This document shows positions 1 to 56,975 of a stretch of DNA of 56,975 nucleotides, piece by piece. Source of the DNA: Octopus bimaculoides. Lineage: Eukaryota. The translations under genes and the position numbers were made by a program. Within the stretch, counting starts at the first letter, position 1, and the number at the start of each line of letters is the position of its first letter. The stretch spans positions 55,258,480 through 55,315,454 of the forward strand of contig NC_068986.1 of assembly GCF_001194135.2 (NCBI RefSeq), written 5' to 3'. The notes beneath the pieces were generated by a model that saw nothing but the letters and a program-made list of their open reading frames with translations, searched no databases and was not told the origin of the DNA.

Positions 1-544
1 ACCGCTGCCTCAGCGCATCTCTGCGCATCGATAGCCACAGTATACCCAGCCCCCCACCCACCCCATTTAGCGGATTTAGCAAATAGAGCGCCTGACCAGT
101 GGAACGTGTCCCTTCCACAGAAAACGGAAGAGTAGGTGCTCCATTTTGGTAAGACAAGAACCGGGAGAGGGCACGTCGGTGAAGCGGTAGTAAGTGACCG
201 ATGCGAATAATAAACTGTGGATAGAAGTGAACAGGATCACAGGTGTTCTCAAAAGATGAAAGAGTTGTGATGCAAGCTCAGTGAAAAGAAGAATAAGAAA
301 TCGTTTGAGGCTATAAAACAAATCGTGAAGAAGAAACATGTGAACTGAGATAGTCGCAGAAAATAGATGTTAATATAATAATATTAACACAGTGTTTGAG
401 ACAGAATCTAGATGGAATAGCTAGAACCTGGAGTTGAAGTTAGGTCGAAAAAGTAGCAATGAAAGGAATAGTTCAGGACAAAAATAGTTCAAGACAAAAG
501 CAAATTTCGAACGAAAATAGAATAAAAATAGTCCAGCCACCGGA

Positions 545-617
545 TGCCGAAACCAGGGATTGAACCAGGGACCTTTGGATCTTCAGTCTAACGCTCTCCC
601 AACTGAGCTATTTCGGC
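545..617 (-). tRNA. tRNA-Phe(GAA), variant copy with two stem substitutions
   Basis: Reverse complement GCCGAAATAGCTCAGTTGGGAGAGCGTTAGACTGAAGATCCAAAGGTCCCTGGTTCAATCCCTGGTTTCGGCA. Differs from the other copies by T41>C (anticodon stem) and G63>T (T stem). A and B boxes intact. Confidence 0.88.
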
Positions 618-887
618 TGGTGAATGTTTTTATCTAAACTTTCTATGTCAATCGTATTGTATCTCACAGTACATTCTTGCCAAAGATATTTTGCTGTAGA
701 TAACGGCTTTTAACATAAGGCGACAAACTGAGAGTATTTTAATCGATTATATATATCAAACACAATACTAGATTTCATTGACCCCAGTAGCCGGGGTTAC
801 CGATGAAATCAGAACGTAAGTACTGCAAAGAATTTAAAGTGGCTGTCTACGAATTCATGTGTACGCCTTTTTACGTGTGTGTGTGTA

Positions 888-890
<3 letters not shown>

Positions 891-967
<77 letters not shown>
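891..967. repeat. (GA)n microsatellite
   Basis: Long GA run; explains the spurious ERERE and LSLSL ORFs. Confidence 0.95.
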
Positions 968-968
<1 letters not shown>

Positions 969-2265
969 ATTTGAGTGAGAAGAAGCAGAAAAGAAATTGT
1001 TGCTCTGAGTTTTCCGTTCCTGACATTCGATCAAAAATATATGTATGTGAGTTTTCCTGTTTTTATTTTTCGCATAACTCACCAGTGGAGAAATAATCAT
1101 TTTCTAGTCATGAGACGAGGCGCTTTATTGAAATTTACGCAGTACCAATAGCATAATCTAATACGTACGAGGGAGTGCTGAAAAGTTCTTGGCTTTGGGT
1201 AAAAGAAAATACAGGAGGATCAGTTAATTATGATTTTATTCAACATATTCCCCTCTCAGACTCACACACTTACTGCAGCAGTCCTTCTTTCAGTTCCTAT
1301 CTACCAAATCCATTCACAAGGCTTTAGTCAGCTTGAGTTTACAGCAGAAGACATTAGCCCAAGGTGCCACACAGTGGGAGTGAACCCCAAACTGTGTGGT
1401 TGGGAGGCAAGTTCTTACTACACAGCGATGCTAAACTTCTTGAACGTTTTACTTGTTTTCACAGCATCATTAATAGCTTGTAAATGTAATCTCTTGATTA
1501 AGCGAAATCTTTCTGGTTTTGCGTAACCCAGCAAGATTAGTACCGATGCAATTCGTCGCGTTACAAGTAGAAATCTGATGATTATTGCAGCACTTGGTAA
1601 CGTGCTGCAGTTTATATTCTGTATCCACGGGATTATCCTTCGTATGGATGTCGTTATAGCATCGACACTATGTCTAATATATTAAGTAATACCGTAATGA
1701 CATTTTCAGTGTCACAGTAAGAATAAAAAGAGAAAAAAATGTCGTTAAGACGATTAAAAAAGTGGTTTTTGTTTTAAGGAAAAAAATGTAAATGGTGAAT
1801 GAGAAATAAACAAAATCCTCGAGAGATATAAGGTTTGTAGTGCAAGCTAAGTGAAAGGTGTTGTCAGAAATCGTTTGAGACTGTAATGAAAGTCTTGAAA
1901 AAGAAACATGAAGCTTAGACAAAAATTGGTAGTGAGTCAGTGAAAATTGTTGTAAATTATAATTGTATTAATATTTAGCAGAAGCAATAGAGTGGCCCAA
2001 CGGCCGACAGTCTCATGCGTTAGCACTTGTGGAGCCTAATACAAATATACATACACTCATATTATGAGTTCTATTTTTTTTTTATTTGCATCACCATACT
2101 TGTAATATAATATTATAAATCCAGTGGAATGAAAGGTGAGCGGAATCCGGGATGAAATGAATGAAAATAAAATCATTGAAAGGAACTGTTGGTGAAACCT
2201 AGACTAAAACTTGAATGCGCAGAACGGAAGAAGAAAAAAAAAAGAAAAGCAGACCAGCCACCGGA

Positions 2266-2338
2266 TGCCGAAACCCGGGATTGAACCAGGGACCTTTAGA
2301 TCTTCAGTCTAACGCTCTCCCAACTGAGCTATTTCGGC
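2266..2338 (-). tRNA. tRNA-Phe(GAA)
   Basis: 73-nt canonical metazoan tRNA-Phe, anticodon GAA, A and B boxes, T-run terminator about 17 nt downstream. Confidence 0.97.
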
Positions 2339-3242
2339 TGGTGAATGGTTTTGTCTAACCTTTCCATGTCAATCGCATTGTATATCAAACCACATTCTTT
2401 TCACAGACAGGTGAAAGCAAATAGAAATGATTACACAAAAATAATTTATATTATTNNNNNNNNNNNNNNNNNNNNNNNNNNNNNNNNNNNNNNNNNNNNN
2501 NNNNNNNNNNNNNNNNNNNNNNNNNNNNNNNNNNNNNNNNNNNNNNNNNNNNNNNNNNNNNNNNNNNNNNNNNNNNNNNNNNNNNNNNNNNNNNNNNNNN
2601 NNNNNNNNNNNNNNNNNNNNNNNNNNNNNNNNNNNNNNNNNNNNNNNNNNNNNNNNNNNNNNNNNNNNNTAGATGACGCAATAGTTTCGACATCATGTCT
2701 AATATTTAATACTGTAATGACATTTTCAGTGTTACAATTAGAAAAACGAAAAGAGAAAGAATGTCGTTATGACGATTAAAAAAAATGAAGTGCTTTTGTT
2801 TTAAGAAAACAAATGTAAATGGTGAAAAAGAAATATACAGAAACCTCGAGAGAGGCTTGTAGTGCAAACTAGGTAGAAGGTATTGTCAGAAACAATTTGA
2901 AATTGTAATGGAAATCGTAAAGAAGGATCATGATGTAATATAATAAGACAAAAATTGATGTAATATAAGATATTTTTATTAGTATTTAACAGAAGCAATA
3001 GAGTGACTCAAGGGCCGGGAGTTTCATACGTTGGCACTTACGAAGCTTAATAAAAATATACATACACTCAAATTTTGAGTTAAATATTTCCTGTTTGCAT
3101 AAGGAATATAACAAATCCAATGGAATGAAAGGCAGGTGGAATACGGGATGAAATGAATGCAAATAAAATCATTGAAAGGATTAGTTGGTCAGGTCTAAAT
3201 TAAAATTTGAACGAAAGAAAAAAACGTAGTCCAGCCACCGTA

Positions 3243-3310
3243 TGCCGAAACCCGGGATTAAACCAGGGACCTTTAGATCTTCAGTCTAACGCTCTCCCAA
3301 CTGAGCTATT
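3243..3310 (-). tRNA. tRNA-Phe(GAA), C56>T B-box variant; 5' end in N gap
   Basis: Same sequence but GGTTTAATCC instead of GGTTCAATCC. First five nucleotides fall in the gap starting at 3311. Confidence 0.75.
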
Positions 3311-4810
3311 NNNNNNNNNNNNNNNNNNNNNNNNNNNNNNNNNNNNNNNNNNNNNNNNNNNNNNNNNNNNNNNNNNNNNNNNNNNNNNNNNNNNNNNNNN
3401 NNNNNNNNNNTTGTAGACATGGCTTTTAATATAAGGCGACACATTGAGAGTGATTTAATCAATTGTATCATCCTCGGTACTTCAGATTTCATTGGCCCCA
3501 GTACCCAGAGTTACCGATGAAAGCAGAACGTAAGTACTGCAAAGAAATGTTTAAAGTGACTCTCTACGAATTCATATGTGCTCCTTTGTGTGTGTGTGTG
3601 TGCGCGCTAGTGAAGGAGAGAGTGGGGGAGGTGTGTGAGCAAGTAGAAAAGAGTACTCCGTAATGACATTGCACGAGAGACTAAAACTTCAGAAATCGTT
3701 ACTCCGAGTTTTCCATCTGTCACCTTCGCTCAACAATATATATGATTNNNNNNNNNNNNNNNNNNNNNNNNNNNNNNNNNNNNNNNNNNNNNNNNNNNNN
3801 NNNNNNNNNNNNNNNNNNNNNNNNNNNNNNNNNNNNNNNNNNNNNNNNNNNNNNNNNNNNNNNNNNNNNNNNNNNNNNNNNNNNNNNNNNNNNNNNNNNN
3901 NNNNNNNNNNNNNNNNNNNNNNNNNNNNNNNNNNNNNNNNNNNNNNNNNNNNNNNNNNNNNNNNNNNNNNNNNNNNNNNNNNNNNNNNNNNNNNNNNNNN
4001 NNNNNNNNNNNNNNNNNNNNNNNNNNNNNNNNNNNNNNNNNNNNNNNNNNNNNNNNNNNNNNNNNNNNNNNNNNNNNNNNNNNNNNNNNNNNNNNNNNNN
4101 NNNNNNNNNNNNNNNNNNNNNNNNNNNNNNNNNNNNNNNNNNNNNNNNNNNNNNNNNNNNNNNNNNNNNNNNNNNNNNNNNNNNNNNNNNNNNNNNNNNN
4201 NNNNNNNNNNNNNNNNNNNNNNNNNNNNNNNNNNNTAGTGAAGGAGAGAGTGGGGGAGGTGTGTGAGCAAGTAGAAAAGAGTACTCCGTAATGACATTTT
4301 CGTTATCATAATTAGAATAATGAAAAGAGAAAAAATATCACTAAGACGGTTAAAAAAAATGGAGTGGTTTTCTTTTAGGAAAAAAAGTTTAAATGGTGAA
4401 TAAGAAATAGATAGAATCCTCGAGAGATACTAGGCTCGTGGTGCAAATTGGGTGAAAGATATAAGCAGAGATAGTTTGAGACTAATGGAAGTCGTAAAAA
4501 AGAAACATGAGGCTTGGACAAAAATTGGTAGTAAGTCGCTAAAAATTGATGTAATATATTACATTTTTATTAATATTTAGCAGAAACAACAGAGTGACTC
4601 AAAGTCCAAGACTTTTGTGCGAGGACACTTATCACCATACCTGTAATAAAATACATATCCAGAGGAATGAAAGGTAGTTGGGATCCGGGATGAAATGAAT
4701 GCAAATAAAATCATTGAAAAGAACAGTTGTTCAGGCCTAAACTAAAACATGAATGAAAACAGAATATGAAGAACGAAAAAGAAAAAAAAAAAAGCAGACC
4801 AGCCACCGGA

Positions 4811-4883
4811 TGCCGAAACCCGGGATTGAACCAGGGACCTTTAGATCTTCAGTCTAACGCTCTCCCAACTGAGCTATTTCGGC
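4811..4883 (-). tRNA. tRNA-Phe(GAA)
   Basis: Identical to the 2266 copy, with oligo-T terminator. Confidence 0.97.
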
Positions 4884-5969
4884 TGGTGAAGATATTGTCG
4901 TACATTATCGGTGTCAGTCGTATTGTATATAACAATTTAATTATTTATGTCTGCGTAAGTTATTCTCCTTTCGATATGAGATTTTTAACACAAAGCGGTA
5001 TTTTGGGAAGATTGTAATCAATTAGTATATCGTTACCCTTATTTCATTGATCACCGCCCAGAACGTAATTAAGTACTGCAACGTAGATTTAAACTCTATC
5101 CACTGTGATATTAATGTTAAATTTTAGTAGGGTCAGTTGCTTGTGAACTTGCAAAAATGATTCGAAAGTAAAATGAAGAACTGAAATACAGACGATAAAA
5201 TGCATTTAATTATTGTATTTAATGATTGTATGCTGTTGTGTATATAGTCTGTGTTCATACGCTGCTACAAAAACATGTATACTTCTTAGAATTTTTACCA
5301 TTTTTCAATATACTGTATAATATCTACAAATATACATCTTTTAATATATTTAAATTACACTTGTTTCCATAATCCGTTATAATAGGAAGTAACACCATAC
5401 GGAGCAATGTAACGTACGACTAATTACTGAAATGTAATTGGTTCGGTTCATAACTGATTGAATATATTTAGTGTAATAAATTTCATTGTGATCCACCAGA
5501 AGTTATTTCGTAAACACGAGCGTGTATGTGTGTATTCACACACACATATATTGTGTTTCTGTTGAATTTTTGGAACATTAATTAATGTAACGCCACGCAC
5601 CGACTATTATTTTTTTACTATACAATTGTATTGATTTTGCTTCTGTTTGAAACACAGAGTAATAAGCGCTGAAAAAAAGAAAGGATACGTTGGACAAAGC
5701 ACCCTCTCGAATCCCGCCTTTTAGCTTCCCGACGGGTAAATAAGTACCAATGGAGTAATGGGTATCATTCTACATAACCGAGTATAAAGTTTTGCGTTGT
5801 TGCTCGAACTCTTAAATTTGGCTGCTAGAAACAGCAGTCTAATCTCATTCAAATCACACATCTTTCTACATTAAAAAGAGAAGATACATTAGTCAATGTT
5901 GTCCCTGATAGACAAAAAGATTGGATGGTCGTAGTTGGTAATTACATAGGCTGTTAGAACCTATTAGCT

Positions 5970-6157
5970 CAGTGGTTCCCAACCTGTGGTCCGCAAAGGC
6001 AGTACTGGGAGTCCGTGAACTAAATTCAAAATTTTATATATATATATATACACATAAGGATAAGCATATTAAAAGGGGTCCGTGGAAAACTCATTTAAAT
6101 AAAAGGAGTCTTTGGTAGTGAAATGATTGGGAACCAGTGCGGAAAGCGGAAACACTG
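5970..6157. mobile_element. hAT-like MITE relic
   Basis: cagtggttcccaa ... ttgggaaccagtg terminal inverted repeats; TSD uncertain. Confidence 0.5.
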
Positions 6158-6757
6158 CTATAGCTAACAGTGCTGCGGGGATTAAATTATTTGCTGTAAA
6201 GCTTTTTGATTGCCTCTATAATAGTAGGGAAGGAGTACTGGGATAGTACTCCTTAAATCTTACTTAGTGATTGATATGTAAAGGCTGAAGAAGTTTAGCT
6301 TGAATTTTTTTATCCTAATGACTTTTGATATACCATCAAAAGCGGATGGTTGGACTAACAAAATACAAGGAAACATTGCTCTTATATTGTCTCAGCTAAG
6401 GCTAGGATCATTTTCTTTTCTACAGAATAAATAAAATGGTAAATGATACTGTTAATAATTTCGTAATGGATAGTAACAACATCTGTAAAATAATCCCAAA
6501 TACGAATCATATCACACTACCTTACGCGCTAGTGTAAACAACAATCAAATGGAAATAGTAGAATCCGAGGTAAATATAGTAATGGTATGCGACAGAAAAA
6601 AATAGTTCTCAACGTAGAATAAGTTACAATGCCAGGGAATTCTAATGCCGTCGGGTCTTTCCTTCCTTCCATCTCTTCACAGTTTACTAATTAATTTCAC
6701 TCTGAACTTGATACACAGTAGAAATGACTGCGATAGTTTACAGCCAAAACTTCACCA

Positions 6758-6830
6758 GCCGAAATAGCTCAGTTGGGAGAGCGTTAGACTGAAGATCTAA
6801 AGGTCCCTGGTTCAATCCCGGGTTTCGGCA
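6758..6830 (+). tRNA. tRNA-Phe(GAA), divergently oriented copy
   Basis: GCCGAAATAGCTCAG...GGTTTCGGCA, identical to the 2266 and 4811 copies; T10 at 6849-6858. Confidence 0.97.
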
Positions 6831-6848
6831 TCCGGCGGCTGGTTTGCC

Positions 6849-6858
6849 TTTTTTTTTT
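6849..6858 (+). terminator. Pol III oligo-T terminator
   Basis: T10 run 18 nt after the tRNA 3' end. Confidence 0.85.
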
Positions 6859-7391
6859 AATTTTAATTTTAATTTTCTTCTTGCTGCATATATATGTATA
6901 TGTTTATCTAACTATCAATTTCTATCATTTATATACTCGAAAGAATATGACTGTTTACGTGCTCCAGATATTTCATCGTTAATATTGTTCTAAGAGCGGT
7001 GAGATTATCACATCAATTTGGGTTTCTCTTCTTTTATGCATCTAATTATTATGGCTTTTTTTCATGCCAGTAGATAGATAGTGAGAGATATACATACAGG
7101 AGACAAGAGATCCCAATTTTAACCCGGATTTCAACATACGGTGGTTGGTAATTGTTATAAAATATATCTTTCATCTTTTACTTTATTTCCGTCATTAGAC
7201 TGCGGCCATGCTGGGGCACCGTTTTGTAGAATTTTAGTTGAACGAATCGACTCCAGTACTTTTTTAATACCTGGTACTTATTCTGTCACTTTTGCCTGAC
7301 CCTGAAGCTACGAGAACGTAAATGCACCAACACCAGTTGTCAAGTGGTGGTAGGGTACAAATACACATGCACATACATACATACATACATG

Positions 7392-7425
<34 letters not shown>

Positions 7426-7877
7426 TATTTATAAATCGACCCCAGGTCTTACTTTTTTTAAGCCTGGCACTTACTCTATCAGTGTCTTTTGCTGAACCGC
7501 TAGATAACGAGTATGTAAATACACCAACACCAGTTGTCAAGTGGTAATGGGGGGACAAGCACAGACACACACATAGATATAGATATATATATATATAATC
7601 TAATGCACTTAGCTTAGTTATATATATATATATATGTCATCTAATGCTCTTAGGTTAGTTTTTCCTTGGGGCTGGCCAGATTGGAGCAATCTCAAGTATA
7701 ACCAGCTGAAATTGCAAAGATAATCTGGAACTCGACTGAGGAAAGAAAACTTCGAATGACCCATCTGTGTTTTTTCTTGTTTCTCTTTTATATCATGTGT
7801 CTTGATGTTTTGTTGTCCATTTTTTGTATCATCTAGCTGTCTGGATGTTTTGCATTCTTGTCCCATTTTTTGTATTC

Positions 7878-7956
<79 letters not shown>

Positions 7957-7965
7957 TAGATATAG

Positions 7966-8000
<35 letters not shown>

Positions 8001-8174
8001 TGACGACGTTCATTCAGTTTCCATCTACCTTATCCACTCACAAGGTTTTGGTCAGCCCAAGGCTATAAGAGAAGACACTTGCCCAAGGTGCCACACAGTG
8101 AGACTGAACCCAGAACCATGTAGTTGAGAAGCAAACTTCTTACCACACAGCCACACCTGTGCATATATATATAA

Positions 8175-9425
8175 CTTACAGTTAATAAAGTGTGTTGCAT
8201 TCTGTTACTTAATAAATATAAAAAATGTATTGTGAATAAACAACAAGTAAAAAATGTATACATATACTGAGTGTACAGCCAGATAGGAGACAGACAAGAA
8301 GGTCCCTAATTCTTCATAGGTTATCTACCAAAATGGTTATACTCAGTTTCGCACCATTAATGAGAATTTCCCTTGCTGGCAGTGACTGCGAAAGTTGTGG
8401 AGATTATAGGGCCTAGAGCAAATAAGACAATACAAAGTAGACATACAAAAGTAGAAAAAAGTAATTAAAGACAAAATAAATAAGAAACAAGCAAAATATA
8501 GCCTCAGGGCCAAAATGAGAGGAATGGTGGGTAACGCTTGAGAAGCCAGCCTAAAGGATATAGAAAACAGTAAATAGTAAGGCACAGAGAATTTATGGTG
8601 TGAAAAGGGGAGAGAATGAAATGAAAACTGGCCATAGGTCACGTGTCAGCAGCAGGTAGAAGAGAAAGTCAGCAAGAGAGAGAGAGCAACAGAGAGAAAA
8701 CAATGGAAGAGATGAAGAGGGGGGAAAAAGGAGAAAGAATAGAAATACAAGAGGGCAAGAGAGAGAAAAAAATGTGAAAGTGGAAAGGTTCGAGTGAGAA
8801 GTAAGAGGGTGAGAGAGAGAAGAGGAGTAAGAGTGAAGAAAGAGTCGCAAGGATATATAAAAATTACTGTTAATAAATGTCAGGATGTGTTGCATTCCGT
8901 TACTTGATAAATGAAAAAATGTATTGTAAATAAACGATGACAGGTAAAAAATGTATATGTATACTGAGTGTACAACTGGACAGGAGACAGACACAGAAGG
9001 TCCCTAATTCTTCATAAGTTATCAACCAAAATGGTAATACTCAGTTTCATGCCATTAATGATAAGACTGAGAACTTCCAATGCTGGAAGTGCCCACGAAA
9101 GTTGCAGAGAATATAGGGCCCAGAGCAAACAAAGTAGACAAGCGAAAGTAAAAAAAATGTAATTAAAGGCGAAATACATAAGAAACGAGCAAAATATAGC
9201 CTCGGGGCCAAAAAGACAAGAATGGTGGGTAACGCTTGAGAATCCATCCTAAAGGGCCCTCTTTCTCCTCTACTTGCTGCTGACACGTGACCTGTGCCCA
9301 GCTTTCCTTTCATTCTCTCTCTTTTTCACACCAATTGCATTGCTGACTGGTCATAGATTCTCTGTGTCTTGCTATTTACTGTTTTCTGTATCCTTTAGGA
9401 TGGCTTCTCTAGCGTTACCCATCAT
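8175..9425. repeat. Local direct duplication plus inversion
   Basis: About 8175-8555 resembles 8862-9255; 9257-9425 is the reverse complement of about 8520-8670. Confidence 0.8.
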
Positions 9426-9449
9426 TTTGTGCCAAAATTTGAAATCAAT

Positions 9450-10790
9450 ATATACTTGAGATTTATGGTAATTTCATTATTCACCAACAAATCAGCTTGT
9501 TGCAACATCAATTTTCCACTTGCCTATCACTTGCTGAAGGAACATGCTAAATCATCAGCTATGTTTAGAGGCACCTTGCACTTGAAATTTAGTATGCTCA
9601 GGAAGAGTTGCTACAATCCCAGACATTGCTGCAGCAAGTACATTTCTTTTGATCATATGTAATCAAGAAGTATGTTGATGCATTTAAGCAGAATTTTCTA
9701 CTCTGCTTATATCTTAAGTTGAGAATTTTTTTTAAAAACCAGCCGATGTTCAGTATTCAACTTTAACAGGGCATCTTTAACATGTTCTTCCAGCTAGACC
9801 AAACTCTTTCTTCTTACTCAGGATGCTGGGAAACTATGCTGACTCAACAATGTCTGGCTATAGCAGCCTAAAATTAAAATATAGGTCCAGTGATTTGAAT
9901 TCACAATCAATGTGGCAGTAGTATTGCAAAGAGATGAGTAAATTGAATGGTACAGTCCACCAGCTGTCCCTTAGCCATATTGTATGGATGTAGCCTCTTT
10001 GCTCAGCAGATCTTTATCAATACTCCATGTATGAATTGTCACCCTTGTTTTGATGTTACCATGCAATTTCAGGAATTTCAAGGTACACTGTTGATCTTAA
10101 CCCTGACCTCCCATGCAGGGCTGTTTAGGTTTTGAGTTCACAAGGCCCATGTATGTTGTTTCAGATTCTTGTTTTTGTCAAGAATTTGACTGCAGATTAC
10201 TTTGTCAATCAACTGAGGTGTCTTTGACTTGCTTTCATTTTCCATAATGAAGAGAAAATGAGCAAGCATCATTTCTTACTTCTGCCATTCAGCTGTTGTA
10301 GACAATTACTTTGCTAAATACCTCTGCCTTACAGATATCATCAAAAAATGATGTATTTGAGTTTGAAAGCATACATGCACAGATCACATTGAGTACCTAG
10401 CCTTCCCTCTGGCAACAATAACAATCATAATTTCAAGCTATTTTCAATTGATAATCATGGTGATGAAGAATATAGGCTTGTCATCCTACCTGATAACTGT
10501 CCTTTAAATTTGGAAACACTTATTGTAAAAGCAAAGTGCCAAATACATAATATGACAGCATTATCCTTTGATCGGCATTAACACCACCTCTCTTGCCCTT
10601 GCATCAAACAGGCGCTCTTCCTATTGTGGATTGGTTGTTCTTTACCCAGAGAATTATGCTGTGCCCAATTTTGGCCTGCATCAGCTGCCACCAACTGTAT
10701 GTAATGGTTTTGAAGTTATCCTATCTCATCTGGAAACAATATGCATAGAAATTTGTTGAATTCAGACTAAGCTTCCAGCCTTCATCATCA
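9450..10790 (-). mobile_element. Decayed, internally deleted Helitron RepHel
   Basis: Minus-strand translation across stops gives FYAYCFQMR, DDICKAEVFSKVIVY (Rep-like), HLFAILL and INILLDYI*SK..RNVLAAAMSGIVATL (like the PIF1 helicase AVASSGIAATL motif). Confidence 0.75.
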
Positions 10791-11000
10791 TACAAGATGA
10801 GTAGGATGTAACAGAGAGTATTGTAAGCCTGGTCAACCTGATATAAGTTTGTACATTATTCCAGCAAGGTGAGTTCATTTCCAGTGTGTCCAGCCCTATT
10901 TCCCTATTTTAAGTGAGTAAAGTTTGATTTGAGAGAAATTGGGCTGCTATTTTTAGCAGGTCACATATCAATACAAAGGTGTTTTCTTGTTAGTCTAAAG

Positions 11001-11228
11001 TAGTGTTTCTTAAACATTTTTTACCTTTTGATTCCTGTTTTACTTGGGTGAATCCCTGAGCCATCTTATGTTTTTAAAAAAATCATATTATATTTTTACA
11101 ATTAAATATTATAAGGAATTGTACAAAAAAATTGCTGAAATAATTTGTGTATTGTAGAAATATAAGTAATTTATTGCACATAAATTTTAACAACAAAATC
11201 TTATATGGACCCTGGTTGAGAACCACTT
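11001..11228. mobile_element. hAT-like MITE
   Basis: tagtgtttctt ... agaaccactt ends flanked by near-identical 8-mers gtctaaag / atctaaag. Confidence 0.55.
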
Positions 11229-12569
11229 ATCTAAAGTAAAGCTGTTTGATTGTTGCATAGTCCTTGGTCAGTTGCAATCATATAAAACTTTGATGAAAAG
11301 CATTCCAGTCATGAAAATCTTGTTATTTCATATGTCAAGAATTGTTGTTCAGTATAACATTTAAAAACAGTAGAAAGGGATTTTGTGAGAGATCTAGATA
11401 CTATTTTGAGCAAATCAAATAAACCTGTGATAAAGAAGGAAAAACAAACTTGTCTGCCACTGAATAACACTCTTTCCCCTCTACCTTTATCTTATACTTT
11501 ATATGTGGTTGAACTAAAACAGAAGGGATAAGTTTTGTCCATTAGATCAGTAAAGTAGTTATCATTAGAAGCAGTTTGAGTTTTGACTTAATGAGAAAAG
11601 GTGGTAAAGGGAAGGTTTTATATTTTTGTTTTTGTTTTAATTACATATATTACATATTAACACAAATATCATTAGAAGATTGCATCATTAAATATTACAT
11701 TGCAGTTTGCAAAAGGCTGACATTTTGCTAATACTTTTTACCTTTTACTTAAGAGTTTTTTCAGTGAACAAATCACCCTTAGTACTTATTTTTAAAAGTC
11801 TGGCTCTTACTCTATCTGTCTATTTTGCTAAACAGCTAAGTTACAGAGACATAAACCAACACCAGTTGTCAAGCGGTGAGCAGACAAACACACATACACA
11901 CACACACATATATATACACATTCTTTTACTTGTTTCAGTCATTTGGCTGTGGCCATGCTGTTGATTCTTACTGTGGACTCCAGTGTTATAGGAACATCAT
12001 ATCGTTTTACCATAAGACTGTTAAGCTGGATAAATAGCAAATAGTTTGCTTCTTATTGATCTCTTTCTAATTAATCCATACTGAAAAGTGGTGTAGCCCC
12101 CAGAGGCAAAAACACTTTTGGCACCATATCTCTGAACTATCCTGATTATTTGTTTTGTGACTCGTTACCTATTTAATAATGATAACACTGAATTAATTAC
12201 TTCTTTACACAAGTTTAAAATAAAGTGAAAAAAAGACTATCTTCCCATAAAATCAAAACTGTAAACTTGGAATTAATCAATTACAGCCTACTAGCTGTAC
12301 TTACATAATTTATAAACCCTTTGCATATTTATGTAATCCAGTGTTGCTCTAAGTAACAAAGCTACAGTAATCTTGCCAGCATGCACAATAAATTTCTGTT
12401 ATATCCCTAGTTTTGAAATTCATTTTGGTTATATAAGAAGCCAGTATATAGATTATAAAAGATATTTTACCATTGTCACACCTGGATTTTCTACACCTGA
12501 AGAATTTCGACCTTACTTAAGACTATAATATGAGGGTATAGAGAGCCTAAAGACTGGGTTTAGTACTGC

Positions 12570-12980
12570 ATTGGAAACACCTCTATTATTGCGAGTTTCT
12601 AGATGACAATTTCTTCCACTGGTACAAGTCAACATCACGAGGTTTCAAGTTAAAGAGCATATTTATGCATGATAATGCCCCTTCACACTCTGCCAAACTA
12701 ACTATTAACCAGTTAGCTGAGAAAGGTTTCAAAGAACATAAGATAATGTAATGCCACCCACCCCAATCTCCAGATCTAAACCAATAGAGAATTTGTGGTC
12801 AGTTATTAAAAAAGATGTATATTCTAATGGTAAACAATATCCAAACTGGGATTTACTATGAGAAACAATAAAAACTACTGCTAGTAATTATAAAGTGAGA
12901 TTGTTGAGAAATTGACAAAATCAGTTGATGAGAGAATATTTAAAGTTATAGATGGTAAAGGAGGCTGTATAAAGATGTAA
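12570..12980 (+). mobile_element. Tc1 transposase C-terminal relic
   Basis: IFMHDNAPSHSAK ... PQSPDLNPIENLWSVIKK with stops and frameshifts. Confidence 0.85.
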
Positions 12981-13374
12981 AATATATACATAATTGTTTG
13001 TAAATATAATTATATGGTGGAAGATATATGTACATATTAATGGTCTGGTTATGGAATGCATTGATCCTGTGCTTATTCCCACTACATGAGCAATTCCTGG
13101 ATTGTTACATTATGGTCTGCCATAATTATTCACCAAACCTTTTCAATTGGCTCCTCACATAATGTAGTTTATATAATAACTTACGTAATAAAAAGAAACA
13201 CCCTATAAATTTGTTTTTCTTCATTTTTGCTTTAAATGTAGATCAATTTTGACAAAAATTACACGAGACATGGGATACATAATCCTACATATTACGTAAA
13301 ATGTTCAAGAAAATCTAACCAGAGGTTTTGATTTTATTGAGGAATGATTGACCTGCATAATAAAAGGAAACATA

Positions 13375-13408
<34 letters not shown>

Positions 13409-13822
13409 GCAATGTTAATTCTCTAAATGAAGTATTAACAGTAACAGCACGATAAAGTGTAGTATATTGCCACTTAAGTGTGGCTGACCCCTAGGGGTGG
13501 ATGTTACTGTTGCTTTTAGCCCCAGGAGGACATCTCCTCCAGCTGGCTTATCGACACACGACTGTGTCCTGTTTGCCAAGGGTAGTTATCCCTCTCACCA
13601 ACATCTGCAGCACGAACGGATCCGGATTTCAGGGTTATTTCCCTTCGTCGGCGTCCGATAGCCGCTGACCCTGGTGAGAGAGACAAAAACCTGGCAATCT
13701 TATATCTTCTTTTCAAGTGAAATTCTTCACTGATATCGAAAAGGTGAAAACAAGCAATGTTNNNNNNNNNNGGTTTTGATTTTATTGAGGAATGATTGAC
13801 CTGCATAATAAAAGGAAACATA

Positions 13823-13856
<34 letters not shown>

Positions 13857-14312
13857 GCAATGTTAATTCTCTAAATGAAGTATTAACAGTAACAGCACGA
13901 TAAAGTGTAGTATATTGCCACTTAAGTGTGGCTGACCCCTAGGGGTGGATGTTACTGTTGCTTTTAGCCCCAGGAGGACATCTCCTCCAGCTGGCTTATC
14001 GACACACGACTGTGTCCTGTTTGCCAAGGGTAGTTATCCCTCTCACCAACATCTGCAGCACGAACGGATCCGGATTTCAGGGTTATTTCCCTTCGTCGGC
14101 GTCCGATAGCCGCTGACCCTGGTGAGAGAGACAAAAACCTGGCAATCTTATATCTTCTTTTCAAGTGAAATTCTTCACTGATATCGAAAAGGTGAAAACA
14201 AGCAATGTTTATATAGGTAAATGATAGGCTTGCCTCATAACCTCCACATAATAAAACAATGCCTAACTAGCCCAACAGAATTGCTTCTTCTCGTATTTGT
14301 TGCTCCATTCTC

Positions 14313-14350
<38 letters not shown>

Positions 14351-14430
14351 NNNNNNNNNNNNNNNNNNNNNNNNNNNNNNNNNNNNNNNNNNNNNNNNNN
14401 NNNNNNNNNNNNNNNNNNNNNNNNNNNNNN

Positions 14431-14467
<37 letters not shown>

Positions 14468-14489
14468 CACACACACACACACGTACACA

Positions 14490-15045
14490 TATACACAAAG
14501 TGTATTCAAAAAGTATCAACTTTATTTTTTTTTTAAACCAATGATGCATAGGCAAAATCTTTTGAGTGGGAACCAATGTCACCCTTCCTGCACATACATA
14601 AAAATCTTCATGCCAGTAAGCTATGTCAGTTCCCGTCTGTTATTTAGTCTAGAGTACAGACGTGTAGTGCTTGCTCATCGAATTTTCGTTTTTACCAAAA
14701 GCATTGAGCAGAGACATTGCATCAAGTTTTGCCAAGAGCTTGGTAATACTCAAGCTCAAACCATCCTGTAGATTTAGCAGGCCTTTGGTCATGATACCAT
14801 GGTTAAAACTCAGATCAAGGAGTGGTACAACCACTTCAAACATGGCTGCACTTCAGTGGAGAGCGAGGCACACCCAAGCAGGCCATCAACAACCTGAAAT
14901 GAGGAACCAATAGAAAAGGTTTGGTGAATAATAATGGCAGACCATCATGTAACAATCCAGGAATTGTTCATGTAGTGGGAATAAGCACAGGACATTCCAT
15001 TTCAATGGAGGATTTGTGCATGCAGAGAGTTTCCTTAAAGTCTCA
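14490..15045 (+). mobile_element. mariner 5' relic
   Basis: EQRHCIKFCQELG ... QIKEWYNHFKHGCTSVESE..PSRPST, an N-terminal HTH with stops. Confidence 0.8.
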
Positions 15046-15179
15046 GAAAACATTCAAACAGCATACAGAATGTTTTTTGTTTTTCACAGTTGTTACTGGT
15101 TGGTTGTAAATAAGATATCTGTATTTCTTGTGATGGGGTAGAATTCAGAAGTTGAAGAGCTCTACCTTATCGTAGCTGA

Positions 15180-15600
15180 ATAAGATTGCAAGGATGCTAC
15201 CATATGAATCACCTATAAACTGATGGTCCTCATTTGTATCTTTACTACTTTCCCTTCTTATCTTTCAAGACAACAAATTTGAACATGTCTGAAAGAATAC
15301 ATTATGCCTCAAGATCTTGTGCATCCACTTGGAAATAGTTCATTAACTTTATCATAGGTTCTTCTTGCTCTGTTGCATCTATTTGTTCTCATGCATTGAA
15401 GAGGGTTGTTTGATCCTGGCCTCCATCATTATTCCAGATATGAATTGTCACCCACAGCTGTGGAATTTCTTGGTGTAATTTCAGTCTTGACTATAACACC
15501 CAACCACCATATATGGTCAGTTTGAGTATCTGAGACCACAGGTAGTGATGGAGTATAATTTCAGATTCTTGTTTTTGTTGCAAATTTCACAACAAGCATA
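15180..15600 (-). mobile_element. Probable second Helitron fragment
   Basis: Shares atgaattgtcaccc and tttcagattcttgtttttg with 10030-10180. Confidence 0.45.
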
Positions 15601-15608
15601 GCTATAGG

Positions 15609-16690
15609 TGCAGGCATGGCTGTGTAGTAAGAAGCTTGCTTCCGTGCGGCGTTACCTGTTCGTGATAAATTGTCAAGGCACGGAAGTGCCATATCGCTAA
15701 CATGTCCGAGGTGCGGGCAGGACAGGGAAACCGTCTTGCACACATTCGTGGAATGTCTGGAATTAACGATACTGATAGTTTTCGCAGAACTGTTGTCATC
15801 GATGGGAAGAGTACAGCTATCAGCTGAATCTATCATCGAGATTGTGCCGCCTCCTTCCCTCAACAGGGAGAGGAAGGCGTGTTTTTCCTGCGTAGTAGCC
15901 ATACTGAAAGAAACAGTATGGAAGACGCGTGTAAGAGGCATAGTGACAGATACCTTTGTATCTGGCCAGGGGTTAGTTAACTTTTTTTGTTACCACCTCA
16001 GTAGTAAAATCAGGCTGGAGAAGAGGTATCTGTCACGAGACAGATTCATGAGAAGATGGAAGCCTGTGGCGAGGAAGCTGGGAGTGTTTGGCACCAGGTA
16101 AGTGGGAGCCAAAAACAAGGGAAAGAAAAAGCAAGGGGTCTACCCTGGTGGTCGGATGCCTATCCTTCAGGAAAGCCATTACAAATTACATCTGTAATGA
16201 GCAATGCTTCAATCGAACATTGTAAATATAATCCAATTTTTATTGTGTATTTAAAATTGTAAATATTTAATCGAAACAGCTACTTCACCCTTTTTATGTT
16301 TGTCTGTCCTTGTTCGTCCCCTCTTTGTAATGCCTCTATGGCGAATATTTATGAAATAAAGAAGCTTGCTTCCCAACCACCTGACTCCAGGTTCAGTCCC
16401 ACTGCATGACACCTTGGACAAGTGTCTTCTATTATAGCCTTGTGAATGGACTTGGTAGATGGAAACAGAAAGAAGCCTGTCGTATATATGGGGGGGGGGG
16501 CACGCGTATGTATCTTTGTGTCAATGTTTGTTCTTCACCGCCGCTTGAGAGCTGATGTTGGTGTGTTTACATACCCATAACTTAGCGGTTCGGTTTTTAA
16601 AAAAAGTTCTGAGGTCAATTTGATCGACTAAAACACTTCTAGGTGGTGCCCCAGCATTTCTGCAGTCAAATGACTGAAACAAGTAAAAAG
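15609..16690 (+). mobile_element. tRNA-derived SINE split by the LINE
   Basis: Head gcaggcatggctgtgtagtaagaagcttgcttcc resumes as caaccac...ggttcagtcccactg...caccttggacaag; tail atgactgaaacaagtaaaa. Confidence 0.8.
15644..16358 (+). mobile_element. 5'-truncated L1/Tx1-type LINE 3' end with 15-bp TSD
   Basis: ORF2 C-terminal zinc knuckle CPRCGQDRETVLHTFVEC; aagaagcttgcttcc at 15629-15643 and 16359-16373; AATAAA at the 3' junction. Confidence 0.85.
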
Positions 16691-17714
16691 AAAATTTTTT
16701 TTTAAATAACACACCATCTTTGTTAATCAGTTCAAGCGACTTTTGTTTACTTTAGTTTTTCACAAAGAATGTGAGCAGCCTGCTTTTGCCATTTAACTGT
16801 AGCAGAATAACAGAATGGACAAATGTCTATCTTCTGAATATAATCTTGTCATATTTGACACTGAAAACGCATGTGCAGTTTAGATTCATCCCAGGCCACC
16901 TCTTCAGGATCATAACTCATAACCATAACACCTTAAACCCTTACTAGGGAATAATGATATAATTAAACAGGAAATAATGATATAATTAAACAGGGAATAC
17001 TACTCTTGACATCGGCAAAAATTATTGTTTACAAAAATAGCAGTAACTGTATTCAGCTGAATAGACGTCAGTGATTGGTTGAAATTACAGAAATACGACA
17101 ACTTTAACATGAAATAACTTATTAAGAAGAAATTTTTGTTAAGAAGGCTAAGAGAAAAGATGTTTTATATGACACATTCTACCAGTATCCCAAGTTTGAA
17201 AGTGTTTCGTTAAGAAAACAAGTGGTTCCCGTCAATTCAGAAGGATCCTTGAGGACATCTTTTGCAGGTTCACCAATTGTTAGTGAGGATCTTTTAAGTC
17301 GTTAAACCTTTTGTTTCCAAACTGCTGTTGAAATACACTGCTTTTATTTCAAGTAATTTTGAAACTCATGAAGAATTTATTGAAATAATTTCGCCATTAT
17401 TAAACTGGTGTTTGGAGCATGAAATTTTCATGAGAAGTTTTGTCTCATAAAATCGGGGACGGTCTTAGACAGGTTTGATATCAAAAGGGTTAAATCTTCG
17501 TTGGTAGTTCACAGTTCAAAGTAGGCTGTGTGAAGACAAGAATAACCACACTAGCGTTTATTTTAGATTTTAGTTTTCAGATATTTTATTAACCCGGTGC
17601 GGCCATTCATTTGTGTTAGAAATTAATTTGGATAGATAAAAAAAAAAAGACCTGTTAAATACAGAGGTCAATGCAAATTACTATAAAACCTTCAAACAAA
17701 AGGCATGGCCTTTG

Positions 17715-17930
17715 GCAATTATAGCGGAATCGTTAGCACGGCGGATAAATTGCATAGCGTTATTTCTTCCGTCTTTACGTTCTGAGTTCAAATTCCGCCG
17801 AGGACGACTTTGCTTTTCATCCTTTTGGAGTCGATAAAATAAGTACCAGCTGAGCACCGAGGTCGATGTAATCGGTTTTAATTTCTCCCCTAAAATTGCT
17901 GGACTTTAGTCAAAATTTAAAATCAATGAT
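17715..17930 (+). mobile_element. SINE with Meta-like central domain
   Basis: gagttcaaattcc B-box followed by gactttgcttttcatccttttggagtcgataaaataagtaccag. Related fragments at about 31025-31150 (+) and 33480-33830 (-). Confidence 0.7.
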
Positions 17931-18024
17931 TGGCAATTACAGTTGTTTCCCTTGATATTTTTGTAATTCTTTCAAAGCTAACCACAGAAATATAAAAACT
18001 TTAATATCTAGATTTTATATAAAT

Positions 18025-18062
<38 letters not shown>

Positions 18063-18130
18063 TCTTAATTAGATGTGTTTCTTCATTTTTCTCTTTCATT
18101 TTGTACGAAGCGATGGTTGTGCTGAGTGCT

Positions 18131-18174
18131 GTCACGTGACGTCTGCGCACACCACGTTGCCTCTCTCTCTTTCC
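18131..18174 (+). promoter_or_regulatory. RPLP2 core promoter: E-box palindrome plus TCT/5'TOP tract
   Basis: GTCACGTGAC at 18131-18140; pyrimidine tract CCTCTCTCTCTTTCCT at 18160-18174. Confidence 0.75.
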
Positions 18175-18234
18175 TGCATCAGAATTCCTCCATAAGTGAC
18201 ATAACACGTTTTCGCGTCAATCTAAGTCTTAAAA
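18161..18234 (+). other. RPLP2: RPLP2 non-coding exon 1 (predicted)
   Basis: Starts in the TOP tract and ends at aaaa|GTAAGT (GT 18235-6). Splicing to 23781 gives ...aaaaaATG. Confidence 0.7.
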
Positions 18235-18881
18235 GTAAGTTATTTTTCCAAGAAAATTCATATTTTTTTGTACCAACTGGTTAATGTAAAGCTTTTCTTC
18301 CGTCTGATTAATATTTTAGATGTTCGTTATGACTATTAAGTTTATGAAACGAAATTCCTTTCTTCCTCACGTTGCTATCATGGAGCACAGCCATGCTGTC
18401 CACACTATCTGCATTTATTAATGCGTGGTACACAACTTGTTTGTTTTCGATAGAAATTATAAAACTTCCTATGAATTCTTAATACAAACTAAATTAATAA
18501 AATACTATATTTTATATATAAGTGAAACTACATTTAGTTCTTAAATTTTGCTTAAAAATGAATCCCTTTTTTATAGATTTTAAAACTTAAGGATGGTACT
18601 ATTTCAAGAAGAGTGGTCTTAAGGATTACAGCTTTATATATATATATATATATATAAAGTAGTAGTAATCTATAAGTTGATATGCATTCACATTCATTTC
18701 GATATTAATAGCGAATTCCATGGAAATATCTGGAAATGTTAGTAGTACAGAGACCACGTGGCTCATTCAAGATTTGTTGAAATTAACATCACTGCTTCGA
18801 AGTTTTTGTTCAACTTATCTGTGTGTAAACAAAATACAAACGTACATATAAAATAAAGTTATTCTTAATGTGAGCTAAAAT

Positions 18882-19013
18882 TTGCACTCCTCGACTGCTT
18901 TCATTCTTCATAGATTGTGAGTTACTGTTTTAAAGTGCTATATTAACTCGGTGATCCTGCGTACACCAACTGTCTTTTATTCAGTCTGGTGCCCGTTAAG
19001 ACACCAGACAAAT
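18882..19013 (+). ncRNA. H/ACA snoRNA copy A
   Basis: Hairpin gcact/agtgc, H box ATATTA 18940-5, second hairpin with pocket cctgcgt / ccgtt, ACA at 19008-10 located 15 nt from the pocket; conserved in copy B. Confidence 0.85.
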
Positions 19014-19527
19014 GTGTATATTTAAGTCTGCTTTTACGCATGAGTTCTAATCCTATTTTGATGTCAGTATGAAATGATGTGAAAATAGCTAATTTAAAAG
19101 TCTACTAACAGTTATGACTATTTAAAGCCATTACCTTTAAAAACCTAGGTGGTGAGATCGAGATCATCTGCGTAGTTTGCCATTTGAAGCATACAGGGTC
19201 TACAACGCTGTCCGCAGTATGATTTCACTGAATTACGGATTTAGGCGCTACCCCGTTTGTTACCGCCTGTGTAAATAATGTGTTTTATGAAGTAAAATAT
19301 CTCGTGTTTCGTAAATCCATCTGAACTCGTACATAAACTGAATCGAGAACTTATCTGTACTGTTTTTAATATGGAATTCTCGAAATAAACTAGCAATACA
19401 GACTTGCCATTCTTTGTTTTACAGCCATCTGCGAAAAGGCGCCCGAACTAATATATTAATGGTTCTTTGTCCTAACACGGTTTTGGTCGTGTGTTACTAT
19501 TGTAAAATATATTTGGATAAACTTTTT

Positions 19528-19690
19528 GGTACTACTAAAGCAGCGCGGACCCGGTCGCGCGTCCGCGCTAGCTAGTCGTGAGTGGTCGATACTAACCCTA
19601 AACGTATTCATTTGCACACGCGGGTTAGGGTTAGGATCGACCACTCAAGACTGGCTAGCGCGTTCGGGTTCGCGCTGCTTTAGTAGTACC
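19528..19690. mobile_element. Palindromic MITE with TTAGGG-like internal repeats
   Basis: ggtactactaaagcagcgcg ... cgcgctgctttagtagtacc; internal ctaaccctaa and gggttagggttagg. Confidence 0.8.
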
Positions 19691-20567
19691 CTCATTTTTC
19701 GTTGTTAGAGCAATTAAAATTTCTCATAGAATTAATGTAATGTTGCTTTCCGTTTGAAGGTTATCCCCATATGAGCACTAATCTAACAGAGATGTGATCA
19801 AAGACGTTTCAGTTATTTCTGAATTTTTAATGTGTGATTTGTAGGGAATTTGGCTGCTATTTCTAAACAAGTCGCCCTCTTCTCCATAATCAATTGTCTA
19901 GATTACTGGAGTTAGTGATAGCATGTGTTAAAGCTAAACAAGCACATCACTACTATAGTGATTTTATTGCGCGTCTGACTGATTATATTCTTTATGTAGA
20001 ATTGTAGCCTAATTAGACATCTGTGATCTTCAAAGAGAAGAATCTTAACTAGAGATAATACATAATCCAGATCATGACGAAGCCAGTGGACTTCCACAGT
20101 TTCTTTTTTTGGTGACCGTATACGCTTCAAGCCGTCCCAATTCATTTTTTTACACCAGTTTGTTTGTCAAATAAGTGTGGCCTTATGAAAAAGTTGTTCA
20201 CCTGAGACAGGCTGGTTTGAGTTCAATCCCACTGAACAGCAGTGTGCAAACTACATTAAGCCCAGCATGCAATGTCGGGTAAACTGAACACCCAGTTTTG
20301 CTCAAGTGATATTTGCCCTGTAATAGTAGTCTTGTCACTATTGTCGTTGGAATTATAGTTTATGTCTGGACTAATTTTATATTTATTTTTAGGCAAGGGA
20401 AATGGTATTTAAGATAATGCTTAGCGTTACGTCTTTATGATTTTAAATAACCACGGAGTGTAGAGCTGTTGTGTTGAAATCTGGGGTTGTAGTGGAGCTA
20501 AGACATTAAAACTTATAACTGAAAGTGTAGCATATGGGTTTGGGTTTCCATAGCTGCCATTTCTAGA

Positions 20568-20649
20568 CAGTATAGATGATGACTTCGAATATTTTCTGAG
20601 AGTATGATTAATATTTTATTATGCTACTTTACCACCGTCTGATATACTG
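20568..20649 (+). ncRNA. C/D snoRNA copy A (target unassigned)
   Basis: 7-bp terminal stem cagtata/tatactg; C ATGATGA 20576-82, D' CTGA 20596-9, C' ATGATTA 20604-10, D CTGA 20639-42. Confidence 0.88.
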
Positions 20650-21248
20650 CTATGGCATCTGTGAAACATCTTTATAACTCATTTAACTGATTTAGAAAGG
20701 CAATTGTAACTGATTATATCTAGGGGGGGGGGTAGTAATACTGTACAGTGATGCTCTTAGATTCTTTGCAAATTGGCATTTAGAAGTGTGAAAATTGTCT
20801 ACCATGTTTTGAAAGTTGGGAGTGCCTTGAACAGCTTTAGTGTTTCAAAGTATAATTTAGAATTGTAGTCATTTGTTCTTACAGTTTTTGTATAGGTGCT
20901 GTATTGCAATGAGTCGGGTTTTCACAGGTGTTATGAGTAAACCTATTTGTGCTATCCTCAAAGACATGGCTAATAAACCTGAGCAAGCAGGACATGTTTA
21001 TGTTAGTACCAGCTACCAAGATTAATGGGTTACTTTAAATTTCTTTGTTAAACTATATAAGACATGTATTTTACTTGTAAATTTGTGGAATCTGTCTTAC
21101 ATTTTGAATTCAGAACAAACATCATTGTACATTGAGGTGTTTTCTTTTAAAGCAGAAAGCTATAGATAGATCTGTCTTCACAGGACACTTCTCAGCAATG
21201 TCAGTACTTGTAAATTGTGAGCATGTTTGAAGATGCTATATTCATTAA

Positions 21249-22727
21249 CCCTTTCGTTACCAAAGCCGCCCGAAAAAAATTTTGGTTCGTTTGACCAAGC
21301 CGCCCGTAATCACCTATTCATATTTAAATGAGAATATCTGAGCAAATCTCGTTAGTACATTCGTGAAAACACGTGATTATTTGTGTAAACAGTTCAGCTA
21401 TAGTTTTGTACGACGATCAACATGTTTTTTTAATTTTGTGAATTTTGGGAGATTTTTTTCCAAATTTGTTCCTGTTGTTTTCAATATTTGTAATCCTGAC
21501 AAAAAAAATGGATACGAATTTTATTGTCAAGCAGCGAGTCAGAATTCGAAGGATTTTCCGTTGAAGACCTTGATAAATCTAACTCTGTAACCGAAAAAAA
21601 AAAGCACGTGGTATTTGATAATGAATCTGAGGTTTCATTTTCCGAAAATGAAAGCAGTGAACTCGAGAGCTCCGATAATAGCGATAAAGAGAATGAATTA
21701 GTACCTGAATGGAGTGAAAATTTAAAAACTCCTTCTTTCAGTGATTTTTCTGAAGAAACTGGACCAAGTCATAGTCTTACCCAGGAGAGTAAAGCTTTAG
21801 ACTTCTTTTTGCTTTTTCCGATGTGCCTATTTGAATTGATTACGGCGGAAACAAACCGTTACGCTAAATGTAAACAAAGCGTAAAAAAGGNNNNNNNNNN
21901 CCGTTACGCTAAATGTAAACAAAGCGTAAAAAAGGATAGTTTGAGGTTTCCCATAAACTTGAATGAAATTAAAGCATATTTTGCCATGAATATTATTATG
22001 TGCATTAGAAAGTTACCTAGAATAACAAATTACTGGAGTAGTGATGAACCCTTTGGCGACGAATACGTCTCAAGTATAATGACGAGGATACGGTTTTTAA
22101 AATTGACTCGATATCTACATGTAATAGACACGACCAGTACACCAGTTCGTGGAAAACCAGACTTTGATCCCTTATTTAAAATAAGACCCCTCATTGACTG
22201 TGTTCAAAGCACATATAAAACAGTTTATAGATAAGGATATGGTGGGCTATAAAGGCCGAGTGCGTTTTCAACAGTATATGCCAGGAAAGCGCACAAAATG
22301 GGGGATCAAAGTTTGGAAAGGATTTGTGAATCAAATACTGGGTACTGCTCTGGATTTTAATTTTATACTGGCAAAAGAGACAGTAATAAATCCAGTAATG
22401 TGCACAACTCTTCTATAATAATATTTTGTTGTATACCCAATTGAATATTAGCTAATAACCCATTTTCTATAGCGATGTTTGAACAAAAATTTAAATAATT
22501 TTATATTTTGTTGAATTTACCTGTAATTAAAGTCACTTTGTGACAAAAATTTTGGTATAGAATTGGTTGAGAACCTTTCGTTAATTTATCTTCCAAAAAT
22601 CACATTAATATGTTGATAAATAAAAAAGTTAGAGTTTAATGAAACCAGCCTAAATTTATGATTATGTTAGAAATTAATTGAAACACATAAGGGGTGTAAT
22701 TTGGTTAGAAATATGGTAACGAAAGGG
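21249..22727 (+). mobile_element. Internally deleted piggyBac element
   Basis: TTAA TSDs (21245-8, 22728-31), TIR CCCTTTCGTTACC, acidic N-terminus and PGBD-like transposase fragment (DPLFKIRPLID, YKGRVRFQQYMPGKRTKWGIKVW) with deletions. Confidence 0.92.
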
Positions 22728-22788
22728 TTAAGGGGTTCTAAACAAATGTACATATTAAAATAAAGTTATTCTTAATGTAAGTTAAAAT

Positions 22789-22920
22789 TTGCACTTTCTC
22801 GACTACTTTCACTCTTCATAGATTGTGAGTTACTGTTTAAAAGTGCTATATTAACTGGGTGATCCTGCGTACACCAACTGTCCTAATTCAGTTAGGTGCC
22901 CGTCTAGACACCAGACAATA
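22789..22920 (+). ncRNA. H/ACA snoRNA copy B
   Basis: Paralogue of copy A: gcacttt/aaagtgc stem, H box 22848-53, ACA 22915-7, same pocket sequences. Confidence 0.85.
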
Positions 22921-23369
22921 TATGCATATATCTCAATCAGCTTCTGTGAAAGATTCATTATTGTCAGTCAGAAATTATGTGAGAAAACTTTGCGTTTTTG
23001 GAATAGTTTGTGATTGTCATTGAAAGCTCAGAATGTTGGCTTTTACTTGCATGCTACATCATAGAAGTTACATTAGTAGTTATAATATATAAGCATTATA
23101 ATTGAGGTACACATTGTTGGTACCTAGCTAGAGATTTATAGCACCTGTTATTCAGGAAATGCATTAAAATGTGTAGCTGTTCTGTAAAGGTGTAGGCTCT
23201 GTTCATATCGGCTACTTCATTATTTATAATATATGTTGCAATGCTTACAATGATGAGATTGTGAGGTAAGGTTAATCTATTTAGAAGTAAGTTATAGAAA
23301 TATAGATATCATTAAGTACAGAAAAGTGCTCAAATTTATATTTCTGTTTACTTCAGCTGTCTCCACTAC

Positions 23370-23464
23370 TGCCATTTAACAGATGATGACTTTGATATTG
23401 TTCTGAGAGCATGATTAATTTTCTATATTGCTACTTTACCACCGTCTGATGTACTTTTATGGCA
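23370..23464 (+). ncRNA. C/D snoRNA copy B (target unassigned)
   Basis: C 23383-9, D' 23403-6, C' 23411-7, D 23446-9; outer stem tgccat/atggca; D guide identical to copy A. Confidence 0.85.
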
Positions 23465-23781
23465 AGCAATGTGGAGATTTAACTGTTTACAAAATAAACT
23501 GTTCAATTAATAAATAATTGTTCCAAAAACCTCTTAATTTCAATTTACGTTGCACAATAAGAAGCCTAAAATGCATTTTTTGTTCAATTTGTATTAGCTT
23601 CAGTTAGTGTGTGTGGCAAATTTTTGCTGCTTTTGTAATTTTTTTCATTAGAGAAGTTCTGTTAGGGTGCATGTAATAGCAAATTAGTATTTAATGTTTT
23701 GAAAACCAGGCATCAGATGAGTAAGTGTAACATAAATTTGCCTTATTGATAGGCGTGCATTTTCTTTTATCACATTGCAGA

Positions 23782-23953
23782 ATGCGTTACGTGGCCGCTT
23801 ATCTCCTTGCCACCCTTGGGGGTGTGAAACAACCAACTGAAGCTGATTTGGAGAAGATTTTAGGCAGCGTTGGTATTGAGGCCGAAGCCGGTAAAATGAA
23901 GAAAGTCATCTCACAGCTAAAAGACAAAGACCCAGCTACTCTCATCAAAGAAG
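23782..23953 (+). CDS. RPLP2: 60S acidic ribosomal protein P2, coding exon 1
   Basis: cag|aATG; MRYVAAYLLATLGG...LIKE+G; donor GT at 23954. Confidence 0.98.
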
Positions 23954-24380
23954 GTAATTTTGGCACTGCCACATTTATTTATTTATTGTTCATGTTGCCC
24001 TTTACTTTTCTTCTTTTCTTGTCTTGCAAGTTACTTGGTAACTTCTGTTGGCACAAAGGAAAACACCCAATACACCCTGTAAAGGGATGGTCATTAGGCA
24101 AGGATTTTGGTTGTTGAAATCGTGCCAAAGGTGGCATAGAGAATTGTGTTGCCCTACGACAGTCGTCTGGCTGGTCAGATCTTGTCAAACTGTCCAACCC
24201 ATACCAGCGTGAAAAACAGACATTAAATGATTGTGACTTTCTTTTTCTTTAAATTGGGAGTACGTGTGAGTCAACATTACTCATGTGTGCAAACAAAAGG
24301 TGGTCATAGAACTCAACCTGTCTTCTGGTTGCTTGAGCTGCTTGGAGGATAAGGTACTAGATAACTACAAACTGGAGTTA

Positions 24381-25770
24381 CCATCATCATCATCATCGTT
24401 TAACGTCTGCTTTCCATGCTAGCATGGGTTGGACAATTTGACTAAGGACTGGGGAACCAGATGGCTACACCAGGCTCCAATCTGATTTGGCAGAGTTTCT
24501 ACAGCTGGATACCATTCCTAACGCCAACCACTCCGAGAGTGATGTGGGTGCTTTTACGTGCCACTGGTGCTCTGGTAACGATCACACTCGGACGGTGCTC
24601 TTAGTGCTCCACTAGTACGGGTGCCATCACGATTTCGCAAGCCGAGTTTGATGTTCAATGAAAGTGACGTTGACGTGGGTGCCGGTCTACAAATTTAGTT
24701 TGATTTCTATTGCCTCAACAGGTCTTCACAAGCGGAGTTTAGTGTCCAATGAAGGAGTGTTACACATAAGTGGGCTGGCAGAGGCCTTGGATTTTGGTCT
24801 CACTTGGCTTGCCGGGTCTTCTCACGCACAGCATATTTCCAAAGGTCTTAGTTACAAGTCATTGCCTTGGTGAGGCCTAATGTTCGGAGTTCATGCTTCA
24901 CCACCTCATCCCAAGTATTCCTGGGCCTGCCTATTCCACGGGTTCCCTCAACCGCTAGGGTGTGGTACTTTTTCACACAGCTATCCTCATCCATTCTCTC
25001 CACATGACCATACCAGCGCAATCGTCTCTCTTGCACTCCACAACTGATGTTTCTTAGGTCCAACTTTTCTCAAGATATTTACACTCTGTCGGGTATGCAC
25101 ACTGGCATTACTCATCCATCGGAGCCTACTGGCTTCTTTCCTTGCAAGCTTACGCATGTCCTCAGTAGTCACGGCCCATGTTTCACTGCCATGTAGCATG
25201 GTTGTTCGTACACATGTGTCATGCAGTCTGCCTTTTACTCTCAGTGATAGGCCCTTTGTCGCCAGCAGAGGTAAGAGGTCTCTGAACTTTGCCCAGGCTA
25301 TTCTTATTCTAGCAGCTACACTTGGTCACCCAGATATTGGAAGCTATCAACTACGTCCAGTTTTTCTCCCTGGAATGAGACTGGTTGTTTTCTGCACATT
25401 TTCAGTGTTTATTGCACCTGAACATCTACCACATACAAAAACTAACTTCCCAGTTAGCCTTCCTTTGATATTGCTGCACCTCTTATGTGTCCATAGCTTG
25501 CATTGGGTACATCTTATAAAGTTTCTACCTACACCTTTTCTACAGATCGAGCAGGGCCATCTACCTGAAGGGGTGTGTGTTTTGTCTACCTTCCTACTTA
25601 TTTGGACTTTGGTTTTAGCTAGGTTGACTCTAAGGCCCTTCGATTCTAGTCCCTGCTGCCACACCTGAAACTTCTCCTCTAGTTCTGATAGTGACTCAGC
25701 AATTAGTGCAAGGGTATCCTGTGTTGAATTTGGTTTGCATAAAGGTTGGTTTAGGGGGTCTTTACTCAAA
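24381..25770 (-). mobile_element. 5'-truncated RTE-clade LINE, antisense in RPLP2 intron 2
   Basis: RT C-terminal part, Cys-rich CSICRK...CTQCKLWTHKRC...CGRC insert, MLHGSETWA and RRLRWYGHVERM motifs; (GAT)n tail at about 24381. Confidence 0.9.
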
Positions 25771-25985
25771 GAGAGATGAAAGTTGTGATGGATGTGCAGG
25801 TTGTGCCCTTTCGCTAAAAGAGCCTACAAAATTTGTTGCAGTGATATAATATGCTAGTGCCTTCAATTCTATTTCTTGACTGTAGTTCCTTAGAAATATT
25901 GTTTCTGAAGTTTCTTGGTCAGTATATTTATTCATAACGACAGTACTTGGATGTGATTGGGTTTTCTTTTTCTATTCTTTCACAG

Positions 25986-26081
25986 GTCAGCTGAAGCTTG
26001 CATCTGTCCCAAGTGGAGGTGGTGCTGCTGTTGCTGCTGCACCTGCTGCCTCTGCTGCAGCACCTGCAGAGAAGGCTGAAG
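25986..26081 (+). CDS. RPLP2: RPLP2 coding exon 2 (Ala-rich hinge; missed by the ORF track)
   Basis: cacag|(G)QLKLASVPSGGGAAVAAAPAASAAAPAEKAE+G|GTGAG; phase matches the neighbouring exons. Confidence 0.97.
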
Positions 26082-26224
26082 GTGAGAGGCCAAATATTTC
26101 CTCTTCATTTATCTTTCCTCTATTTCGCTTTTGCTTTTTATTATTAATATTATTTATATATATACTTCAATTTCATTCTGTATTTTTCTAATATGTATTT
26201 TTTTCCTTTAATTCTCCACTACAG

Positions 26225-26295
26225 AAAAGAAAGAAGAGAAGAAAGAGGAGTCAGAAGAATCAGATGATGACATGGGCTTTGGTCTCTTTGACTAA
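26225..26295 (+). CDS. RPLP2: RPLP2 coding exon 3
   Basis: ctacag|(E)KKEEKKEESEESDDDMGFGLFD*; total CDS 339 nt (112 aa); ATTAAA at 26323-8. Confidence 0.98.
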
Positions 26296-28011
26296 GGATC
26301 ATCTATCATTTTTTTTTTCTCCATTAAAGCTTATCATTGTATAAATTCTTGTTTTACTTTTTTATATATATATATATATATATATGATCATTAATGTTTT
26401 GTTTCTAGTAGTTGTTGGGGTTGGAACGATGATCTGGATGCAGTCTATCTGAAATTTACACGTAATTTCATTTTGTTGAGTTGCTTTTGTGCTGCAAAGT
26501 GTGGATTCATTGGGGACATTGTTAATGCTTAATCAAGAAATATTTTTTCATTTCGCTGCACATTAATCGTTGGAATAATTGAGAATATAAAGCTTATTTT
26601 TGCTGTTCTTCATACTTGGATAAATCAACTTCTGTTTGCAGGTCCTGTTTGTGTACGTAAAATTTTGAATTTATTTGGAAAAATAAATGGTTAGTTCAAT
26701 CGCTGCCTGGTGATATAGTAACATACTATAATATATAAATTATTAGTTGGTAGAATACACAGTATAGCTCTGAAGCAGTGTGGTGTGACATATGGATCTT
26801 ATATTTGCACCTTGTGATCCTTGGATTATTCAGTGTTGGTAAATTAATGGAATAATTAGTAGGTTGAACTTGAAATGTTAAGTCATGGGTTTGTATCTGC
26901 CAGAGATTATTCATCCATTTTGGGATTGGCCTTATTAGCTCATACAAATTATCTTATATCCAGCTGAGTTTACTCCATCCCTGAACAAATACTTGCAGTG
27001 CCATGTGTGGAGCTATATCTCATTAATATCTGGAATTCAATTCTTATTCGTGTTAATTTCTCCCATAATTGCAGATTTTGCTCTCTCCAAATAGAATTTG
27101 TTTTTGACCAGAAGTGCACTCCTGTCATATATGCATTTTATACTGGCACTAGTCAGGTAGCTTTTGTGGTTTTAGTGGTTGTTTACTCCTGTGCAGATTC
27201 ACATATGCTTGTGTGTTTTATCTTGGCATAGGTTTTACTGCTGCATGTCCTTTCAAATGCCAGCAACTTACTGTTAGTACTTTAGTGTGTTGTGGCATCA
27301 GCACTAGTGAAGTCCACTGCAATACTAATGAGTTTTCTGCTTTGTAACTCACTTGCCTCAATATATTTTGACATTGAATTATGGACTAGTGACTATTGTT
27401 AATGATGGTTAAGCAAAATGTTGAGCCTTACCAAACTATGAGGCAGTATATGTAATAGTTCTTACATCAGATTTTGTAGTTGTACTTTTAATTTGTATTA
27501 ATATTTAAAACATTATTACTCTTGCTGTTATCCACAGGCATTTATAAATTTTAAAAAAAGTACTTCTGATTGCTTCAAACTTGTGGCCACTAGCCCTGAT
27601 AATACATTGCACTACCTTCAAATAGTTTGCCTATGTGCTCACATTTTAAAAGTAATGAAGACAAGTGTATACAACAGTACTACCTGAAACCTTGAATCTC
27701 TTCAGCAATCTAGTACAGTTTCCATCAAACCAGATCCATTATGGAATTATTCTTATGTCATCCATCACTGGACTCTAACCTCAGAAATTCAGTGGAAGTA
27801 TTTAATCATCTATAATATACAAGCCTATAAAAACTGTTTACCTTGACTCCATTTTATTTCTTGGATTAATAGCTTCCGATCAGATTGTAATAAACAATCA
27901 CATCATTGAAAGCTCAAAGCTGTGAAATAATGAATGATTAGTTCAAAAACAATTTGATTAAAAAAGCATGTTTTTCCTGTCTGAAAGAAATTGCTGCTGC
28001 TTCCTCTAGAG

Positions 28012-28146
28012 CAGTGCTCCGCAAACTTACATTCTTTTCAAAATTCGGTGGCACACCTGAACTAAAGGTATGGGGAAGGAATAATATTCAGGTTACACTG
28101 CAGCTTACCTAGCATCGTCTCATAGCATACTGGTTGTGGAGCACTG
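28012..28146. mobile_element. hAT MITE
   Basis: CAGTGCTCC...GGAGCACTG TIRs with 8-bp TSD ctctagag/ctctagat. Confidence 0.8.
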
Positions 28147-28349
28147 CTCTAGATCTGACAGGTAACAAAATTTAGCTTCTTCTGGCAGCTTTCAATACCT
28201 TGGCCGTTTTGTTTCAGGAAAATACATCATTACTTTGGTTTGATTCAAAACTCTTAAGCTGCTATTTGTAATAAGCTGAGTGATTGTCTATAGTCTCCAA
28301 GATTGTGCAGTACATTTATCAGAAGATAAGTCGTCCCTCAACTTTAAAA

Positions 28350-29130
28350 GCTCAGTGAACCTATATGGCAATAATTCCAAGCTCTAGCAATTCCATCAGT
28401 GGTGGAAGAGCTGAAAGACATTAAGGTAAGGAGAGTGGGGGGAAAGGTAATGCATTCCAACAAGACCATGGAGGGTTTCAGAAAGTTGAAGCATGCATGA
28501 GAGCCTAGGACTTGGCAGCTCCACCAAGAGGGCTTATAGTGGAGAAAGTCCAAGGTAAAAGCAATCAGGCTTAATTTGCCAGATACAATAGGATCAGACA
28601 TTTGAGCAAATACCTTCCTGGTGGGAAACCACAAGTACTCATTTGGAAAACTCACTCCTGTGCACAGTGGTTGACTTGCCACAGAACCATTCTGCCATAT
28701 TTTTACTGAAGGCCAATGCAGGAAGAGGTACAGTAAGGTCCTTGCAGAAACTGCCAGGTGGGTGGACCTACCAAGAATTAATACCAGTAGGTATTGGATT
28801 TCTAAGGAAAGAAGGTCCCTAAAGCAAAAGCAGCTGTCTATTTTGCCTCGAGCTTCTGACTGGGAAAATACAAGTAGATCTGAAAGGAAGACTTATGGTT
28901 AATATTTCCCAAACCACCTTTGATTAAGAACACTGAAGTGGTCATATGCCCAAGGCACTGGGTTAGGTCAGGCTTGGCATTTCTCACCAACTGAGAAATG
29001 CTAAATACCAGGACTTGGTTGATGAGGCTTTTGTGAAAAGATTATATGCAGGTTTATTCCCTCTACAAGTCAGCTGCACTCATGCTTTGGCCTCAGCAAT
29101 GTCCTAAAAGCACCACCTGATAGGATGTTA
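28350..29130 (+). mobile_element. Decayed RLE-type (HERO/NeSL-like) non-LTR retrotransposon 3' part
   Basis: Fragments RYSKVLAETARWVD, ASDWE and AKYQDLVDE..FPLQVSC resemble the restriction-like endonuclease region. Confidence 0.6.
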
Positions 29131-30193
29131 AATTATTTTTTAGTCAAGTTTTGTGATATGGCCTATGAAAATTAAGATGTATCCAGAAATAGATGGTTTA
29201 TCTGGTATGCTTTCAAGAAATTTATCCAGGTTTCGTTTGAAGGTGATGGGAACCTTCTTTGAATTTGTCTTGGGATAATGTTAAATGGCGCAAAGCCTGT
29301 TGAAAAGAAACTTTATTACAGTGAATTTATGTGTTGAGAGCCTGAATTGTGTCTGGCATGTGGCCCCAGCCTTTGATGAATTCTGAATTTAATTCTAAGG
29401 TCGTTTAGGTATTGTGCAAATGATGTAGCGTTGGAGAAAAAAATTCAATGCTTTAAGACGATCTCAATAATCAAGATCAGTCATGCCCTTAATTTTTCTT
29501 AGAATTTAAAATTTATTTTTACACTGGAAGTGTTCAAGAACGGTCTAAGTTTTACTAAAAGCACAACCACCTTTGTAACGAAACCAATTAGTAAATTTAT
29601 CTTTATTTTCCTAGATACATAACCTGGTGATTAGAGCATGGAAATATTATTTTACATAGAATCAAAAAAGGAGAAAAAATTAATGTAACTGCGAAGTATG
29701 AACCCAGAAACAATAAGAAACCGTGAAAGTAAACGAAGATAACAAAACAGATATTACAACTGAGCAATTAAGAGTCCGTGAAGTTCTGAAAAAGAATTTT
29801 AAGGAAACTCTTCGGAGGGCACGAACATGAAAAATTTTTCAGTTTGTGTTATCGAAGCAGAAAAAAATTGTACCAAATTACTTTCTTTGAAGAATGTTAA
29901 TTACAAAATCTATTACGATTTGTGCATTTCTGTTAATAGAAATAATAAAGTTGCCTATATTTTCTTTTTATTCCGCTAACGTTTTAAATATATTTGGATA
30001 CACGGTTACATTAATATATATGTATGTATATATAGACACATCTGTAGACAATATTTTACATAAATCGACTTACATTTTTTACCCAAGATAAAAAAAAAAT
30101 TATGATTATAAGAATATATTTAACGAAATCTCGTTTTCATATAATAGTGCCACGGCATATATATATATATATATATATATTTATAAACGTGTG

Positions 30194-30287
30194 TATATAT
30201 TGAGCGAACCACGTGCCTGTTTACTTTATCTCCATCCATAAAACCAGTTTGTGGCACCTTAGATTTTTCTTGTCCTGTAAAGTAAGT
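30194..30287 (+). promoter_or_regulatory. Putative TATA + TCT/TOP-like start and first exon (about 30224-30281)
   Basis: TATATAT 30194-30200, CACGTG at 30210, ctttatctccatcc from 30224, taaa|GTAAGT donor at 30282. Confidence 0.5.
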
Positions 30288-33014
30288 TAGTTTTAATTTT
30301 CAAAAATCTATAAATACACTCTCACGGATATATTCCACACGTTTGTTACATTAATTTCGTGTTTTGATTTAAATCTATTCCGTATGCAGATATCGTTACG
30401 TACGGTTATGAGTGAATAGATATTTACATTTACGCTAACTTGCGGATATAAACTTTTAATTTCCAGTTATGAATATAATATGATTTAAGGATCTGTTACC
30501 AAAACTTTAAGTACCAAAAATATAACCGCAAAATGCATTTATTTTCTTTCAGTGAAGCGCCGTTTTGAGAGGCTGTTAAAATAGATATGATTTTTCGGAG
30601 TTAATTATATTAAAACTGCGGGAGTAAAAGACTTCGACTGATACAGTGGGTTTGAATCATGAGATGTCACGTTCAAAATAGTGGAATTCGATGAAAGCAC
30701 TTGCTTTCATCGTTAATGCAAACAAGCACTACATAAAAAATATATTAGTTGTCTATCTCCACGTAACCCCACTTGAACTCATTTCACTGAGTGTGACTAT
30801 CCTATTTCTTTTGTTGTAATTTAGAGTATTTACTCTATCATTTTCTTATTTGAGACTGTAGGGAAGAGGACAGTTGACTGCTATTTCTAACAAGCAAAGA
30901 CTCTTACTGGTTCGGAAAACTTCGTTCTGTTATAGTAGGGTTATAGTTCTAGTTTAAGTGTTAATAAAACAAATACATATTAAATATATAATAAACTGTT
31001 TAAATTAAACCACCAGTCCTTTGATTGGCAGAATCGTTAGAACGTCAGCGAAAATATCTTCGGTATTTAGTCAAGTTCTTTTTTTTACGTTCTGAGTTCA
31101 AATCCTGCCGCGCTCATCATTGCTTTTCACTCAAAGATCTATTAAATAGGTAGTAAGATCAATTTAATATTCTTATAAATCATCCTCAAGGAGGAATGAG
31201 ATTATAATATATTATTTTGAAGCTTGTAAATATCGTACATAAACAAAGTACAGCTGTCTGAGGGGTGTTTACAGAGAAACTATTATAAAAAAAGAAATAT
31301 GAACGGAAATGAAGCATCCGATTAGATCAGTCTTGGACAGCCTGCGGGCGGCCCGCGGGACTTACTGAATGGCACACCCAACGAAAAATTACCTTGAATG
31401 TTTTAGCAGCGTGAACCACGTCTTATGTAGCTTGCTTCTCGAAAACGGTTGTTCGTGCCAGAATTAGAGGGACAGCCACTGAGATGAATCGGACTCCACA
31501 AATCTTGGATTATTATTTCTCCGAATGCTTTAGTAGTATTATAGAGTAGGTTGTGTATACTTCATCTACTGTCAGAGCACCACGGTTAGGCTTCACTGTA
31601 CCATGTTGGCACAGACTAGCAGTCGATTGAATCGGCTCCAGTACTTGATTGGTAATTCTATTTTTATTAACCCCAGAAGAAAGGGTGGGGGAAAGAAAAA
31701 TATATGCCTATGTAAATAAAGAAGGAAAGAATAAGAGTGCTAGGAAAATAAAGGAAATAAAAAGGATTACATCCAGAATTGTGATTGGTCTTTTAAATAA
31801 ATGAATAAATATATATTAATATTTCTACAATACAATATTATAGATCCATTTTTGCTAATGGTTTCGCCCATGAGTGTTAGGGGAAAACCCAATCACGGTG
31901 CTCGTCAGAAAAGCTGGTAGGAAAAAATTGGCTTTTTAAACAATTTCCTCTGTCGAGTTCTACACAAGGATGTTAATTTAAACACATGCACACACACATA
32001 GCTACATGCTCACCACACAGATATTGATAAAGGACACATTGCACGAACAGATACATATACACACAACACAAACATTGGTGCATAGACATCACACAGATAT
32101 GTACATACAAGCAAACCACATGGACATAAAGATAAATACATACAACAAGATACATGCACACATCTCAATAGATAAAGGTATGGATATATAAACTTAGATT
32201 AGAAAGAAATCTTTTTTTTTTAATTTTAATATTAGTGCTTTACATTTTCTACATATGTGTGACAGTAAGATTTATGAAATAAATTGAAGTAATAATGTTT
32301 GCTTTTATTAGCATATAAAATGTAAGCTGTTGACTGGAGAACACTCTAAACCTGTACAGAGAGTGGACTTTTAGCAATAATGTATTGCCAGAATGTTTAC
32401 AATCTGTTCACTGCACTTCTAAAATTTTCGCAACTTGTTAAGCTACCCAAATTCTAACTACAGGAGCTATACAAAAAAAAAAAAAATATTTCCAATATCA
32501 GCAATAAATAAATATTGCTCAAGGCTAATACAAAAAGCCTCAGGATATGAATTCAAACTGCATCCAGTAATGGGACCCTGGCTCAGGAGTTTCGGTGTTT
32601 TGAGGAATGTAGAACCACCTTAACCACTATTGTTCCTAGGTCTACCCTGACCCAGAGTAGTACTACTTGCCAGGGTTCCAACTTTGGGTTGAATAAATAA
32701 CACGTAACCACCCAAGCCAGAGTACAGTGAAGTCATGGAATGCAGCATAATGGTATGAACTATTTCAACAGCAAACCACCAGTGCCCATCTGCAGCAGAA
32801 CCTTCCAAGCATGCACCAGCCTGATCAGCCACAGATGCACCATGACCCATCTTCTCCTGCATGATGTCCTTGGTCATCATCAACAGTAAATATTACTATA
32901 TTTGATATACCAGCAGTAACCGGACTCTGGTGGAACTGCACTGTATTGTAGAGAAGAGAAGGACAGTTACAGAGCAAGAAGGTGGAATGATAGGGATTTA
33001 TATAAACAAAGCGA

Positions 33015-33371
33015 AATCATGATGGCACCTGTGCCCAGCGTCGCCTTTCTGGCACTTGTGCCCATGGCATGTGTAAGGACTTTCGAGCGAGATCATTGCC
33101 TGTGCCCCTGGACTGGCTGTTGTGCAGGTGGCACATAAAATACACCATTTTGAGCGTGGCCGTTGCCAGTACCGCCTGACTGGCCTTCGTGCGGGTGGCA
33201 AGTAAAAGCACACACTACACTCTCTGAGTGGTTGGCATTAGGAAGGGCATCCAGCTGTAGAAACTCTGCCAAATCAGATTGGAGCCTGGTGTAGCCATCT
33301 GGTTTCACCAATCCTCAGTCAAATCGTCCAACCCATGCTAGCATGGAAAGCGGACGTTAAACGATGATGAT
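33015..33371 (+). mobile_element. RTE LINE/SINE 3' end
   Basis: ccactacactctctgagtggttggcattagg...gcggacgttaaacgatgatga. Further copies at about 35850-36437 and 39128-39318. Confidence 0.85.
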
Positions 33372-34225
33372 AATTCCATATATACATATGAACACCCATG
33401 TGCATTTCCTCACTCTCATCACAGCTAATGAGTTGTACCAATCTTCAAAATATGATATTGTTTTCAAATTTTGATACAAGGCCAGTAATTTCAGTGTAGT
33501 GGGTGAGTCAATTACATCAACCCCCATACTTAAATGGTACTTATTTTATCGACCACAAAAGGATGAAAGACAAAGTCAACTTTGGTGGAATTTGAACTCA
33601 GAATGTAAAGACAAACGAAATTATACTAATCATTTTTTCCAGCTTGCCACCGCTTTCTAGATATAAGTTTGGGGGAGGGGTTAAGTCAATTACATTGTGC
33701 CAATGTACTTATTTTATCAACTCTGAAAGGATGAAAGGCAAAGTCAACCTTGGAAGAATTTTAACCCAGAACATAAAGACAGATGAAATACCACTAAGCA
33801 TTTTGCTTAGCATGCTAACTATTCTACCAGCTCACACAGCCTTTCTTCTGATTGTAATATTAAAAAAGTAAATTTTAAGCAGCAAACTAGTGATTAGTTT
33901 TCTCTTCAAAACCTTATATAGTTAGTTGAATTACTGGCTGAATAAGTGCAGGTAAGCAGAGTCAATTGATTATGTGGCATGATTAACATTATAACTTCCC
34001 CAATGGATCTCTGTTCAGCATCTAATAAAATGTCAACAACTTATCAAAATAAAACATTTATCAACCAGATCCAGTTCATTACTGCTTATAAGCAAAACAA
34101 CATTTAAGCATTAAACTGTAATTGATATTCAACTATTAATTAGTAATTAAAGCATATATTACTTTGAAATAATAAATTTATTGCAACATAAACGATATCC
34201 ATTAATCTGTTTCAGGTTTTTCAGA

Positions 34226-35275
34226 ATGAATCTTGAAACCAGGCGGGACATTTTGCGTTGTTATTATGCATCAAGGAATTCTCCTGTTGCTGCCCTTCGT
34301 TTATACAAAAAAGAAAAGGGATTAAAGCATGACCCTTGTGATCCAACGACTGTTACTAAACTTGTTAAACGTTTTGAAGAAACTTACACTCTCATGGATA
34401 AGCCAAAATCTGGTCGCAAATCATTGGCGGATGAACGGAGAAGCTTGATTGAAGATGCAAAAACATATCTGCAAACAACATCCATACGTGCTATTGCTGC
34501 AGCTACTGGAATTCCAAAATCATCAGTTTACCGTTTACTGAGAAATGATCCCGAGTTGTATCCTTATAAAATGTCACTGGTAGAAGAGCTCAATGAGTGG
34601 GACAAACCCAAACGCCTTGTCTTTGCCAATTGGCTTCAGGAAAATGTCCATTTGATCTCACGCATTCTTTGGAGTGATGAAGCCCACTTTTATCTTGATG
34701 GGAGAATTATTCGCCATAACTGCAGAATCTGGAGTCGACACAAAACAGAAAATGATTTAGAACTGTCTTTGAATGGTCCCAGACTAACTCTGTGGATGGG
34801 ATTCACATCTGAATTTGCGCTGGAACCATTCATCTTTGACGAAAATGAACACATCAATGCTGATAATTATCTGGCTATGTTGCAACAGCATGTGCGACCT
34901 CAACTTGTTAGAAAAGGTAAACTTTCTCAGACAATTTTCATGCAAGATGATGCACCAGCACATTTTGCACCAGCCGTAAAAGATTTTCTCATTAACACTT
35001 TCACTGCGGAACGCGTGATTTCTCCTGGCTGTTCTAATGAATGGCCACCACGATCCCCTGACATAATACCAGTAGACTATTGGTTTTGGGGGTGTCTAAG
35101 ATCTAAAATTTTTCATAATAACTGTCCAACAACTCTGTTTGAAATGAAATGCAAAATCATAGAAGCATGTAATAATTTCACTATAGAAGACTTTTCAGCT
35201 GCTGTTGCTAATCTACCAAAGCGTGTTGAGCACTTAATACAAGCTGCAGGTGGGCATATTGATCATATTGTATAG
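34226..35275 (+). CDS. Intact Tc1/mariner DD41D(Visitor)-family transposase, 349 aa, DD42D spacing
   Basis: Uninterrupted ORF; HTH N-terminus; WSDEAHF, QDDAPAH, WPPRSPDIIPVDYWFWG; 42 residues counted between D2 and D3; no TIR found by eye. Confidence 0.9.
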   Translation: MNLETRRDILRCYYASRNSPVAALRLYKKEKGLKHDPCDPTTVTKLVKRFEETYTLMDKPKSGRKSLADERRSLIEDAKTYLQTTSIRAIAAATGIPKSSVYRLLRNDPELYPYKMSLVEELNEWDKPKRLVFANWLQENVHLISRILWSDEAHFYLDGRIIRHNCRIWSRHKTENDLELSLNGPRLTLWMGFTSEFALEPFIFDENEHINADNYLAMLQQHVRPQLVRKGKLSQTIFMQDDAPAHFAPAVKDFLINTFTAERVISPGCSNEWPPRSPDIIPVDYWFWGCLRSKIFHNNCPTTLFEMKCKIIEACNNFTIEDFSAAVANLPKRVEHLIQAAGGHIDHIV

Positions 35276-35332
35276 CTGGACATATCAATCAATGTGTTTA
35301 TATTTCTCTAATGTACATATATATATACTTTA

Positions 35333-35488
35333 TTATTAAAGCTGCAAAAATATCACAAAATATTGCTACTCAGAGTTTTATGATTCTGTTCATCAAGCAG
35401 TTGTGATCCATTCTTGATCATAACTGCTTGATGAACAGGAAAGTGAAACTCTGAGTAGCAGTTTTTTGTGATGTTGCAGCTTTAATAA
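35333..35488. repeat. 156-bp palindrome
   Basis: ttattaaagctgca...tgcagctttaataa; 23-bp inner stem around the loop at 35409-15. Confidence 0.85.
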
Positions 35489-36929
35489 CAGAGCATATTA
35501 CTCTACCTCCAGTATTCGAGTACTATTTTTTTCCACCTTGTTTCNNNNNNNNNNNNNNNNNNNNNNNNNNNNNNNNNNNNNNNNNNNNNNNNNNNNNNNN
35601 TATATATATATATATATATGTGTGTGTGTATATACACACACATACATACATGCAATCATTTACTGTAAATGTTTTTCATCTTTGCAAACATAACTGATTC
35701 GTGAAACACATAAATAAAATCAACATTTAAAATGTACAATGTATTAATTACACAAATTTTAAAACCTTACCTCTTTTAATTTACTATCATTGAACTAGCA
35801 TAAATGTAAACACATAACTGGAAAAGGACTAAATAATATATATCAACATTTGAAGATCATGCTTCAGCACCCAGGAAAGACATGGGACAAGATGTTGAAG
35901 CATGATCTTCAAATGTTGGGTTATACGAAAGCAATGACAAGTGACCAAGACCTTTGGTGATATGCCATGCTTGAGAAGACCCGTCAAACCGAATGAGATT
36001 GTAGTCATAGTTGATACCAGTGTCACGTAACTGGCATATAAAAAGCACCCTTCAAACGTTGTGTGATATGCTGTGCTTGAGAGTCGTGGCTAATGTCAGT
36101 AACATCTGACTGGCACCCATGCCAGTGGCATGTAAAAAGCAACGTTCAAGAGTTGGGCCTCACAGAGGCAGTGACAGGTGACTGAGACCTTTGGCAATAT
36201 ACTGTGCTTGTGTAGACCTGTGAAGCCAAGTGAGATCATAGTTGTGGCCAATGCCAGTGGCACGTAAAAAGCACCCACTACACTCTTGAAGTGGTTGGCA
36301 TTAGGAAGAGCATCCAGCTGTAGAAATTTTGCCAAATCAGATTGGAACCTGGTGAAGCTCCCCAGCTTACCAGTTTTCAGTCAAACTGTCCAATCCATAC
36401 CAACATGGAAAGCAGACGTTAAATGATGATGATGATGAGTATTTTAATTTTCAAAACAAATTTGTTTAATTATACTGAATAATAACTTGGAAACCCAAAA
36501 GTAAAATTTCTAAAATGTTTAAGCTTCAAAAGTCTTTAGAATATTAATGTATAATATGAGAAGTAAATACCCAGTAAAGCAAACCTTGTCAATATTTAAT
36601 ATACCTGGTGCAAAAGTTTCAACTGAATTTTAAATTGGTAGTCTTTTTTCATTTAACATTATCTAACATGAGACAGACCCTCCAGAAAATCAAATAACAT
36701 CCCATTCACTATATCATCACCACTATCATCATGGGTCAGAATTTGTTACGGCTAATATTCTACAGTTGGATACTCTTCTTGTTACTAACCTCCACTTGTT
36801 CTGGACAAGGTATATACCTAACTATGAGTATCTTACATCAATGAAAGAATAAGTCCTATATCCTTAGACATAGTCACTTTAACCAGTGTTGTAGAAGTAC
36901 TATGATGACACACTAACATACAGATACAA

Positions 36930-37056
36930 CAGGGTGTCCACAAGGTCTGGATACATGGAGTAAGTAAAATCATAACATTAACAATTAAATATAAGAAATA
37001 ATAATTTCTTAAAGTATGTGTTAATCCCTGTGTACCCAGACTTTGTGGACACCCTG
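36930..37056. mobile_element. 127-bp MITE with CAGGGTG-type TIRs
   Basis: 25-bp TIRs with 2 mismatches. Confidence 0.8.
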
Positions 37057-37469
37057 GAGAATGGAAAAGATTAAGTATTCATTAGTAATAACAAATGACT
37101 GTTCTAACACTACTGGAAAGAGAATATATAGTACAGTACACCATGATTCTATGAAAATAAAAACTATTCTTCCTTTATCAAGGCACATTTCACAAGTTCC
37201 AGTTGCTACTCAACAAAAACAATCTGTATGTTAGAGCTAAATGCTAATAATATCTAATATTATCATGATTCACTATGCAAAATTATTGCAAACTAACTTC
37301 AAACCTCAAGATCTAGTTTGCAATTGCTAAAGAATGGTGTGAAATGTAACATCTGTCATCACAGAAAACATCTGAACTTGTTGCATTGGACTCAGAACAT
37401 CCTTCCAAAAATTTCTTGTATCATTCTAATAGACTAATTATAAAAAAAGGAAAGCATGGCACTCTTTAA

Positions 37470-37628
37470 TCTTTTAGCATTTAGATTACTCATTAAGATT
37501 TCAATAATGTGATTATTTATTTTTAAAATGAGATCTTAGATTAGGTGTGAAAGGTCAGCTCTTGCTAGTTTGAACATAAAATGGGTGGAATATTTGGGCC
37601 AGATATGGCCAGTTTAAATGCTAAAGGG
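37470..37628. mobile_element. TTAA-flanked piggyBac-like MITE
   Basis: ttaa|tcttttagcattta ... taaatgctaaaggg|ttaa. Confidence 0.65.
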
Positions 37629-38599
37629 TTAAATATATTTGGAGGTGAAGAATAAAATACATGTCTAATTCTGGATAGGATACCAAAAGTACTGCAACTT
37701 CTGTCTTAAAGAAAACCTAGGCATCATTCATGGTTCATGTGATGTCAATGACCCATGACATTATAACATTAAAAATCTTCAAATGTAATCCATTATTCGT
37801 TTCAACTCACTGATAAGTAAAATCAGCCAAACAAGACTGCTAACACAAATAATTTATTCTTTTATTAGTTTCAGTCATGAAACTGTAGCCATGTGGGAAC
37901 TGTCACCTTCGAGGATTTTAGGCAATCATATTGACCTCAGTACGTATTTCTGTCTTGTGCTTATTTTATCTTCATGGATGTTTGGCTTGCTCAAAATAGG
38001 AGCTAAATCATACTTCCACCTTAAAGAATGGGCCAATCAAAATGGAATACTTTTGATCATAAATCTGCTCAGCCAGCAAAGATCTAAATATAAACAAAAC
38101 TAGTAACATTAGACCCTTACGCACTACTAAGATAAGGATATATTTAGCACTTAATTTTTTGTATCACACACACACACGCATGCACACATGCCTATAATTA
38201 CAATCCAAATGTTTTGTATATCTATATAGATGACTATGATTCCAGTACAGTGATTATTAGTTCTGTAGTATATTGATGATAACTAATAAGTTTAGAAGCT
38301 TTTACACATATGAGTAACAGAATGTCATCTACTTGGTTTGATTTACTTTGAATCTACAATAATGATGCCTCATAAGCATCTTGTAGGCTGGAAGAAGTAT
38401 CACCAAAGTAGACACCATCTGATCAACATTGGGTTGTTTTTTTCCAGCTGATGATATTTCTGTACAACACTACATAGTGCTAATTAACAATCAGTTACAA
38501 GGAACAAGTTATAGAAAACACTAAATAATGTGGCAACTAAATAGTATGGACCACCATAAACTAAAAGTAATTCATGAATAAAAGAAACAGCTGGTTTTT

Positions 38600-39050
38600 A
38601 AGAAAAAGTGAATGAAATAAATAGACATAATTACAAAGTAGCAAAAGTTCCCACAACTAGCCATAAGGTTAATTGATACACCATCAATGAAATGAATATG
38701 AAGTGTACAGTTTCAATAATTATGATAATGTACAGTGCAAGAAGGTTGACAGAAAAGACAAATATACAAGCAGATGAGTTTACTGAATATTTATTTTGCT
38801 GCTACTGTTTCATGAAGAGGCATGTGAGAAAAATGTTTTGCGTGAGATGAGTGGAATAAGTGGGTGACTGCTGAGAATTTAGTAACACCAGCAGGATTAC
38901 TTCAGTAATTTACTATCATCCAGTTGTCAGTAAGTGAAGTCATTGTGGGTAGCTGTCAGAGAAAAAGTAAAACAAGGTATCCAAAAATGTGGAATCAGTA
39001 ATACCATAGATAACACAAAAGATAACCTTCTCTATGAATATAGTGATGAC
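38600..39050 (+). mobile_element. pogo/Tigger transposase relic
   Basis: DEWNKWVTAENLVTPAG and IQKCGISNTIDNTKDNLLYEYSDD resemble the pogo DDE C-terminus. Confidence 0.55.
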
Positions 39051-39443
39051 CCAGAAATAAGTAGACAGCAATGATTATTATGTTGATAGATATTATATTT
39101 AGTAAACATTAAACCAACCATTTTCGTGCAGGTGACACGTAAAAGCACCCACTACACTCTCTGAGTGGTTGGCGTTAGGAAGGGCATCCAGCTGTAGAAA
39201 CTCTGCCAAATCAGACTGGAGCCTGGTGTTGCCATCCGGTTTCACCAGTCCTCAGTCAAATCGTCCAACCCATGCTAGCATGGAAAGCGGACGTTAAACG
39301 ATGATGATGATGATGATGAGAATCTTCAGCTAGTCATGATAGTCTTGAATAACATTTCATATTAAAGTAGAAATGTGAGGAAACTTTTTTAATGATTTTT
39401 TCTCTCTCTCATTTTTCCTCTGAATACAATAGGCTTGTAGGGT

Positions 39444-40270
39444 ATATGAGGTGGTATCGAAAAGTTCCCAGACTAGTTCTGCAGCATGCCAACTGATGGC
39501 AGCACACGGTTGTGTGCGCAGTGAGAGCTAGCAGTGACCTTTATGAAGGAGTGTGCTGAGTGACATCACTGTGATTACTTTGCAAGTTGTGAAATTTGTA
39601 TTTTTGTGATCTGTGTATGCTGTAGTTTGCAATTTTGTCGTAGTCAAGAAGCTGGAACAAAGAGCCAGTGTGAAATTTTGCTTTAAACTTGGGAAGTCTG
39701 CTACAGAGACATTGAGCATCCTTCGGTTATAAAGCAATGGGTCACACACAGTGTTTTGAGTGCCACAGGTGCTTTGAAAGCAGAAGAACATCCCTGGAAG
39801 ACCTGCCAAGAGTATCATCTCTGGAAATGTGGCATTGTGCATTGAGAATTCATCCCCCAGGGCCAGACCATCAATTGAGAGTTCTGTTGTAATGTTTTGA
39901 AACGTTTAAGGGAGAACATTTAGCGAAAGTGACCAGATATGTGGAACATAAAGAATTGGTTTCTTCATGACAACAATTGACACTATCACTGAGCTCTCCT
40001 CACTTGTAAGCTGCTTGCCAAAAACATGGCACCACTTCTGCATCCACCCTATTCACAAGATTTAGCACCTGCAAACTTCCATTTCTTCCCCAAGATGAAA
40101 ATGCAGCTCAAAGGTTGCTGTTTTAATGCCATTGTCGAGATCAAGATCCAATAGCAAAAGGTCTACAACTTGCTTACAGAAAATGACTTCCAGACTGGAT
40201 TCCAAAAGTGGCAGGAACACTGGGACTGGTGTATTGCTGCGTAAGGTGACCATTTCAAAGGAGATGATGT
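39444..40270 (+). mobile_element. Deleted mariner
   Basis: EQRASVKFCFKLGKSATET and HPPYSQDLAPANFHFFPKMK motifs. Confidence 0.85.
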
Positions 40271-42382
40271 TAAAACTGTTGTGATTTTAGTTTTGATCAC
40301 GTGATTTTGATTGTCTCAATTGCTGTTATTTGCCTGCAGTGCAGCTGTGCGAAGTTCTGTTCTGTTTGCAGCACATGTTCAGTGTTGGTTTTTAGTAAGT
40401 TGAAAATGTAGCAACTCGCTGCATAAAACTATTATTGCATTGAAGTTTGGTTTTGTTTACTCTTTGTATTGTAGATTGCTGTATTTTTAGCTGATTAAAA
40501 CCTTTTAAACTTAGATATTCCCGTTTGGGTTTATAACAAAAACTCAGGTAAATAAGTTATTTTTTTATTAAATATTATTAGTCCAGGAAATTTTTGATAC
40601 CTTTTTATACTTCTGGTCTTCACACTATGTAATGAAGAAGAGTGGTGTACACAGGTAGTTGGTGACTTAGCACTACCTCTGAAATACCTGCATGGGTAAT
40701 TAGAATGTAAAACAAACCTACACTAGTAGCCATGCTGTAAATGTTGTTACTGCACAACTAAATTATTCTAAATTAGATATTTAAAAAATATATATATCTT
40801 TGATAACATTAGTCAACAAAAAAATAAATAATAAATAGAAATGAAAGTTCTGGTGCCTTAAATATTAGACATCATTCATTCATACATCTTTGATAGTGTT
40901 ACTGCTTCTTACAAACATTACAGAAGAAGTCATATACATGGGACAGTAAAGACCCCCTTCAGTCATGACTGACCACGGGATTGCACCTAGAAAGTCCCTC
41001 TCCATGCCACTGATGTTATCCAAGGGAAAGGCAAAGGCTGATACAGCTCAGCACCAGTGGTGTAGGAACACATTTCTCCAGTTGAGTGAACTGGAGTAAC
41101 GTGAAACAAAGTGTCTTGCTCAAGAATTCAACATGCGACTCGTGTGTCTCCAGTGAAAGTTACATCATGCTACCCCACATCTTTGAACAGGGCCTTAGGT
41201 TTGATTCAGACGGCTATGTGAAGCCACCTGAATTGACATGGAATTAACCACAGTCTCTAGCAGCAATGTGAAGCCAATAGAACTGATACCAGACTGAGAA
41301 ACGAATACGTACTGGGGCAATTTGTTCGATGGAATCTCTCAAGGCGGTGCTTCACCATGACCGCATTCCAATGACTGAAACAAGTAAAATAACTGATGAC
41401 TTTTCAGGAATAGGGGGTTGGTTTATCTTTTTGGTAAACCTTTGATTAAAACTGGGATCCTTTCTGTTTGGTTTGTTACTATGGAAACAGGCATGAATGT
41501 GTCTCTGTGGCTTACGATTGGCTAGAATTATCCAAAATTTTCAAACTTGAATAGCTAATAACTCTATTTATTGATTTATGGCGAAAATGATTTTTAATGG
41601 CGTTGATTAGCCGATAAAAATATATCATTACACTGAATATGAATTCAATTTGAACAGAGATTGACCTTGGTAGCCCAAGAGAGAAGATCCTAAAACTGTT
41701 TACGACTCGTCCAATTTGTGAAATGAGCAGTAGGCGGACTAGGCTTTTCGAAGTTATTTTAAGAACTTTGTCATTAAAGGTAAAACGAAGGTGTTGCTAT
41801 TAAATCTAATAAACAGAAATAGAATGAAATACAGGTTATTAAACATTATCTTTTAACTGATCTTTGAGCATTAACATATTCGTTTCGCTTAGCTTCATTA
41901 CCATTCTCGCAGATATAGAAACTTTAAAGAAAGGTCCCCTTTTAATGAGAGAGGAAAACGTTATTTGAAAAATGTCGGTAGGAAGTGCACGGAAAGCTTA
42001 GACATAAGCTTCCAGTATAGTAAATTGTTGAGCTGGTTTCAATTAGCAGCTAAAACGAGTTCATTTTTAATTAATCGGTTAACATGCTCAAAGGTGAAAA
42101 CATTATACAATGACATTCCAACTTTTAGAAAAATTAAAAATCTTGCACAAAAGCAATACTCATTTATTTCCGTACAATTCATTAAAAAAAAAGACAAAAA
42201 AATATATTTGAAACATTAAACACGCGAGTATAATTTTATTCCAAACACATTGGTAATAATTTTATTATAATTATTATATTATAATTTTATTATTACCTAA
42301 TAAAATACTTAATTTTATTTAGTGATAATCAAGTCTCGTTTTAGCATTAACAGAGTCTCGTTTTACACGATATTTTCCACCC

Positions 42383-42458
42383 TATATATATTGAAAACTT
42401 CGTTGATTCCGCCTTTATTCTTCTGGGCTGACAGCAAGCGAATGTGTGGCAAGTAAGT
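42383..42458 (+). promoter_or_regulatory. Putative TATA + TOP start and exon 1 (about 42412-42452) of the snoRNA host gene
   Basis: TATATATA at 42383-90, cctttattcttc from 42412, caa|GTAAGT donor at 42453; YY1-like ATGGCGG near 42948. Confidence 0.6.
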
Positions 42459-43082
42459 TACTTATATTGAATTATTATCCGTTTGAAATTATACTGTTAC
42501 ATTTATTTATGTAGCAGAAATACCGCATTTATTGTATATGGTGGCACTGTCGTGATATAAAAAGGAAAAGCCAAAAAGACTAATTTGTCGTTTGACCATT
42601 TTTTTTTTAGTTTTTAATTGGTCGCATGTCTGTTGATAGATTTTAAAATAGTAAAAAGAATCTTAGGAAAACCTCAACGAATGTACCTTATCCTGTTATT
42701 TCATGACCTACATTTACGTAAATCTAGTGTTATAAATATCGTGTCGTGTTTGCAAAAGGAATATATATCGTTTATACTATTTAAATTTAGGACGGTAACT
42801 TTCAGAAAACACGTAAACCGTTGGAAGGAAGGATTGGTATAACTACCGTAAGGTTGTATCTATTTCTATGATTTTAAATAAAACTGATCTTCCATACATA
42901 GTAAAGGCAGGAAAAAAATTATTTTAAAAAACAGTAAGTGGCGCACATGGCGGAGACGTAATCCACCCGCTCACTTTTTTTTTCCCCCCCTAACAGAAAC
43001 CCACCTTTTCGGCTATGGAGATTCCGATTCTGAAAGAAAAAAAAAGAAGAAATTCGCGAAAATTGCAACTTCAAAATTTTCA

Positions 43083-44690
43083 GGTACTACTAAAGAGTGG
43101 TCCCCAACGTGCACCCGCGCTATAGCTAGTCGTGAGTAGTCGATCCCACAAGTGCGCGTGTTTCATTTCTAAAAATGAAAGTTCTGAATTGTGTTAAGTC
43201 CCCGATGTTCACATTGCCAGAAAGAGATGGCTTTGATAAAACATAAGTAAGGGAAGATATTTCGTTGCCCAACGCACAAAGCAGAAAAACAGTCGGTCCA
43301 GATGGACTATATGTAATCTGAACCTTCCCCCCCCTTTTTTACGGAATCCCACGTTTTTGGCTATGGAGATTCCGATTCTAAAAAAATTTTTTNNNNNNNN
43401 NNNNNNNNNNNNNNNNNNNNNNNNNNNNNNNNNNNNNNNNNNNNNNNNNNNNNNNNNNNNNNNNNNNNNNNNNNNNNNNNNNNNNNNNNNNNNNNNNNNN
43501 NNNNNNNNNNNNNNNNNNNNNNNNNNNNNNNNNNNNNNNNNNNNGGTTTTTATATAGATCCACAGGATAAACCTAAACCTAACCCTAGCACTAGTTTTGT
43601 GAGATTTGGCTGTTATTTCTAGCATGTAAATACCCTGCTTGGTGGGGAGGGGGGGAAATTGAAATTAAAAAAAAAATTTTTTTTCAGAATCGGAATCTCC
43701 ATAGCCTAAAACGTGGGATTCTGTAAAAAAAAAGGGGTGGGGGAAGGTTCAGATTACATATAGTCCGTCTCTACCAAAAAGTCTTCCTATCTGGAAAATT
43801 CCAAAATACGCCTGCAGGACTTTATTCTTGGTTGCATATTTATGGTCCCATAACACATTCGTATACACATCACCAAGTTGAAAATGTATGAAGTTAACAA
43901 AAACAGGTAGTGTCGATTTGTTTTTTTGGCACTATCATGCTATTAGCTGTCAGAAGTGAAAGTGCTCACTGCTAGTGAAGTATCTGTCTGCTTGCCTGTT
44001 GCTGGCCTGTCGATTCTTTGGCTACTGACAGCTAATACCATGACTGGCCGGAGCGAGCTATATGTCTGTCTGTCTCTCTATCTATCTATCTATTACTCGA
44101 AAGTTATTGGAACAAATTCGACACCTATATCCATGCGTTTGAAAACACAACACAGAGTATAAGGGTACTCGCGTCCGCGCTAGCTAGTCGTGAGTGGTCG
44201 ACCTATTATTTTTAAACTTAAAACTTCATTTGTTTTCTATTTTGATAAATTCTCTCTGTTGAAAATTATATTTTTATATTTTAAATAATTTGCAATTTCA
44301 GGAAATATGTTTTTATATTAAATTTGTGTTTTCTAATAAGGTGGACGAGTGATTGATAGATAGGTAGATAGTAGATAGATATCAGTAAGTAAGTAAGCCA
44401 ATAGCTCGCTCCGGCCAGTCATGGTATTAGCTGTCAGTAGCCAAAGAATCAACTCAAACCAGCAACAGGCAGGCAGACAGACAGACACTTCACTAGCAGT
44501 GAGCACTTTCACTTCTGACGGCTAATAGCATGATAGTGCCGTTTTTTTTTTTATTTACGTTGTTCAGAAAAAAAATTTAATTTAAAAAAGTTATTTACTT
44601 TGTTTTGATATATATTCAGCCGTAAAAGAGAGCACAGGTATTCATTTGCATACGCGTGCGCATTGGGGACCACTCTTCTTTAGTAGTACC
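43083..44690. mobile_element. 1.6-kb foldback non-autonomous element with nested inverted repeats
   Basis: TIR ggtactactaaaga..gtggtccccaa / ttggggaccac..tttagtagtacc; internal inverted pairs at about 43300-43392 / 43670-43770 and 43928-44060 / 44400-44540. Confidence 0.8.
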
Positions 44691-46617
44691 CGTGTTAACT
44701 ATCCATTCTAATTGTTGGAGCGGATACAATGGAATAACTGACATTGATGTTGAACCACGGTATTGCCATTTCAAAGTCAATCATTATGAAAGCTTAGTGG
44801 CTCCATTAACTGCACTTAGTTGAATGTTACTGGGAAAATGCAACACGCAGATTCAAGAGTATGATGAGAGTACGCAAATTTCTTCTTAGTACTTATTCTA
44901 TTGTCTTTTGCCGAACCGCTACTTTTCGGGGACATAAACACCAACATCGGTTGTCAAGCTGTGGTGGGGAGACAATATACGACTGGCTTTTTTAAGTTTC
45001 CATCGGTACTACTTAAGAAGAGTCGGGTCCACTCTTAAGTAATACCAATTTTTGTTTGCATATCCGTTTTCTCCACATTCCTTTACATTTAGTAGGCTTT
45101 TTTTTTTTTCGTGACCAGATCTTAAACTATATTGACTGGATACAAAGTGCAAGGGCAATAATCAGTGTATCTTCGGACAACTTAAAAGGTTTTTAATTCC
45201 AGATTTCTACCTGGAAGAGAAAATTACGACCTGCGGTCATTGCTGCCATGCCGGAGTCAGCGATTTAGAAATCACCAACTTTATAAATTTTCTAAGCTCT
45301 TGTACACAAAGTTCAGATGGAATTAAAAGCCTCTATCGGGAATGTTTGAACTGTACAAGGAGAAAAATCATTCAAACATGAGCCATCAAAAGGGAAACCT
45401 GAAGCGGTGTTGACTGATTTGTATTCTAGCAGTTTATTGGAACATTCAATAAAAAAAATTTGTAGTACTTTGTTGGTTATGGGAGACTGGGAAAATGACA
45501 CATGCAACATTGGCTATTTTAGTTAAAAGAATGTTTTATTTCTAAGTCAACAAATGCACACTTTAAGAGCCTTTTCTCAATCAATTTGGGTTTATGGTGT
45601 CTAACTGTGCTATACAAAATCTTTAGGAGCTTTCAAAGTTGTTGAGGACCGAGTCTGTCTCGATTCTTAGATTTTTGATAAACTCCAACATGTGGACTTT
45701 AATTGAATTATTCAGTATTCTGTTATTGCTGCTATATATTAGCAATAAAAGATAGGCGGTTTCAGATACATTAATGGTATCCTATCGGTTTCTAATCCAC
45801 TCTGCTGGTGGGTGCAATTGCCAGTGTCTTGAAGGTTACCAGGTTTTTGGAAGTGGCCAATTTCTTTGTGTCCAAGATTAGAGCAGTTGGTGACCTGTGC
45901 TGGAAATGTATTGATGAGAACTATGGCTGAGCAGTGGCTCTGAATTTTCATAACCATGATTGCCAATGTGTGTTTCCTATATCTCTTGGATTGAACCCAC
46001 TTGTCTGCTACATCTAGGATATTGTGAAGAGTTAAATGAACAGACTGACTCAAAATGCCAAGAACTTGAAAGCTGCCATTGTTGGTTTGGTTGGGAAGTT
46101 CGCTTCAGAACTGTGTTAAGGATTTAGTCCCTCTGAGTGGATGTTGTTGGCTGAAGTCCTGTACTGTAGCTGCAGGTTAATACCTTAAGAGTAAAATAGG
46201 TAGACATAGCACATTGTACCATCATTTTAACGTCCTTCCATGCTGGTATAGGTTGGACAGGAGCTGGCAAGTCAGAAGATTGTTGAGTTAATATTTCCTC
46301 TTGCTTTCATGTGCATTGGCTAATTGTAAACAAATGCATCTCTTTTCATGCAGACAGTATTGCTTGTTTGTAGTCAACTACAAAAGTATGTCTGACCCTA
46401 GATTCATTTGTGTATAGTTTTCTGTGTAACCATGTCCAATACCTTAGCTCAATACAAAGAGACCTACCATGTCAAAGGTCAACTTTCTTATTGTAAGTTA
46501 AATGGAAACAAAAAATTCAGCTTTCTAGCTCAATTAATAGCTAAGATATAACTTAGTTGTTGACTAATTAAAAAATGACACTTTTTTGAAATTTCAAAAG
46601 GTCATTACTCAGCAAAT

Positions 46618-47430
46618 ACAAGATGTCCCAAAAGTCACTGATGGGTTTCAATTTTTAATAACTTCCTTAATTTTACAAATGAAAGCATGAAATTTTGATA
46701 CAATATAAAGGACAGTATGGAAATGAATTAACCTTTTCCCTCTTTTTTCAGATTTTATGTGCTCACGGATCTGAGAAATTCATTATGGAAAAATACAGCA
46801 TTCAGCAATGCATCCAGGTGGTAAAATTCTTCTACCAAAATCAGGGGTCGATAATTCAGACCCAGGGAACATACTATCGACACAAATGAGAGATGCACCA
46901 AGTGAGAAAGTGATTAAAAATTTGATTCGTTTGAACAGTAGTAGCTGATCTTCCATGATCTGGGAATCCTTGCAATGTCAAGTGATGAGACAAGCAAGCA
47001 ATCCCATGACTAGCTCGGATTTTTTCTGGTGGGGATACCTGAAAGAGAGGGTTTATATCAAGGAACAGTAGCTGATCTGGGAGGCCTCGCAATGTCACGT
47101 GATGAGACATGCGAACAAGCCCGGATGTTTTCTTGTGGCGATACCTGAATGAGAGCATTTATGTCAACAAACCGGAGACCCTGGTGCAAATGAAGATCAG
47201 AGAAATTAGAAGTGGGGTCTGAAACTCTTGAGGATGTTATAGTGCAAGTTTTGGAAAGAGCACAGGCATGCCAAACCAAAAATGGCTGCCATTTAAAGTG
47301 GTCATTTCTCATGTGATGTAGTGGTATTGCAAAATTTGACTTGTGCATATTAATTGTCATTGTCCTTTGTTTGTAAAGATAAGGAAGTTATTAAAGATTG
47401 AAACCCATCAGTGACTTTTGGGACAATGTA
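46618..47430 (+). mobile_element. Deleted DD41D-family element
   Basis: TIR tgtcccaaaagtcactgatgggtttcaat at both ends; MEKYSIQQCIQVVKFFYQNQ fused to DFFWWGYLKERVY; deletion junction tandemly duplicated. Confidence 0.8.
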
Positions 47431-47631
47431 TTAGTCAGGTAAAAAAAATATTTCGTATTTAAAGGCTTATGAAGGCCATTAAAGCATGTAAAGTTTGAAT
47501 GAAATTGGTTTTGGTCACTTTTTTTTTTTTTTTTAATTTTTTTTTTTTTGCATCAATTTCGTACCCTGTAGTGAAGATAAACATTTCAAAATATTCTTAT
47601 TTGGTTTCAGTCAGTGTGGCATCCTGCTATT

Positions 47632-47703
47632 GTACTAATTGTGATGATTAGATATCGCCCCAGTCTGAATTGTGTGACTGAATCGATATAACTGATTTAG
47701 TAC
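47632..47703 (+). ncRNA. SNORD31: C/D snoRNA, SNORD31/snR67-like, copy 1
   Basis: Stem gtactaa/ttagtac; C 47641-7; guide tatcgccccagt; D' 47665-8; D 47692-5. Confidence 0.9.
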
Positions 47704-48586
47704 TTGACTTTATAAGGAATATATGGTAGTAGAAAATGGGATGCTCTTCCTATTCAGTAAAACATTTGGTAGTTAAAGCTACTGTGGACGTTTGCATTAT
47801 GGTCCATAGAATAAAGGTGTTAGTATTGCAAATTCATCTTGAAGGTTTCTTAATATTCCTATTATCAACACATGGAAATTGTAATTGCCATTATAAGTCA
47901 GCAATTGAGGTTTTTGCTTCACTAAAATTTAAAATTTTAAAGGCTTGTAACTTTTTCATTATTTTTTCTGTAAAAAGAATTTTAATATATATATATGCAC
48001 CAGCATGACCGCAGCCACTTGGCTGAAACCCATAAATAAAAAAATATATATATACACCAATCACCTGTGTATATCACATGTTTTAATGTCCACTTTTCCA
48101 TATTTGCATGGAGAGCTAGAATTCTTTGAGGCAAATCTCCTATGACTGGATGCCTTTTATGTCATCAGCTGTCACCTGTTTCTAAGCAAGGTAATATTTT
48201 TTCCCTATGGCAAGCTTGGAGATAAACATTTTGTATAATGACATTTGTATACAACTATTATGTAATGTGAAGATAAGTGCATATATATATACATGACTTG
48301 CATCTTTCGGTTTCCATCTGTCACATTCCCTCATGGCTTTCATTGGCCTAGGATGCCTGTGTTAAATATTCCAGTTAAACATTTAAAGTATTAAGTAGTT
48401 AAATGACTTTTGTCAAAAACTCATTGCTGTGGCCTGTGGCCCCTTTTATGTACCAAAGGAATCCATTACTCATTGTTTCAGGTTATACTCTCTCTTTTAT
48501 ATAAGGTGGCATCAAAGATGCTATTAGTTAAATCAAAATATTCCCGTAAAAACTAGATGTTTTCAAAGCAGTGTAAGATCTTGTAA

Positions 48587-48664
48587 GTGTACTTATTGTG
48601 ATGGATAAGATATCGCCCCAGTCTGAATTATCTGACTGAATCGATATCACTGATTATAGTACAC
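48587..48664 (+). ncRNA. SNORD31: SNORD31-like copy 2
   Basis: C GTGATGG; guide intact; D' 48623-6; D 48650-3; stem gtgtact/agtacac. Confidence 0.85.
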
Positions 48665-49464
48665 ATTACAGGAAGTATTACACTGGACAACAATTTGTTT
48701 TTTTAATTTTCTGTAGTGTGAGGGTTTTTTTTTTACTGATTCTGTCTTTGTGCTATTTCAAATCTGTAATTTGTTTTGCTTTCCATGCTCTAGTTTTCTT
48801 GCAATTTGAAGATTAACTTTTTATACGTTTATTGTTAAATTTGACATTGAGATACATATATCCTATTTAAAAAGAATTGCCAATTATTTTTACAGATCTG
48901 ATCAGGTCTTCAGGTAGATATAGATGTGTGAATAATCCTGATGGCTTTTACATACACACATGAAGCAGGTAAGAACAAATATGCAAGGCTTTTTTTCTTC
49001 AAGTTTAAAATAGGACATTGCTAGCATAATTTCGTTATATCTATATTCCACAACACATAAATACATAAAATCGGAACAGGCACAGACAAGAACAAGCACA
49101 CACACACAACCCATTAGTTTTCTTCTCATCCCATTTCAGCAGCTGTCATGGAGATATCCGAAGTGAACTGTCGAGTTATATCGAGGAATGCCACTATGTC
49201 TGGTTACTTTGCTTTTATTTGTCAAAAGCATGGTTTTGATAATTGAATGTTTGAGAAGGTGCTTGCTGCATACATTTAGTGCAACAGCAGTTTACTGATA
49301 AATTTCTTCGTAACACTTGTCTACATAGCAATACCATTTGTAACTTTGTTGAAGAAAGTGAAGAACTGGTAGTTGTAGTCCAAGCTTGTATTGTTGCAAA
49401 GGACATCTGTCATAGATTTCATCCATAATCTCTGCATTCCATATTGTGACTAGCATGCTATGAT

Positions 49465-49528
49465 TGTACTTAATGTGGTGAGTTAGATATTACCCTCAGT
49501 CTGAATTGCTGTAGCTGTTTATAGTACA
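49465..49528 (+). pseudogene. SNORD31-like copy 3, degenerate
   Basis: C GTGGTGA, mutated guide attaccctcagt, D box lost. Confidence 0.75.
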
Positions 49529-49982
49529 TGTTACAGGAAATATCAGCTCACATAGCATAGTCATGAAGTGTTTATAGTTTTCAATTAGACATTCAACCTG
49601 TTTGTAACTGCAGAAGTGTCTTGAAATATCTTGTGTGGGTAGGGTGCTGTTTTTGAGAATCGTTAACTTCGTGATTTCTAAAAGATTTGAAACTGGTGCT
49701 AATGTTTTAGTATTTAGGTTTCTGGGCACTACTTTAAATGCAGAGGTCTCAATACATCATTGTAAAGATATGAAGAGGAGGGTTAGTTTTTAGGGTGTCA
49801 TTACACATCCACACAGCATACATTTAAAATGTTCTGTATGTAATACCTGTATTTAAGTAGTACCAGTTTCTGTTTGTATTTTATTCCTTGACTGTGCTTT
49901 GGACATATTGAGAAAGATCACTGAAGTTGGTTTTCGATATTAGATTAATGACAAACTTTAAACTCTGGATGTTTTGAGGTTA

Positions 49983-50057
49983 GTATAGCTTTGTGATGAA
50001 CAAGATATCGCCCCAGTCTGAATTGTGTGACTGAGTTGATATAACTACATTTAGTAC
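49983..50057 (+). pseudogene. SNORD31-like copy 4, D box mutated
   Basis: C 49993-9 and guide intact; D box reads CTAC. Confidence 0.7.
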
Positions 50058-50214
50058 AAAGTTTAATGCTTTGAAATCTTGTACAGGAATGAGTCAGAAA
50101 GTTGTACAATTTTTTGTAAGAGACGCATTTTCCTAGGAAATTATTTGATATTTGGTACAGATATAAATGGCACATATGCTTTTGATCTTTAATTATTGAA
50201 TTTTTTTTTTTTTT

Positions 50215-52030
50215 TTACCTCTCATCTAAATGAATAAGTGGGACAATAAAAGAATTGGCTGTTTTTACTGGGAGTCCATCAGAAGCTAAGAGCTGTAATT
50301 GAGTTCCTTGTTGCTGAAGAAACTCTTGTTAACATTCACAGAAGACTAGAAAACGTTTCTAAAGATAAGGCTTTACAATATAGCAATGTGTGGAGATAGG
50401 CTCACTGATTAAGAAAACAGTTCAGAGAGAATTGAGAAAATTCAAGCTTAGCAGACATGTCTTGTAGTGGCCACCTATCAACTTCTGCTAACCAGGAAAA
50501 AACAGATGTTTTAATTAGTTGATAGATGCATCAACACCTGGAGATAGCCATGGCAGTTTTCACAGCACTATTGAATCACTTGGATATTCAAATGTGCCTG
50601 CTAGATACCAAAACAACCAGCAGATGAGCACAGGACTGAAAGTGTTAACTGTTGTGCTGAAATCCTTGAACTAAGTAAAAGAGATAAAAACTATTTTTCA
50701 CTTGGATTCATCGTTATGAACCAGAATGAAAGTGACAATCAATGGAATGGTATCATGCAATGTCAGCTGAAATAATCGTGCTGTCTTTTGGGGTGTTCAT
50801 AGTGTTAGTTGGGTCAATTTCTTACAAAGAGGAGAAACCATCAACTCTGAAGCATACATTTCGACCCTTAACCCTTTCGTTACTTAGCCGGCCGAAAAAT
50901 TTTTTGGTTCATAAGACTAACCCGGCCGTACCCATTGTTATTTAAATGTATATTTGAATCCAAATTTCGTTAGTAAATTCGTTCAAACACCTGATTTCAC
51001 TTTGCAAACAGTTGAGTTATTGTCTCTGACATTATTTGGCGTGATATTTGAACTCAGTGAATTTTGGAAGATTTTTTTCCACATATTTTGCGGCGTTAAT
51101 TTTTTTCAACAGAAGATATGGAGATATCGAAGAAAAGAATGAACGAGCTACAAAAGCACGTGGTGAACGATAATGAATCGGATATTTCTGTATCCGAAAC
51201 TGAAAGCAGTGAGGATGATTTTACACCAGAAAAAGATTTTAAAAATATTTTTATTAACAATTTTTCTGAGGAAACGGGGTCTACCCAGTCTTTCTCAGGA
51301 AGCGAAACCTTTAGACTTCTTTTTCATGCTTGTTTGAAATGATTACTGCGGAAACAAACCGTTAAGCAGAATGTAAACAAACCGGAAAAAAAAAGATAGT
51401 TTGTGGTTTCCTGCAACTGTAGATGAAATACAGGCATTTTTTGCCATAAATATTATTATGGGTATTATTAGACAATTACCCAGAATAACAAATTACTGGA
51501 GCGATCAGGAACCTTTTGCCGATGAATATATTTCCAGTATTATGAATGAGTACAATTCGTGAAGCTGAACCAATATTTACATGTGAGAGACACTAGCAGT
51601 ACCCCCCCCCCGTACGTAGAGAACTTAGAGACAAAAATTATGCAATAGAATTGATTAAGAACCCTTTCTTTAATTATGTTCCAAATATCACATTAATATG
51701 TTGATAAATAAAAAAGTTACAGGTGTTTAATGAGACTAGTCTAAATTCATGATTATTTTAGAATTTAGTTGAAACTCATGAGGGGTGTATTTTGGCCAGA
51801 AATATAGTAACGAAAGGGTTAAAAGGTTACAGCAAAACCTGCCGAATAGACTAAATCTGTTCAATGATGGGCCTAGTTCAAGCTTCAGAACAAGGGAAGC
51901 AATCACCTTTTTTTGAGTGGACAAATCTGTCCCTCCTTGCTCACATAGCTTTGCAGCTTCAGACTTCCATCTCTTTGGCCCAATAAAAGAGACACTGAGA
52001 GGTAAACATTATGGTGATGATCAAGGAGTC
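50215..52030 (+). mobile_element. mariner relic split by piggyBac
   Basis: RAVIEFLVAEE..., WIHRYEPE; ETINSEAYISTL|KRL reads through the TTAA; SDFHLFGPIKETLRG. Confidence 0.75.
50872..51818 (+). mobile_element. Deleted piggyBac, related subfamily
   Basis: TTAA 50868-71 and 51819-22; TIR CCCTTTCGTTAC. Confidence 0.88.
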
Positions 52031-52235
52031 ACTTGGATATTCAAATGTGCCTGCTAGATACCAAAACAACTAACAGATGAGCACAGGACTGAAAGTGTTA
52101 ACTGTTGTGCTGAAATCCTTGAACTATTGGATTCATCATTATGAACCAGAATGTTGTCATCAGCAACACCATCATTATCACCTTTGGTCATACCCTTCCC
52201 CAATTATATTGGGTTGTAACATTTTAACTTTATTG

Positions 52236-52308
52236 GACTAATTGTGATGAATAAGATATCGCCCCAGTCTGAATTGTGTGACTGAATCAATATAACTGAA
52301 TTTAGTAC
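52236..52308 (+). ncRNA. SNORD31: SNORD31-like copy 5
   Basis: C 52244-50, guide intact, D' 52269-72, D 52296-9. Confidence 0.88.
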
Positions 52309-52774
52309 ATGTTAACTATAGAAAGGTTTCACAGCAAGAGAAGACAAGTTATTGTAAAGAATTAGCTGTGTTACCACCCTGTGGAGTTTTATGAAGTTGG
52401 ATTATATGCCCTCATTCATAGGTGTAATACTGCCATTGAAAGACGTAACGACTGTTCAGAAGTAGGTATGTGAACCTGCGATAGATAGTTATAATAGTTG
52501 TACAATTTGTTTCATCGTGTTCTTATTTTTATATAATAAAACTAATTGCATTACTTTCCGACTCACTAATGGTTATAGATAAGGGTTGTCTCTATCTGAA
52601 TTGTTTTACTCAATTGTAATTGTTGACTGTACTGCCTAGTTATTATAATTTCAAGTTGCAATTACATTTGTAGGTATGCCTAGACACTGTATTGAATGAT
52701 AATTTTTTGGTTATTATTCTAAATGAGATCATTTTAACTCTCATGACTATATTTCTAGCTAAAAATACTCTTAA

Positions 52775-54095
52775 CCCTTTCGTTACCATATTTCTAACCA
52801 AATTACACCCCTTATGTGTTTCAATTAATTTCTAACATAATCATAAATTTAGGCTGGTTTCATTAAACAATAACTTTTTTATTTATCAACATATTAATGT
52901 GATTTTTGGAAGATAATTTAACAAAAGGTTCTATACCAAAATTTTTGTCACAAAGTGACTTTAATTACAGGTGAAAACAGGTAAATTCAACAAAATATAA
53001 AATTATTAAAATTTTTGTTCAAACATCGCTATAGAAAATGGGTTATTAGCTAATATTCAATTGGGTATACAACAAAATATTATAGAAGAGTTGTGCACAT
53101 TACTGGATTTATTACTGTCTCTTTTGCCAGTATAAAATTAAAATCCAGAGCAGTACCCAGTATTTGATTCACAAATCTTTTCCAAACTTTGATCCCCCAT
53201 TTTGTGTGCTTTCCTGGCATATACTGTTGAAAACGCACTCGGCCTTTATAGCCCACCATATCCTCATCTATAAACTGTTTTATATGTGCTTTGAACAGTC
53301 AATGAGGGGTCTTATTTTAAATAAGGGATCACAGTCTGGTTTTCNNNNNNNNNNNNNNNNNNNNNNNNNNNNNNNNNNNNNNNNNNNNNNNNNNNNNNNN
53401 NNNNNNNNNNNNNNNNNNNNNNNNNNNNNNNNNNNNNNNNNNNNNNNNNNNNNNNNNNNNNNNNNNNNNNNNNNNNNNNNNNNNNNNNNNNNNNNNNNNN
53501 NNNNNNNNNNNNNNNNNNNNNNNNNNNNNNNNNNNNNNNNNNNNNNNNNNNNNNNNNNNNNNNNNNNNNNNNNNNNNNNNNNNNNNNNNNNNNNNNNNNN
53601 NNNNNNNNNNNNNNNNNNNNNNNNNNNNNNNNNNNNNNNNNNNNNNNNNNNNNNNNNNNNNNNNNNNNNNNNNNNNNNNNNNNNNNNCGGAAAATGAAAC
53701 CTCAGATTCATTATCAAATACCACGTGCTTTTTTTTTCGGTTACAGAGTTAGATTTATCAAGGTCTTCAACGGAAAATCCTTCGAATTCTGACTCGCTGC
53801 TTGACAGAATAAAATTCGTATCCATTTTTTTTGTCAGGATTACAAATTTTGAAAACAACAGGAACAAATTTGGAAAAAAATCTCACAAAATTAAAAAAAC
53901 ACGTTGGTCGTCGTACAAAACTATAGCTGAACTGTTTACACAAATAATCACGTGTTTTCACGAATGTACTAACGAGATTTGCTCGGATATTCTCATTTAA
54001 ATATGAATAGGTGATTACAGGCGGTTTTGGGCGGCTTGGTCACATGAACCCAAATTTTTTTCCAGGCGGCTTTGGGCGGTTTGGTAACGAAAGGG
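52775..54095 (-). mobile_element. Deleted piggyBac, near-identical to 21249-22727
   Basis: TTAA 52771-4 and 54096-9; same TIR and internal sequence in reverse orientation. Confidence 0.92.
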
Positions 54096-54293
54096 TTAAT
54101 GCACTTTAGTTAATATAACTAAGAACTTAATGCTTGTGACATTTTTTTTTTCTTTTGAATATGGTGCTTGGAATAAAACATGTTTACAGTAATCTATTGT
54201 GAAATTATACGTTGTCATCAGCAACACCATCATTATCACCTTTGGTCATACCCTTCCCAAATTATATTGGGATGTAACATTTTAACTTTAATG

Positions 54294-54367
54294 GACTAAT
54301 TGTGATGAATAAGATATCACCCCAGTCTGAATTGTGTGACTGAATCGATTTAACTTGAATTTAGTAC
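54294..54367 (+). ncRNA. SNORD31-like copy 6, weakened
   Basis: Guide G>A (tatcaccccagt); D box reads CTTGA; lies in a roughly 190-bp block duplicated from copy 5. Confidence 0.65.
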
Positions 54368-55845
54368 ATGTTAACTATAGAACGGTTTCACAGCAAGAGA
54401 AGACAACAGGTATATTTAATATTATTTGGTATTTGGTCAGGTACATTCATTCTATAATTGGGAGTACTCTTAGTAGGTATCTTTGTGTTCAGGTTCGTGT
54501 CTTTGTTTTAGAACTGTAGTTTGAAATAAGGCTGCTAAGTCTTTGGGAATTTGAGAGGTAATTGGACCATTCATTTAGAACTGTTGCATTCAAATTATCT
54601 TTTTAAAGCTGAATACTTTCAAAAATTTTTGATTGTGCTCAAATCATTTTTCTTTTTAACTATAAAGTTTAGCTTTGTTCAAAAGAGATATTGTCCATAA
54701 ATTGATATTTTTTTAGTTTAAATTGTACTCGTGTGTCAGCATCTACATAGAGAATATAATTTAAATCTATTTTTGCAGATTCAAAAGACACTATGGCTTC
54801 TCCATGGAAAAGTTGCATGAATGCTCTGAATGAACATTGGAAACCTATTTCTGATTTTGGCTTATGTGGAGGCAGCAGATATGGTACTAGGAATGAGTCA
54901 AACCAAATAGACTGCATACTAGGGACAAAATATGACTCTGAAGAGTGTACCACTCAGCATAGACTAGTGATTAGTGATTTCAGACTACGAGATGCAAGAC
55001 AGGATAATGAAGGTAAGGATATTGACCAGATGTTGGTGCAATTGGGAGTTTCCTATGAGAAACTTCCTGTAAATATAGAAAGCAAAGAATATTAAGTTAT
55101 GAGAATCGAGCATTGATTTATTCAGCTGTACATTGTTGAAATGCTGGTGTTATCTGATAAGGTAGATCTTGTGCTCTTCACTTGCATAATTAATCAGCTT
55201 TTTAATGAAATTTTCCAGAGATATCTGTTTTCGATGGTATGTTACAATTACATTGGTAAAACTTCAGTTTGTAGTTCATAATTGTTTTCCTGAAAGATTT
55301 TAGAGTTTCTTGAATAAACTGATTAAAAGTGCCACAAAAAGTTATGGGTGCTTCATTTCCTTTCATTTTAGCTTTCAGCATTTAGAAAAAGATGCATGTC
55401 CATTTTAATTTAACAAGATAAAATGTATCTGGTAAATTTCATGCAAACATGCATTTAGTAAAGTCTGCCAGGTCAAAGTGAGCCACTACATAATTATTAT
55501 CCTCATCACTGGAAAATTTCATAAAAGAAATGTGTATTTCTATGAGAGTTATAGGGAAACAGCCATTAGGCTATACCAGTAATAGGCATGTTTGATGAGA
55601 TGGTGAAGAGAGCAAATTGGACTAGCTTAGGAAGAATGGCTTTTGCGTGTGTAGTTCTGTCATCAATAAGGTGAGTATACATGAACAATTTAGAGTTAAT
55701 GCCTCACATATATTTTAGACTAAATATACATATATGAAACTATTTCTTCTAGAAATGCTTGTATTCTTTTTATATATATATATATATTACAGTAGTTACA
55801 GTTTTTGGATTCAAAATATCCTAATATTGGATACTTGTAAATTAG

Positions 55846-55909
55846 TGTACTAATTGTGATGAATAAGATTGAATTGTGTGACTGAATCGATATAACTGAT
55901 TTTAGTACA
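55846..55909 (+). ncRNA. SNORD31-like copy 7, guide deleted
   Basis: C 55856-62, D 55896-9 and stem intact; the 12-nt atcgccccagtc is missing. Confidence 0.65.
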
Positions 55910-55919
55910 TGCTTATCTT

Positions 55920-56165
55920 TGATCTTTTACTTGCTTCAGTCATTAGACTTCAGCCATTCTGTGACACTGTATTGGTCAAGTGGTGATGAGGGAACGAACA
56001 AAGGCACATGCACACAATGGACTTTCAGTTTCTGTCTACCAAATCTTCTCACAAGGTTTTGCTCAACCCAAGACATTTAGAAGGCATTTGCCCATAGCGC
56101 CACACAATGGGACTGAACTCTGAACCATATGGTTGGGAAGCAAGCTTCTTACTACACAGCCATGC
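55920..56165 (-). mobile_element. tRNA-derived SINE
   Basis: Reverse complement of the same SINE head and tail seen at 15609-16690. Similar copies at about 1340-1435, 7160-7600, 8020-8160, 11780-11960 and 44880-44985. Confidence 0.75.
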
Positions 56166-56756
56166 CCATGGGCATTGGTTTCTCCCCCTCTGATAAGTCC
56201 TATCACGATTGATTTCTACTTTTCACCTTTCTTGAGTCCTAATTAAATGAACATGAGGCAAGGAGTTGATTTAACACTTTCATTACCATCTGTCTACTGC
56301 CTTCACTTAGTTTTGGAAGTAGGGAAGAATTTAGTAAAATAGCTGGTGTTAGGAATGAAAATTAACATGAAATTGTGATGGAAGGTTTTTTAGATAACTT
56401 TATAAAAAGAGGTTGACATTCTGGAGGCAGTCCCGAGTGGTGTCAAAAAGGGTTAATTCAATAAATGTGTTTGTGTTAAAAAGTTTGAAACTCTCAAGTT
56501 TTATACTTCACTGTCAGCTTTGTACACCAGTGATATTGGGATCTATTGATTCTGATTTGTAGAGCGTTTATGTATTTCATTCATCATGGAATTAAGCTTT
56601 TGTTTGTAATGTAGTGGACCTTACAAACTCTTTGAATTGAATTTTTTCAAGTGGGATACGTATTGATAGAAAACAGGCTCACTTGTTTTTGCACTTTGAA
56701 GTAGTGACAAACTTTTAAACTACAAATGCTCTCTGGTTAGTTTAGCATCTTGATAG

Positions 56757-56831
56757 TGTACTAAAGTGATGAACATGATATCCGCCCCAGTCTGAATTTT
56801 GTGACTGAGTTGATATAACTGATTTAGTACA
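56757..56831 (+). ncRNA. SNORD31: SNORD31-like copy 8
   Basis: C 56766-72; guide ccgccccagt (10 Watson-Crick pairs to ACUGGGGCGG); D' 56792-5; D 56819-22. Confidence 0.9.
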
Positions 56832-56975
56832 TAATTGCAATGGGAAATATTGTCAGCTCTTAGACTTGAGTTGATTTTATTTTATTTCACCAGGCACATA
56901 AAGTCTCTTAGCTTTGTCATTGGTATGCTATCCAGACATAGTTTTAATTTATAAAATCTGTTTAGGTTATTGAAA

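Follow-up and report, generated by a model that had tools for sequence, protein, structure and literature searches.

A duplicated H/ACA snoRNA in the first intron of octopod RPLP2 predicted to guide pseudouridylation in the helix 81 loop of 28S rRNA

Analysis of a 56,975-nt stretch of Octopus bimaculoides contig NC_068986.1 (the whole of which is called the window) revealed two copies of a 132-nt element in intron 1 of RPLP2, which on balance we take to be two paralogous box H/ACA snoRNA genes, members of an ordinary gene class. We favour, with some reserve, the interpretation that this octopod RNA guides pseudouridylation at the uridine of the helix 81 (H81) loop of 28S rRNA. To the wider proposal, that octopods gained a lineage-specific pseudouridine in this loop by means of a new H/ACA guide, amplified in RPLP2 intron 1 to two to five copies along with an orphan C/D snoRNA, we give about an even chance of being correct.

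Results

Two H/ACA snoRNA copies in RPLP2 intron 1

Copies A and B (Table 1) shared 90% identity across 131 nt and were the sole two matches within the window, by BLAST as well as with the covariance model. With dinucleotide shuffles as control, both adopted a hairpin-hinge-hairpin-tail fold of minimum free energy (MFE) -31.4 (z of -2.49) for copy A and -33.5 (z of -2.51) for copy B, and z values for this fold ranged from -2.2 to -2.5 in three species. The H box (ANANNA, present as ATATTA or ACATTA) and the ACA box occupied a fixed position in all 14 copies recovered from four species; the ACA box was located 3 nt from the predicted 3' end, and 15 nt separated the top of the pocket from it. 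The apical loops read UCAU/UUCAU and UCUUUUAUU/UCCUAAUU.

Both copies are sense-oriented within the intron of RPLP2, whose spliced protein was 100% identical to O. bimaculoides P2. They lie between the exon that carries the ATG and a conserved TOP-type exon 1, which we infer from the sequence and in which Octopus and Argonauta share about 48 invariant nt. An earlier sequence-only reading had placed in RPLP2 intron 1 two copies with an H box, an ACA box and a pocket 15 nt from the ACA; the coordinates that it gave hold for both copies, sequence and fold agree with this description, the host assignment stands with exon 1 as putative, and the H/ACA architecture is present and kept in the four octopod species.

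Table 1. Coordinates of the H/ACA snoRNA copies, the RPLP2 host gene and neighbouring features in the window.
Feature	Position	Strand	Remarks
H/ACA snoRNA copy A	18882-19013	+	132 nt; 149 bits with covariance model R1
Copy A H box ATATTA	18940-18945	+	hinge between 5' and 3' hairpins
Copy A 3'-hairpin pocket, 5' strand CCTGCGT	18956-18962	+	pairs with ACGCAGG 3' of target U-A
Copy A 3'-hairpin pocket, 3' strand CCGTT	18993-18997	+	pairs with AACGG 5' of target U
Copy A ACA box	19008-19010	+	
H/ACA snoRNA copy B	22789-22920	+	132 nt; 160 bits with covariance model R1
Copy B H box	22848-22853	+	
Copy B 3'-hairpin pocket, 5' strand CCTGCGT	22864-22870	+	
Copy B 3'-hairpin pocket, 3' strand CCGT	22900-22903	+	seen as CCCGTCTAGA
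Copy B ACA box	22915-22917	+	
RPLP2 putative non-coding exon 1	about 18160-18234	+	polypyrimidine TOP-like start CCTCTCTCTCTTTCC
Donor GTAAGT after putative RPLP2 exon 1	18235	+	
RPLP2 intron 1 (inferred)	18235-23780	+	donor GTAAGT, acceptor cag/AATG; hosts both H/ACA and both C/D copies
RPLP2 exon 2	23781-23953	+	ATG at 23782
Further RPLP2 exons	25986-26081; 26225-26295 (stop)	+	
Box C/D snoRNA copy 1	20568-20649	+	C box ATGATGA 20576-20582; D box CTGA 20639-20642
Box C/D snoRNA copy 2	23378-23454	+	C box 23383-23389; D box 23446-23449
Assembly gap (10 N)	21891-21900		inside piggyBac-type transposase relic 21524-22418

A box C/D snoRNA is co-repeated with the H/ACA element; its copy 1 is closed by a terminal stem, CAGTATA/TATACTG. 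The intron also contains an assembly gap, within an insertion specific to O. bimaculoides (about 21250-22720). The gap is 2.9 kb away from copy A and 0.9 kb away from copy B; it touches neither of them and affects only their spacing. The 35 nt that precede the gap (CCGTTACGCTAAATGTAAACAAAGCGTAAAAAAGG) recur exactly after it, and the gap is therefore apparently an unmerged overlap. Dropping 45 nt at this point preserved the reading frame, and the collapsed ORF matched PF13843 (piggyBac-type transposase) in one colinear stretch. GCA_001194135.2 carries the identical sequence, including the run of N, and so does not close the gap.

Predicted target in helix 81 of 28S rRNA

The 3'-hairpin pocket (CCUGCGU / CCGU[U]) and the sequence AACGG-UA-ACGCAGG form 5 + 7 Watson-Crick pairs, free of G-U and uninterrupted around the unpaired U-A. 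In copy B the base that follows CCGT is C, leaving one target pair fewer than in copy A (4 + 7 bp). A target scan found this 12-pair match at the H81 uridine in four of four eukaryotic rDNA units, which served as proxies for octopus 28S and had themselves been picked for containing the 21-mer; it was the only strong target, the next site scoring 8.5. The duplex of copy A's 5' pocket strand CCTGCGT with ACGCAGG was estimated at -12.6 kcal/mol. The H81 stem, at -7.8 kcal/mol, would be a competitor of the guide. In the eukaryotic LSU model of Rfam the target sequence is located in the hairpin loop of H81; it also occurs in eukaryotic LSU rRNA contigs, and it equals that of human 28S nt 4204-4228 (PMC6954407). 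Its uridine is equivalent to U4218 in human, U2641 in yeast and U2272 in E. coli. The octopus H81 loop would be expected to read 5'-CAAACGGUAACGCAGGUG-3'; a protein search with the spurious antisense ORF overlapping H81 returned unnamed or plant entries only, and no mollusc rDNA.

Thermodynamic folding shut the pocket with three internal pairs (G-U, C-G and G-C), the closed form having an MFE of -19.2 kcal/mol versus -12.0 for the open one, and the RNAalifold consensus closed it too. We take the closure in the consensus for what thermodynamic folding commonly does to H/ACA pockets and do not count it as evidence against a guide, but keep it as a caveat. The 5' hairpin is without an assignable target: its search gave only G-U-rich matches, which disagreed from copy to copy and from species to species. 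The best of these, about 42 nt upstream of H81, was seen with copy A alone.

The target position is occupied by U, not pseudouridine, in the complete human map (fragment UAm6ACG, 4188-4192), and the yeast modification table contains Am2640 and no pseudouridine at 2641. Modifications on record for H81 include m6A4220 (ZCCHC4) and Um4227/Gm4228 in human and Am2640 (snR68) and m3U2634 (Bmt5) in yeast. The portions of the literature on H81 and rRNA pseudouridine covered here report m3U2634 and m6A4220 for this helix and no pseudouridine, and a Drosophila Psi-seq study counts more than 500 candidate rRNA sites, with no usable positions in the main text. The predicted pseudouridine would stand 2 nt 5' of the m6A4220 site and directly 3' of the position that is 2'-O-methylated in yeast. 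On all three points the sequence-only reading agrees with these comparisons: it had read the pocket onto AACGG-U-A-ACGCAGG of conserved 28S, where 12 Watson-Crick pairs form with the H81 loop of other eukaryotes; its equivalence of the target to yeast U2641 and E. coli U2272 is consistent in numbering; and its tentative statement that human and yeast maps show no pseudouridine there is borne out by both. Judging from these maps, the target is probably lineage-specific.

Distribution and conservation

The same RNA was found in two copies in O. bimaculoides, five in O. sinensis, five in O. vulgaris and two in Argonauta hians, always in RPLP2 intron 1, where it belongs to a repeated unit some 2 kb long. 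The 5' pocket strand CCTGCGT was invariant in 14 of 14 copies. Between Octopus and Argonauta, the pocket strands of the 3' hairpin were 90-93% identical, the 3' lower stem 51% and the interior of the 5' hairpin 43%; across the intron nothing could be aligned beyond exon 1, the C/D snoRNA and the body of the H/ACA RNA, whose flanks could not. About 55 nt upstream of the H/ACA body are also conserved among the Octopus paralogues.

When the H/ACA structure was imposed on the 14 copies (11 of them distinct), 93% of cells were paired, versus 27-50% in controls with slid partners. Changes on both sides were seen in three pairs; among these, in the 3' lower stem, C-G had become G-U and G-C had become U-A. 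Covariation is thin among these copies because they come from close relatives. At the base of the upper stem, 13 of 14 copies place A opposite C; in Argonauta copy 1 this pocket-closing A/C is replaced by an A-U pair. The lower stem contains a U/C mismatch in several of the copies from O. sinensis and O. vulgaris.

Neither model R1 nor a pocket-motif regular expression detected a homologue when the RPLP2 gene was examined with 10 kb to either side in Mizuhopecten, Haliotis, Aplysia and Patella, and these loci gave no Rfam snoRNA either. One match to the pocket expression in Patella (L042 5697) had no H/ACA hairpin fold (z of -0.98) and was set aside as chance. In the genomes compared, the H/ACA family has so far been seen only in octopods.

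Relation to known snoRNA families

An Rfam scan of the whole window at the gathering threshold returned no H/ACA family, and a scan of the copy A region (18700-19200) at E <= 10 returned no match to SNORA52. The best H/ACA match was SNORA19, with 17.1 bits versus a gathering score of 80 (E = 3.6) and confined to the 5' hairpin. The earlier doubt about homology to SNORA52 was therefore well placed, no Rfam H/ACA model scoring above 17.1 bits. Full-text literature on snoRNAs and cephalopods held genome-annotation mentions only; for cephalopods, neither snoRNAs nor maps of rRNA modification have been characterised to any real extent. By this measure of Rfam families, the octopod H/ACA sequence is a previously undescribed candidate guide RNA.

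Discussion

According to the explanation that we propose, the RNA would be set free from intron 1 of the RPLP2 pre-mRNA and would assemble with the dyskerin complex. The pocket of its 3' hairpin would then pair with nascent 28S on both sides of the U-A in the H81 loop (5'-AACGG/UA/ACGCAGG-3'), placing the target U in the catalytic site, where it would be converted to pseudouridine.

An expressed and genuine H/ACA RNA might nevertheless have a substrate other than H81, either as an orphan whose match to H81 is a coincidence, as a guide for another RNA (an snRNA or an mRNA) or as a folding chaperone that modifies nothing, which we regard as unlikely, if deserving of serious consideration. Composition-matched shuffled pockets reached the score of 12 in 12 of 3000 cases (about 0.4%), the pocket is able to close on itself, the 5' hairpin already resembles an orphan with a pocket that differs between Octopus and Argonauta, and the target scan was confined to rDNA. 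The 12 pairs, however, are all Watson-Crick and are set in canonical geometry, with an unpaired U-N and 15 nt to the ACA; no part of the RNA is better conserved between Octopus and Argonauta than the pocket bases, and neither apical loop of copies A and B contains a CAB box (UGAG), the mark of scaRNAs.

We give little credence to the idea that no stable RNA is made and that a tandem intronic element, be it a repeat unit or an RPLP2 regulatory sequence, resembles H/ACA by chance. Such an element could account for a 2-kb unit whose copy number varies (2, 5, 5 and 2) and for the conserved stretch upstream of the body, but it does not sit well with an intron in which alignment between Octopus and Argonauta is limited to the two snoRNAs and exon 1, with the sense orientation of every copy, or with a conservation that ranks boxes and pocket above stems (with compensatory changes) and stems above loops, as for a guide RNA. 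Descent from vertebrate SNORA52, diverged and retargeted yet kept in the same host gene, deserves scarcely any credence: human RPLP2, which we take to be the host of SNORA52, and the fast divergence of H/ACA sequences speak in its favour, whereas the failure to match SNORA52 even at E <= 10 and the distance of SNORA19 from its threshold speak against it, and the RPLP2 loci of scallop, abalone, Aplysia and Patella, which lack both this RNA and any Rfam snoRNA, disfavour continuous inheritance.

The proposed octopod guide shares with other H/ACA RNAs of ribosomal-protein introns, such as human SNORA52, two hairpins, H and ACA boxes, a bipartite pocket and a sense intronic position, and its distance of 15 nt from pocket to ACA falls within the 14-16 nt of known H/ACA pockets. 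It occupies the same host gene as SNORA52, and no resemblance to an Rfam H/ACA family could be detected by sequence or by profile. Unlike those RNAs, the octopod gene is present in two to five copies in one intron, alternating with a C/D snoRNA, and its predicted target is not a pseudouridine site in human or yeast maps. Huang et al. are said to have described, in 2005, tandem intronic clusters of H/ACA snoRNA isoforms in Drosophila. As in invertebrate clusters, several near-identical guides occupy one host intron and their number varies by species; in contrast to those of Drosophila, the octopod H/ACA and C/D elements alternate in a single repeat unit, within a protein-coding ribosomal-protein gene. 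The known H81 marks share with the predicted pseudouridine the 11-nt loop and the neighbouring stem of domain V, but they are the work of methyltransferases acting alone or of C/D guides, whereas the octopod mark would arise by guide-RNA-directed isomerisation.

The prediction concerns one specific uridine in a universally conserved and functionally central loop of rRNA by the peptidyl-transferase region, which would be pseudouridine in octopods and not in humans or yeast. The target sequence being identical, the octopod RNA could serve as a natural guide in human cells, as a probe of pseudouridine beside m6A4220, and new guides with new sites would be expected in unsampled phyla. If the proposal is true, one more site would be added to the lineage-specific modifications of the ribosome, the H81 loop would be a hotspot at which different lineages place different marks, and pseudouridine and m6A may influence each other there.

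The RPLP2 locus and its duplicated H/ACA RNA

Two 132-nt sequences, 90% identical to each other, were found at the positions where a sequence-only reading had placed a duplicated H/ACA snoRNA, and they are the sole copies in the window. Both carry an H box (ATATTA, in the hinge) and an ACA box 3 nt from the proposed end, and each folds as hairpin-hinge-hairpin-tail with a z of about −2.5. The 3′ hairpin consists of a lower stem with one bulge (CUCGGUG/CACCAG), an internal loop or pocket formed by GAUCCUGCGUA and CCCGUUAAGA (CCCGUCUAGA in copy B), an upper stem (CACC-ACUG/CAGU-GGUG) and an apical loop of 9 nt; 15 nt separate ACA from the start of the pocket's 3′ strand, as that reading had measured. 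As caveats, thermodynamic folding shuts the pocket via three pairs, the A/C mismatch closing it at the upper-stem base is non-canonical, and several copies have a lower-stem U/C mismatch.

The joined RPLP2 coding pieces encode a 112-aa acidic ribosomal protein P2, which matches the protein of Octopus bimaculoides at 100% identity and its Argonauta hians counterpart at 88%. Upstream of the ATG exon, a TOP-like segment and two snoRNA types are all that can be aligned to Argonauta, and about 48 nt including the GTAAGT donor show no change between the two. We infer from the sequence that the TOP-like segment is a non-coding exon 1 of RPLP2, which would place both H/ACA copies inside intron 1. The invariance of the last 48 nt of this putative exon exceeds the conservation expected of a 5′ UTR.

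Features of the RPLP2 region, with positions in the window or, where stated, in the Argonauta hians RPLP2 locus (L001)
Feature	Position	Strand	Remarks
tRNA-Phe(GAA)	545-617, 2266-2338, 4811-4883	-	with the next, four near-identical genes
tRNA-Phe(GAA)	6758-6830	+	
tRNA-like match	3249-3310	-	degenerate, weaker
Palindrome GTCACGTGAC	18133-18142		E-box-like, just 5′ of TOP-like start
TOP-like polypyrimidine stretch CCTCTCTCTCTTTCC	18160-18175	+	~5.5 kb upstream of ATG exon
Last 48 nt of putative exon 1	18187-18234		invariant Octopus/Argonauta
GTAAGT donor	18235	+	~60 nt past TOP-like stretch
Putative intron 1	18235-23780		
H/ACA copy A	18882-19013	+	
Box C/D snoRNA	20568-20649, ~23378-23454	+	C box ATGATGA, D′ CTGA, D CTGA, terminal stem
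Insertion, 1.5 kb	~21250-22720		
piggyBac-type transposase relic	21524-22418	+	Pfam PF13843, E 1.7e-23
Assembly gap, 10 N	21891-21900		
H/ACA copy B	22789-22920	+	
RPLP2 ATG exon	start 23781	+	directly after acceptor cacattgcag
RPLP2 coding ORF pieces	23782-23953, 25986-26081, 26225-26295	+	
ORFs in RPLP2 intron 2	24848-25769	-	resemble C-terminal part of non-LTR retrotransposon reverse transcriptase (translations read by eye)
SNORD31, five tandem copies	47634-56828	+	45-53 bits; ~21 kb downstream of RPLP2
tRNA, Argonauta	L001 3437-3509		upstream of RPLP2
Box C/D snoRNA, Argonauta	L001 8082-8185, 9144-9227		
SNORD31, Argonauta	L001 20246-20692		two copies, same relative position

Conservation and copy number in octopods

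Comparison with the RPLP2 loci of O. sinensis, O. vulgaris and Argonauta hians revealed five, five and two copies of the H/ACA RNA, respectively, all in sense orientation and situated after exon 1 and before the ATG exon. Copy A is the orthologue of the copy that comes first in the other Octopus species (94.5% identity), and copy B clusters with the other four (92-93%). When the H/ACA structure was imposed on 14 copies (11 distinct), 93% of cells were paired, compared with 27-50% in slid controls. Both-sided changes occurred at three pairs, two of them within the 3′ lower stem, this limited covariation being due to the short evolutionary distances. Identity between Octopus and Argonauta is partitioned as expected of a guide RNA: 100% in the ACA box, 90-93% in the 3′ pocket strands, 87% in the 5′ lower stem, 82% in the 3′ upper stem, 51% in the 3′ lower stem and 43% in the 5′ hairpin interior. 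One Argonauta copy has A-U in place of the A/C at the upper-stem base, which fixes the register of the pocket. The 5′ hairpin keeps its lower stem and H box, its interior is wholly different between Octopus and Argonauta, and its pocket top lies 17-18 nt from the H box; a search for its rRNA targets yielded wobble-rich and inconsistent matches and nothing better, and it was treated as structural or orphan.

O. sinensis and O. vulgaris each have five repeat units of about 2 kb (H/ACA plus C/D), and O. bimaculoides and Argonauta have two. The difference may reflect a true change in copy number, or the O. bimaculoides assembly may have collapsed a tandem array. The gap in intron 1 is flanked on each side by an exact 35-nt duplication, the signature of overlapping, unmerged contig ends, and falls within a piggyBac-type transposase relic whose ORF, once the duplication is collapsed, is colinear with PF13843. 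The relic lies in an insertion just upstream of copy B that is not present in O. sinensis or O. vulgaris. The gap, which GCA_001194135.2 (the same assembly) does not resolve, bears only on the spacing between copies A and B.

Predicted target in the 28S helix-81 loop

According to the H/ACA rule, by which the substrate is 5′-[complement of 3′ strand]-U-N-[complement of 5′ strand]-3′, the pocket reads AACGG-U-N-ACGCAGG. Proxies for octopus rRNA, which was not among them, came from one metagenome scan with the target 21-mer that yielded 34 eukaryotic contigs. Rfam assigns the match to domain V of the LSU, in the hairpin loop of helix 81 (H81) shortly past the P loop. Scanning the 18S, 5.8S and 28S of four proxy rDNA units with the pocket ranked the H81 U first in all four 28S sequences, although, since the proxies were picked for holding the 21-mer, this demonstrates uniqueness and not presence. 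In these four, the pairing proposed earlier, onto AACGG-U-A-ACGCAGG, has 12 Watson-Crick pairs and zero wobble; the second-best site scored 8.5, and 12 of 3000 composition-preserving pocket shuffles attained the H81 score. Estimated energies of the duplexes were −12.6 and −7.3 kcal/mol. The human 28S stem-loop 4204-4228, a ZCCHC4 substrate (PMC6954407), has the same sequence, so that the target U is equivalent to U4218 in human (older numbering, 4188), U2641 in yeast and U2272 in E. coli, the last two positions as given in the sequence-only reading.

A complete map of human rRNA by mass spectrometry shows this U unmodified (fragment UAm6ACG detected, 4188-4192), and the modifications around it are Gm4196, m6A4220, Um4227 and Gm4228, followed by pseudouridine 4293, with no others (PMC6182160 supplement). 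The yeast table lists Gm2619, m3U2634, Am2640 and Um2724, and 2641 without pseudouridine (PMC8307265, PMC3950682). In the human 60S structure, m6A4220 contacts H39 and stacks on A4219 and G4222 (PMC11724314). The earlier suggestion that human and yeast have no pseudouridine at the target U was correct for these two published maps. The predicted site therefore falls in a loop that bears modifications in other lineages, at other nucleotides and with other chemistry.

Neighbouring RNA genes and range of the family

In the first intron of RPLP2, a box C/D snoRNA alternates with each H/ACA copy (five copies each in O. sinensis and O. vulgaris), being 84-89% conserved between Octopus and Argonauta with an invariant 17-nt D-guide, TGCTACTTTACCACCGT. 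Against the proxy rRNAs this guide gave just a 9-10 bp match, GGUGGUAAA, at about LSU position 305, and Rfam assigned the RNA to no family (best snoZ101, 22.9 bits; gathering score, 44). The RNA seems to be a second guide not described before, and may be an orphan.

The SNORD31 copies downstream sit presumably in a non-coding host gene. As an Rfam family, SNORD31 guides the P-loop Gm, and from that G it is 22 nt downstream to the predicted pseudouridine. Argonauta likewise has one tRNA upstream of RPLP2, and its two SNORD31 copies at the matching position indicate that the order tRNA - RPLP2 - SNORD31 is conserved. The tRNA-Phe(GAA) cluster of the window is interspersed with assembly gaps.

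As for the H/ACA RNA, none of the Rfam models reached threshold (top H/ACA score SNORA19, 17 bits), and SNORA52, whose homology the sequence-only reading had not taken as established, was absent even at E ≤ 10. The RPLP2 loci of scallop, abalone, Aplysia and limpet contained neither a homologue nor any Rfam snoRNA; on present sampling, of four octopods and these four other molluscs, the family is octopod-specific. The proposed guide function is supported as a prediction, in which expression and modification are themselves predicted. The H/ACA RNA forms a new family in a class that is well known; its target, in a loop central to function, is plausible and would be lineage-specific.

Follow-up and report, generated by a model that had tools for sequence, protein, structure and literature searches.

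The described system closest to the octopod RNA reported here is the box C/D snoRNA SNORD24/U24/snR24, and the 28S stretch GAUCUUGGUGGUAGUAGCAAAUAUU addressed by its antisense elements is also the predicted target region of the octopod RNA. Both are intron-encoded in a ribosomal protein gene; vertebrate U24 is located in RPL7A, whereas the octopod host gene is RPLP2. RPLP2 also hosts a snoRNA in vertebrates—SNORA52, an intronic snoRNA of this gene—and the octopod array likewise contains an H/ACA-like RNA. In octopods, however, the H/ACA-like element has no Rfam match and tandem H/ACA plus C/D units occupy the 5′-UTR region. In the 28S region addressed, the methylated sites are C1437, A1449, and G1450 in yeast and C1447, A1459, and G1460 in Arabidopsis (PMC8053127), and only Cm1679, Am1691, and Gm1692 in Drosophila (PMC11014333). 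The U predicted below as the octopod target is absent from all three sets. A planarian fibrillarin paper (PMC11649923) does not mention U24/SNORD24.

The usual criterion for C/D guides is at least 9 consecutive base pairs, with terminal G–U allowed, and such a run exists for 100 of the 104 sites assigned in Arabidopsis (PMC8053127). The duplex read by a C/D RNP does not exceed ~10 bp, and position 1 is left unpaired (PMC7229835). A second comparison is offered by yeast and human C/D snoRNAs such as snR75, snR76, and snR70, which combine a short duplex by the D box with a second conserved block, like the octopod guide. These accessory blocks pair with the rRNA right beside the target, as predicted for the octopod guide, and such "extra base-pairing" beside short guides raises methylation up to five-fold (van Nues et al. 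2011, PMC3116282). Unlike in these RNAs, the octopod blocks are split by a 2-nt bulge on the guide side only, with none on the rRNA side, and their effect on methylation is a predicted one.

The octopod RNA occurs twice in the window, that is, the whole 57-kb stretch of Octopus bimaculoides DNA analyzed here. Both copies lie on the + strand between the 5′-UTR exon and the ATG exon of RPLP2, and neither carries previous annotation. Putative exon 1 (18160–18234, +; start coordinate approximate) is a pyrimidine-rich 5′ UTR that ends with AAAA before the donor GTAAGT. It is 85% conserved against positions 6604–6692 of Argonauta L002 and 7–121 of O. vulgaris L129, and its donor context is similar in Patella. 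The exon with the ATG (23781–23953, +; ATG at 23782) and further coding exons (25986–26082 and 26226–26295, +) were found by tblastn with human RPLP2 and from the sequence; the spliced product is the O. bimaculoides 60S acidic ribosomal protein P2 with 100% identity. Each repeat unit of the array carries a single H/ACA-like RNA and, after it, a single C/D RNA. The H/ACA-like partner of the distal C/D copy, X1 (18884–19013, +), consists of a hairpin, the H box ATATTA, a second hairpin, and ACA at 19008–19010; it is kept in Argonauta and supported by the consensus fold. Its counterpart beside the proximal copy, X2 (22791–22920, +; ACA at 22915–22917), is 95% identical to X1 and shares the support of the consensus fold; Rfam has no family matching this element. 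O. bimaculoides and Argonauta have two units per locus. O. vulgaris and O. sinensis each have five, one of them destroyed by a SINE; in both of these species the insertion interrupts the orthologue of the proximal copy.

A box C/D snoRNA pair had been proposed in the first-pass annotation, and all four boxes plus the terminal stem are present in both copies. The distal copy (20568–20649, +) is supported by sequence, repeat family, the covariance model R1, fold, and stem covariation. Herein, the terminal stem CAGTATA/TATACTG (20568–20574/20643–20649) joins the C box ATGATGA (20576–20582; class consensus RUGAUGA) and the D box CTGA (20639–20642), the arrangement that defines the class. Between them follow the D′ guide (20583–20595), the D′ box CTGA (20596–20599), the C′ box ATGATTA (20604–20610), and the D guide (20622–20638), and an outer stem TGCCAT/ATGGCA (20555–20560/20652–20657) encloses the whole. 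The proximal copy (23378–23455, +), supported by sequence, repeat family, and R1, has the same order: C box ATGATGA (23383–23389), D′ guide (23390–23402), D′ box CTGA (23403–23406), C′ box ATGATTA (23411–23417), D guide (23429–23445, or 18 nt including T23428), and D box CTGA (23446–23449). Its inner terminal stem has 3 bp only, and its outer stem TGCCAT/ATGGCA lies at 23370–23375/23459–23464. The copies are 85% identical over 84 nt and score 132 bits (distal) and 111 bits (proximal) with R1. Fold z-scores are between -3.1 and -3.5 in three of the four copies folded; the distal copy, with terminal stems formed, reaches -3.26, and the proximal copy is weaker at -1.26. Across the alignment, the terminal and outer stems are paired in 91% of cells with three compensatory pairs, as opposed to 12 to 60% when the 3′ partners are slid by 1 to 3 columns.

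Both copies share the exact sequence TGCTACTTTACCACCGT-CTGA. The 21-mer TGCTACTTTACCACCGTCTGA occurs exactly twice on the + strand (20622–20642 and 23429–23449; none expected by chance), and the 57-kb window holds no third site on either strand with up to three mismatches. The D′ guides, on the other hand, differ (CTTCGAATATTTT versus CTTTGATATTGTT), as does the spacer after C′, just as had been noted in the first-pass annotation. The RPLP2 loci of O. sinensis, O. vulgaris, and Argonauta hians contain the same RNA. The four species contribute seven distinct intact copies, all identical in the 22-nt block of D guide and D box, with TGCTACTTTACCACCGTCTGAT unchanged throughout; in the window, the invariant D guide plus D box lies at 20622–20642 in the distal and 23428–23449 in the proximal copy (+). 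The internal D′ CTGA and C′ ATGATTA are invariant as well, with a variable linker between them. Variation among copies falls in the D′ guide and in the spacer after C′. Outside of the RNA elements and exons, the introns of Octopus and Argonauta do not align. Hence, the D guide is under purifying selection, as had been suspected from the two copies: it is identical in four species despite an unalignable intron. Conservation of the guide's 5′ half may have another, weak reason in the RNA fold, since in the RNAfold structure the guide's UGCU is paired to AG(U/C)A, which precedes the C′ box. No orthologue was detected at the RPLP2 loci of scallop, two abalones, limpet, and Aplysia by box finder, guide-complement scan, R1, and Rfam; an R1 match of 16.8 bits in Patella, located upstream of exon 1, is judged spurious. 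The two copies are best described as paralogous genes for a C/D snoRNA specific to octopods, possibly with a wider cephalopod range.

A known Rfam family had been named as one outcome that would remove the RNA from the orphan class; no family reaches its gathering score for either copy. With permissive E-values, only generic C/D matches appear, together with a sub-threshold SNORD24 (RF00069) match in the distal copy (20 bits, E = 0.64; gathering score 41 bits), and SNORD24 gives no match with E up to 10 in the proximal copy or in the one Argonauta copy scanned. U24 membership was rejected on this score. The D guide has ACCACC in common with U24 and nothing more. It is not complementary to GAUCUUGGUGGU with the equivalent of yeast C1437 at D+5, and the D′ guide is not complementary to UAGCAAAUAUU, the region of yeast A1449/G1450. 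The octopod D box is 5 nt closer to ACCACC; thus, D+5 selects a U (yeast 1442) and not C1437. The complement of AGUAGCAA lies in the 5′ half of the octopod D guide, whereas in U24 it forms the D′ guide. AAUAUUU in the D′ guide is a further likeness to U24, confined to the distal Octopus copies, where 8 nt (AAAUAUUC) persist in another register; the proximal and Argonauta copies lack them. Against rDNA, the octopod D′ guides find no consistent site but scattered positions of -10 to -14 kcal/mol. The D′ guide is probably inactive because it is unconserved and without a consistent rRNA partner.

For the D guide, conserved rRNA contains no perfect complement, as the first-pass annotation had stated. 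Among rRNA sequences, it pairs best with GAUCUUGGUGGUAGUAGCAA, a conserved stretch of 28S in the U24 region, which had been listed there as a candidate with a 2-nt guide bulge. The 28S sequence used is taken from its universal conservation and not from Octopus 28S; the canonical stretch homologous to yeast 1430–1460 is CUUGGUGGUAGUAGCAA, and the canonical 23-mer is present in at least 120 stretches of metagenome records. Counting guide positions from the D box, two pairings are available. Positions 2–10 can pair with UUGGUGGUAG in 9 consecutive base pairs—seven Watson–Crick and two terminal G–U pairs—directly beside the D box and with the target at D+5. Alternatively, positions 2–8 pair, U9 and U10 bulge, and positions 11–17 pair with AGUAGCA, giving 7 bp, a UU bulge, and 7 to 8 bp; the second block has 8 bp in the proximal copy (UUGCUACU with AGUAGCAA). 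Among the matches listed, 118 of 120 environmental eukaryotic LSU contigs contain GAUCUUGGUGGUAGUAGCAAAUAUUC, and the same number offer the 9-bp pairing with UUGGUGGUAG. The bulged duplex has an energy of -21.1 kcal/mol, compared with -29.9 for a perfect complement, and is the best duplex in 25 of 27 rDNA contigs. An anchored 6+8 Watson–Crick match with a bulge of at most 2 nt arises for 37 of 20,000 shuffled guides; if only duplex energy is counted, equally good duplexes arise somewhere in one 8.4-kb rDNA contig for 7 of 120 shuffled guides. An AA insertion in some eukaryotic 28S, which would make the guide perfect, was also considered, and GGTGGTAAAGTAGCAAATATTC has 0 matches in 241 million metagenome records.

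With moderate confidence, we favor the view that the octopod RNA is a lineage-specific guide for 2′-O-methylation of 28S, its D guide addressing the U24-region stretch via bulged pairing. Judged from its sequence, the guide is probably an ordinary rRNA methylation guide whose site has no known methylation in model organisms. The RNA would be released from the RPLP2 pre-mRNA and assemble with Snu13, Nop56, Nop58, and fibrillarin. Its D guide would then bind the universally conserved 28S sequence 5′-UUGGUGGUAGUAGCAA-3′ between two U24 target sites. Positions 2–8 (or 2–10) by the D box would supply the short duplex that the enzyme reads, and past the 2-nt UU bulge, the 5′ half UGCUACU would form a helix of 7 to 8 bp with AGUAGCA(A), an accessory helix expected to add affinity and specificity. 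Fibrillarin would 2′-O-methylate the residue facing guide position 5; this residue, the first U of GGUGGU, is equivalent to U1442 of yeast 25S, U1684 of Drosophila 28S, and U1452 of Arabidopsis 25S.

The label "orphan," under which the pair was first described, probably does not apply, because the 28S match provides the 9 consecutive base pairs of canonical rRNA complementarity and its two-part form is rare among shuffled guides. A true orphan would have its guide made for a perfectly complementary non-rRNA target ACGGUGGUAAAGUAGCA (mRNA, tRNA, snRNA, or a lineage-specific RNA), with the resemblance to 28S being ancestral; such a target RNA would carry CGGTGGTAAAGTAGCA. We regard this as unlikely, though it accounts for several features. 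Neither species nor paralogues differ at any of the 17 to 18 guide positions, not even at the mismatched position 1 or at either bulged U; the perfect duplex would be ~9 kcal/mol more stable, and no curated family matches. A perfectly complementary target would predict the invariance of U1, U9, and U10 too, and these positions, unpaired with 28S, are indeed as invariant as the paired ones, although only about three independent lineages are sampled. For that reason, the invariance of three or four unpaired positions is weak evidence. In addition, ACGGUGGUAAAGUAGCA is absent from both strands of the 57-kb window with up to three mismatches, and the two-part 28S match is improbable by chance. The narrower version, in which the fully invariant 17-nt guide perfectly matches a cephalopod-specific non-rRNA target and owes its 28S likeness to a retargeted U24-like ancestor, is a shade less probable still.

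Binding to the U24 region without methylation, whether to chaperone folding or to compete with or time U24, whose own elements pair with the overlapping GAUCUUGGUGGU and UAGCAAAUAUU, appears improbable to us. It would fit a guide that spans the junction of the two U24 target blocks (Rfam SNORD24 consensus), a bulged two-helix geometry that is not canonical, and a predicted U that is unmethylated in the maps of model organisms (PMC11014333, PMC8053127). However, the D box, K-turn stem, and D+5 register are intact, 9 consecutive pairs are available, and snoRNAs with such anatomy mostly methylate.

A very doubtful reading makes this RNA a redundant guide for the U33/snR55 site: its guide's 3′ half would recognize 18S GGGUGGU*GGUGCAUGG, whose U we take to be universally methylated under the guidance of U33/snR55. 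Positions 1–9 do form 9 consecutive pairs in many 18S-bearing contigs. A universally conserved Um/Gm pair exists in 18S, in Drosophila Um1357 and Gm1359 (PMC11014333), and may include the U in question. Yet three of the nine pairs are G–U, the energy is -15.4 versus -21.1 kcal/mol, and the invariant 5′ half UGCUACU has no partner in 18S. Least probable is another short 28S match, either GGACGGUGGUCAUGG (8 bp, positions 1–8) or the second candidate of the first-pass annotation, GGUGGUAAA, where the guide does form 9 bp (GGGUGGUAAA, positions 3–11): both matches occur in many rDNA contigs, but at -15.5 and -13.8 against -21.1 kcal/mol they are weaker, position 1 contributes no substrate binding (PMC7229835), and neither explains the invariant 5′ half.

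If the favored reading of a 28S methylation guide is true, octopods add a lineage-specific 2′-O-methyl group at a universally conserved 28S position. This position lies between three ancient sites guided by U24 and carries no methyl group in yeast, Arabidopsis, or Drosophila. The octopod guide would further provide a natural case of a short primary guide with an adjacent accessory helix across a 2-nt bulge, with a bearing on C/D target rules and on the number of "orphan" snoRNAs that are actually bulged rRNA guides. These points are modest and field-specific, and no new kind of system is implied. The RPLP2 locus itself records how an intronic snoRNA array arose and turned over within a ribosomal protein gene.

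Between the two snoRNA copies lies a piggyBac-like insertion (21245–22731; PF13843, E = 1.7e-23) whose 18-nt terminal inverted repeats (21245–21262 and 22714–22731) are perfect and contain TTAA. Inside this element is a gap of N (21891–21900) flanked by an exact 35-nt direct repeat (21856–21890 = 21901–21935). Deleting the gap together with one copy of the repeat yields an ORF that matches Pfam DDE_Tnp_1_7 uninterrupted across the join; hence, the gap is a contig overlap left unmerged. Its distance from either snoRNA exceeds 1.2 kb; it touches neither snoRNA copy and alters only their nominal spacing of 2807 nt, of which ~1.49 kb is transposon.

The 21-mer TGCTACTTTACCACCGTCTGA occurs at two exact sites in the window (20622-20642 and 23429-23449, + strand in each case), where chance predicts none, and no third site is found on either strand with up to three mismatches allowed. 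The sites belong to a distal (20568-20649) and a proximal (23378-23455) RNA that are 85% identical across ~84 nt, each with a complete box C/D layout. Read from the sequence, the C box ATGATGA (+ strand; 20576-20582 in the distal and 23383-23389 in the proximal copy) is followed in each copy by a 13-nt D' guide, the D' box CTGA, a 4-nt linker, and the C' box ATGATTA. A long spacer follows, of which the final 17-18 nt form the common guide directly ahead of the D box CTGA. The distal copy possesses a perfect terminal stem of 7 bp (CAGTATA/TATACTG), and an outer stem of 6 bp (TGCCAT/ATGGCA) is present in both copies. The first-pass annotation bounds the pair at 20568, where the distal terminal stem starts, and at 23464, where the proximal outer stem ends; its observation of a snoRNA pair is borne out by the two exact shared 21-mers and the box C/D layout in each copy.

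The host gene is RPLP2. A coding exon (MRYVAAYLL...) begins at 23782, with an acceptor site 1-2 nt before it, and together with two more exons downstream yields a spliced product with 100% identity to the Octopus bimaculoides 60S acidic ribosomal protein P2; the locus retrieved for this protein belongs to the same assembly as the window. A putative, pyrimidine-rich 5'-UTR exon (~18160-18234), kept in Argonauta and O. vulgaris, ends at an AAAA/GTAAGT boundary. These exon positions place both snoRNA copies downstream of RPLP2 exon 1 and upstream of the ATG exon. Octopus (18225-18240) and the limpet Patella (9195-9212 of locus L006) have the same donor context at exon 1, CTTAAAA/GTAAG. The Patella intron that separates exon 1 from the ATG exon measures just ~0.8 kb and contains no snoRNA; hence, the octopod array seems to have arisen by insertion or expansion inside an ancestral single intron.

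A conserved H/ACA-like element, termed X, is located ahead of each C/D copy (18884-19013 and 22791-22920); therefore, the repeat unit consists of an H/ACA-like element followed by a C/D element, arranged in tandem. X folds into hairpin, ATATTA, hairpin, and ACA, as H/ACA snoRNAs do, and has no Rfam family (top match SNORA19, 17 bits). Further copies are found in the Argonauta hians RPLP2 locus L002 (7572-7712 and 8658-8798) and, five each, in the loci of O. sinensis (L128) and O. vulgaris (L129). Between Octopus and Argonauta, X is kept with a compensatory change in one stem pair.

Argonauta hians contains two C/D units in the same place (L002 8082-8195 and 9130-9243), and O. sinensis and O. 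vulgaris each contain four intact distal units plus one disrupted proximal unit. The four distal units are identical and amplified upstream. The proximal unit (L128 9336-9672; L129 9224-9534), orthologous to 23378-23455 of the window, is split by a ~230-nt SINE lodged between its C' box and D guide, and position 10 of its guide, counted from the D box, has changed from T to A. When the seven distinct intact copies are aligned, no invariant stretch is longer than TGCTACTTTACCACCGTCTGAT, made up of the D guide with its D box and one extra base; the boxes are invariant too, and variation falls in the D' guide, in the linker joining D' to C', and in the spacer after C'. Outside the RNA elements and exons, BLAST finds no alignment between the Octopus and Argonauta introns. 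Hence, the conservation reflects selection, and the cross-species identity of the guide run upholds the earlier proposal that the guide itself is selected. The two stems are paired in 91% of cells and show three compensatory pairs; in controls whose 3' partners were shifted by 1-3 columns, 12-60% of cells pair. Four copies were folded: three lie 3.1-3.5 SD below shuffles in energy, and the proximal copy of O. bimaculoides is weaker (z = -1.26). A covariance model built from four copies gives no credible match at RPLP2 of scallop, abalone, limpet, and Aplysia. On this sampling of non-cephalopod molluscs and, among cephalopods, of octopods only, the family is octopod-specific.

GGTGGTAAAGTAGCAAATATTC, a hypothetical 28S version that would match the guide perfectly, has no match in the metagenome collection, and the canonical GGTGGTAGTAGCAAATATTCAAA is found in at least 120 stretches; among the matches listed, GATCTT lies directly upstream in 118 of 120. 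The guide was scanned against these metagenome rDNA contigs. Four sites recur: 28S GAUCUUGGUGGUAGUAGCAA with nine consecutive pairs at positions 2-10 and G-U at both ends (118 contigs among the matches listed), 28S GGACGGUGGUCAUGG with eight pairs, 18S GGGUGGUGGUGCAUGG with nine pairs including three G-U, and 28S GGGUGGUAAA with nine pairs. Only GAUCUUGGUGGUAGUAGCAA also explains the 5' half of the guide: with U9 and U10 bulged, AGUAGCA(A) pairs without a mismatch to positions 11-17 (or 11-18). RNAduplex assigns this bulged duplex -21.1 kcal/mol, compared with -13.8 to -15.5 for the other three sites and -29.9 for a perfect complement, and of the 27 rDNA contigs of 6 kb or longer, 25 have it as their top site. 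Since 7 of 120 shuffled guides equal this energy somewhere in one 8.4-kb contig, duplex energy by itself is only suggestive of a 28S target. The geometry, defined as six Watson-Crick pairs at positions 3-8 and then eight more within 2 nt on either strand, is far rarer, being reached by 37 of 20,000 shuffled guides (five contigs). The D' guides have no consistent rDNA partner. GGGUGGUAAA, also put forward in the first-pass annotation, is not favored, as its nine pairs are weaker than the bulged duplex and leave the 5' half of the guide unmatched. Given the two-part 28S match, the description of the pair as orphan is the weak part of that annotation, and its bulged 28S candidate is the best-supported target and statistically non-random.

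The matched region is that of U24 (SNORD24), whose Rfam consensus carries AAUAUUUGCUA ahead of D' and AACCACCAAGAUCG ahead of D, complementary to UAGCAAAUAUU and GAUCUUGGUGGU in the 28S sequence read from metagenome contigs. The octopod D guide straddles the junction of these two target blocks. Membership in U24 is rejected: one copy reaches 20 bits where the threshold is 41, the other copies give no score, the D register is shifted by 5 nt, and the D' guide is not conserved. The RNA may descend from a U24-like ancestor. Human 28S carries Cm2338, Am2350, and Cm2352 in this stretch and is not known to carry Um2343. Opposite guide position 5 lies the first U of GGUGGU, five nt 3' of the C to which the U24 D guide directs methylation; as this C is yeast C1437, the predicted U corresponds to yeast U1442, Drosophila U1684, and Arabidopsis U1452. 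It is absent from the methylation maps of Drosophila (only Cm1679, Am1691, and Gm1692 here; PMC11014333) and of Arabidopsis and yeast (only C1447, A1459, and G1460, and C1437, A1449, and G1450, respectively; PMC8053127).

C/D RNPs read at most ~10 bp, with position 1 unpaired (PMC7229835), and 100 of 104 assigned Arabidopsis sites have at least nine consecutive pairs, terminal G-U being tolerated (PMC8053127). An accessory element that pairs beside the target is present in over half of the yeast C/D snoRNAs and raises methylation by as much as five-fold, notably with a short primary guide (PMC3116282, PMC5389607). The octopod guide resembles these, with a short primary duplex, a 2-nt break, and an accessory helix. 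Because this anatomy matches the published geometry, we take the octopod RNA to be a 28S methylation guide; we infer the steps by which it would act, from transcription through methylation at the predicted U. Within a well-known class, it is a new member restricted to one lineage; its bipartite guide is slightly unusual, and it is of moderate interest for snoRNA and ribosome-modification specialists.

An assembly gap (21891-21900) is flanked by exact 35-mer copies (21856-21890 and 21901-21935) and lies within a 1.49-kb piggyBac-like element whose ends are perfect 18-nt inverted repeats including TTAA. Without the gap and one 35-mer copy, the ORF gives a single Pfam DDE_Tnp_1_7 match across the join (E = 1.7e-23); this uninterrupted match indicates that the gap represents overlapping contig ends left unmerged. 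It touches neither snoRNA and bears only on the nominal spacing of the pair. The piggyBac-like element exists in two copies, 21245-22731, holding the 10-N gap, and ~53280-54000 (-), with the N terminus MDTNFILSSSESEFEGFSVEDL... and broken by a long N run. A nested, near-perfect, MITE- or foldback-like palindrome (19528-19690; arms of 33 and 38 nt, 91-92% complementary) lies between the distal X and the distal C/D copy and explains part of the longer spacing compared with Argonauta. An intact-looking ORF of 364 aa (34181-35275, +) encodes, by resemblance, a putative mariner/Tc1-type transposase.

Five SNORD31 copies above the Rfam gathering score (47634-47701, 48592-48658, 52238-52305, 54296-54364, and 56760-56828, all +) presumably belong to another host gene, located downstream of RPLP2; two are kept at the same relative position in Argonauta (L002 20246-20692). 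At the other end of the window, four tRNA-Phe(GAA) genes are clustered (545-617, 2266-2338, and 4811-4883, -; 6758-6830, +) together with a partial tRNA-like Rfam match (3249-3310, -), with N gaps interspersed. A tRNA likewise lies upstream of RPLP2 in Argonauta (L002 3437-3509).

Follow-up and report, generated by a model that had tools for sequence, protein, structure and literature searches.

A Tc1/mariner-type transposase with an intact catalytic triad that is very probably a host gene of octopods

Results

The locus encodes a full-length transposase in a single open exon

The window, i.e. the whole stretch of 56,975 nucleotides from Octopus bimaculoides that was analysed, contains a locus whose product is a full-length transposase of the Tc1/mariner type, in which two HTH units at the N terminus precede an RNase-H-like core; the locus is located between RPLP2 and a cluster of SNORD31 genes (Table 1). 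The ORF extends from the ATG at 34226 to the end of the stop codon at 35275 and represents the longest uninterrupted ORF of the window. The remaining TE-like ORFs are fragmentary and comprise a gap-broken piggyBac DDE_Tnp_1_7 piece (21524-22234) as well as RT/zf-RVT pieces, which bears out the initial annotation in that only one intact full-length transposase ORF is found among decayed TEs.

Table 1 Features of the transposase-derived locus and its surroundings in the window. A slash marks a putative splice junction.
Feature	Position	Strand	Basis or details
RPLP2, upstream neighbour	23782..26363	+	coding exons ~23782-23955, 25984-26083, 26221-26363
Distal conserved block, candidate promoter and non-coding exon 1	30182..30318	+	conservation
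Upstream block with conservation restricted to Octopus species	33939..34170	+	includes the putative mini-exon end AAGTGCAG/GTAAGCAGAGTC (33944-33963)
Proximal conserved element	34171..34225	+	TTGCAACATAAACGATATCCATTAATCTGTTTCAG/GTTTTTCAGA, directly before the ATG
Transposase-derived gene, CDS	34226..35275	+	single open exon, 349 aa plus stop, 1050 nt
N-terminal bipartite DNA-binding region	34232..34543	+	Pfam, AF2 helices, profile alignment
RNase-H-like catalytic core	34601..35125	+	aa 126-300; triad alignment, Foldseek
MITE-like palindromic insertion, 176 bp	35323..35498	.	inverted repeats I1 and I3
SNORD31 C/D-box snoRNA gene cluster (snoRNA host gene), downstream neighbour	47634..56828	+	Rfam matches

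Within the DNA-binding region, the first unit, HTH1 (aa 3-53), corresponds to Pfam DUF4817 and is separated by a KSGRK linker from HTH2 (aa ~68-106), which gives a match to HTH_IclR/HTH_23 at aa 85-106, and the AF2 model (pLDDT 86.5) displays six helices in the N-terminal region. The family profile spans residues 9-345 of Mos1, i.e. end to end, and also the DNA-binding domain of SETMAR. A sequence search against solved structures returned Sleeping Beauty (SB), while Foldseek matched full-length Mos1 (E 4e-14) and gave TM-scores relative to the target (TMt) of 0.8-0.88 with the catalytic domains of Mos1, Sleeping Beauty and SETMAR. Both the fold and the homology to Tc1/mariner transposases are unambiguous. 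In the family profile alignment, the catalytic residues D151 (codon 34676-34678), D241 (34946-34948) and D284 (35075-35077) pair with D156, D249 and D284 of Mos1; the corresponding residues of SB are D153, D244 and E279. The retention of all three catalytic Asp and the D2-D3 spacing of 42 residues between D241 and D284 agree with what had been read from the window before. The transposase architecture is wholly retained, including the bipartite HTH region, the linker, the RNase-H-like core and the three catalytic Asp.

The gene is conserved in synteny and under purifying selection

Syntenic orthologues had been proposed as a check of the locus, and they are indeed present in Octopus vulgaris (98% aa identity) and also in a more distant octopod, Argonauta hians (89% aa identity). 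A third octopod, which is known from short contigs, carries the ORF with 98% aa identity, and its length of 1050 nt is identical in all four species without any indel. The alignment with O. vulgaris is collinear across 19 kb (window 26720-46171), and the order and strand of RPLP2, the gene and the SNORD31 cluster are the same in the window and in Argonauta, where five SNORD31 copies are located at the corresponding place (L002 14553-15983). RPLP2 was located by tblastn with a human RPLP2 query, which served as a lead only; the neighbouring gene in Argonauta matches Pfam Ribosomal_60s, and exon matches were obtained as well. An NJ tree, in which the relatives included are all unnamed, places the octopod sequences in a single clade within the mobile relatives and resolves them as (Argonauta,(third octopod,(O. 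vulgaris, window))).

The pairwise dN/dS values (Nei-Gojobori) are 0.10, 0.05 and 0.05 at dS values of 0.11, 0.21 and 1.1, respectively (binomial P 2e-9 to 7e-51), and hence far from the value of 1 by which the initial annotation would have been refuted. Of the 32 differences to O. vulgaris, 23 fall on third codon positions, and the synonymous divergence of the ORF in this comparison (0.108) is about the same as the divergence of the flanks (0.099). When 176 random substitutions were introduced, which is the observed difference from Argonauta, the ORF survived in only 1 of 20000 trials (5e-5). Each of four protein segments shows a dN/dS of 0.01-0.08 in comparison to Argonauta, and the value stays below 0.11 in every domain.

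It is quite possible, although not the reading that we prefer, that the transposase was domesticated as a DNA-binding or architectural protein only, SETMAR- or CENP-B-like, with a chemically inactive core that would serve in dimerisation or scaffolding. Constraint is strongest in the DNA-binding region, which shows the lowest dN/dS of the protein (0.01-0.06 vs Argonauta), and most known co-options of Tc1/mariner and pogo transposases use DNA binding (PMC13548663). Furthermore, the octopod-specific substitution G242D, which adjoins the catalytic D241, affects a glycine that is invariant across 33 mobile relatives, and Pfam DDE_3 matches the relatives while the octopod protein remains below its threshold; for these two reasons, the core may have changed its function. 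However, the dN/dS of the catalytic core (0.045-0.053) is as low as that of the rest of the protein, and 53 of the 61 family-conserved columns as well as the SPD..P.DYW motif are preserved. The triad is likewise intact in all four octopods, across saturated synonymous divergence. In addition, position 242 tolerates polar residues, since both Mos1 and Sleeping Beauty carry N instead of G at the equivalent position.

The locus has no terminal inverted repeats, and no near-identical copies were found in the sequences searched

The observation made by eye that the locus lacks a TIR, of the CAGGGTG type or any other, was confirmed. No inverted repeat pairing both flanks of the ORF was found, matches of the flanks to the TIRs of two related elements did not exceed those obtained with shuffled sequence, and the top inverted repeat detected de novo between the flanks was not common to the species. 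The relatives L009 and L010, which stem from other organisms, carry TA-flanked TIRs of 37 and 31 bp, respectively. Because its TIRs are lost, the octopod locus can no longer move. We also found no second near-identical copy, with or without TIRs, when searching the 57 kb window, about 100 kb of fetched loci and two large protein collections, and among 5.8 billion proteins the identity range from 56% to 89% is empty. A low copy number is suggested by the single protein cluster, the clean assembly in five runs and the lack of extra copies in the ~100 kb.

The architecture, including the intact triad, corresponds to that of a functional transposase, and the database annotation reads "transposable element Tc3 transposase", so that an ordinary young or still autonomous Tc1/mariner copy, the frame of which would be intact owing to its youth or to selection for transposition, has to be considered. 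We regard this as most improbable. The gene occupies the same locus with orthologous flanks in three assembled genomes, and its divergence scales with species distance up to a dS of about 1.1, from which we conclude that the copy is old. Moreover, selection for transposition cannot act at a fixed locus, and yet dN/dS is 0.05-0.10, which adds to the missing TIRs and the empty identity range. The octopod locus is not a live transposon.

Conserved elements upstream of the ORF and the putative gene model

The initial annotation had placed a TOP-like promoter and a first exon (30224-30281) in the region of the distal block, which contains TATAAACGTGTG (30182-30193), ACCAGTTTGTG, a pyrimidine-rich tract and the donor AAA/GTAAGT (30281/30282). 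Positions 30211-30318 are 70% identical to Argonauta L002 8070-8170 (E 2e-9) and represent the only unique block conserved in Argonauta between RPLP2 and the ORF; the candidate exon 1 including its donor is conserved to this distance and contains no ATG. From this conservation we infer a role of the block as promoter and exon 1. Transcripts of 5' TOP genes begin with a C and an unbroken stretch of 4-15 pyrimidines after it. A pyrimidine stretch led by C does exist at 30224, but it is broken by an A after CTTT, the O. vulgaris version reads CTTAATTATC, and in Argonauta the segment 30196-30226 just upstream is deleted; all that the species have in common here is the pyrimidine-rich tract preceding the donor. 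The proposed exon thus holds with respect to its block and donor, while the TOP-like start, which neither species retains, was not supported.

A mini-exon (33922-33951) ending in CAG/GTAAGC had been suggested further downstream. The motif is present at 33949-33957 and occurs once in the window, but it is lineage-specific, being triplicated in the third octopod and absent from Argonauta. The surrounding block 33939-34170 is 96% identical to O. vulgaris, compared to 90.7% in the flanks, and 90% identical to the third octopod, where neutral expectation is about 81%.

Of the 55 nt of the proximal element, 52-53 are identical among Octopus species and 38 in Argonauta, and the element is absent from the 5' regions of the mobile relatives. 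Both acceptors predicted here have their AG in the window. The one at 34214-34215 lies in TTGTTTCAG/ (34207-34215), which is identical in all four species, but the one at 34223-34224 is not conserved, reading CAA in one octopod and TGG in Argonauta. As predicted, the cag/aATG context (with the "a" at 34225, before the ATG) is shared with RPLP2, the first coding exon of which begins at 23782 after cag/aATG. Two readings of the proximal element are conceivable, namely a 3' splice site with its AG at 34214-34215 and a core promoter with TATA-like and initiator-like sequences.

If it is a core promoter, the gene would be intronless and driven from directly before the ATG by (C/T)ATAAA (34186-34192) together with the initiator-like TCAG (34212-34215), and the block at 30.2 kb would belong elsewhere, for example to an enhancer or another transcript. 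We consider this possible but rather doubtful. The distance of about 27 nt between the box and TCAG corresponds to TATA-initiator geometry, Argonauta has a perfect TATAAA, and in the public annotations the CDS range of both O. vulgaris and A. hians comprises a single exon. In line with this, the short-read contigs L003-L007 (runs SRR11869384-94), which may derive from DNA or RNA, are unspliced and collinear with the genome through the proposed acceptor, and conservation among Octopus species exceeds the neutral level over the 285 nt that precede the ATG. On the other hand, TGTTTCAG/G comes close to a perfect metazoan 3' splice site, and the only other unique upstream block carries the conserved near-consensus donor, which an intronless gene would leave unexplained together with the rest of that block. 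An unspliced leader from further upstream would also include several upstream ATGs, unlike the candidate exon 1. Expression most likely involves splicing of the short non-coding exon 1 (~30224-30281) to the acceptor at 34215/34216, ten bases before the ATG, as suggested by conservation, by which the gene model is partly supported.

On the 3' side, ATTAAA is present at 35335-35340 as annotated, but inside the 176-bp palindromic insertion, which directly adjoins the conserved block on its 3' side, occurs once in the window and is shared with O. vulgaris, while the third octopod and Argonauta lack it.

Discussion

The locus is very probably a host gene derived from a Tc1/mariner transposase of a rosa/Visitor-like (DD41-42D) lineage. 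One element inserted between RPLP2 and the SNORD31 host gene in an incirrate octopod ancestor, before the Argonauta/Octopus split; its TIRs were then lost, leaving it immobile, and strong purifying selection has maintained the complete reading frame at the fixed locus ever since. The orthologues in synteny, the low dN/dS and the lack of TIRs and, in the sequences searched, of TIR-bearing copies fit the co-opted transposase with a retained triad that was initially proposed. Octopuses and the paper nautilus would accordingly have turned a former jumping-gene enzyme into a gene of their own, of which we found no published description. Expansions of CENPB and HTH-Psq are on record for Octopus bimaculoides (PMC10027918).

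The protein does not resemble a transcription factor relying on its DNA-binding domain alone. We favour a nuclear, probably dimeric and sequence-specific DNA binder whose catalytic core is still needed, and which might act at chromosomal sites as a nuclease, as a strand-transfer enzyme or at least as a DNA-synapsing factor dependent on the catalytic fold. The fixed G242D beside D241 suggests that the active site was retuned after co-option.

The protein resembles the rosa/Visitor transposases (Crmar2, Apismar4) in its length (~350-360 aa in that group), in the DDD triad, in the long D2-D3 spacer and in an HTH near residues 85-110. Its closest mobile relatives are elements of 1.3-1.4 kb that are flanked by TA and bear TIRs of about 30 bp, and their D2-D3 spacing is 41-42 residues (mostly 42, in several cases 41), compared to 40 to 41 in published rosa/Visitor members (PMC5490172, PMC8472432). 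The TIR of one of them starts with CAGGGTGTC, compared to AAGGGTGTC in Apismar4.1, whose published TIR sequence includes AAGGGTGTCTCAAAAAG (PMC5490172, PMC8472432); the TIR of L009 begins with CCGGGTTATTC, and that of L010, an element of 1403 bp, with TA-CAGGGTGTCCGTAAAGTC. L010 agrees with the rosa/Visitor pattern of ~1.3 kb elements whose TIRs measure ~30 bp and begin with (A/C)AGGGTG. The octopod locus itself differs from this group in its lack of TIRs, its fixed syntenic position, the purifying selection acting on it at the host level and a spacing of 42 instead of 41. In view of the spacing and the one rosa-like TIR of the relatives, the DD41D assignment of the initial annotation is reasonable, though tentative.

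In SETMAR/Metnase, too, selection has preserved a mariner-superfamily transposase that became immobile at a single locus; the catalytic folds superpose (TMt 0.83-0.88), and the DNA-binding domain is also related. It arose when the Hsmar1 transposase was captured in primates and joined to a SET methyltransferase, and it carries an altered third catalytic residue (DDN). In contrast, the octopod gene is stand-alone and full-length with an intact DDD triad, and it is far older than the hominid-specific fusion. The transposase-derived part of SETMAR is mainly a DNA-binding module (PMC13548663).

The criteria of domestication listed in PMC13548663 are TIR/TSD loss, purifying selection, microsynteny and detectable expression, the first three of which are found at the octopod locus. 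The same criteria apply to the Drosophila genes CG14478, CG4570 and cag, where either the catalytic or the DNA-binding module of Tc1/mariner transposases was co-opted and CG14478 retains the canonical DDE endonuclease fold (PMC13548663). The octopod gene differs in holding both modules in one protein and in its independent origin in molluscs. The pogo/Tigger-derived CENP-B, TIGD and POGZ are transposase-derived host proteins of the IS630-Tc1-mariner group as well, but they belong to the pogo branch and are mostly DNA-binding factors.

An intact transposase gene of the Tc1/mariner type

The window is AT-rich (about 35% G+C) and contains assembly gaps; its longest unbroken ORF encodes a Tc1/mariner-type transposase-derived protein of 349 amino acids, and the remaining TE-like ORFs are fragmentary, comprising a piggyBac-type piece and reverse-transcriptase tails. 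The sequence signals that the initial annotation had listed around this ORF were all recovered, in place or at most one base off (see the table of features). Pfam matches in the octopod protein are confined to N-terminal HTH domains (DUF4817, HTH_IclR/HTH_23), and the catalytic domain of Sleeping Beauty (SB) is the closest solved structure by sequence. A family profile of 37 members aligns with the Mos1 transposase over the full length and places D151, D241 and D284 opposite D156, D249 and D284 of Mos1; in the pre-cleavage Mos1 entry carrying D249A, the aligned residue is the mutated position itself. An AlphaFold2 model of the octopod protein (mean pLDDT 86.5) matched full-length Mos1 with an E value of 4e-14 in Foldseek, and the catalytic domains of Mos1, SB and SETMAR with target-normalised TM scores of 0.8-0.88.

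The 42-residue spacing between the second and third aspartate, already noticed in the initial annotation, is indeed present, and a spacing of 41-42 also occurs in about 40 relatives. These relatives sit mostly on contigs of 1.2-1.8 kb, and the two that we examined are complete elements with TIRs flanked by TA, namely L009 (about 1329 bp, TIR of 37 bp) and L010 (about 1403 bp, TIR of 31 bp beginning with CAGGGTGTC). For comparison, the published rosa element Apismar4.1, which encodes 361 amino acids, starts with AAGGGTGTC (family literature: PMC8472432/PMC5490172). An assignment of the octopod gene to the rosa/Visitor DD41D lineage therefore appears reasonable. The nearest named mobile relative is the protein P0244 (51% identity, 353 aa, 1.2-kb contig), whose annotated source is the lung fluke Paragonimus westermani, and thus the closest mobile lineage occurs in distant animal phyla. 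Such an occurrence is expected for Tc1/mariner elements, which spread horizontally. Public annotation calls the octopod gene a Tc3 transposase.

Absence of terminal inverted repeats

An inverted-repeat search of the flanks revealed no repeat pairing both sides of the ORF, the TIRs of L009 and L010 matched shuffled sequence as well as they did the flanks, and none of the de novo flank-to-flank inverted repeats was shared between the four species compared. The top repeat of this kind in the window scored 27 against a null maximum of 26, is AT-rich and is missing in the other three species. The absence of TIRs, initially judged by eye, is thus borne out by all of these searches. A second copy of the ORF was not found in the window by tblastn. 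As judged from these sequence searches, the octopod locus is not mobile.

Directly after the gene lies a near-perfect, MITE- or hairpin-like palindrome of 176 bp (arms 85-88% complementary), which has one copy in the window, is common to O. vulgaris and is absent in the third octopod and in Argonauta. We rejected it as an element end, since its ends are unlike the TIRs of the relatives and it represents a separate hairpin-like insertion. Matches to the Rfam families mir-297, mir-466 and mir-1277 further downstream fall on a simple repeat, (TA)n(TG)n, with scores far short of the gathering thresholds, and were likewise discarded.

Orthologues and synteny in octopods

Protein searches returned a single 90%-identity cluster consisting of O. 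vulgaris CAI9724990.1, Argonauta hians GAB1609865.1 and short-read contigs of a third octopod (SRR11869384-94). The next match has only 56% identity and carries the mobile-type motif QDGAPPH; no protein of 56%-89% identity was found in a collection of 5.8 billion proteins with single-sequence and profile queries, and among all scanned representatives of 50%-identity clusters only one (P0001) exceeded 49%. None of these three types of search yielded an orthologue outside Octopoda, and no record that matches the protein of the window exactly was found in public assemblies.

The syntenic orthologues called for in the initial annotation exist in both O. vulgaris, whose locus is collinear with window positions 26720-46171, and Argonauta, where a Ribosomal_60s gene on the same strand precedes the gene by about 5 kb and five SNORD31 copies follow it at a distance of 3.5-5 kb (L002, the Argonauta locus, 14553-15983). 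These correspond to RPLP2 and to the SNORD31 cluster of the window, which establishes orthology of the locus on either flank. The contigs of the third octopod are too short for synteny and were placed by tree only. In the neighbor-joining tree the octopod sequences are monophyletic, fall within the mobile relatives and branch as (Argonauta,(third octopod,(O. vulgaris, window))). As far as the present data go, the gene is confined to incirrate octopods, and its co-option is older than the Argonauta-Octopus split, which lies roughly 100 million years back.

Purifying selection on the entire protein

The ORF is exactly 1050 nt long in all octopods compared. Pairwise Nei-Gojobori estimates of dN/dS, for which the initial annotation had named a value near 1 as refuting domestication, are low throughout.

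Pairwise comparison of octopod ORFs with the window.
Species	Nucleotide differences	Amino acid identity	dS	dN/dS	Binomial test vs neutral expectation
O. vulgaris	32 (23 third-position)	98%	0.108	0.10	2e-9
Third octopod	50	98%	0.21	0.047	1e-20
Argonauta	176	89%	1.10	0.051	7e-51

In the aligned non-coding flanks, divergence from O. vulgaris amounts to K = 0.099 (11166 sites), and set against the dS of the ORF this means that synonymous sites evolve neutrally and that replacement sites are slower by a factor of 10-20. When 176 substitutions were placed randomly, the frame stayed open in 1 out of 20000 trials. Since selection for transposition cannot reach a copy fixed at one locus, the constraint is host-level.

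This constraint covers the first HTH, the linker with the second HTH, the catalytic core and the C-terminus, each with a dN/dS of 0.01-0.08 against Argonauta. Conservation across 33 mobile relatives reaches at least 85% in 61 columns, of which 53 are unaltered in all four octopods; the octopods also share seven fixed changes (I104L, P174T, H183N, V189L, F203I, G242D, L307M). G242, which adjoins the catalytic D241, is invariant among mobile relatives; the equivalent position is N in Mos1 and SB. All octopods have an intact catalytic triad and SPD..P.DYW motif, and the triad has been retained across synonymous saturation. This pattern points to a continuing requirement for the catalytic fold, and catalytic chemistry by the octopod protein is plausible.

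Gene model and conserved non-coding sequence

Between RPLP2 and the ORF, a distal block is the sole unique sequence conserved with Argonauta (70% identity, E 2e-9), and its position coincides exactly with that of the initially proposed exon 1. The block shares with Argonauta ACCAGTTTGTG, a pyrimidine-rich tract and AAA/GTAAGT, contains no ATG and is preceded by TATAAACGTGTG, which is likewise common to both. A proximal element, comprising the 55 nt before the ATG, is identical at 52-53 of 55 positions among Octopus species and at 38 of 55 in Argonauta, with TTGTTTCAG being invariant; nothing similar stands at that place in mobile relatives. Beyond the stop codon, conservation with Argonauta ends. 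In the best model on this sequence evidence, a short exon 1 without coding sequence would be spliced to 34216. Alternatively, the proximal element could be a TATA-like box with an initiator, belonging to an intronless gene, instead of a splice acceptor. The contigs of the third octopod, derived from reads that are either DNA or RNA, run unspliced through the acceptor and collinear with the genome, and a spliced 5' exon was not found in them, as the first 165 nt of contig L003 match nothing at 30.2 kb.

For the spliced model, which we prefer, several initially proposed elements fell away. The mini-exon is not needed, its motif being window-unique, kept in Octopus species with three copies in one of them, and absent in Argonauta; neither the second acceptor (34223-34224) nor the TOP-like run is conserved, and the ATTAAA lies inside the palindromic insertion common only to O. 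vulgaris. A fusion to the coding exons of RPLP2 was rejected due to a phase misfit, as a phase-0 donor would give GTT TTT CAG AAT GAA TCT TGA. Upstream of the gene, AAGTGCAGGTAAGCAGAGTC is present as a single copy in the window and in O. vulgaris and as three slightly varied tandem copies in the third octopod (L003 166-250).

Neighboring features

Features of the window.
Feature	Position	Strand	Remark
Transposase-derived ORF	34226-35275	+	ATG to end of stop codon
TATAAACGTGTG	30182-30193
Distal conserved block	30211-30318
Candidate exon 1	30224-30281
C-led pyrimidine stretch	30224
AAA/GTAAGT donor	30281/30282
Proposed mini-exon	33922-33951
CAG/GTAAGC	33949-33957
AG dinucleotides	34214-34215, 34223-34224
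ATTAAA	35335-35340
Palindrome	35323-35498
(TA)n(TG)n repeat	35601-35663
RPLP2	23782-26363
tRNA-Phe(GAA)	545-617, 2266-2338, 4811-4883	-
tRNA-Phe(GAA)	6758-6830	+
Partial tRNA	3249-3310	-
Blocks upstream of RPLP2	18158-18246, 18931-19010, 20553-20655, 23383-23462		Conserved with Argonauta
piggyBac-type fragment	21524-22234	+	DDE_Tnp_1_7
piggyBac-type fragment	53280-53867	-	DDE_Tnp_1_7
Zinc-finger ORF	25347-25769	-	140 aa
Block with TOP-like run	45555-45646		L002 14169-14262
SNORD31	47634-47701, 48592-48658, 49985-50054, 52238-52305, 54296-54364, 56760-56828	+	Rfam

At its left end, the window has a cluster of four identical-scoring tRNA-Phe(GAA) genes and one partial tRNA match, spanning less than 7 kb. 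Downstream of the gene, six SNORD31 C/D-box snoRNA copies are tandemly spaced, one of them under the gathering score, which suggests that they are part of a snoRNA host gene. A preceding block is almost identical to Argonauta over about 70 nt (TGCACACTTTAAGAGCCTTTTCTCAATC.ATTTGGGTTTATGGTGTCTAACTGTGCTATACAAAA), holds a clean C+pyrimidine (TOP-like) run, CCTTTTCTC, and probably represents either promoter plus first exon of the SNORD31 host gene or a further small RNA gene. Blocks of 80-100 nt ahead of the RPLP2 start exon have conserved counterparts in Argonauta (L002 911-3534); the last block contains ATGATGA ... CTGA ... CTGA box-like motifs, so these blocks may be intronic C/D snoRNAs, and Rfam recognised none of them. 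Both copies of the piggyBac-type fragment have an N-terminal peptide in common (SSSESEFEGFSVEDLDKSNSV...) and are broken by assembly gaps. The ORF with a PHD/C1-type zinc finger, located on the opposite strand inside an RPLP2 intron, is suspected to be a retroelement remnant.

Comparison with known domesticated transposases

The initial reading as a domesticated transposase is upheld by TIR loss, synteny and low dN/dS, and a real domesticated gene is well supported at the sequence level, which corrects the public label of a transposable-element transposase. Its site between the housekeeping loci RPLP2 and the SNORD31 host gene may explain a putatively stable expression. Whether a stand-alone, full-length transposase would still be catalytically competent and cut or join octopod DNA at specific sites is a more doubtful matter, and we regard it as a tentative possibility. 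Such an enzyme could act, for instance, on the ends of relic transposons, during repair or in programmed rearrangement, and would be the first of its kind described in molluscs, with both modules kept rather than one. Cephalopods are known for TE-rich, heavily rearranged genomes, and for this group the octopod protein is a candidate, amenable to testing, for an enzyme of the host that cuts or synapses DNA.

A literature search on domesticated transposases and octopus found no published description of the gene. Strict-sense Tc1/mariner co-option, i.e. outside pogo, has been described as rare, and known cases retain either the DNA-binding or the catalytic module (PMC13548663). In Drosophila, domestication was judged by loss of TIRs and TSDs, purifying selection, microsynteny and expression (PMC13548663), and the first three of these four were found at the octopod locus. 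A metazoan survey of TE-derived factors (PMC10027918) gives other families for Octopus, and the pogo-derived ones among them represent a different branch. SETMAR is a fusion with a SET domain and carries DDN in place of the triad, whereas the octopod gene is stand-alone with DDD. The Drosophila genes keep one module each; in contrast, the octopod gene keeps both and represents a clean lophotrochozoan case.

Follow-up and report, generated by a model that had tools for sequence, protein, structure and literature searches.

Tandem SNORD31 (U31/snR67) genes in and around the introns of a likely non-coding spliced host in Octopus bimaculoides

The stretch of Octopus bimaculoides DNA analysed here, referred to as the window, comprises 56,975 nucleotides (GCF_001194135.2 NC_068986.1:55258480-55315454) and was found to carry an array of eight SNORD31-like box C/D elements (c1 to c8), all on the + strand and contained within 9.2 kb. 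A preliminary description had claimed eight such elements, and each was present at the start position given there. A local nhmmer profile returned precisely eight matches in the window (c3 at E 0.004), and no ninth copy was found elsewhere in the 57 kb with either this profile or an 11-mer search. The 11-mer CCCCAGTCTGA occurred six times in the window, every time within a SNORD31 copy, and was never found on the opposite strand. Family membership was confirmed with the Rfam covariance model of SNORD31 (RF00089; curated gathering score 40 bits), a search that had been proposed earlier, in which five of the eight copies (c1, c5, c6, c2 and c8) scored above the gathering score (45-53 bits; E 1e-9 to 1e-7).

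Copy c1 (47632-47703, +; Rfam 52.8 bits, match start 47634) is intact, with box C GUGAUGA, CUGA as both box D' and box D, the guide AUAUCGCCCCAGU and a terminal stem of 7 bp. Boxes and guide are also intact in c5 (52236-52308, +; 52.0 bits, match start 52238), and c8 (56757-56831, +; 45.4 bits, match start 56760) is intact with the guide UAUCCGCCCCAGU and a terminal stem of 9 bp. Copy c2 (48587-48664, +; 46.5 bits, match start 48592) is probably intact, since its guide, box D' and box D are unbroken and its terminal stem measures about 8 bp, the last A of box C being replaced by G (GUGAUGG). Copy c3 (49465-49528, +), which gave no Rfam match, is a pseudogene with box C GUGGUGA, a mutated guide (UAUUACCCUCAGU), a deletion of the C'-to-D segment and no box D. 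In c4 (49983-50057, +; 38.4 bits, E 1e-5, below the gathering score, match start 49985) the guide is unbroken, but box D has changed from CUGA to CUAC and the terminal stem has lost its 5' half, so that this copy is likely dead. Copy c6 (54294-54367, +; 46.7 bits, match start 54296) has a G to A change in the guide, giving one mismatch to the target, and a box D reading CUUGA, whereas c7 (55846-55909, +; 22.5 bits, below the gathering score, match start 55850) has lost the 12-13 nt containing guide and box D' but retains box C, box D and the stem. A full box C (RUGAUGA) and box D (CUGA) together with a terminal stem, which spans 7-9 bp among the copies, were thus found in c1, c5 and c8; c3, c4 and c6 lack this combination, and c2 departs from it in box C only. 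Judged by these features, three or at most four of the eight seem functional (c1, c5, c8 and probably c2), and c3, c4, c6 and c7 are decaying duplicates.

The P-loop of large-subunit (LSU) rRNA is universally conserved, and its methylated G equivalent to E. coli Gm2251 is the known target of U31/snR67. As had been claimed, the D' guide is complementary to ACUGGGGCGGUA of the LSU P-loop, the second G of this sequence lying opposite the fifth nucleotide counted from box D'. The pairing was scored against the universally conserved P-loop sequence, taken from established knowledge and PMC7600485. Copies c1, c2, c4 and c5 each form 12 pairs including one G-U, and c8 forms 10 Watson-Crick pairs. When an antisense stretch of 10 nt or more ahead of box D', with the Gm2251-equivalent G at the fifth position, was sought, c6 showed its single mismatch, that of c3 was degraded and that of c7 was deleted. 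The intact copies are therefore predicted to target the G equivalent to E. coli Gm2251, in keeping with U31/snR67 as the cytosolic counterpart of RlmB/Gm2251 (PMC7600485).

The mature copies are 79-94% identical in pairwise comparison, and with the exception of the c5/c6 pair their homology ends about 20 nt outside the mature sequence. This sharp drop in similarity implies that the RNA itself has been under selection or has been homogenised. Copy c6 is a recent duplicate of c5, the two sharing a 196-nt block of 96% identity with four differences within the snoRNA and four in 121 nt of flank. A locus of a related species (ENA ERZ21867824 ctg122342l, hereafter the related locus) likewise carries eight SNORD31 copies on one strand, upstream of which lie a TOP-like exon with GTAAGT at its end and an H/ACA element homologous to one in the octopus window. 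It differs in that seven copies are intact and one is decayed, compared with about half decayed in the octopus, in its spacing of 360-1000 nt, in its 11-bp terminal stems and in a C' box unlike that of the octopus.

Two public gene models, UniProt A0A0L8FQX2 and RefSeq LOC106881729 (predicted, spliced, + strand), run across the array. Their proteins (A0A0L8FQX2 and XP_014787700/702/703/XP_052824698) map to 48941-48968, 54779-55022 and 55940-55986, with canonical AG/GT at all mapped exon boundaries. Exon A (48896-48968, +) has the acceptor tttttacag, the model ATG at 48941 and the donor GCAG/GTAAGA, and the peptide MAFTYTHEA of both models maps to it at 100%. Exon B (54779-55022, +; acceptor ttttgcag, donor GAAG/GTAAGG) holds the bulk of an orphan ORF. 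Exon C of the RefSeq model (55940-55986, +; acceptor cttgcttcag, stop codon 55984-55986) encodes the C-terminus VIRLQPFCDTVLVKW* and overlaps a SINE-like repeat at 55914-56166; in the alternative model ending, it is replaced by a terminal exon beyond the window. Further copies of the SINE-like repeat occur elsewhere in the window. The spliced host proposed earlier is thus supported by two + strand models, although the annotated exons are not those previously deduced. A candidate 29-nt exon after c8 (56894-56922, +), proposed from an acceptor ttcaccag 71 nt after box D and a donor TTG/GTATGC, is absent from both public CDS models.

At the level of annotation, the copies c3 to c6 lie in one intron (48969-54778, 5.8 kb) and c7 lies in the next, so that the annotated exons do not give one snoRNA per intron at 60-90 nt from the acceptor. 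The intact c5 sits 2.5 kb from the 3' splice site of its annotated intron and c7 lies 40 nt from the acceptor of exon C, at odds with the expectation of a snoRNA about 70 nt upstream of each 3' splice site. Copies c1, c2 and c8 fall outside the annotated CDS range, and their intronic placement therefore hinges on unannotated UTR exons. The acceptor-like sites reported for c1, c2 and c8, at 62, 63 and 71 nt downstream of box D, respectively, were confirmed, but only those of c2 and c8 pass a strict polypyrimidine rule; as about 5% of random positions have an acceptor 55-80 nt downstream, compared with two of the eight copies, the enrichment is marginal.

Ribosomal-protein and other coding genes also host intronic snoRNAs, and LOC106881729 could be a true protein-coding gene with SNORD31 copies in its introns, an explanation in keeping with its public annotation as coding and with the canonical splice sites of a CDS called by two annotation pipelines at 95 or 102 aa. 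We nevertheless regard it as improbable. No relative of the 102-aa ORF was found among 5.8 billion proteins, where it formed one cluster containing O. bimaculoides only, and no Pfam domain was found in it. The two models differ in their C-termini, that of the RefSeq model being read from the SINE-like repeat, and the ORF is short, with a stop codon that would lie ahead of additional splice junctions should the exon after c8 be used. The four RefSeq protein accessions have identical sequence, which is compatible with transcript variants differing outside the CDS. An ORF without relatives fits the earlier proposal of a non-coding host, which stands against the public annotation, and makes a non-coding gene of the SNHG/Uhg type the likely host; the short ORF of LOC106881729 is most likely meaningless.

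Considerably less probable still is that the copies are transcribed independently, or processed from a polycistron, with the overlapping gene model incidental. Independent or polycistronic snoRNA genes are found in plants, in yeast and for many nematode snoRNAs, and such an origin would account for several copies sharing one annotated intron; the terminal stems of 7-9 bp, and of 11 bp at the related locus, can support splicing-independent processing, and about 25 nt upstream of the copies are weakly conserved. However, no common TATA- or PSE-like motif was found upstream of the copies, the intervals of 0.5-2.3 kb between them are large for a polycistron, and annotated exons with good splice sites alternate with the copies. 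Moreover, animal C/D snoRNAs are overwhelmingly intronic (PMC11014333).

A sequence-based candidate for the host's promoter and its first exon lies at 42383-42457 (+). A TATA-like run (42383-42393) is followed by the pyrimidine-rich CCTTTATTCTTCT at about 42412 and by a donor AA/GTAAGT at 42451/42452, and this composite, earlier described at 42383-42458, was confirmed and is the sole one of its kind on the + strand of the window. A transcription start near 42412 is plausible. A composite CCCTTTTC...AAA/GTAAGT lies at about 2405-2468 of the related locus, upstream of the same H/ACA element; the candidate first exons of the two species are not alignable with each other. In the octopus this element, an H/ACA-shaped snoRNA candidate recognised by fold, boxes and conservation at the related locus, occupies 45556-45693 (+) and consists of a 5' hairpin, an H box AUACAA at 45612, a 3' hairpin and an ACA at 45688 followed by 3 nt. 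It shows 83% identity over 60 nt with positions 3196-3254 of the related locus, where the surrounding DNA is unalignable. The consensus fold contains four compensatory pairs, and a single-sequence fold was also examined for the box positions. The candidate gave a weak SNORA12 match (22 bits), and positions 3194-3331 of the related locus matched SNORA62 (33 bits, E 0.003). Because this conserved H/ACA-shaped snoRNA shares the unit, the earlier view of a host devoted to one guide family was not upheld.

The irregular spacing of the copies is attributed to later transposon insertions. A transposon-like insert with 56-nt terminal inverted repeats, 95% complementary, lies at 46624-47425. A non-autonomous piggyBac-like element with TTAA ends (50868-51828, +), situated inside mariner-like debris (about 50300-52150), matches an element at 21243-22737 whose ORF matches Pfam DDE_Tnp_1_7 (E 2e-22), and a further piggyBac-like element (52766-54101, -) contains the second of two assembly gaps, the sequence to either side of this gap being collinear with 22732-21243 at 91-94% identity. 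Gap 1 (43393-43544) sits in the loop of an inverted repeat with arms at 43300-43392 and 43671-43770, within a nest of inverted-repeat and MITE-like sequence (42960-44690); continuity across it cannot be proven, and the annotated exons and snoRNA copies are untouched. Gap 2 (53345-53687) is spanned by a piggyBac ORF fragment. Its sides, 52770-53344 and 53688-54101, match 22732-22152 and 21644-21243 of the paralogue in the same window, respectively, and this collinearity supports continuity across the gap, for which about 507 nt would be expected to be missing compared with the 343 N written. Both gaps thus fall in transposon or inverted-repeat DNA without affecting any copy, and both were kept unchanged in the chromosome-level assembly (GCA_001194135.2 CM046606.1), to which the window is 100% identical. 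The suggestion that the array might continue past the window end was not borne out in that assembly, where the window is followed by a 4.7-kb gap, a repeat of its last 524 nt, which include c8, and then 3.8 kb without a further copy. That faulty assembly or dead, functionless retro-copies explain the array is hardly credible: decay is visible in four copies and the draft scaffold is gapped, with the c8-containing block repeated in the chromosome assembly, but the copies differ from one another and have distinct flanks and so are not collapsed or duplicated reads, none carries a poly(A) tail or target-site duplications, all lie on one strand at one locus, the intact copies retain all boxes and the guide, and a second species retains seven intact copies.

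Taken together, the locus is interpreted with considerable confidence as a local tandem family of SNORD31 (U31/snR67) genes of Octopus bimaculoides, lying within or close to introns of a likely non-coding spliced host. This interpretation builds on family membership, box and guide integrity, complementarity, exon-model mapping and an ORF without relatives, from which expression, processing, methylation, non-coding status and the start are inferred. The copies would not be independent genes but part of a + strand RNA polymerase II transcript, LOC106881729, which would also carry the H/ACA-type snoRNA upstream of the array, and would be released through splicing, debranching and exonucleolytic trimming. 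As a stable RNA of about 70 nt, an intact copy would bind the box C/D core proteins fibrillarin, NOP56, NOP58 and SNU13 via its C/D kink-turn and terminal stem and would base-pair with the P-loop through the 10-12 nt preceding box D', after which fibrillarin would 2'-O-methylate the second G. Copies c1, c5, c8 and probably c2 would be able to guide this methylation.

Human SNORD31 (U31) in SNHG1/UHG and yeast snR67 belong to the same Rfam family and share the guide core CGCCCCAGU, the D' box CUGA and the target G, and the octopus C' region UGUGACUGA matches the vertebrate SNORD31 consensus. The octopus guide carries U instead of C at one position, c8 excepted, giving the G-U pair with the target. 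As for human SNORD31, the predicted placement is within introns of a spliced host whose candidate start is rich in pyrimidines; however, SNHG1 holds eight different snoRNAs, each in its own intron and only one of them SNORD31, whereas the octopus locus holds one family eight times over, half decayed, with several copies in a single annotated intron. In mammals, SNORD115/SNORD116 and SNORD113/114 form many tandem single-family copies in intron-exon units repeated along a long non-coding host; these snoRNAs are orphan, imprinted and brain-enriched, with tens of near-identical units, unlike the octopus array with its canonical rRNA target, few copies, diverged flanks and transposon interruptions. 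The Drosophila Uhg lncRNA and ribosomal-protein hosts offer invertebrate examples of spliced, often non-coding hosts with many C/D snoRNAs, 42% of fly C/D snoRNAs having lncRNA hosts and 53% protein-coding hosts, with ribosomal-protein genes as the largest coding class (PMC11014333). Unlike Uhg, the octopus host carries a public annotation as coding and is known here from sequence and gene models.

An eight-copy SNORD31 array in host introns would be an ordinary arrangement for animals, and its family and target are already known. The related locus is linked to RPLP2 and to the same unassigned C/D snoRNA, termed X, as the octopus array. There, a single strand carries the array, X and RPLP2 coding exon 1 in succession within 8 kb, the array lying 2-5 kb upstream of that exon and interleaved with X, whereas the octopus array lies 21 kb downstream of RPLP2, which is also in the window. 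A speculative scenario, to which we attach little credence, is that the SNORD31 array and the H/ACA element once resided in a snoRNA-laden RPLP2 5' region, the state of the related locus being ancestral, and later became a separate TOP-driven octopus unit 21 kb away, where selection for P-loop methylation maintained a high copy number. If true, the locus would offer a traceable case of a ribosomal-protein gene giving rise, from its 5' part, to a non-coding snoRNA host gene.

All eight box C/D elements listed in the preliminary description were present in the window on the + strand, starting at 47632 (c1), 48587 (c2), 49465 (c3), 49983 (c4), 52236 (c5), 54294 (c6), 55846 (c7) and 56757 (c8), and the SNORD31 array they form is real and far beyond chance. 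The 11-mer CCCCAGTCTGA occurred six times in the window, each time within a SNORD31 copy and never on the opposite strand. When the Rfam SNORD31 covariance model (gathering score 40) was applied to the copies, the family assignment was borne out for five of the eight, c1 (52.8 bits), c5 (52.0 bits), c6 (46.7 bits), c2 (46.5 bits) and c8 (45.4 bits), with c4 (38.4 bits) and c7 (22.5 bits) below the gathering score and c3 giving no match. A search of the window with a profile of the well-preserved copies recovered the same eight, with c3 at E 0.004, and detected no extra decayed copies there, including the region upstream of the ribosomal protein gene RPLP2. In c1, c5 and c8, box C (GUGAUGA) and box D (CUGA) were accompanied by a terminal stem of 7-9 bp, the guide ended in CCCCAGU followed immediately by the D' box CUGA, and the C' region, UGUGACUGA, matched the vertebrate consensus exactly. 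The sole departure in c2 was the final base of box C (GUGAUGG). Box C and the guide were mutated in c3, which has also lost its C'-to-D segment; c4 carries CUAC instead of box D and lacks half of the terminal stem; c6 has CUUGA where box D is expected and a guide mismatched by a G-to-A change; and a deletion of 12-13 nt has taken the guide and D' from c7. Judged by these motifs, three or four copies appear functional, and four resemble decaying duplicates.

Duplication was recent in the case of c5 and c6, which share 196 nt at 96% identity. They differ at four positions in the 74 nt inside the snoRNA and at four in the 121 nt outside it, and three of the four internal changes fall in c6, consistent with relaxed constraint on that copy. 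Mature sequences of the older copies were 79-91% identical and homology stopped about 20 nt beyond them, which argues for selection or homogenisation on the RNA itself. The 5' portion of the guide could pair with the segment preceding box D to form an internal helix (octopus AUAUCG/CGAUAU; Rfam consensus UACC/GGUA) that shows one compensatory change, but this helix was not relied on, because L001, an RPLP2-bearing locus of a related species (ENA ERZ21867824 ctg122342l), folds in another register.

The guide AUAUCGCCCCAGU formed 12 base pairs with ACUGGGGCGGUA, including one G-U, and that of c8 formed 10 Watson-Crick pairs with the target. The fifth nucleotide upstream of D' lay opposite the second G of GGGG in ACUGGGGCGG, a residue of the universally conserved P-loop equivalent to E. 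coli G2251. The U31 (yeast snR67) snoRNP has been tabulated as the cytosolic counterpart of RlmB/Gm2251 and of the mitochondrial MRM1/Gm1145 (PMC7600485), and this listing, together with the guide complementarity, makes the P-loop G proposed earlier a sound predicted target, on grounds of family membership and base pairing.

A search of 5.8 billion proteins with a 100-aa ORF (54793-55095) gave a match to a single cluster, made up of UniProt A0A0L8FQX2 and the RefSeq 'uncharacterized protein LOC106881729' (four XP accessions with one sequence), both from Octopus bimaculoides. The chromosome locus of this gene, L009 (GCA_001194135.2 CM046606.1:55,297,420-55,324,465), was 100% identical to window positions 38941-56975, which places the window in O. 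bimaculoides; exact-sequence look-ups of the mariner ORF, 47736-48008, 54793-55095 and the UniProt protein (P0121) matched no record. The annotated + strand exons are exon A (48896-48968; ATG at 48941, donor GCAG/GTAAGA), exon B (54779-55022; acceptor ttttgcag/, donor GAAG/GTAAGG) and, in the RefSeq model, exon C (from 55940, stop codon 55984-55986); the UniProt model uses an alternative terminal exon past the window, from L009 position 23887 onwards, with AATAAA near L009 24118. Copies c3, c4, c5 and c6 all lie within the annotated intron 48969-54778; c7 occupies intron 55023-55939 and is separated from its acceptor by 40 nt. The annotated start codon lies downstream of both c1 and c2, and c8 comes after the RefSeq stop codon.

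The most likely reading is that the ORF is spurious and that the gene would be a non-coding host of the SNHG/Uhg type, because the ORF had no relatives outside O. bimaculoides among the 5.8 billion proteins and no Pfam domain, its C-terminus differs between the UniProt and RefSeq models, and the RefSeq version is read from a SINE-like repeat. The non-coding host put forward in the preliminary description therefore stood in part: spliced gene models span the array and the ORF is an orphan, but the exon layout proposed for it was unlike the annotated exons. Downstream of c1, c2 and c8, acceptor-like sites were indeed present at 62-71 nt, but at a frequency barely exceeding chance, and the annotated exons depart from the textbook layout, in which each intron carries a single snoRNA about 70 nt before its 3' splice site. 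A splice-site scan and repeat-unit alignment yielded no host exons, the flanks of the octopus copies being too diverged to define any. That LOC106881729 is a truly protein-coding host, as the public models have it, is possible but poorly supported given the same orphan ORF and conflicting ends. Independent or polycistronic transcription of the copies is unlikely, since annotated exons alternate with the copies and the upstream regions of the copies have no promoter motif in common. An assembly artefact was excluded for the eight copies by the mutual differences among them and their flanks.

Further upstream, a composite of a TATA-like run, CCTTTATTCTTCT and AA/GTAAGT was found at 42383-42457, with no second such composite on the + strand of the window. 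Between it and c1 lay an H/ACA-shaped candidate snoRNA (45556-45693, +; hairpin, AUACAA, hairpin, ACA plus 3 nt). Its 5' hairpin was 83% identical to sequence in L001, where the whole counterpart (3194-3331) matched SNORA62 at 33 bits, below the Rfam threshold, and the two elements have a common fold with four compensatory pairs. The earlier view of a host devoted to a single guide family was consequently abandoned: with this candidate in the same unit upstream of the array, the octopus host serves more than one family. L001 itself was reached through its RPLP2 exon, which at 78% identity was the nearest in the database, and its upstream order is a TOP-like CCCTTTTC...AAA/GTAAGT at ~2405-2468, the H/ACA element at 3194 and then the SNORD31 copies, seven above the Rfam threshold and one decayed, all on one strand at 4898-8127. 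That both species have a TOP-like exon, an H/ACA element and a SNORD31 array in this order gives the strongest available support to the putative start site, which we infer rather than assign because the candidate first exons of octopus and L001 could not be aligned. A conserved inter-unit block in L001, TTCAACAG/AAAATACAA, about 92 nt past box D, is acceptor-like; no donors matching it could be fixed, and no long ORF was found in L001.

In L001 the array comes right before RPLP2 coding exon 1 (position 10001). In the window, RPLP2 (ribosomal protein P2; 23782-23955 and 26212-26292, +) was ruled out as the host, its end being 21 kb upstream of the array. Its coding exon 1 begins one base past an acceptor, implying at least one non-coding exon upstream, and a donor, GATGA/GTAAGT, was found about 60 nt ahead of this exon, with a matching donor in L001 at ~9966. 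Two copies of another box C/D snoRNA, X (20567-20650 and ~23366-23452, +), lie upstream of the same exon, and in L001 X is interleaved with the SNORD31 copies (~4380-4478 and ~5610-5708). It has box C GAUGAUGA and guide GCUACUUUACCACCGU followed by CUGA, and its best Rfam match was snoZ101, at only 22.9 bits. Weak box C/D-like matches (sR11, 21.8 bits) were also seen in L001 on the + strand, just before RPLP2 coding exon 1 (9470-9534) and inside RPLP2 (11023-11087). No SNORD31 was found within 10 kb of RPLP2 in the four more distant loci (L005-L008), and RPLP2 was found in the fetched flanks of none of 120 guide-carrying metagenome contigs. It is rather improbable that the array once belonged to a snoRNA-rich 5' stretch of RPLP2, an arrangement that L001 may display, and later became a separate octopus host gene.

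Spacing between copies was 518-2253 nt, the long intervals being due to transposon and repeat insertions. Elements mapped in this region were a TIR-bounded element (46624-47425), mariner-like debris, a piggyBac-like element with TTAA ends (50868-51828), a second piggyBac-like element with TTAA ends (52766-54101) and a SINE-like repeat (55914-56166). A piggyBac-like paralogue with TTAA ends lies at 21243-22737, and its ORF fragment matched Pfam DDE_Tnp_1_7 (E 2e-22). Elsewhere in the window, an uninterrupted 364-aa Tc1/mariner-type ORF (34181-35275, +) gave weak helix-turn-helix and DDE_3 Pfam matches, and the element may be young; four tRNA-Phe(GAA) genes (545-617, 2266-2338 and 4811-4883, all -, and 6758-6830, +), three of them with equal scores, and a gap-abutting truncated tRNA match (3249-3310, -) lie within 7 kb.

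The second assembly gap (53345-53687) falls inside the piggyBac-like element at 52766-54101. Its left side was 94% identical to 22732-22152 and its right side 91% identical to 21644-21243 of the paralogue, in the order and orientation of a single continuous element, with 343 N written against about 507 nt expected to be missing. The first gap (43393-43544) lies within an inverted-repeat loop (arms 43300-43392 and 43671-43770), where continuity cannot be demonstrated. Both gaps are clear of the snoRNA copies and annotated exons and are unchanged in the chromosome-level assembly. After 56975 that assembly has 4693 N and then 524 nt identical to 56452-56975, including c8 (L009 18036-23252), probably a redundant scaffold end that would count c8 twice. 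The following 3.8 kb held the alternative terminal exon and no further SNORD31, and additional copies past the window could sit only in the 4693-N gap.

More than 120 metagenome contigs of various eukaryotes contained the guide TACCGCCCCAGTCTGA, mostly in single copy. About eight carried two to four same-strand SNORD31-type guides (four in L085, three in L065, two each in L048, L087, L127, L015, L041 and L062), so small tandem SNORD31 families recur outside octopus, and eight copies is at their high end. Tandem single-family snoRNA arrays in non-coding hosts are known in mammals. In flies, C/D snoRNAs typically reside in host lncRNAs (Uhg genes) and in ribosomal-protein genes (PMC11014333); nothing specific to cephalopod snoRNAs was found in the literature. 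Target, mechanism and host-gene arrangement are all textbook, and the current picture of snoRNA biology is unchanged. LOC106881729 is probably misannotated as protein-coding, and in two species a SNORD31 array is linked to RPLP2, which offers a small handle on the origin and movement of host genes. The array is a clear cephalopod, and thus invertebrate, case of a locally amplified, conserved rRNA-methylation guide, whose copies, ranging from intact to dead, illustrate the birth-and-death turnover of snoRNA paralogues within a host gene.
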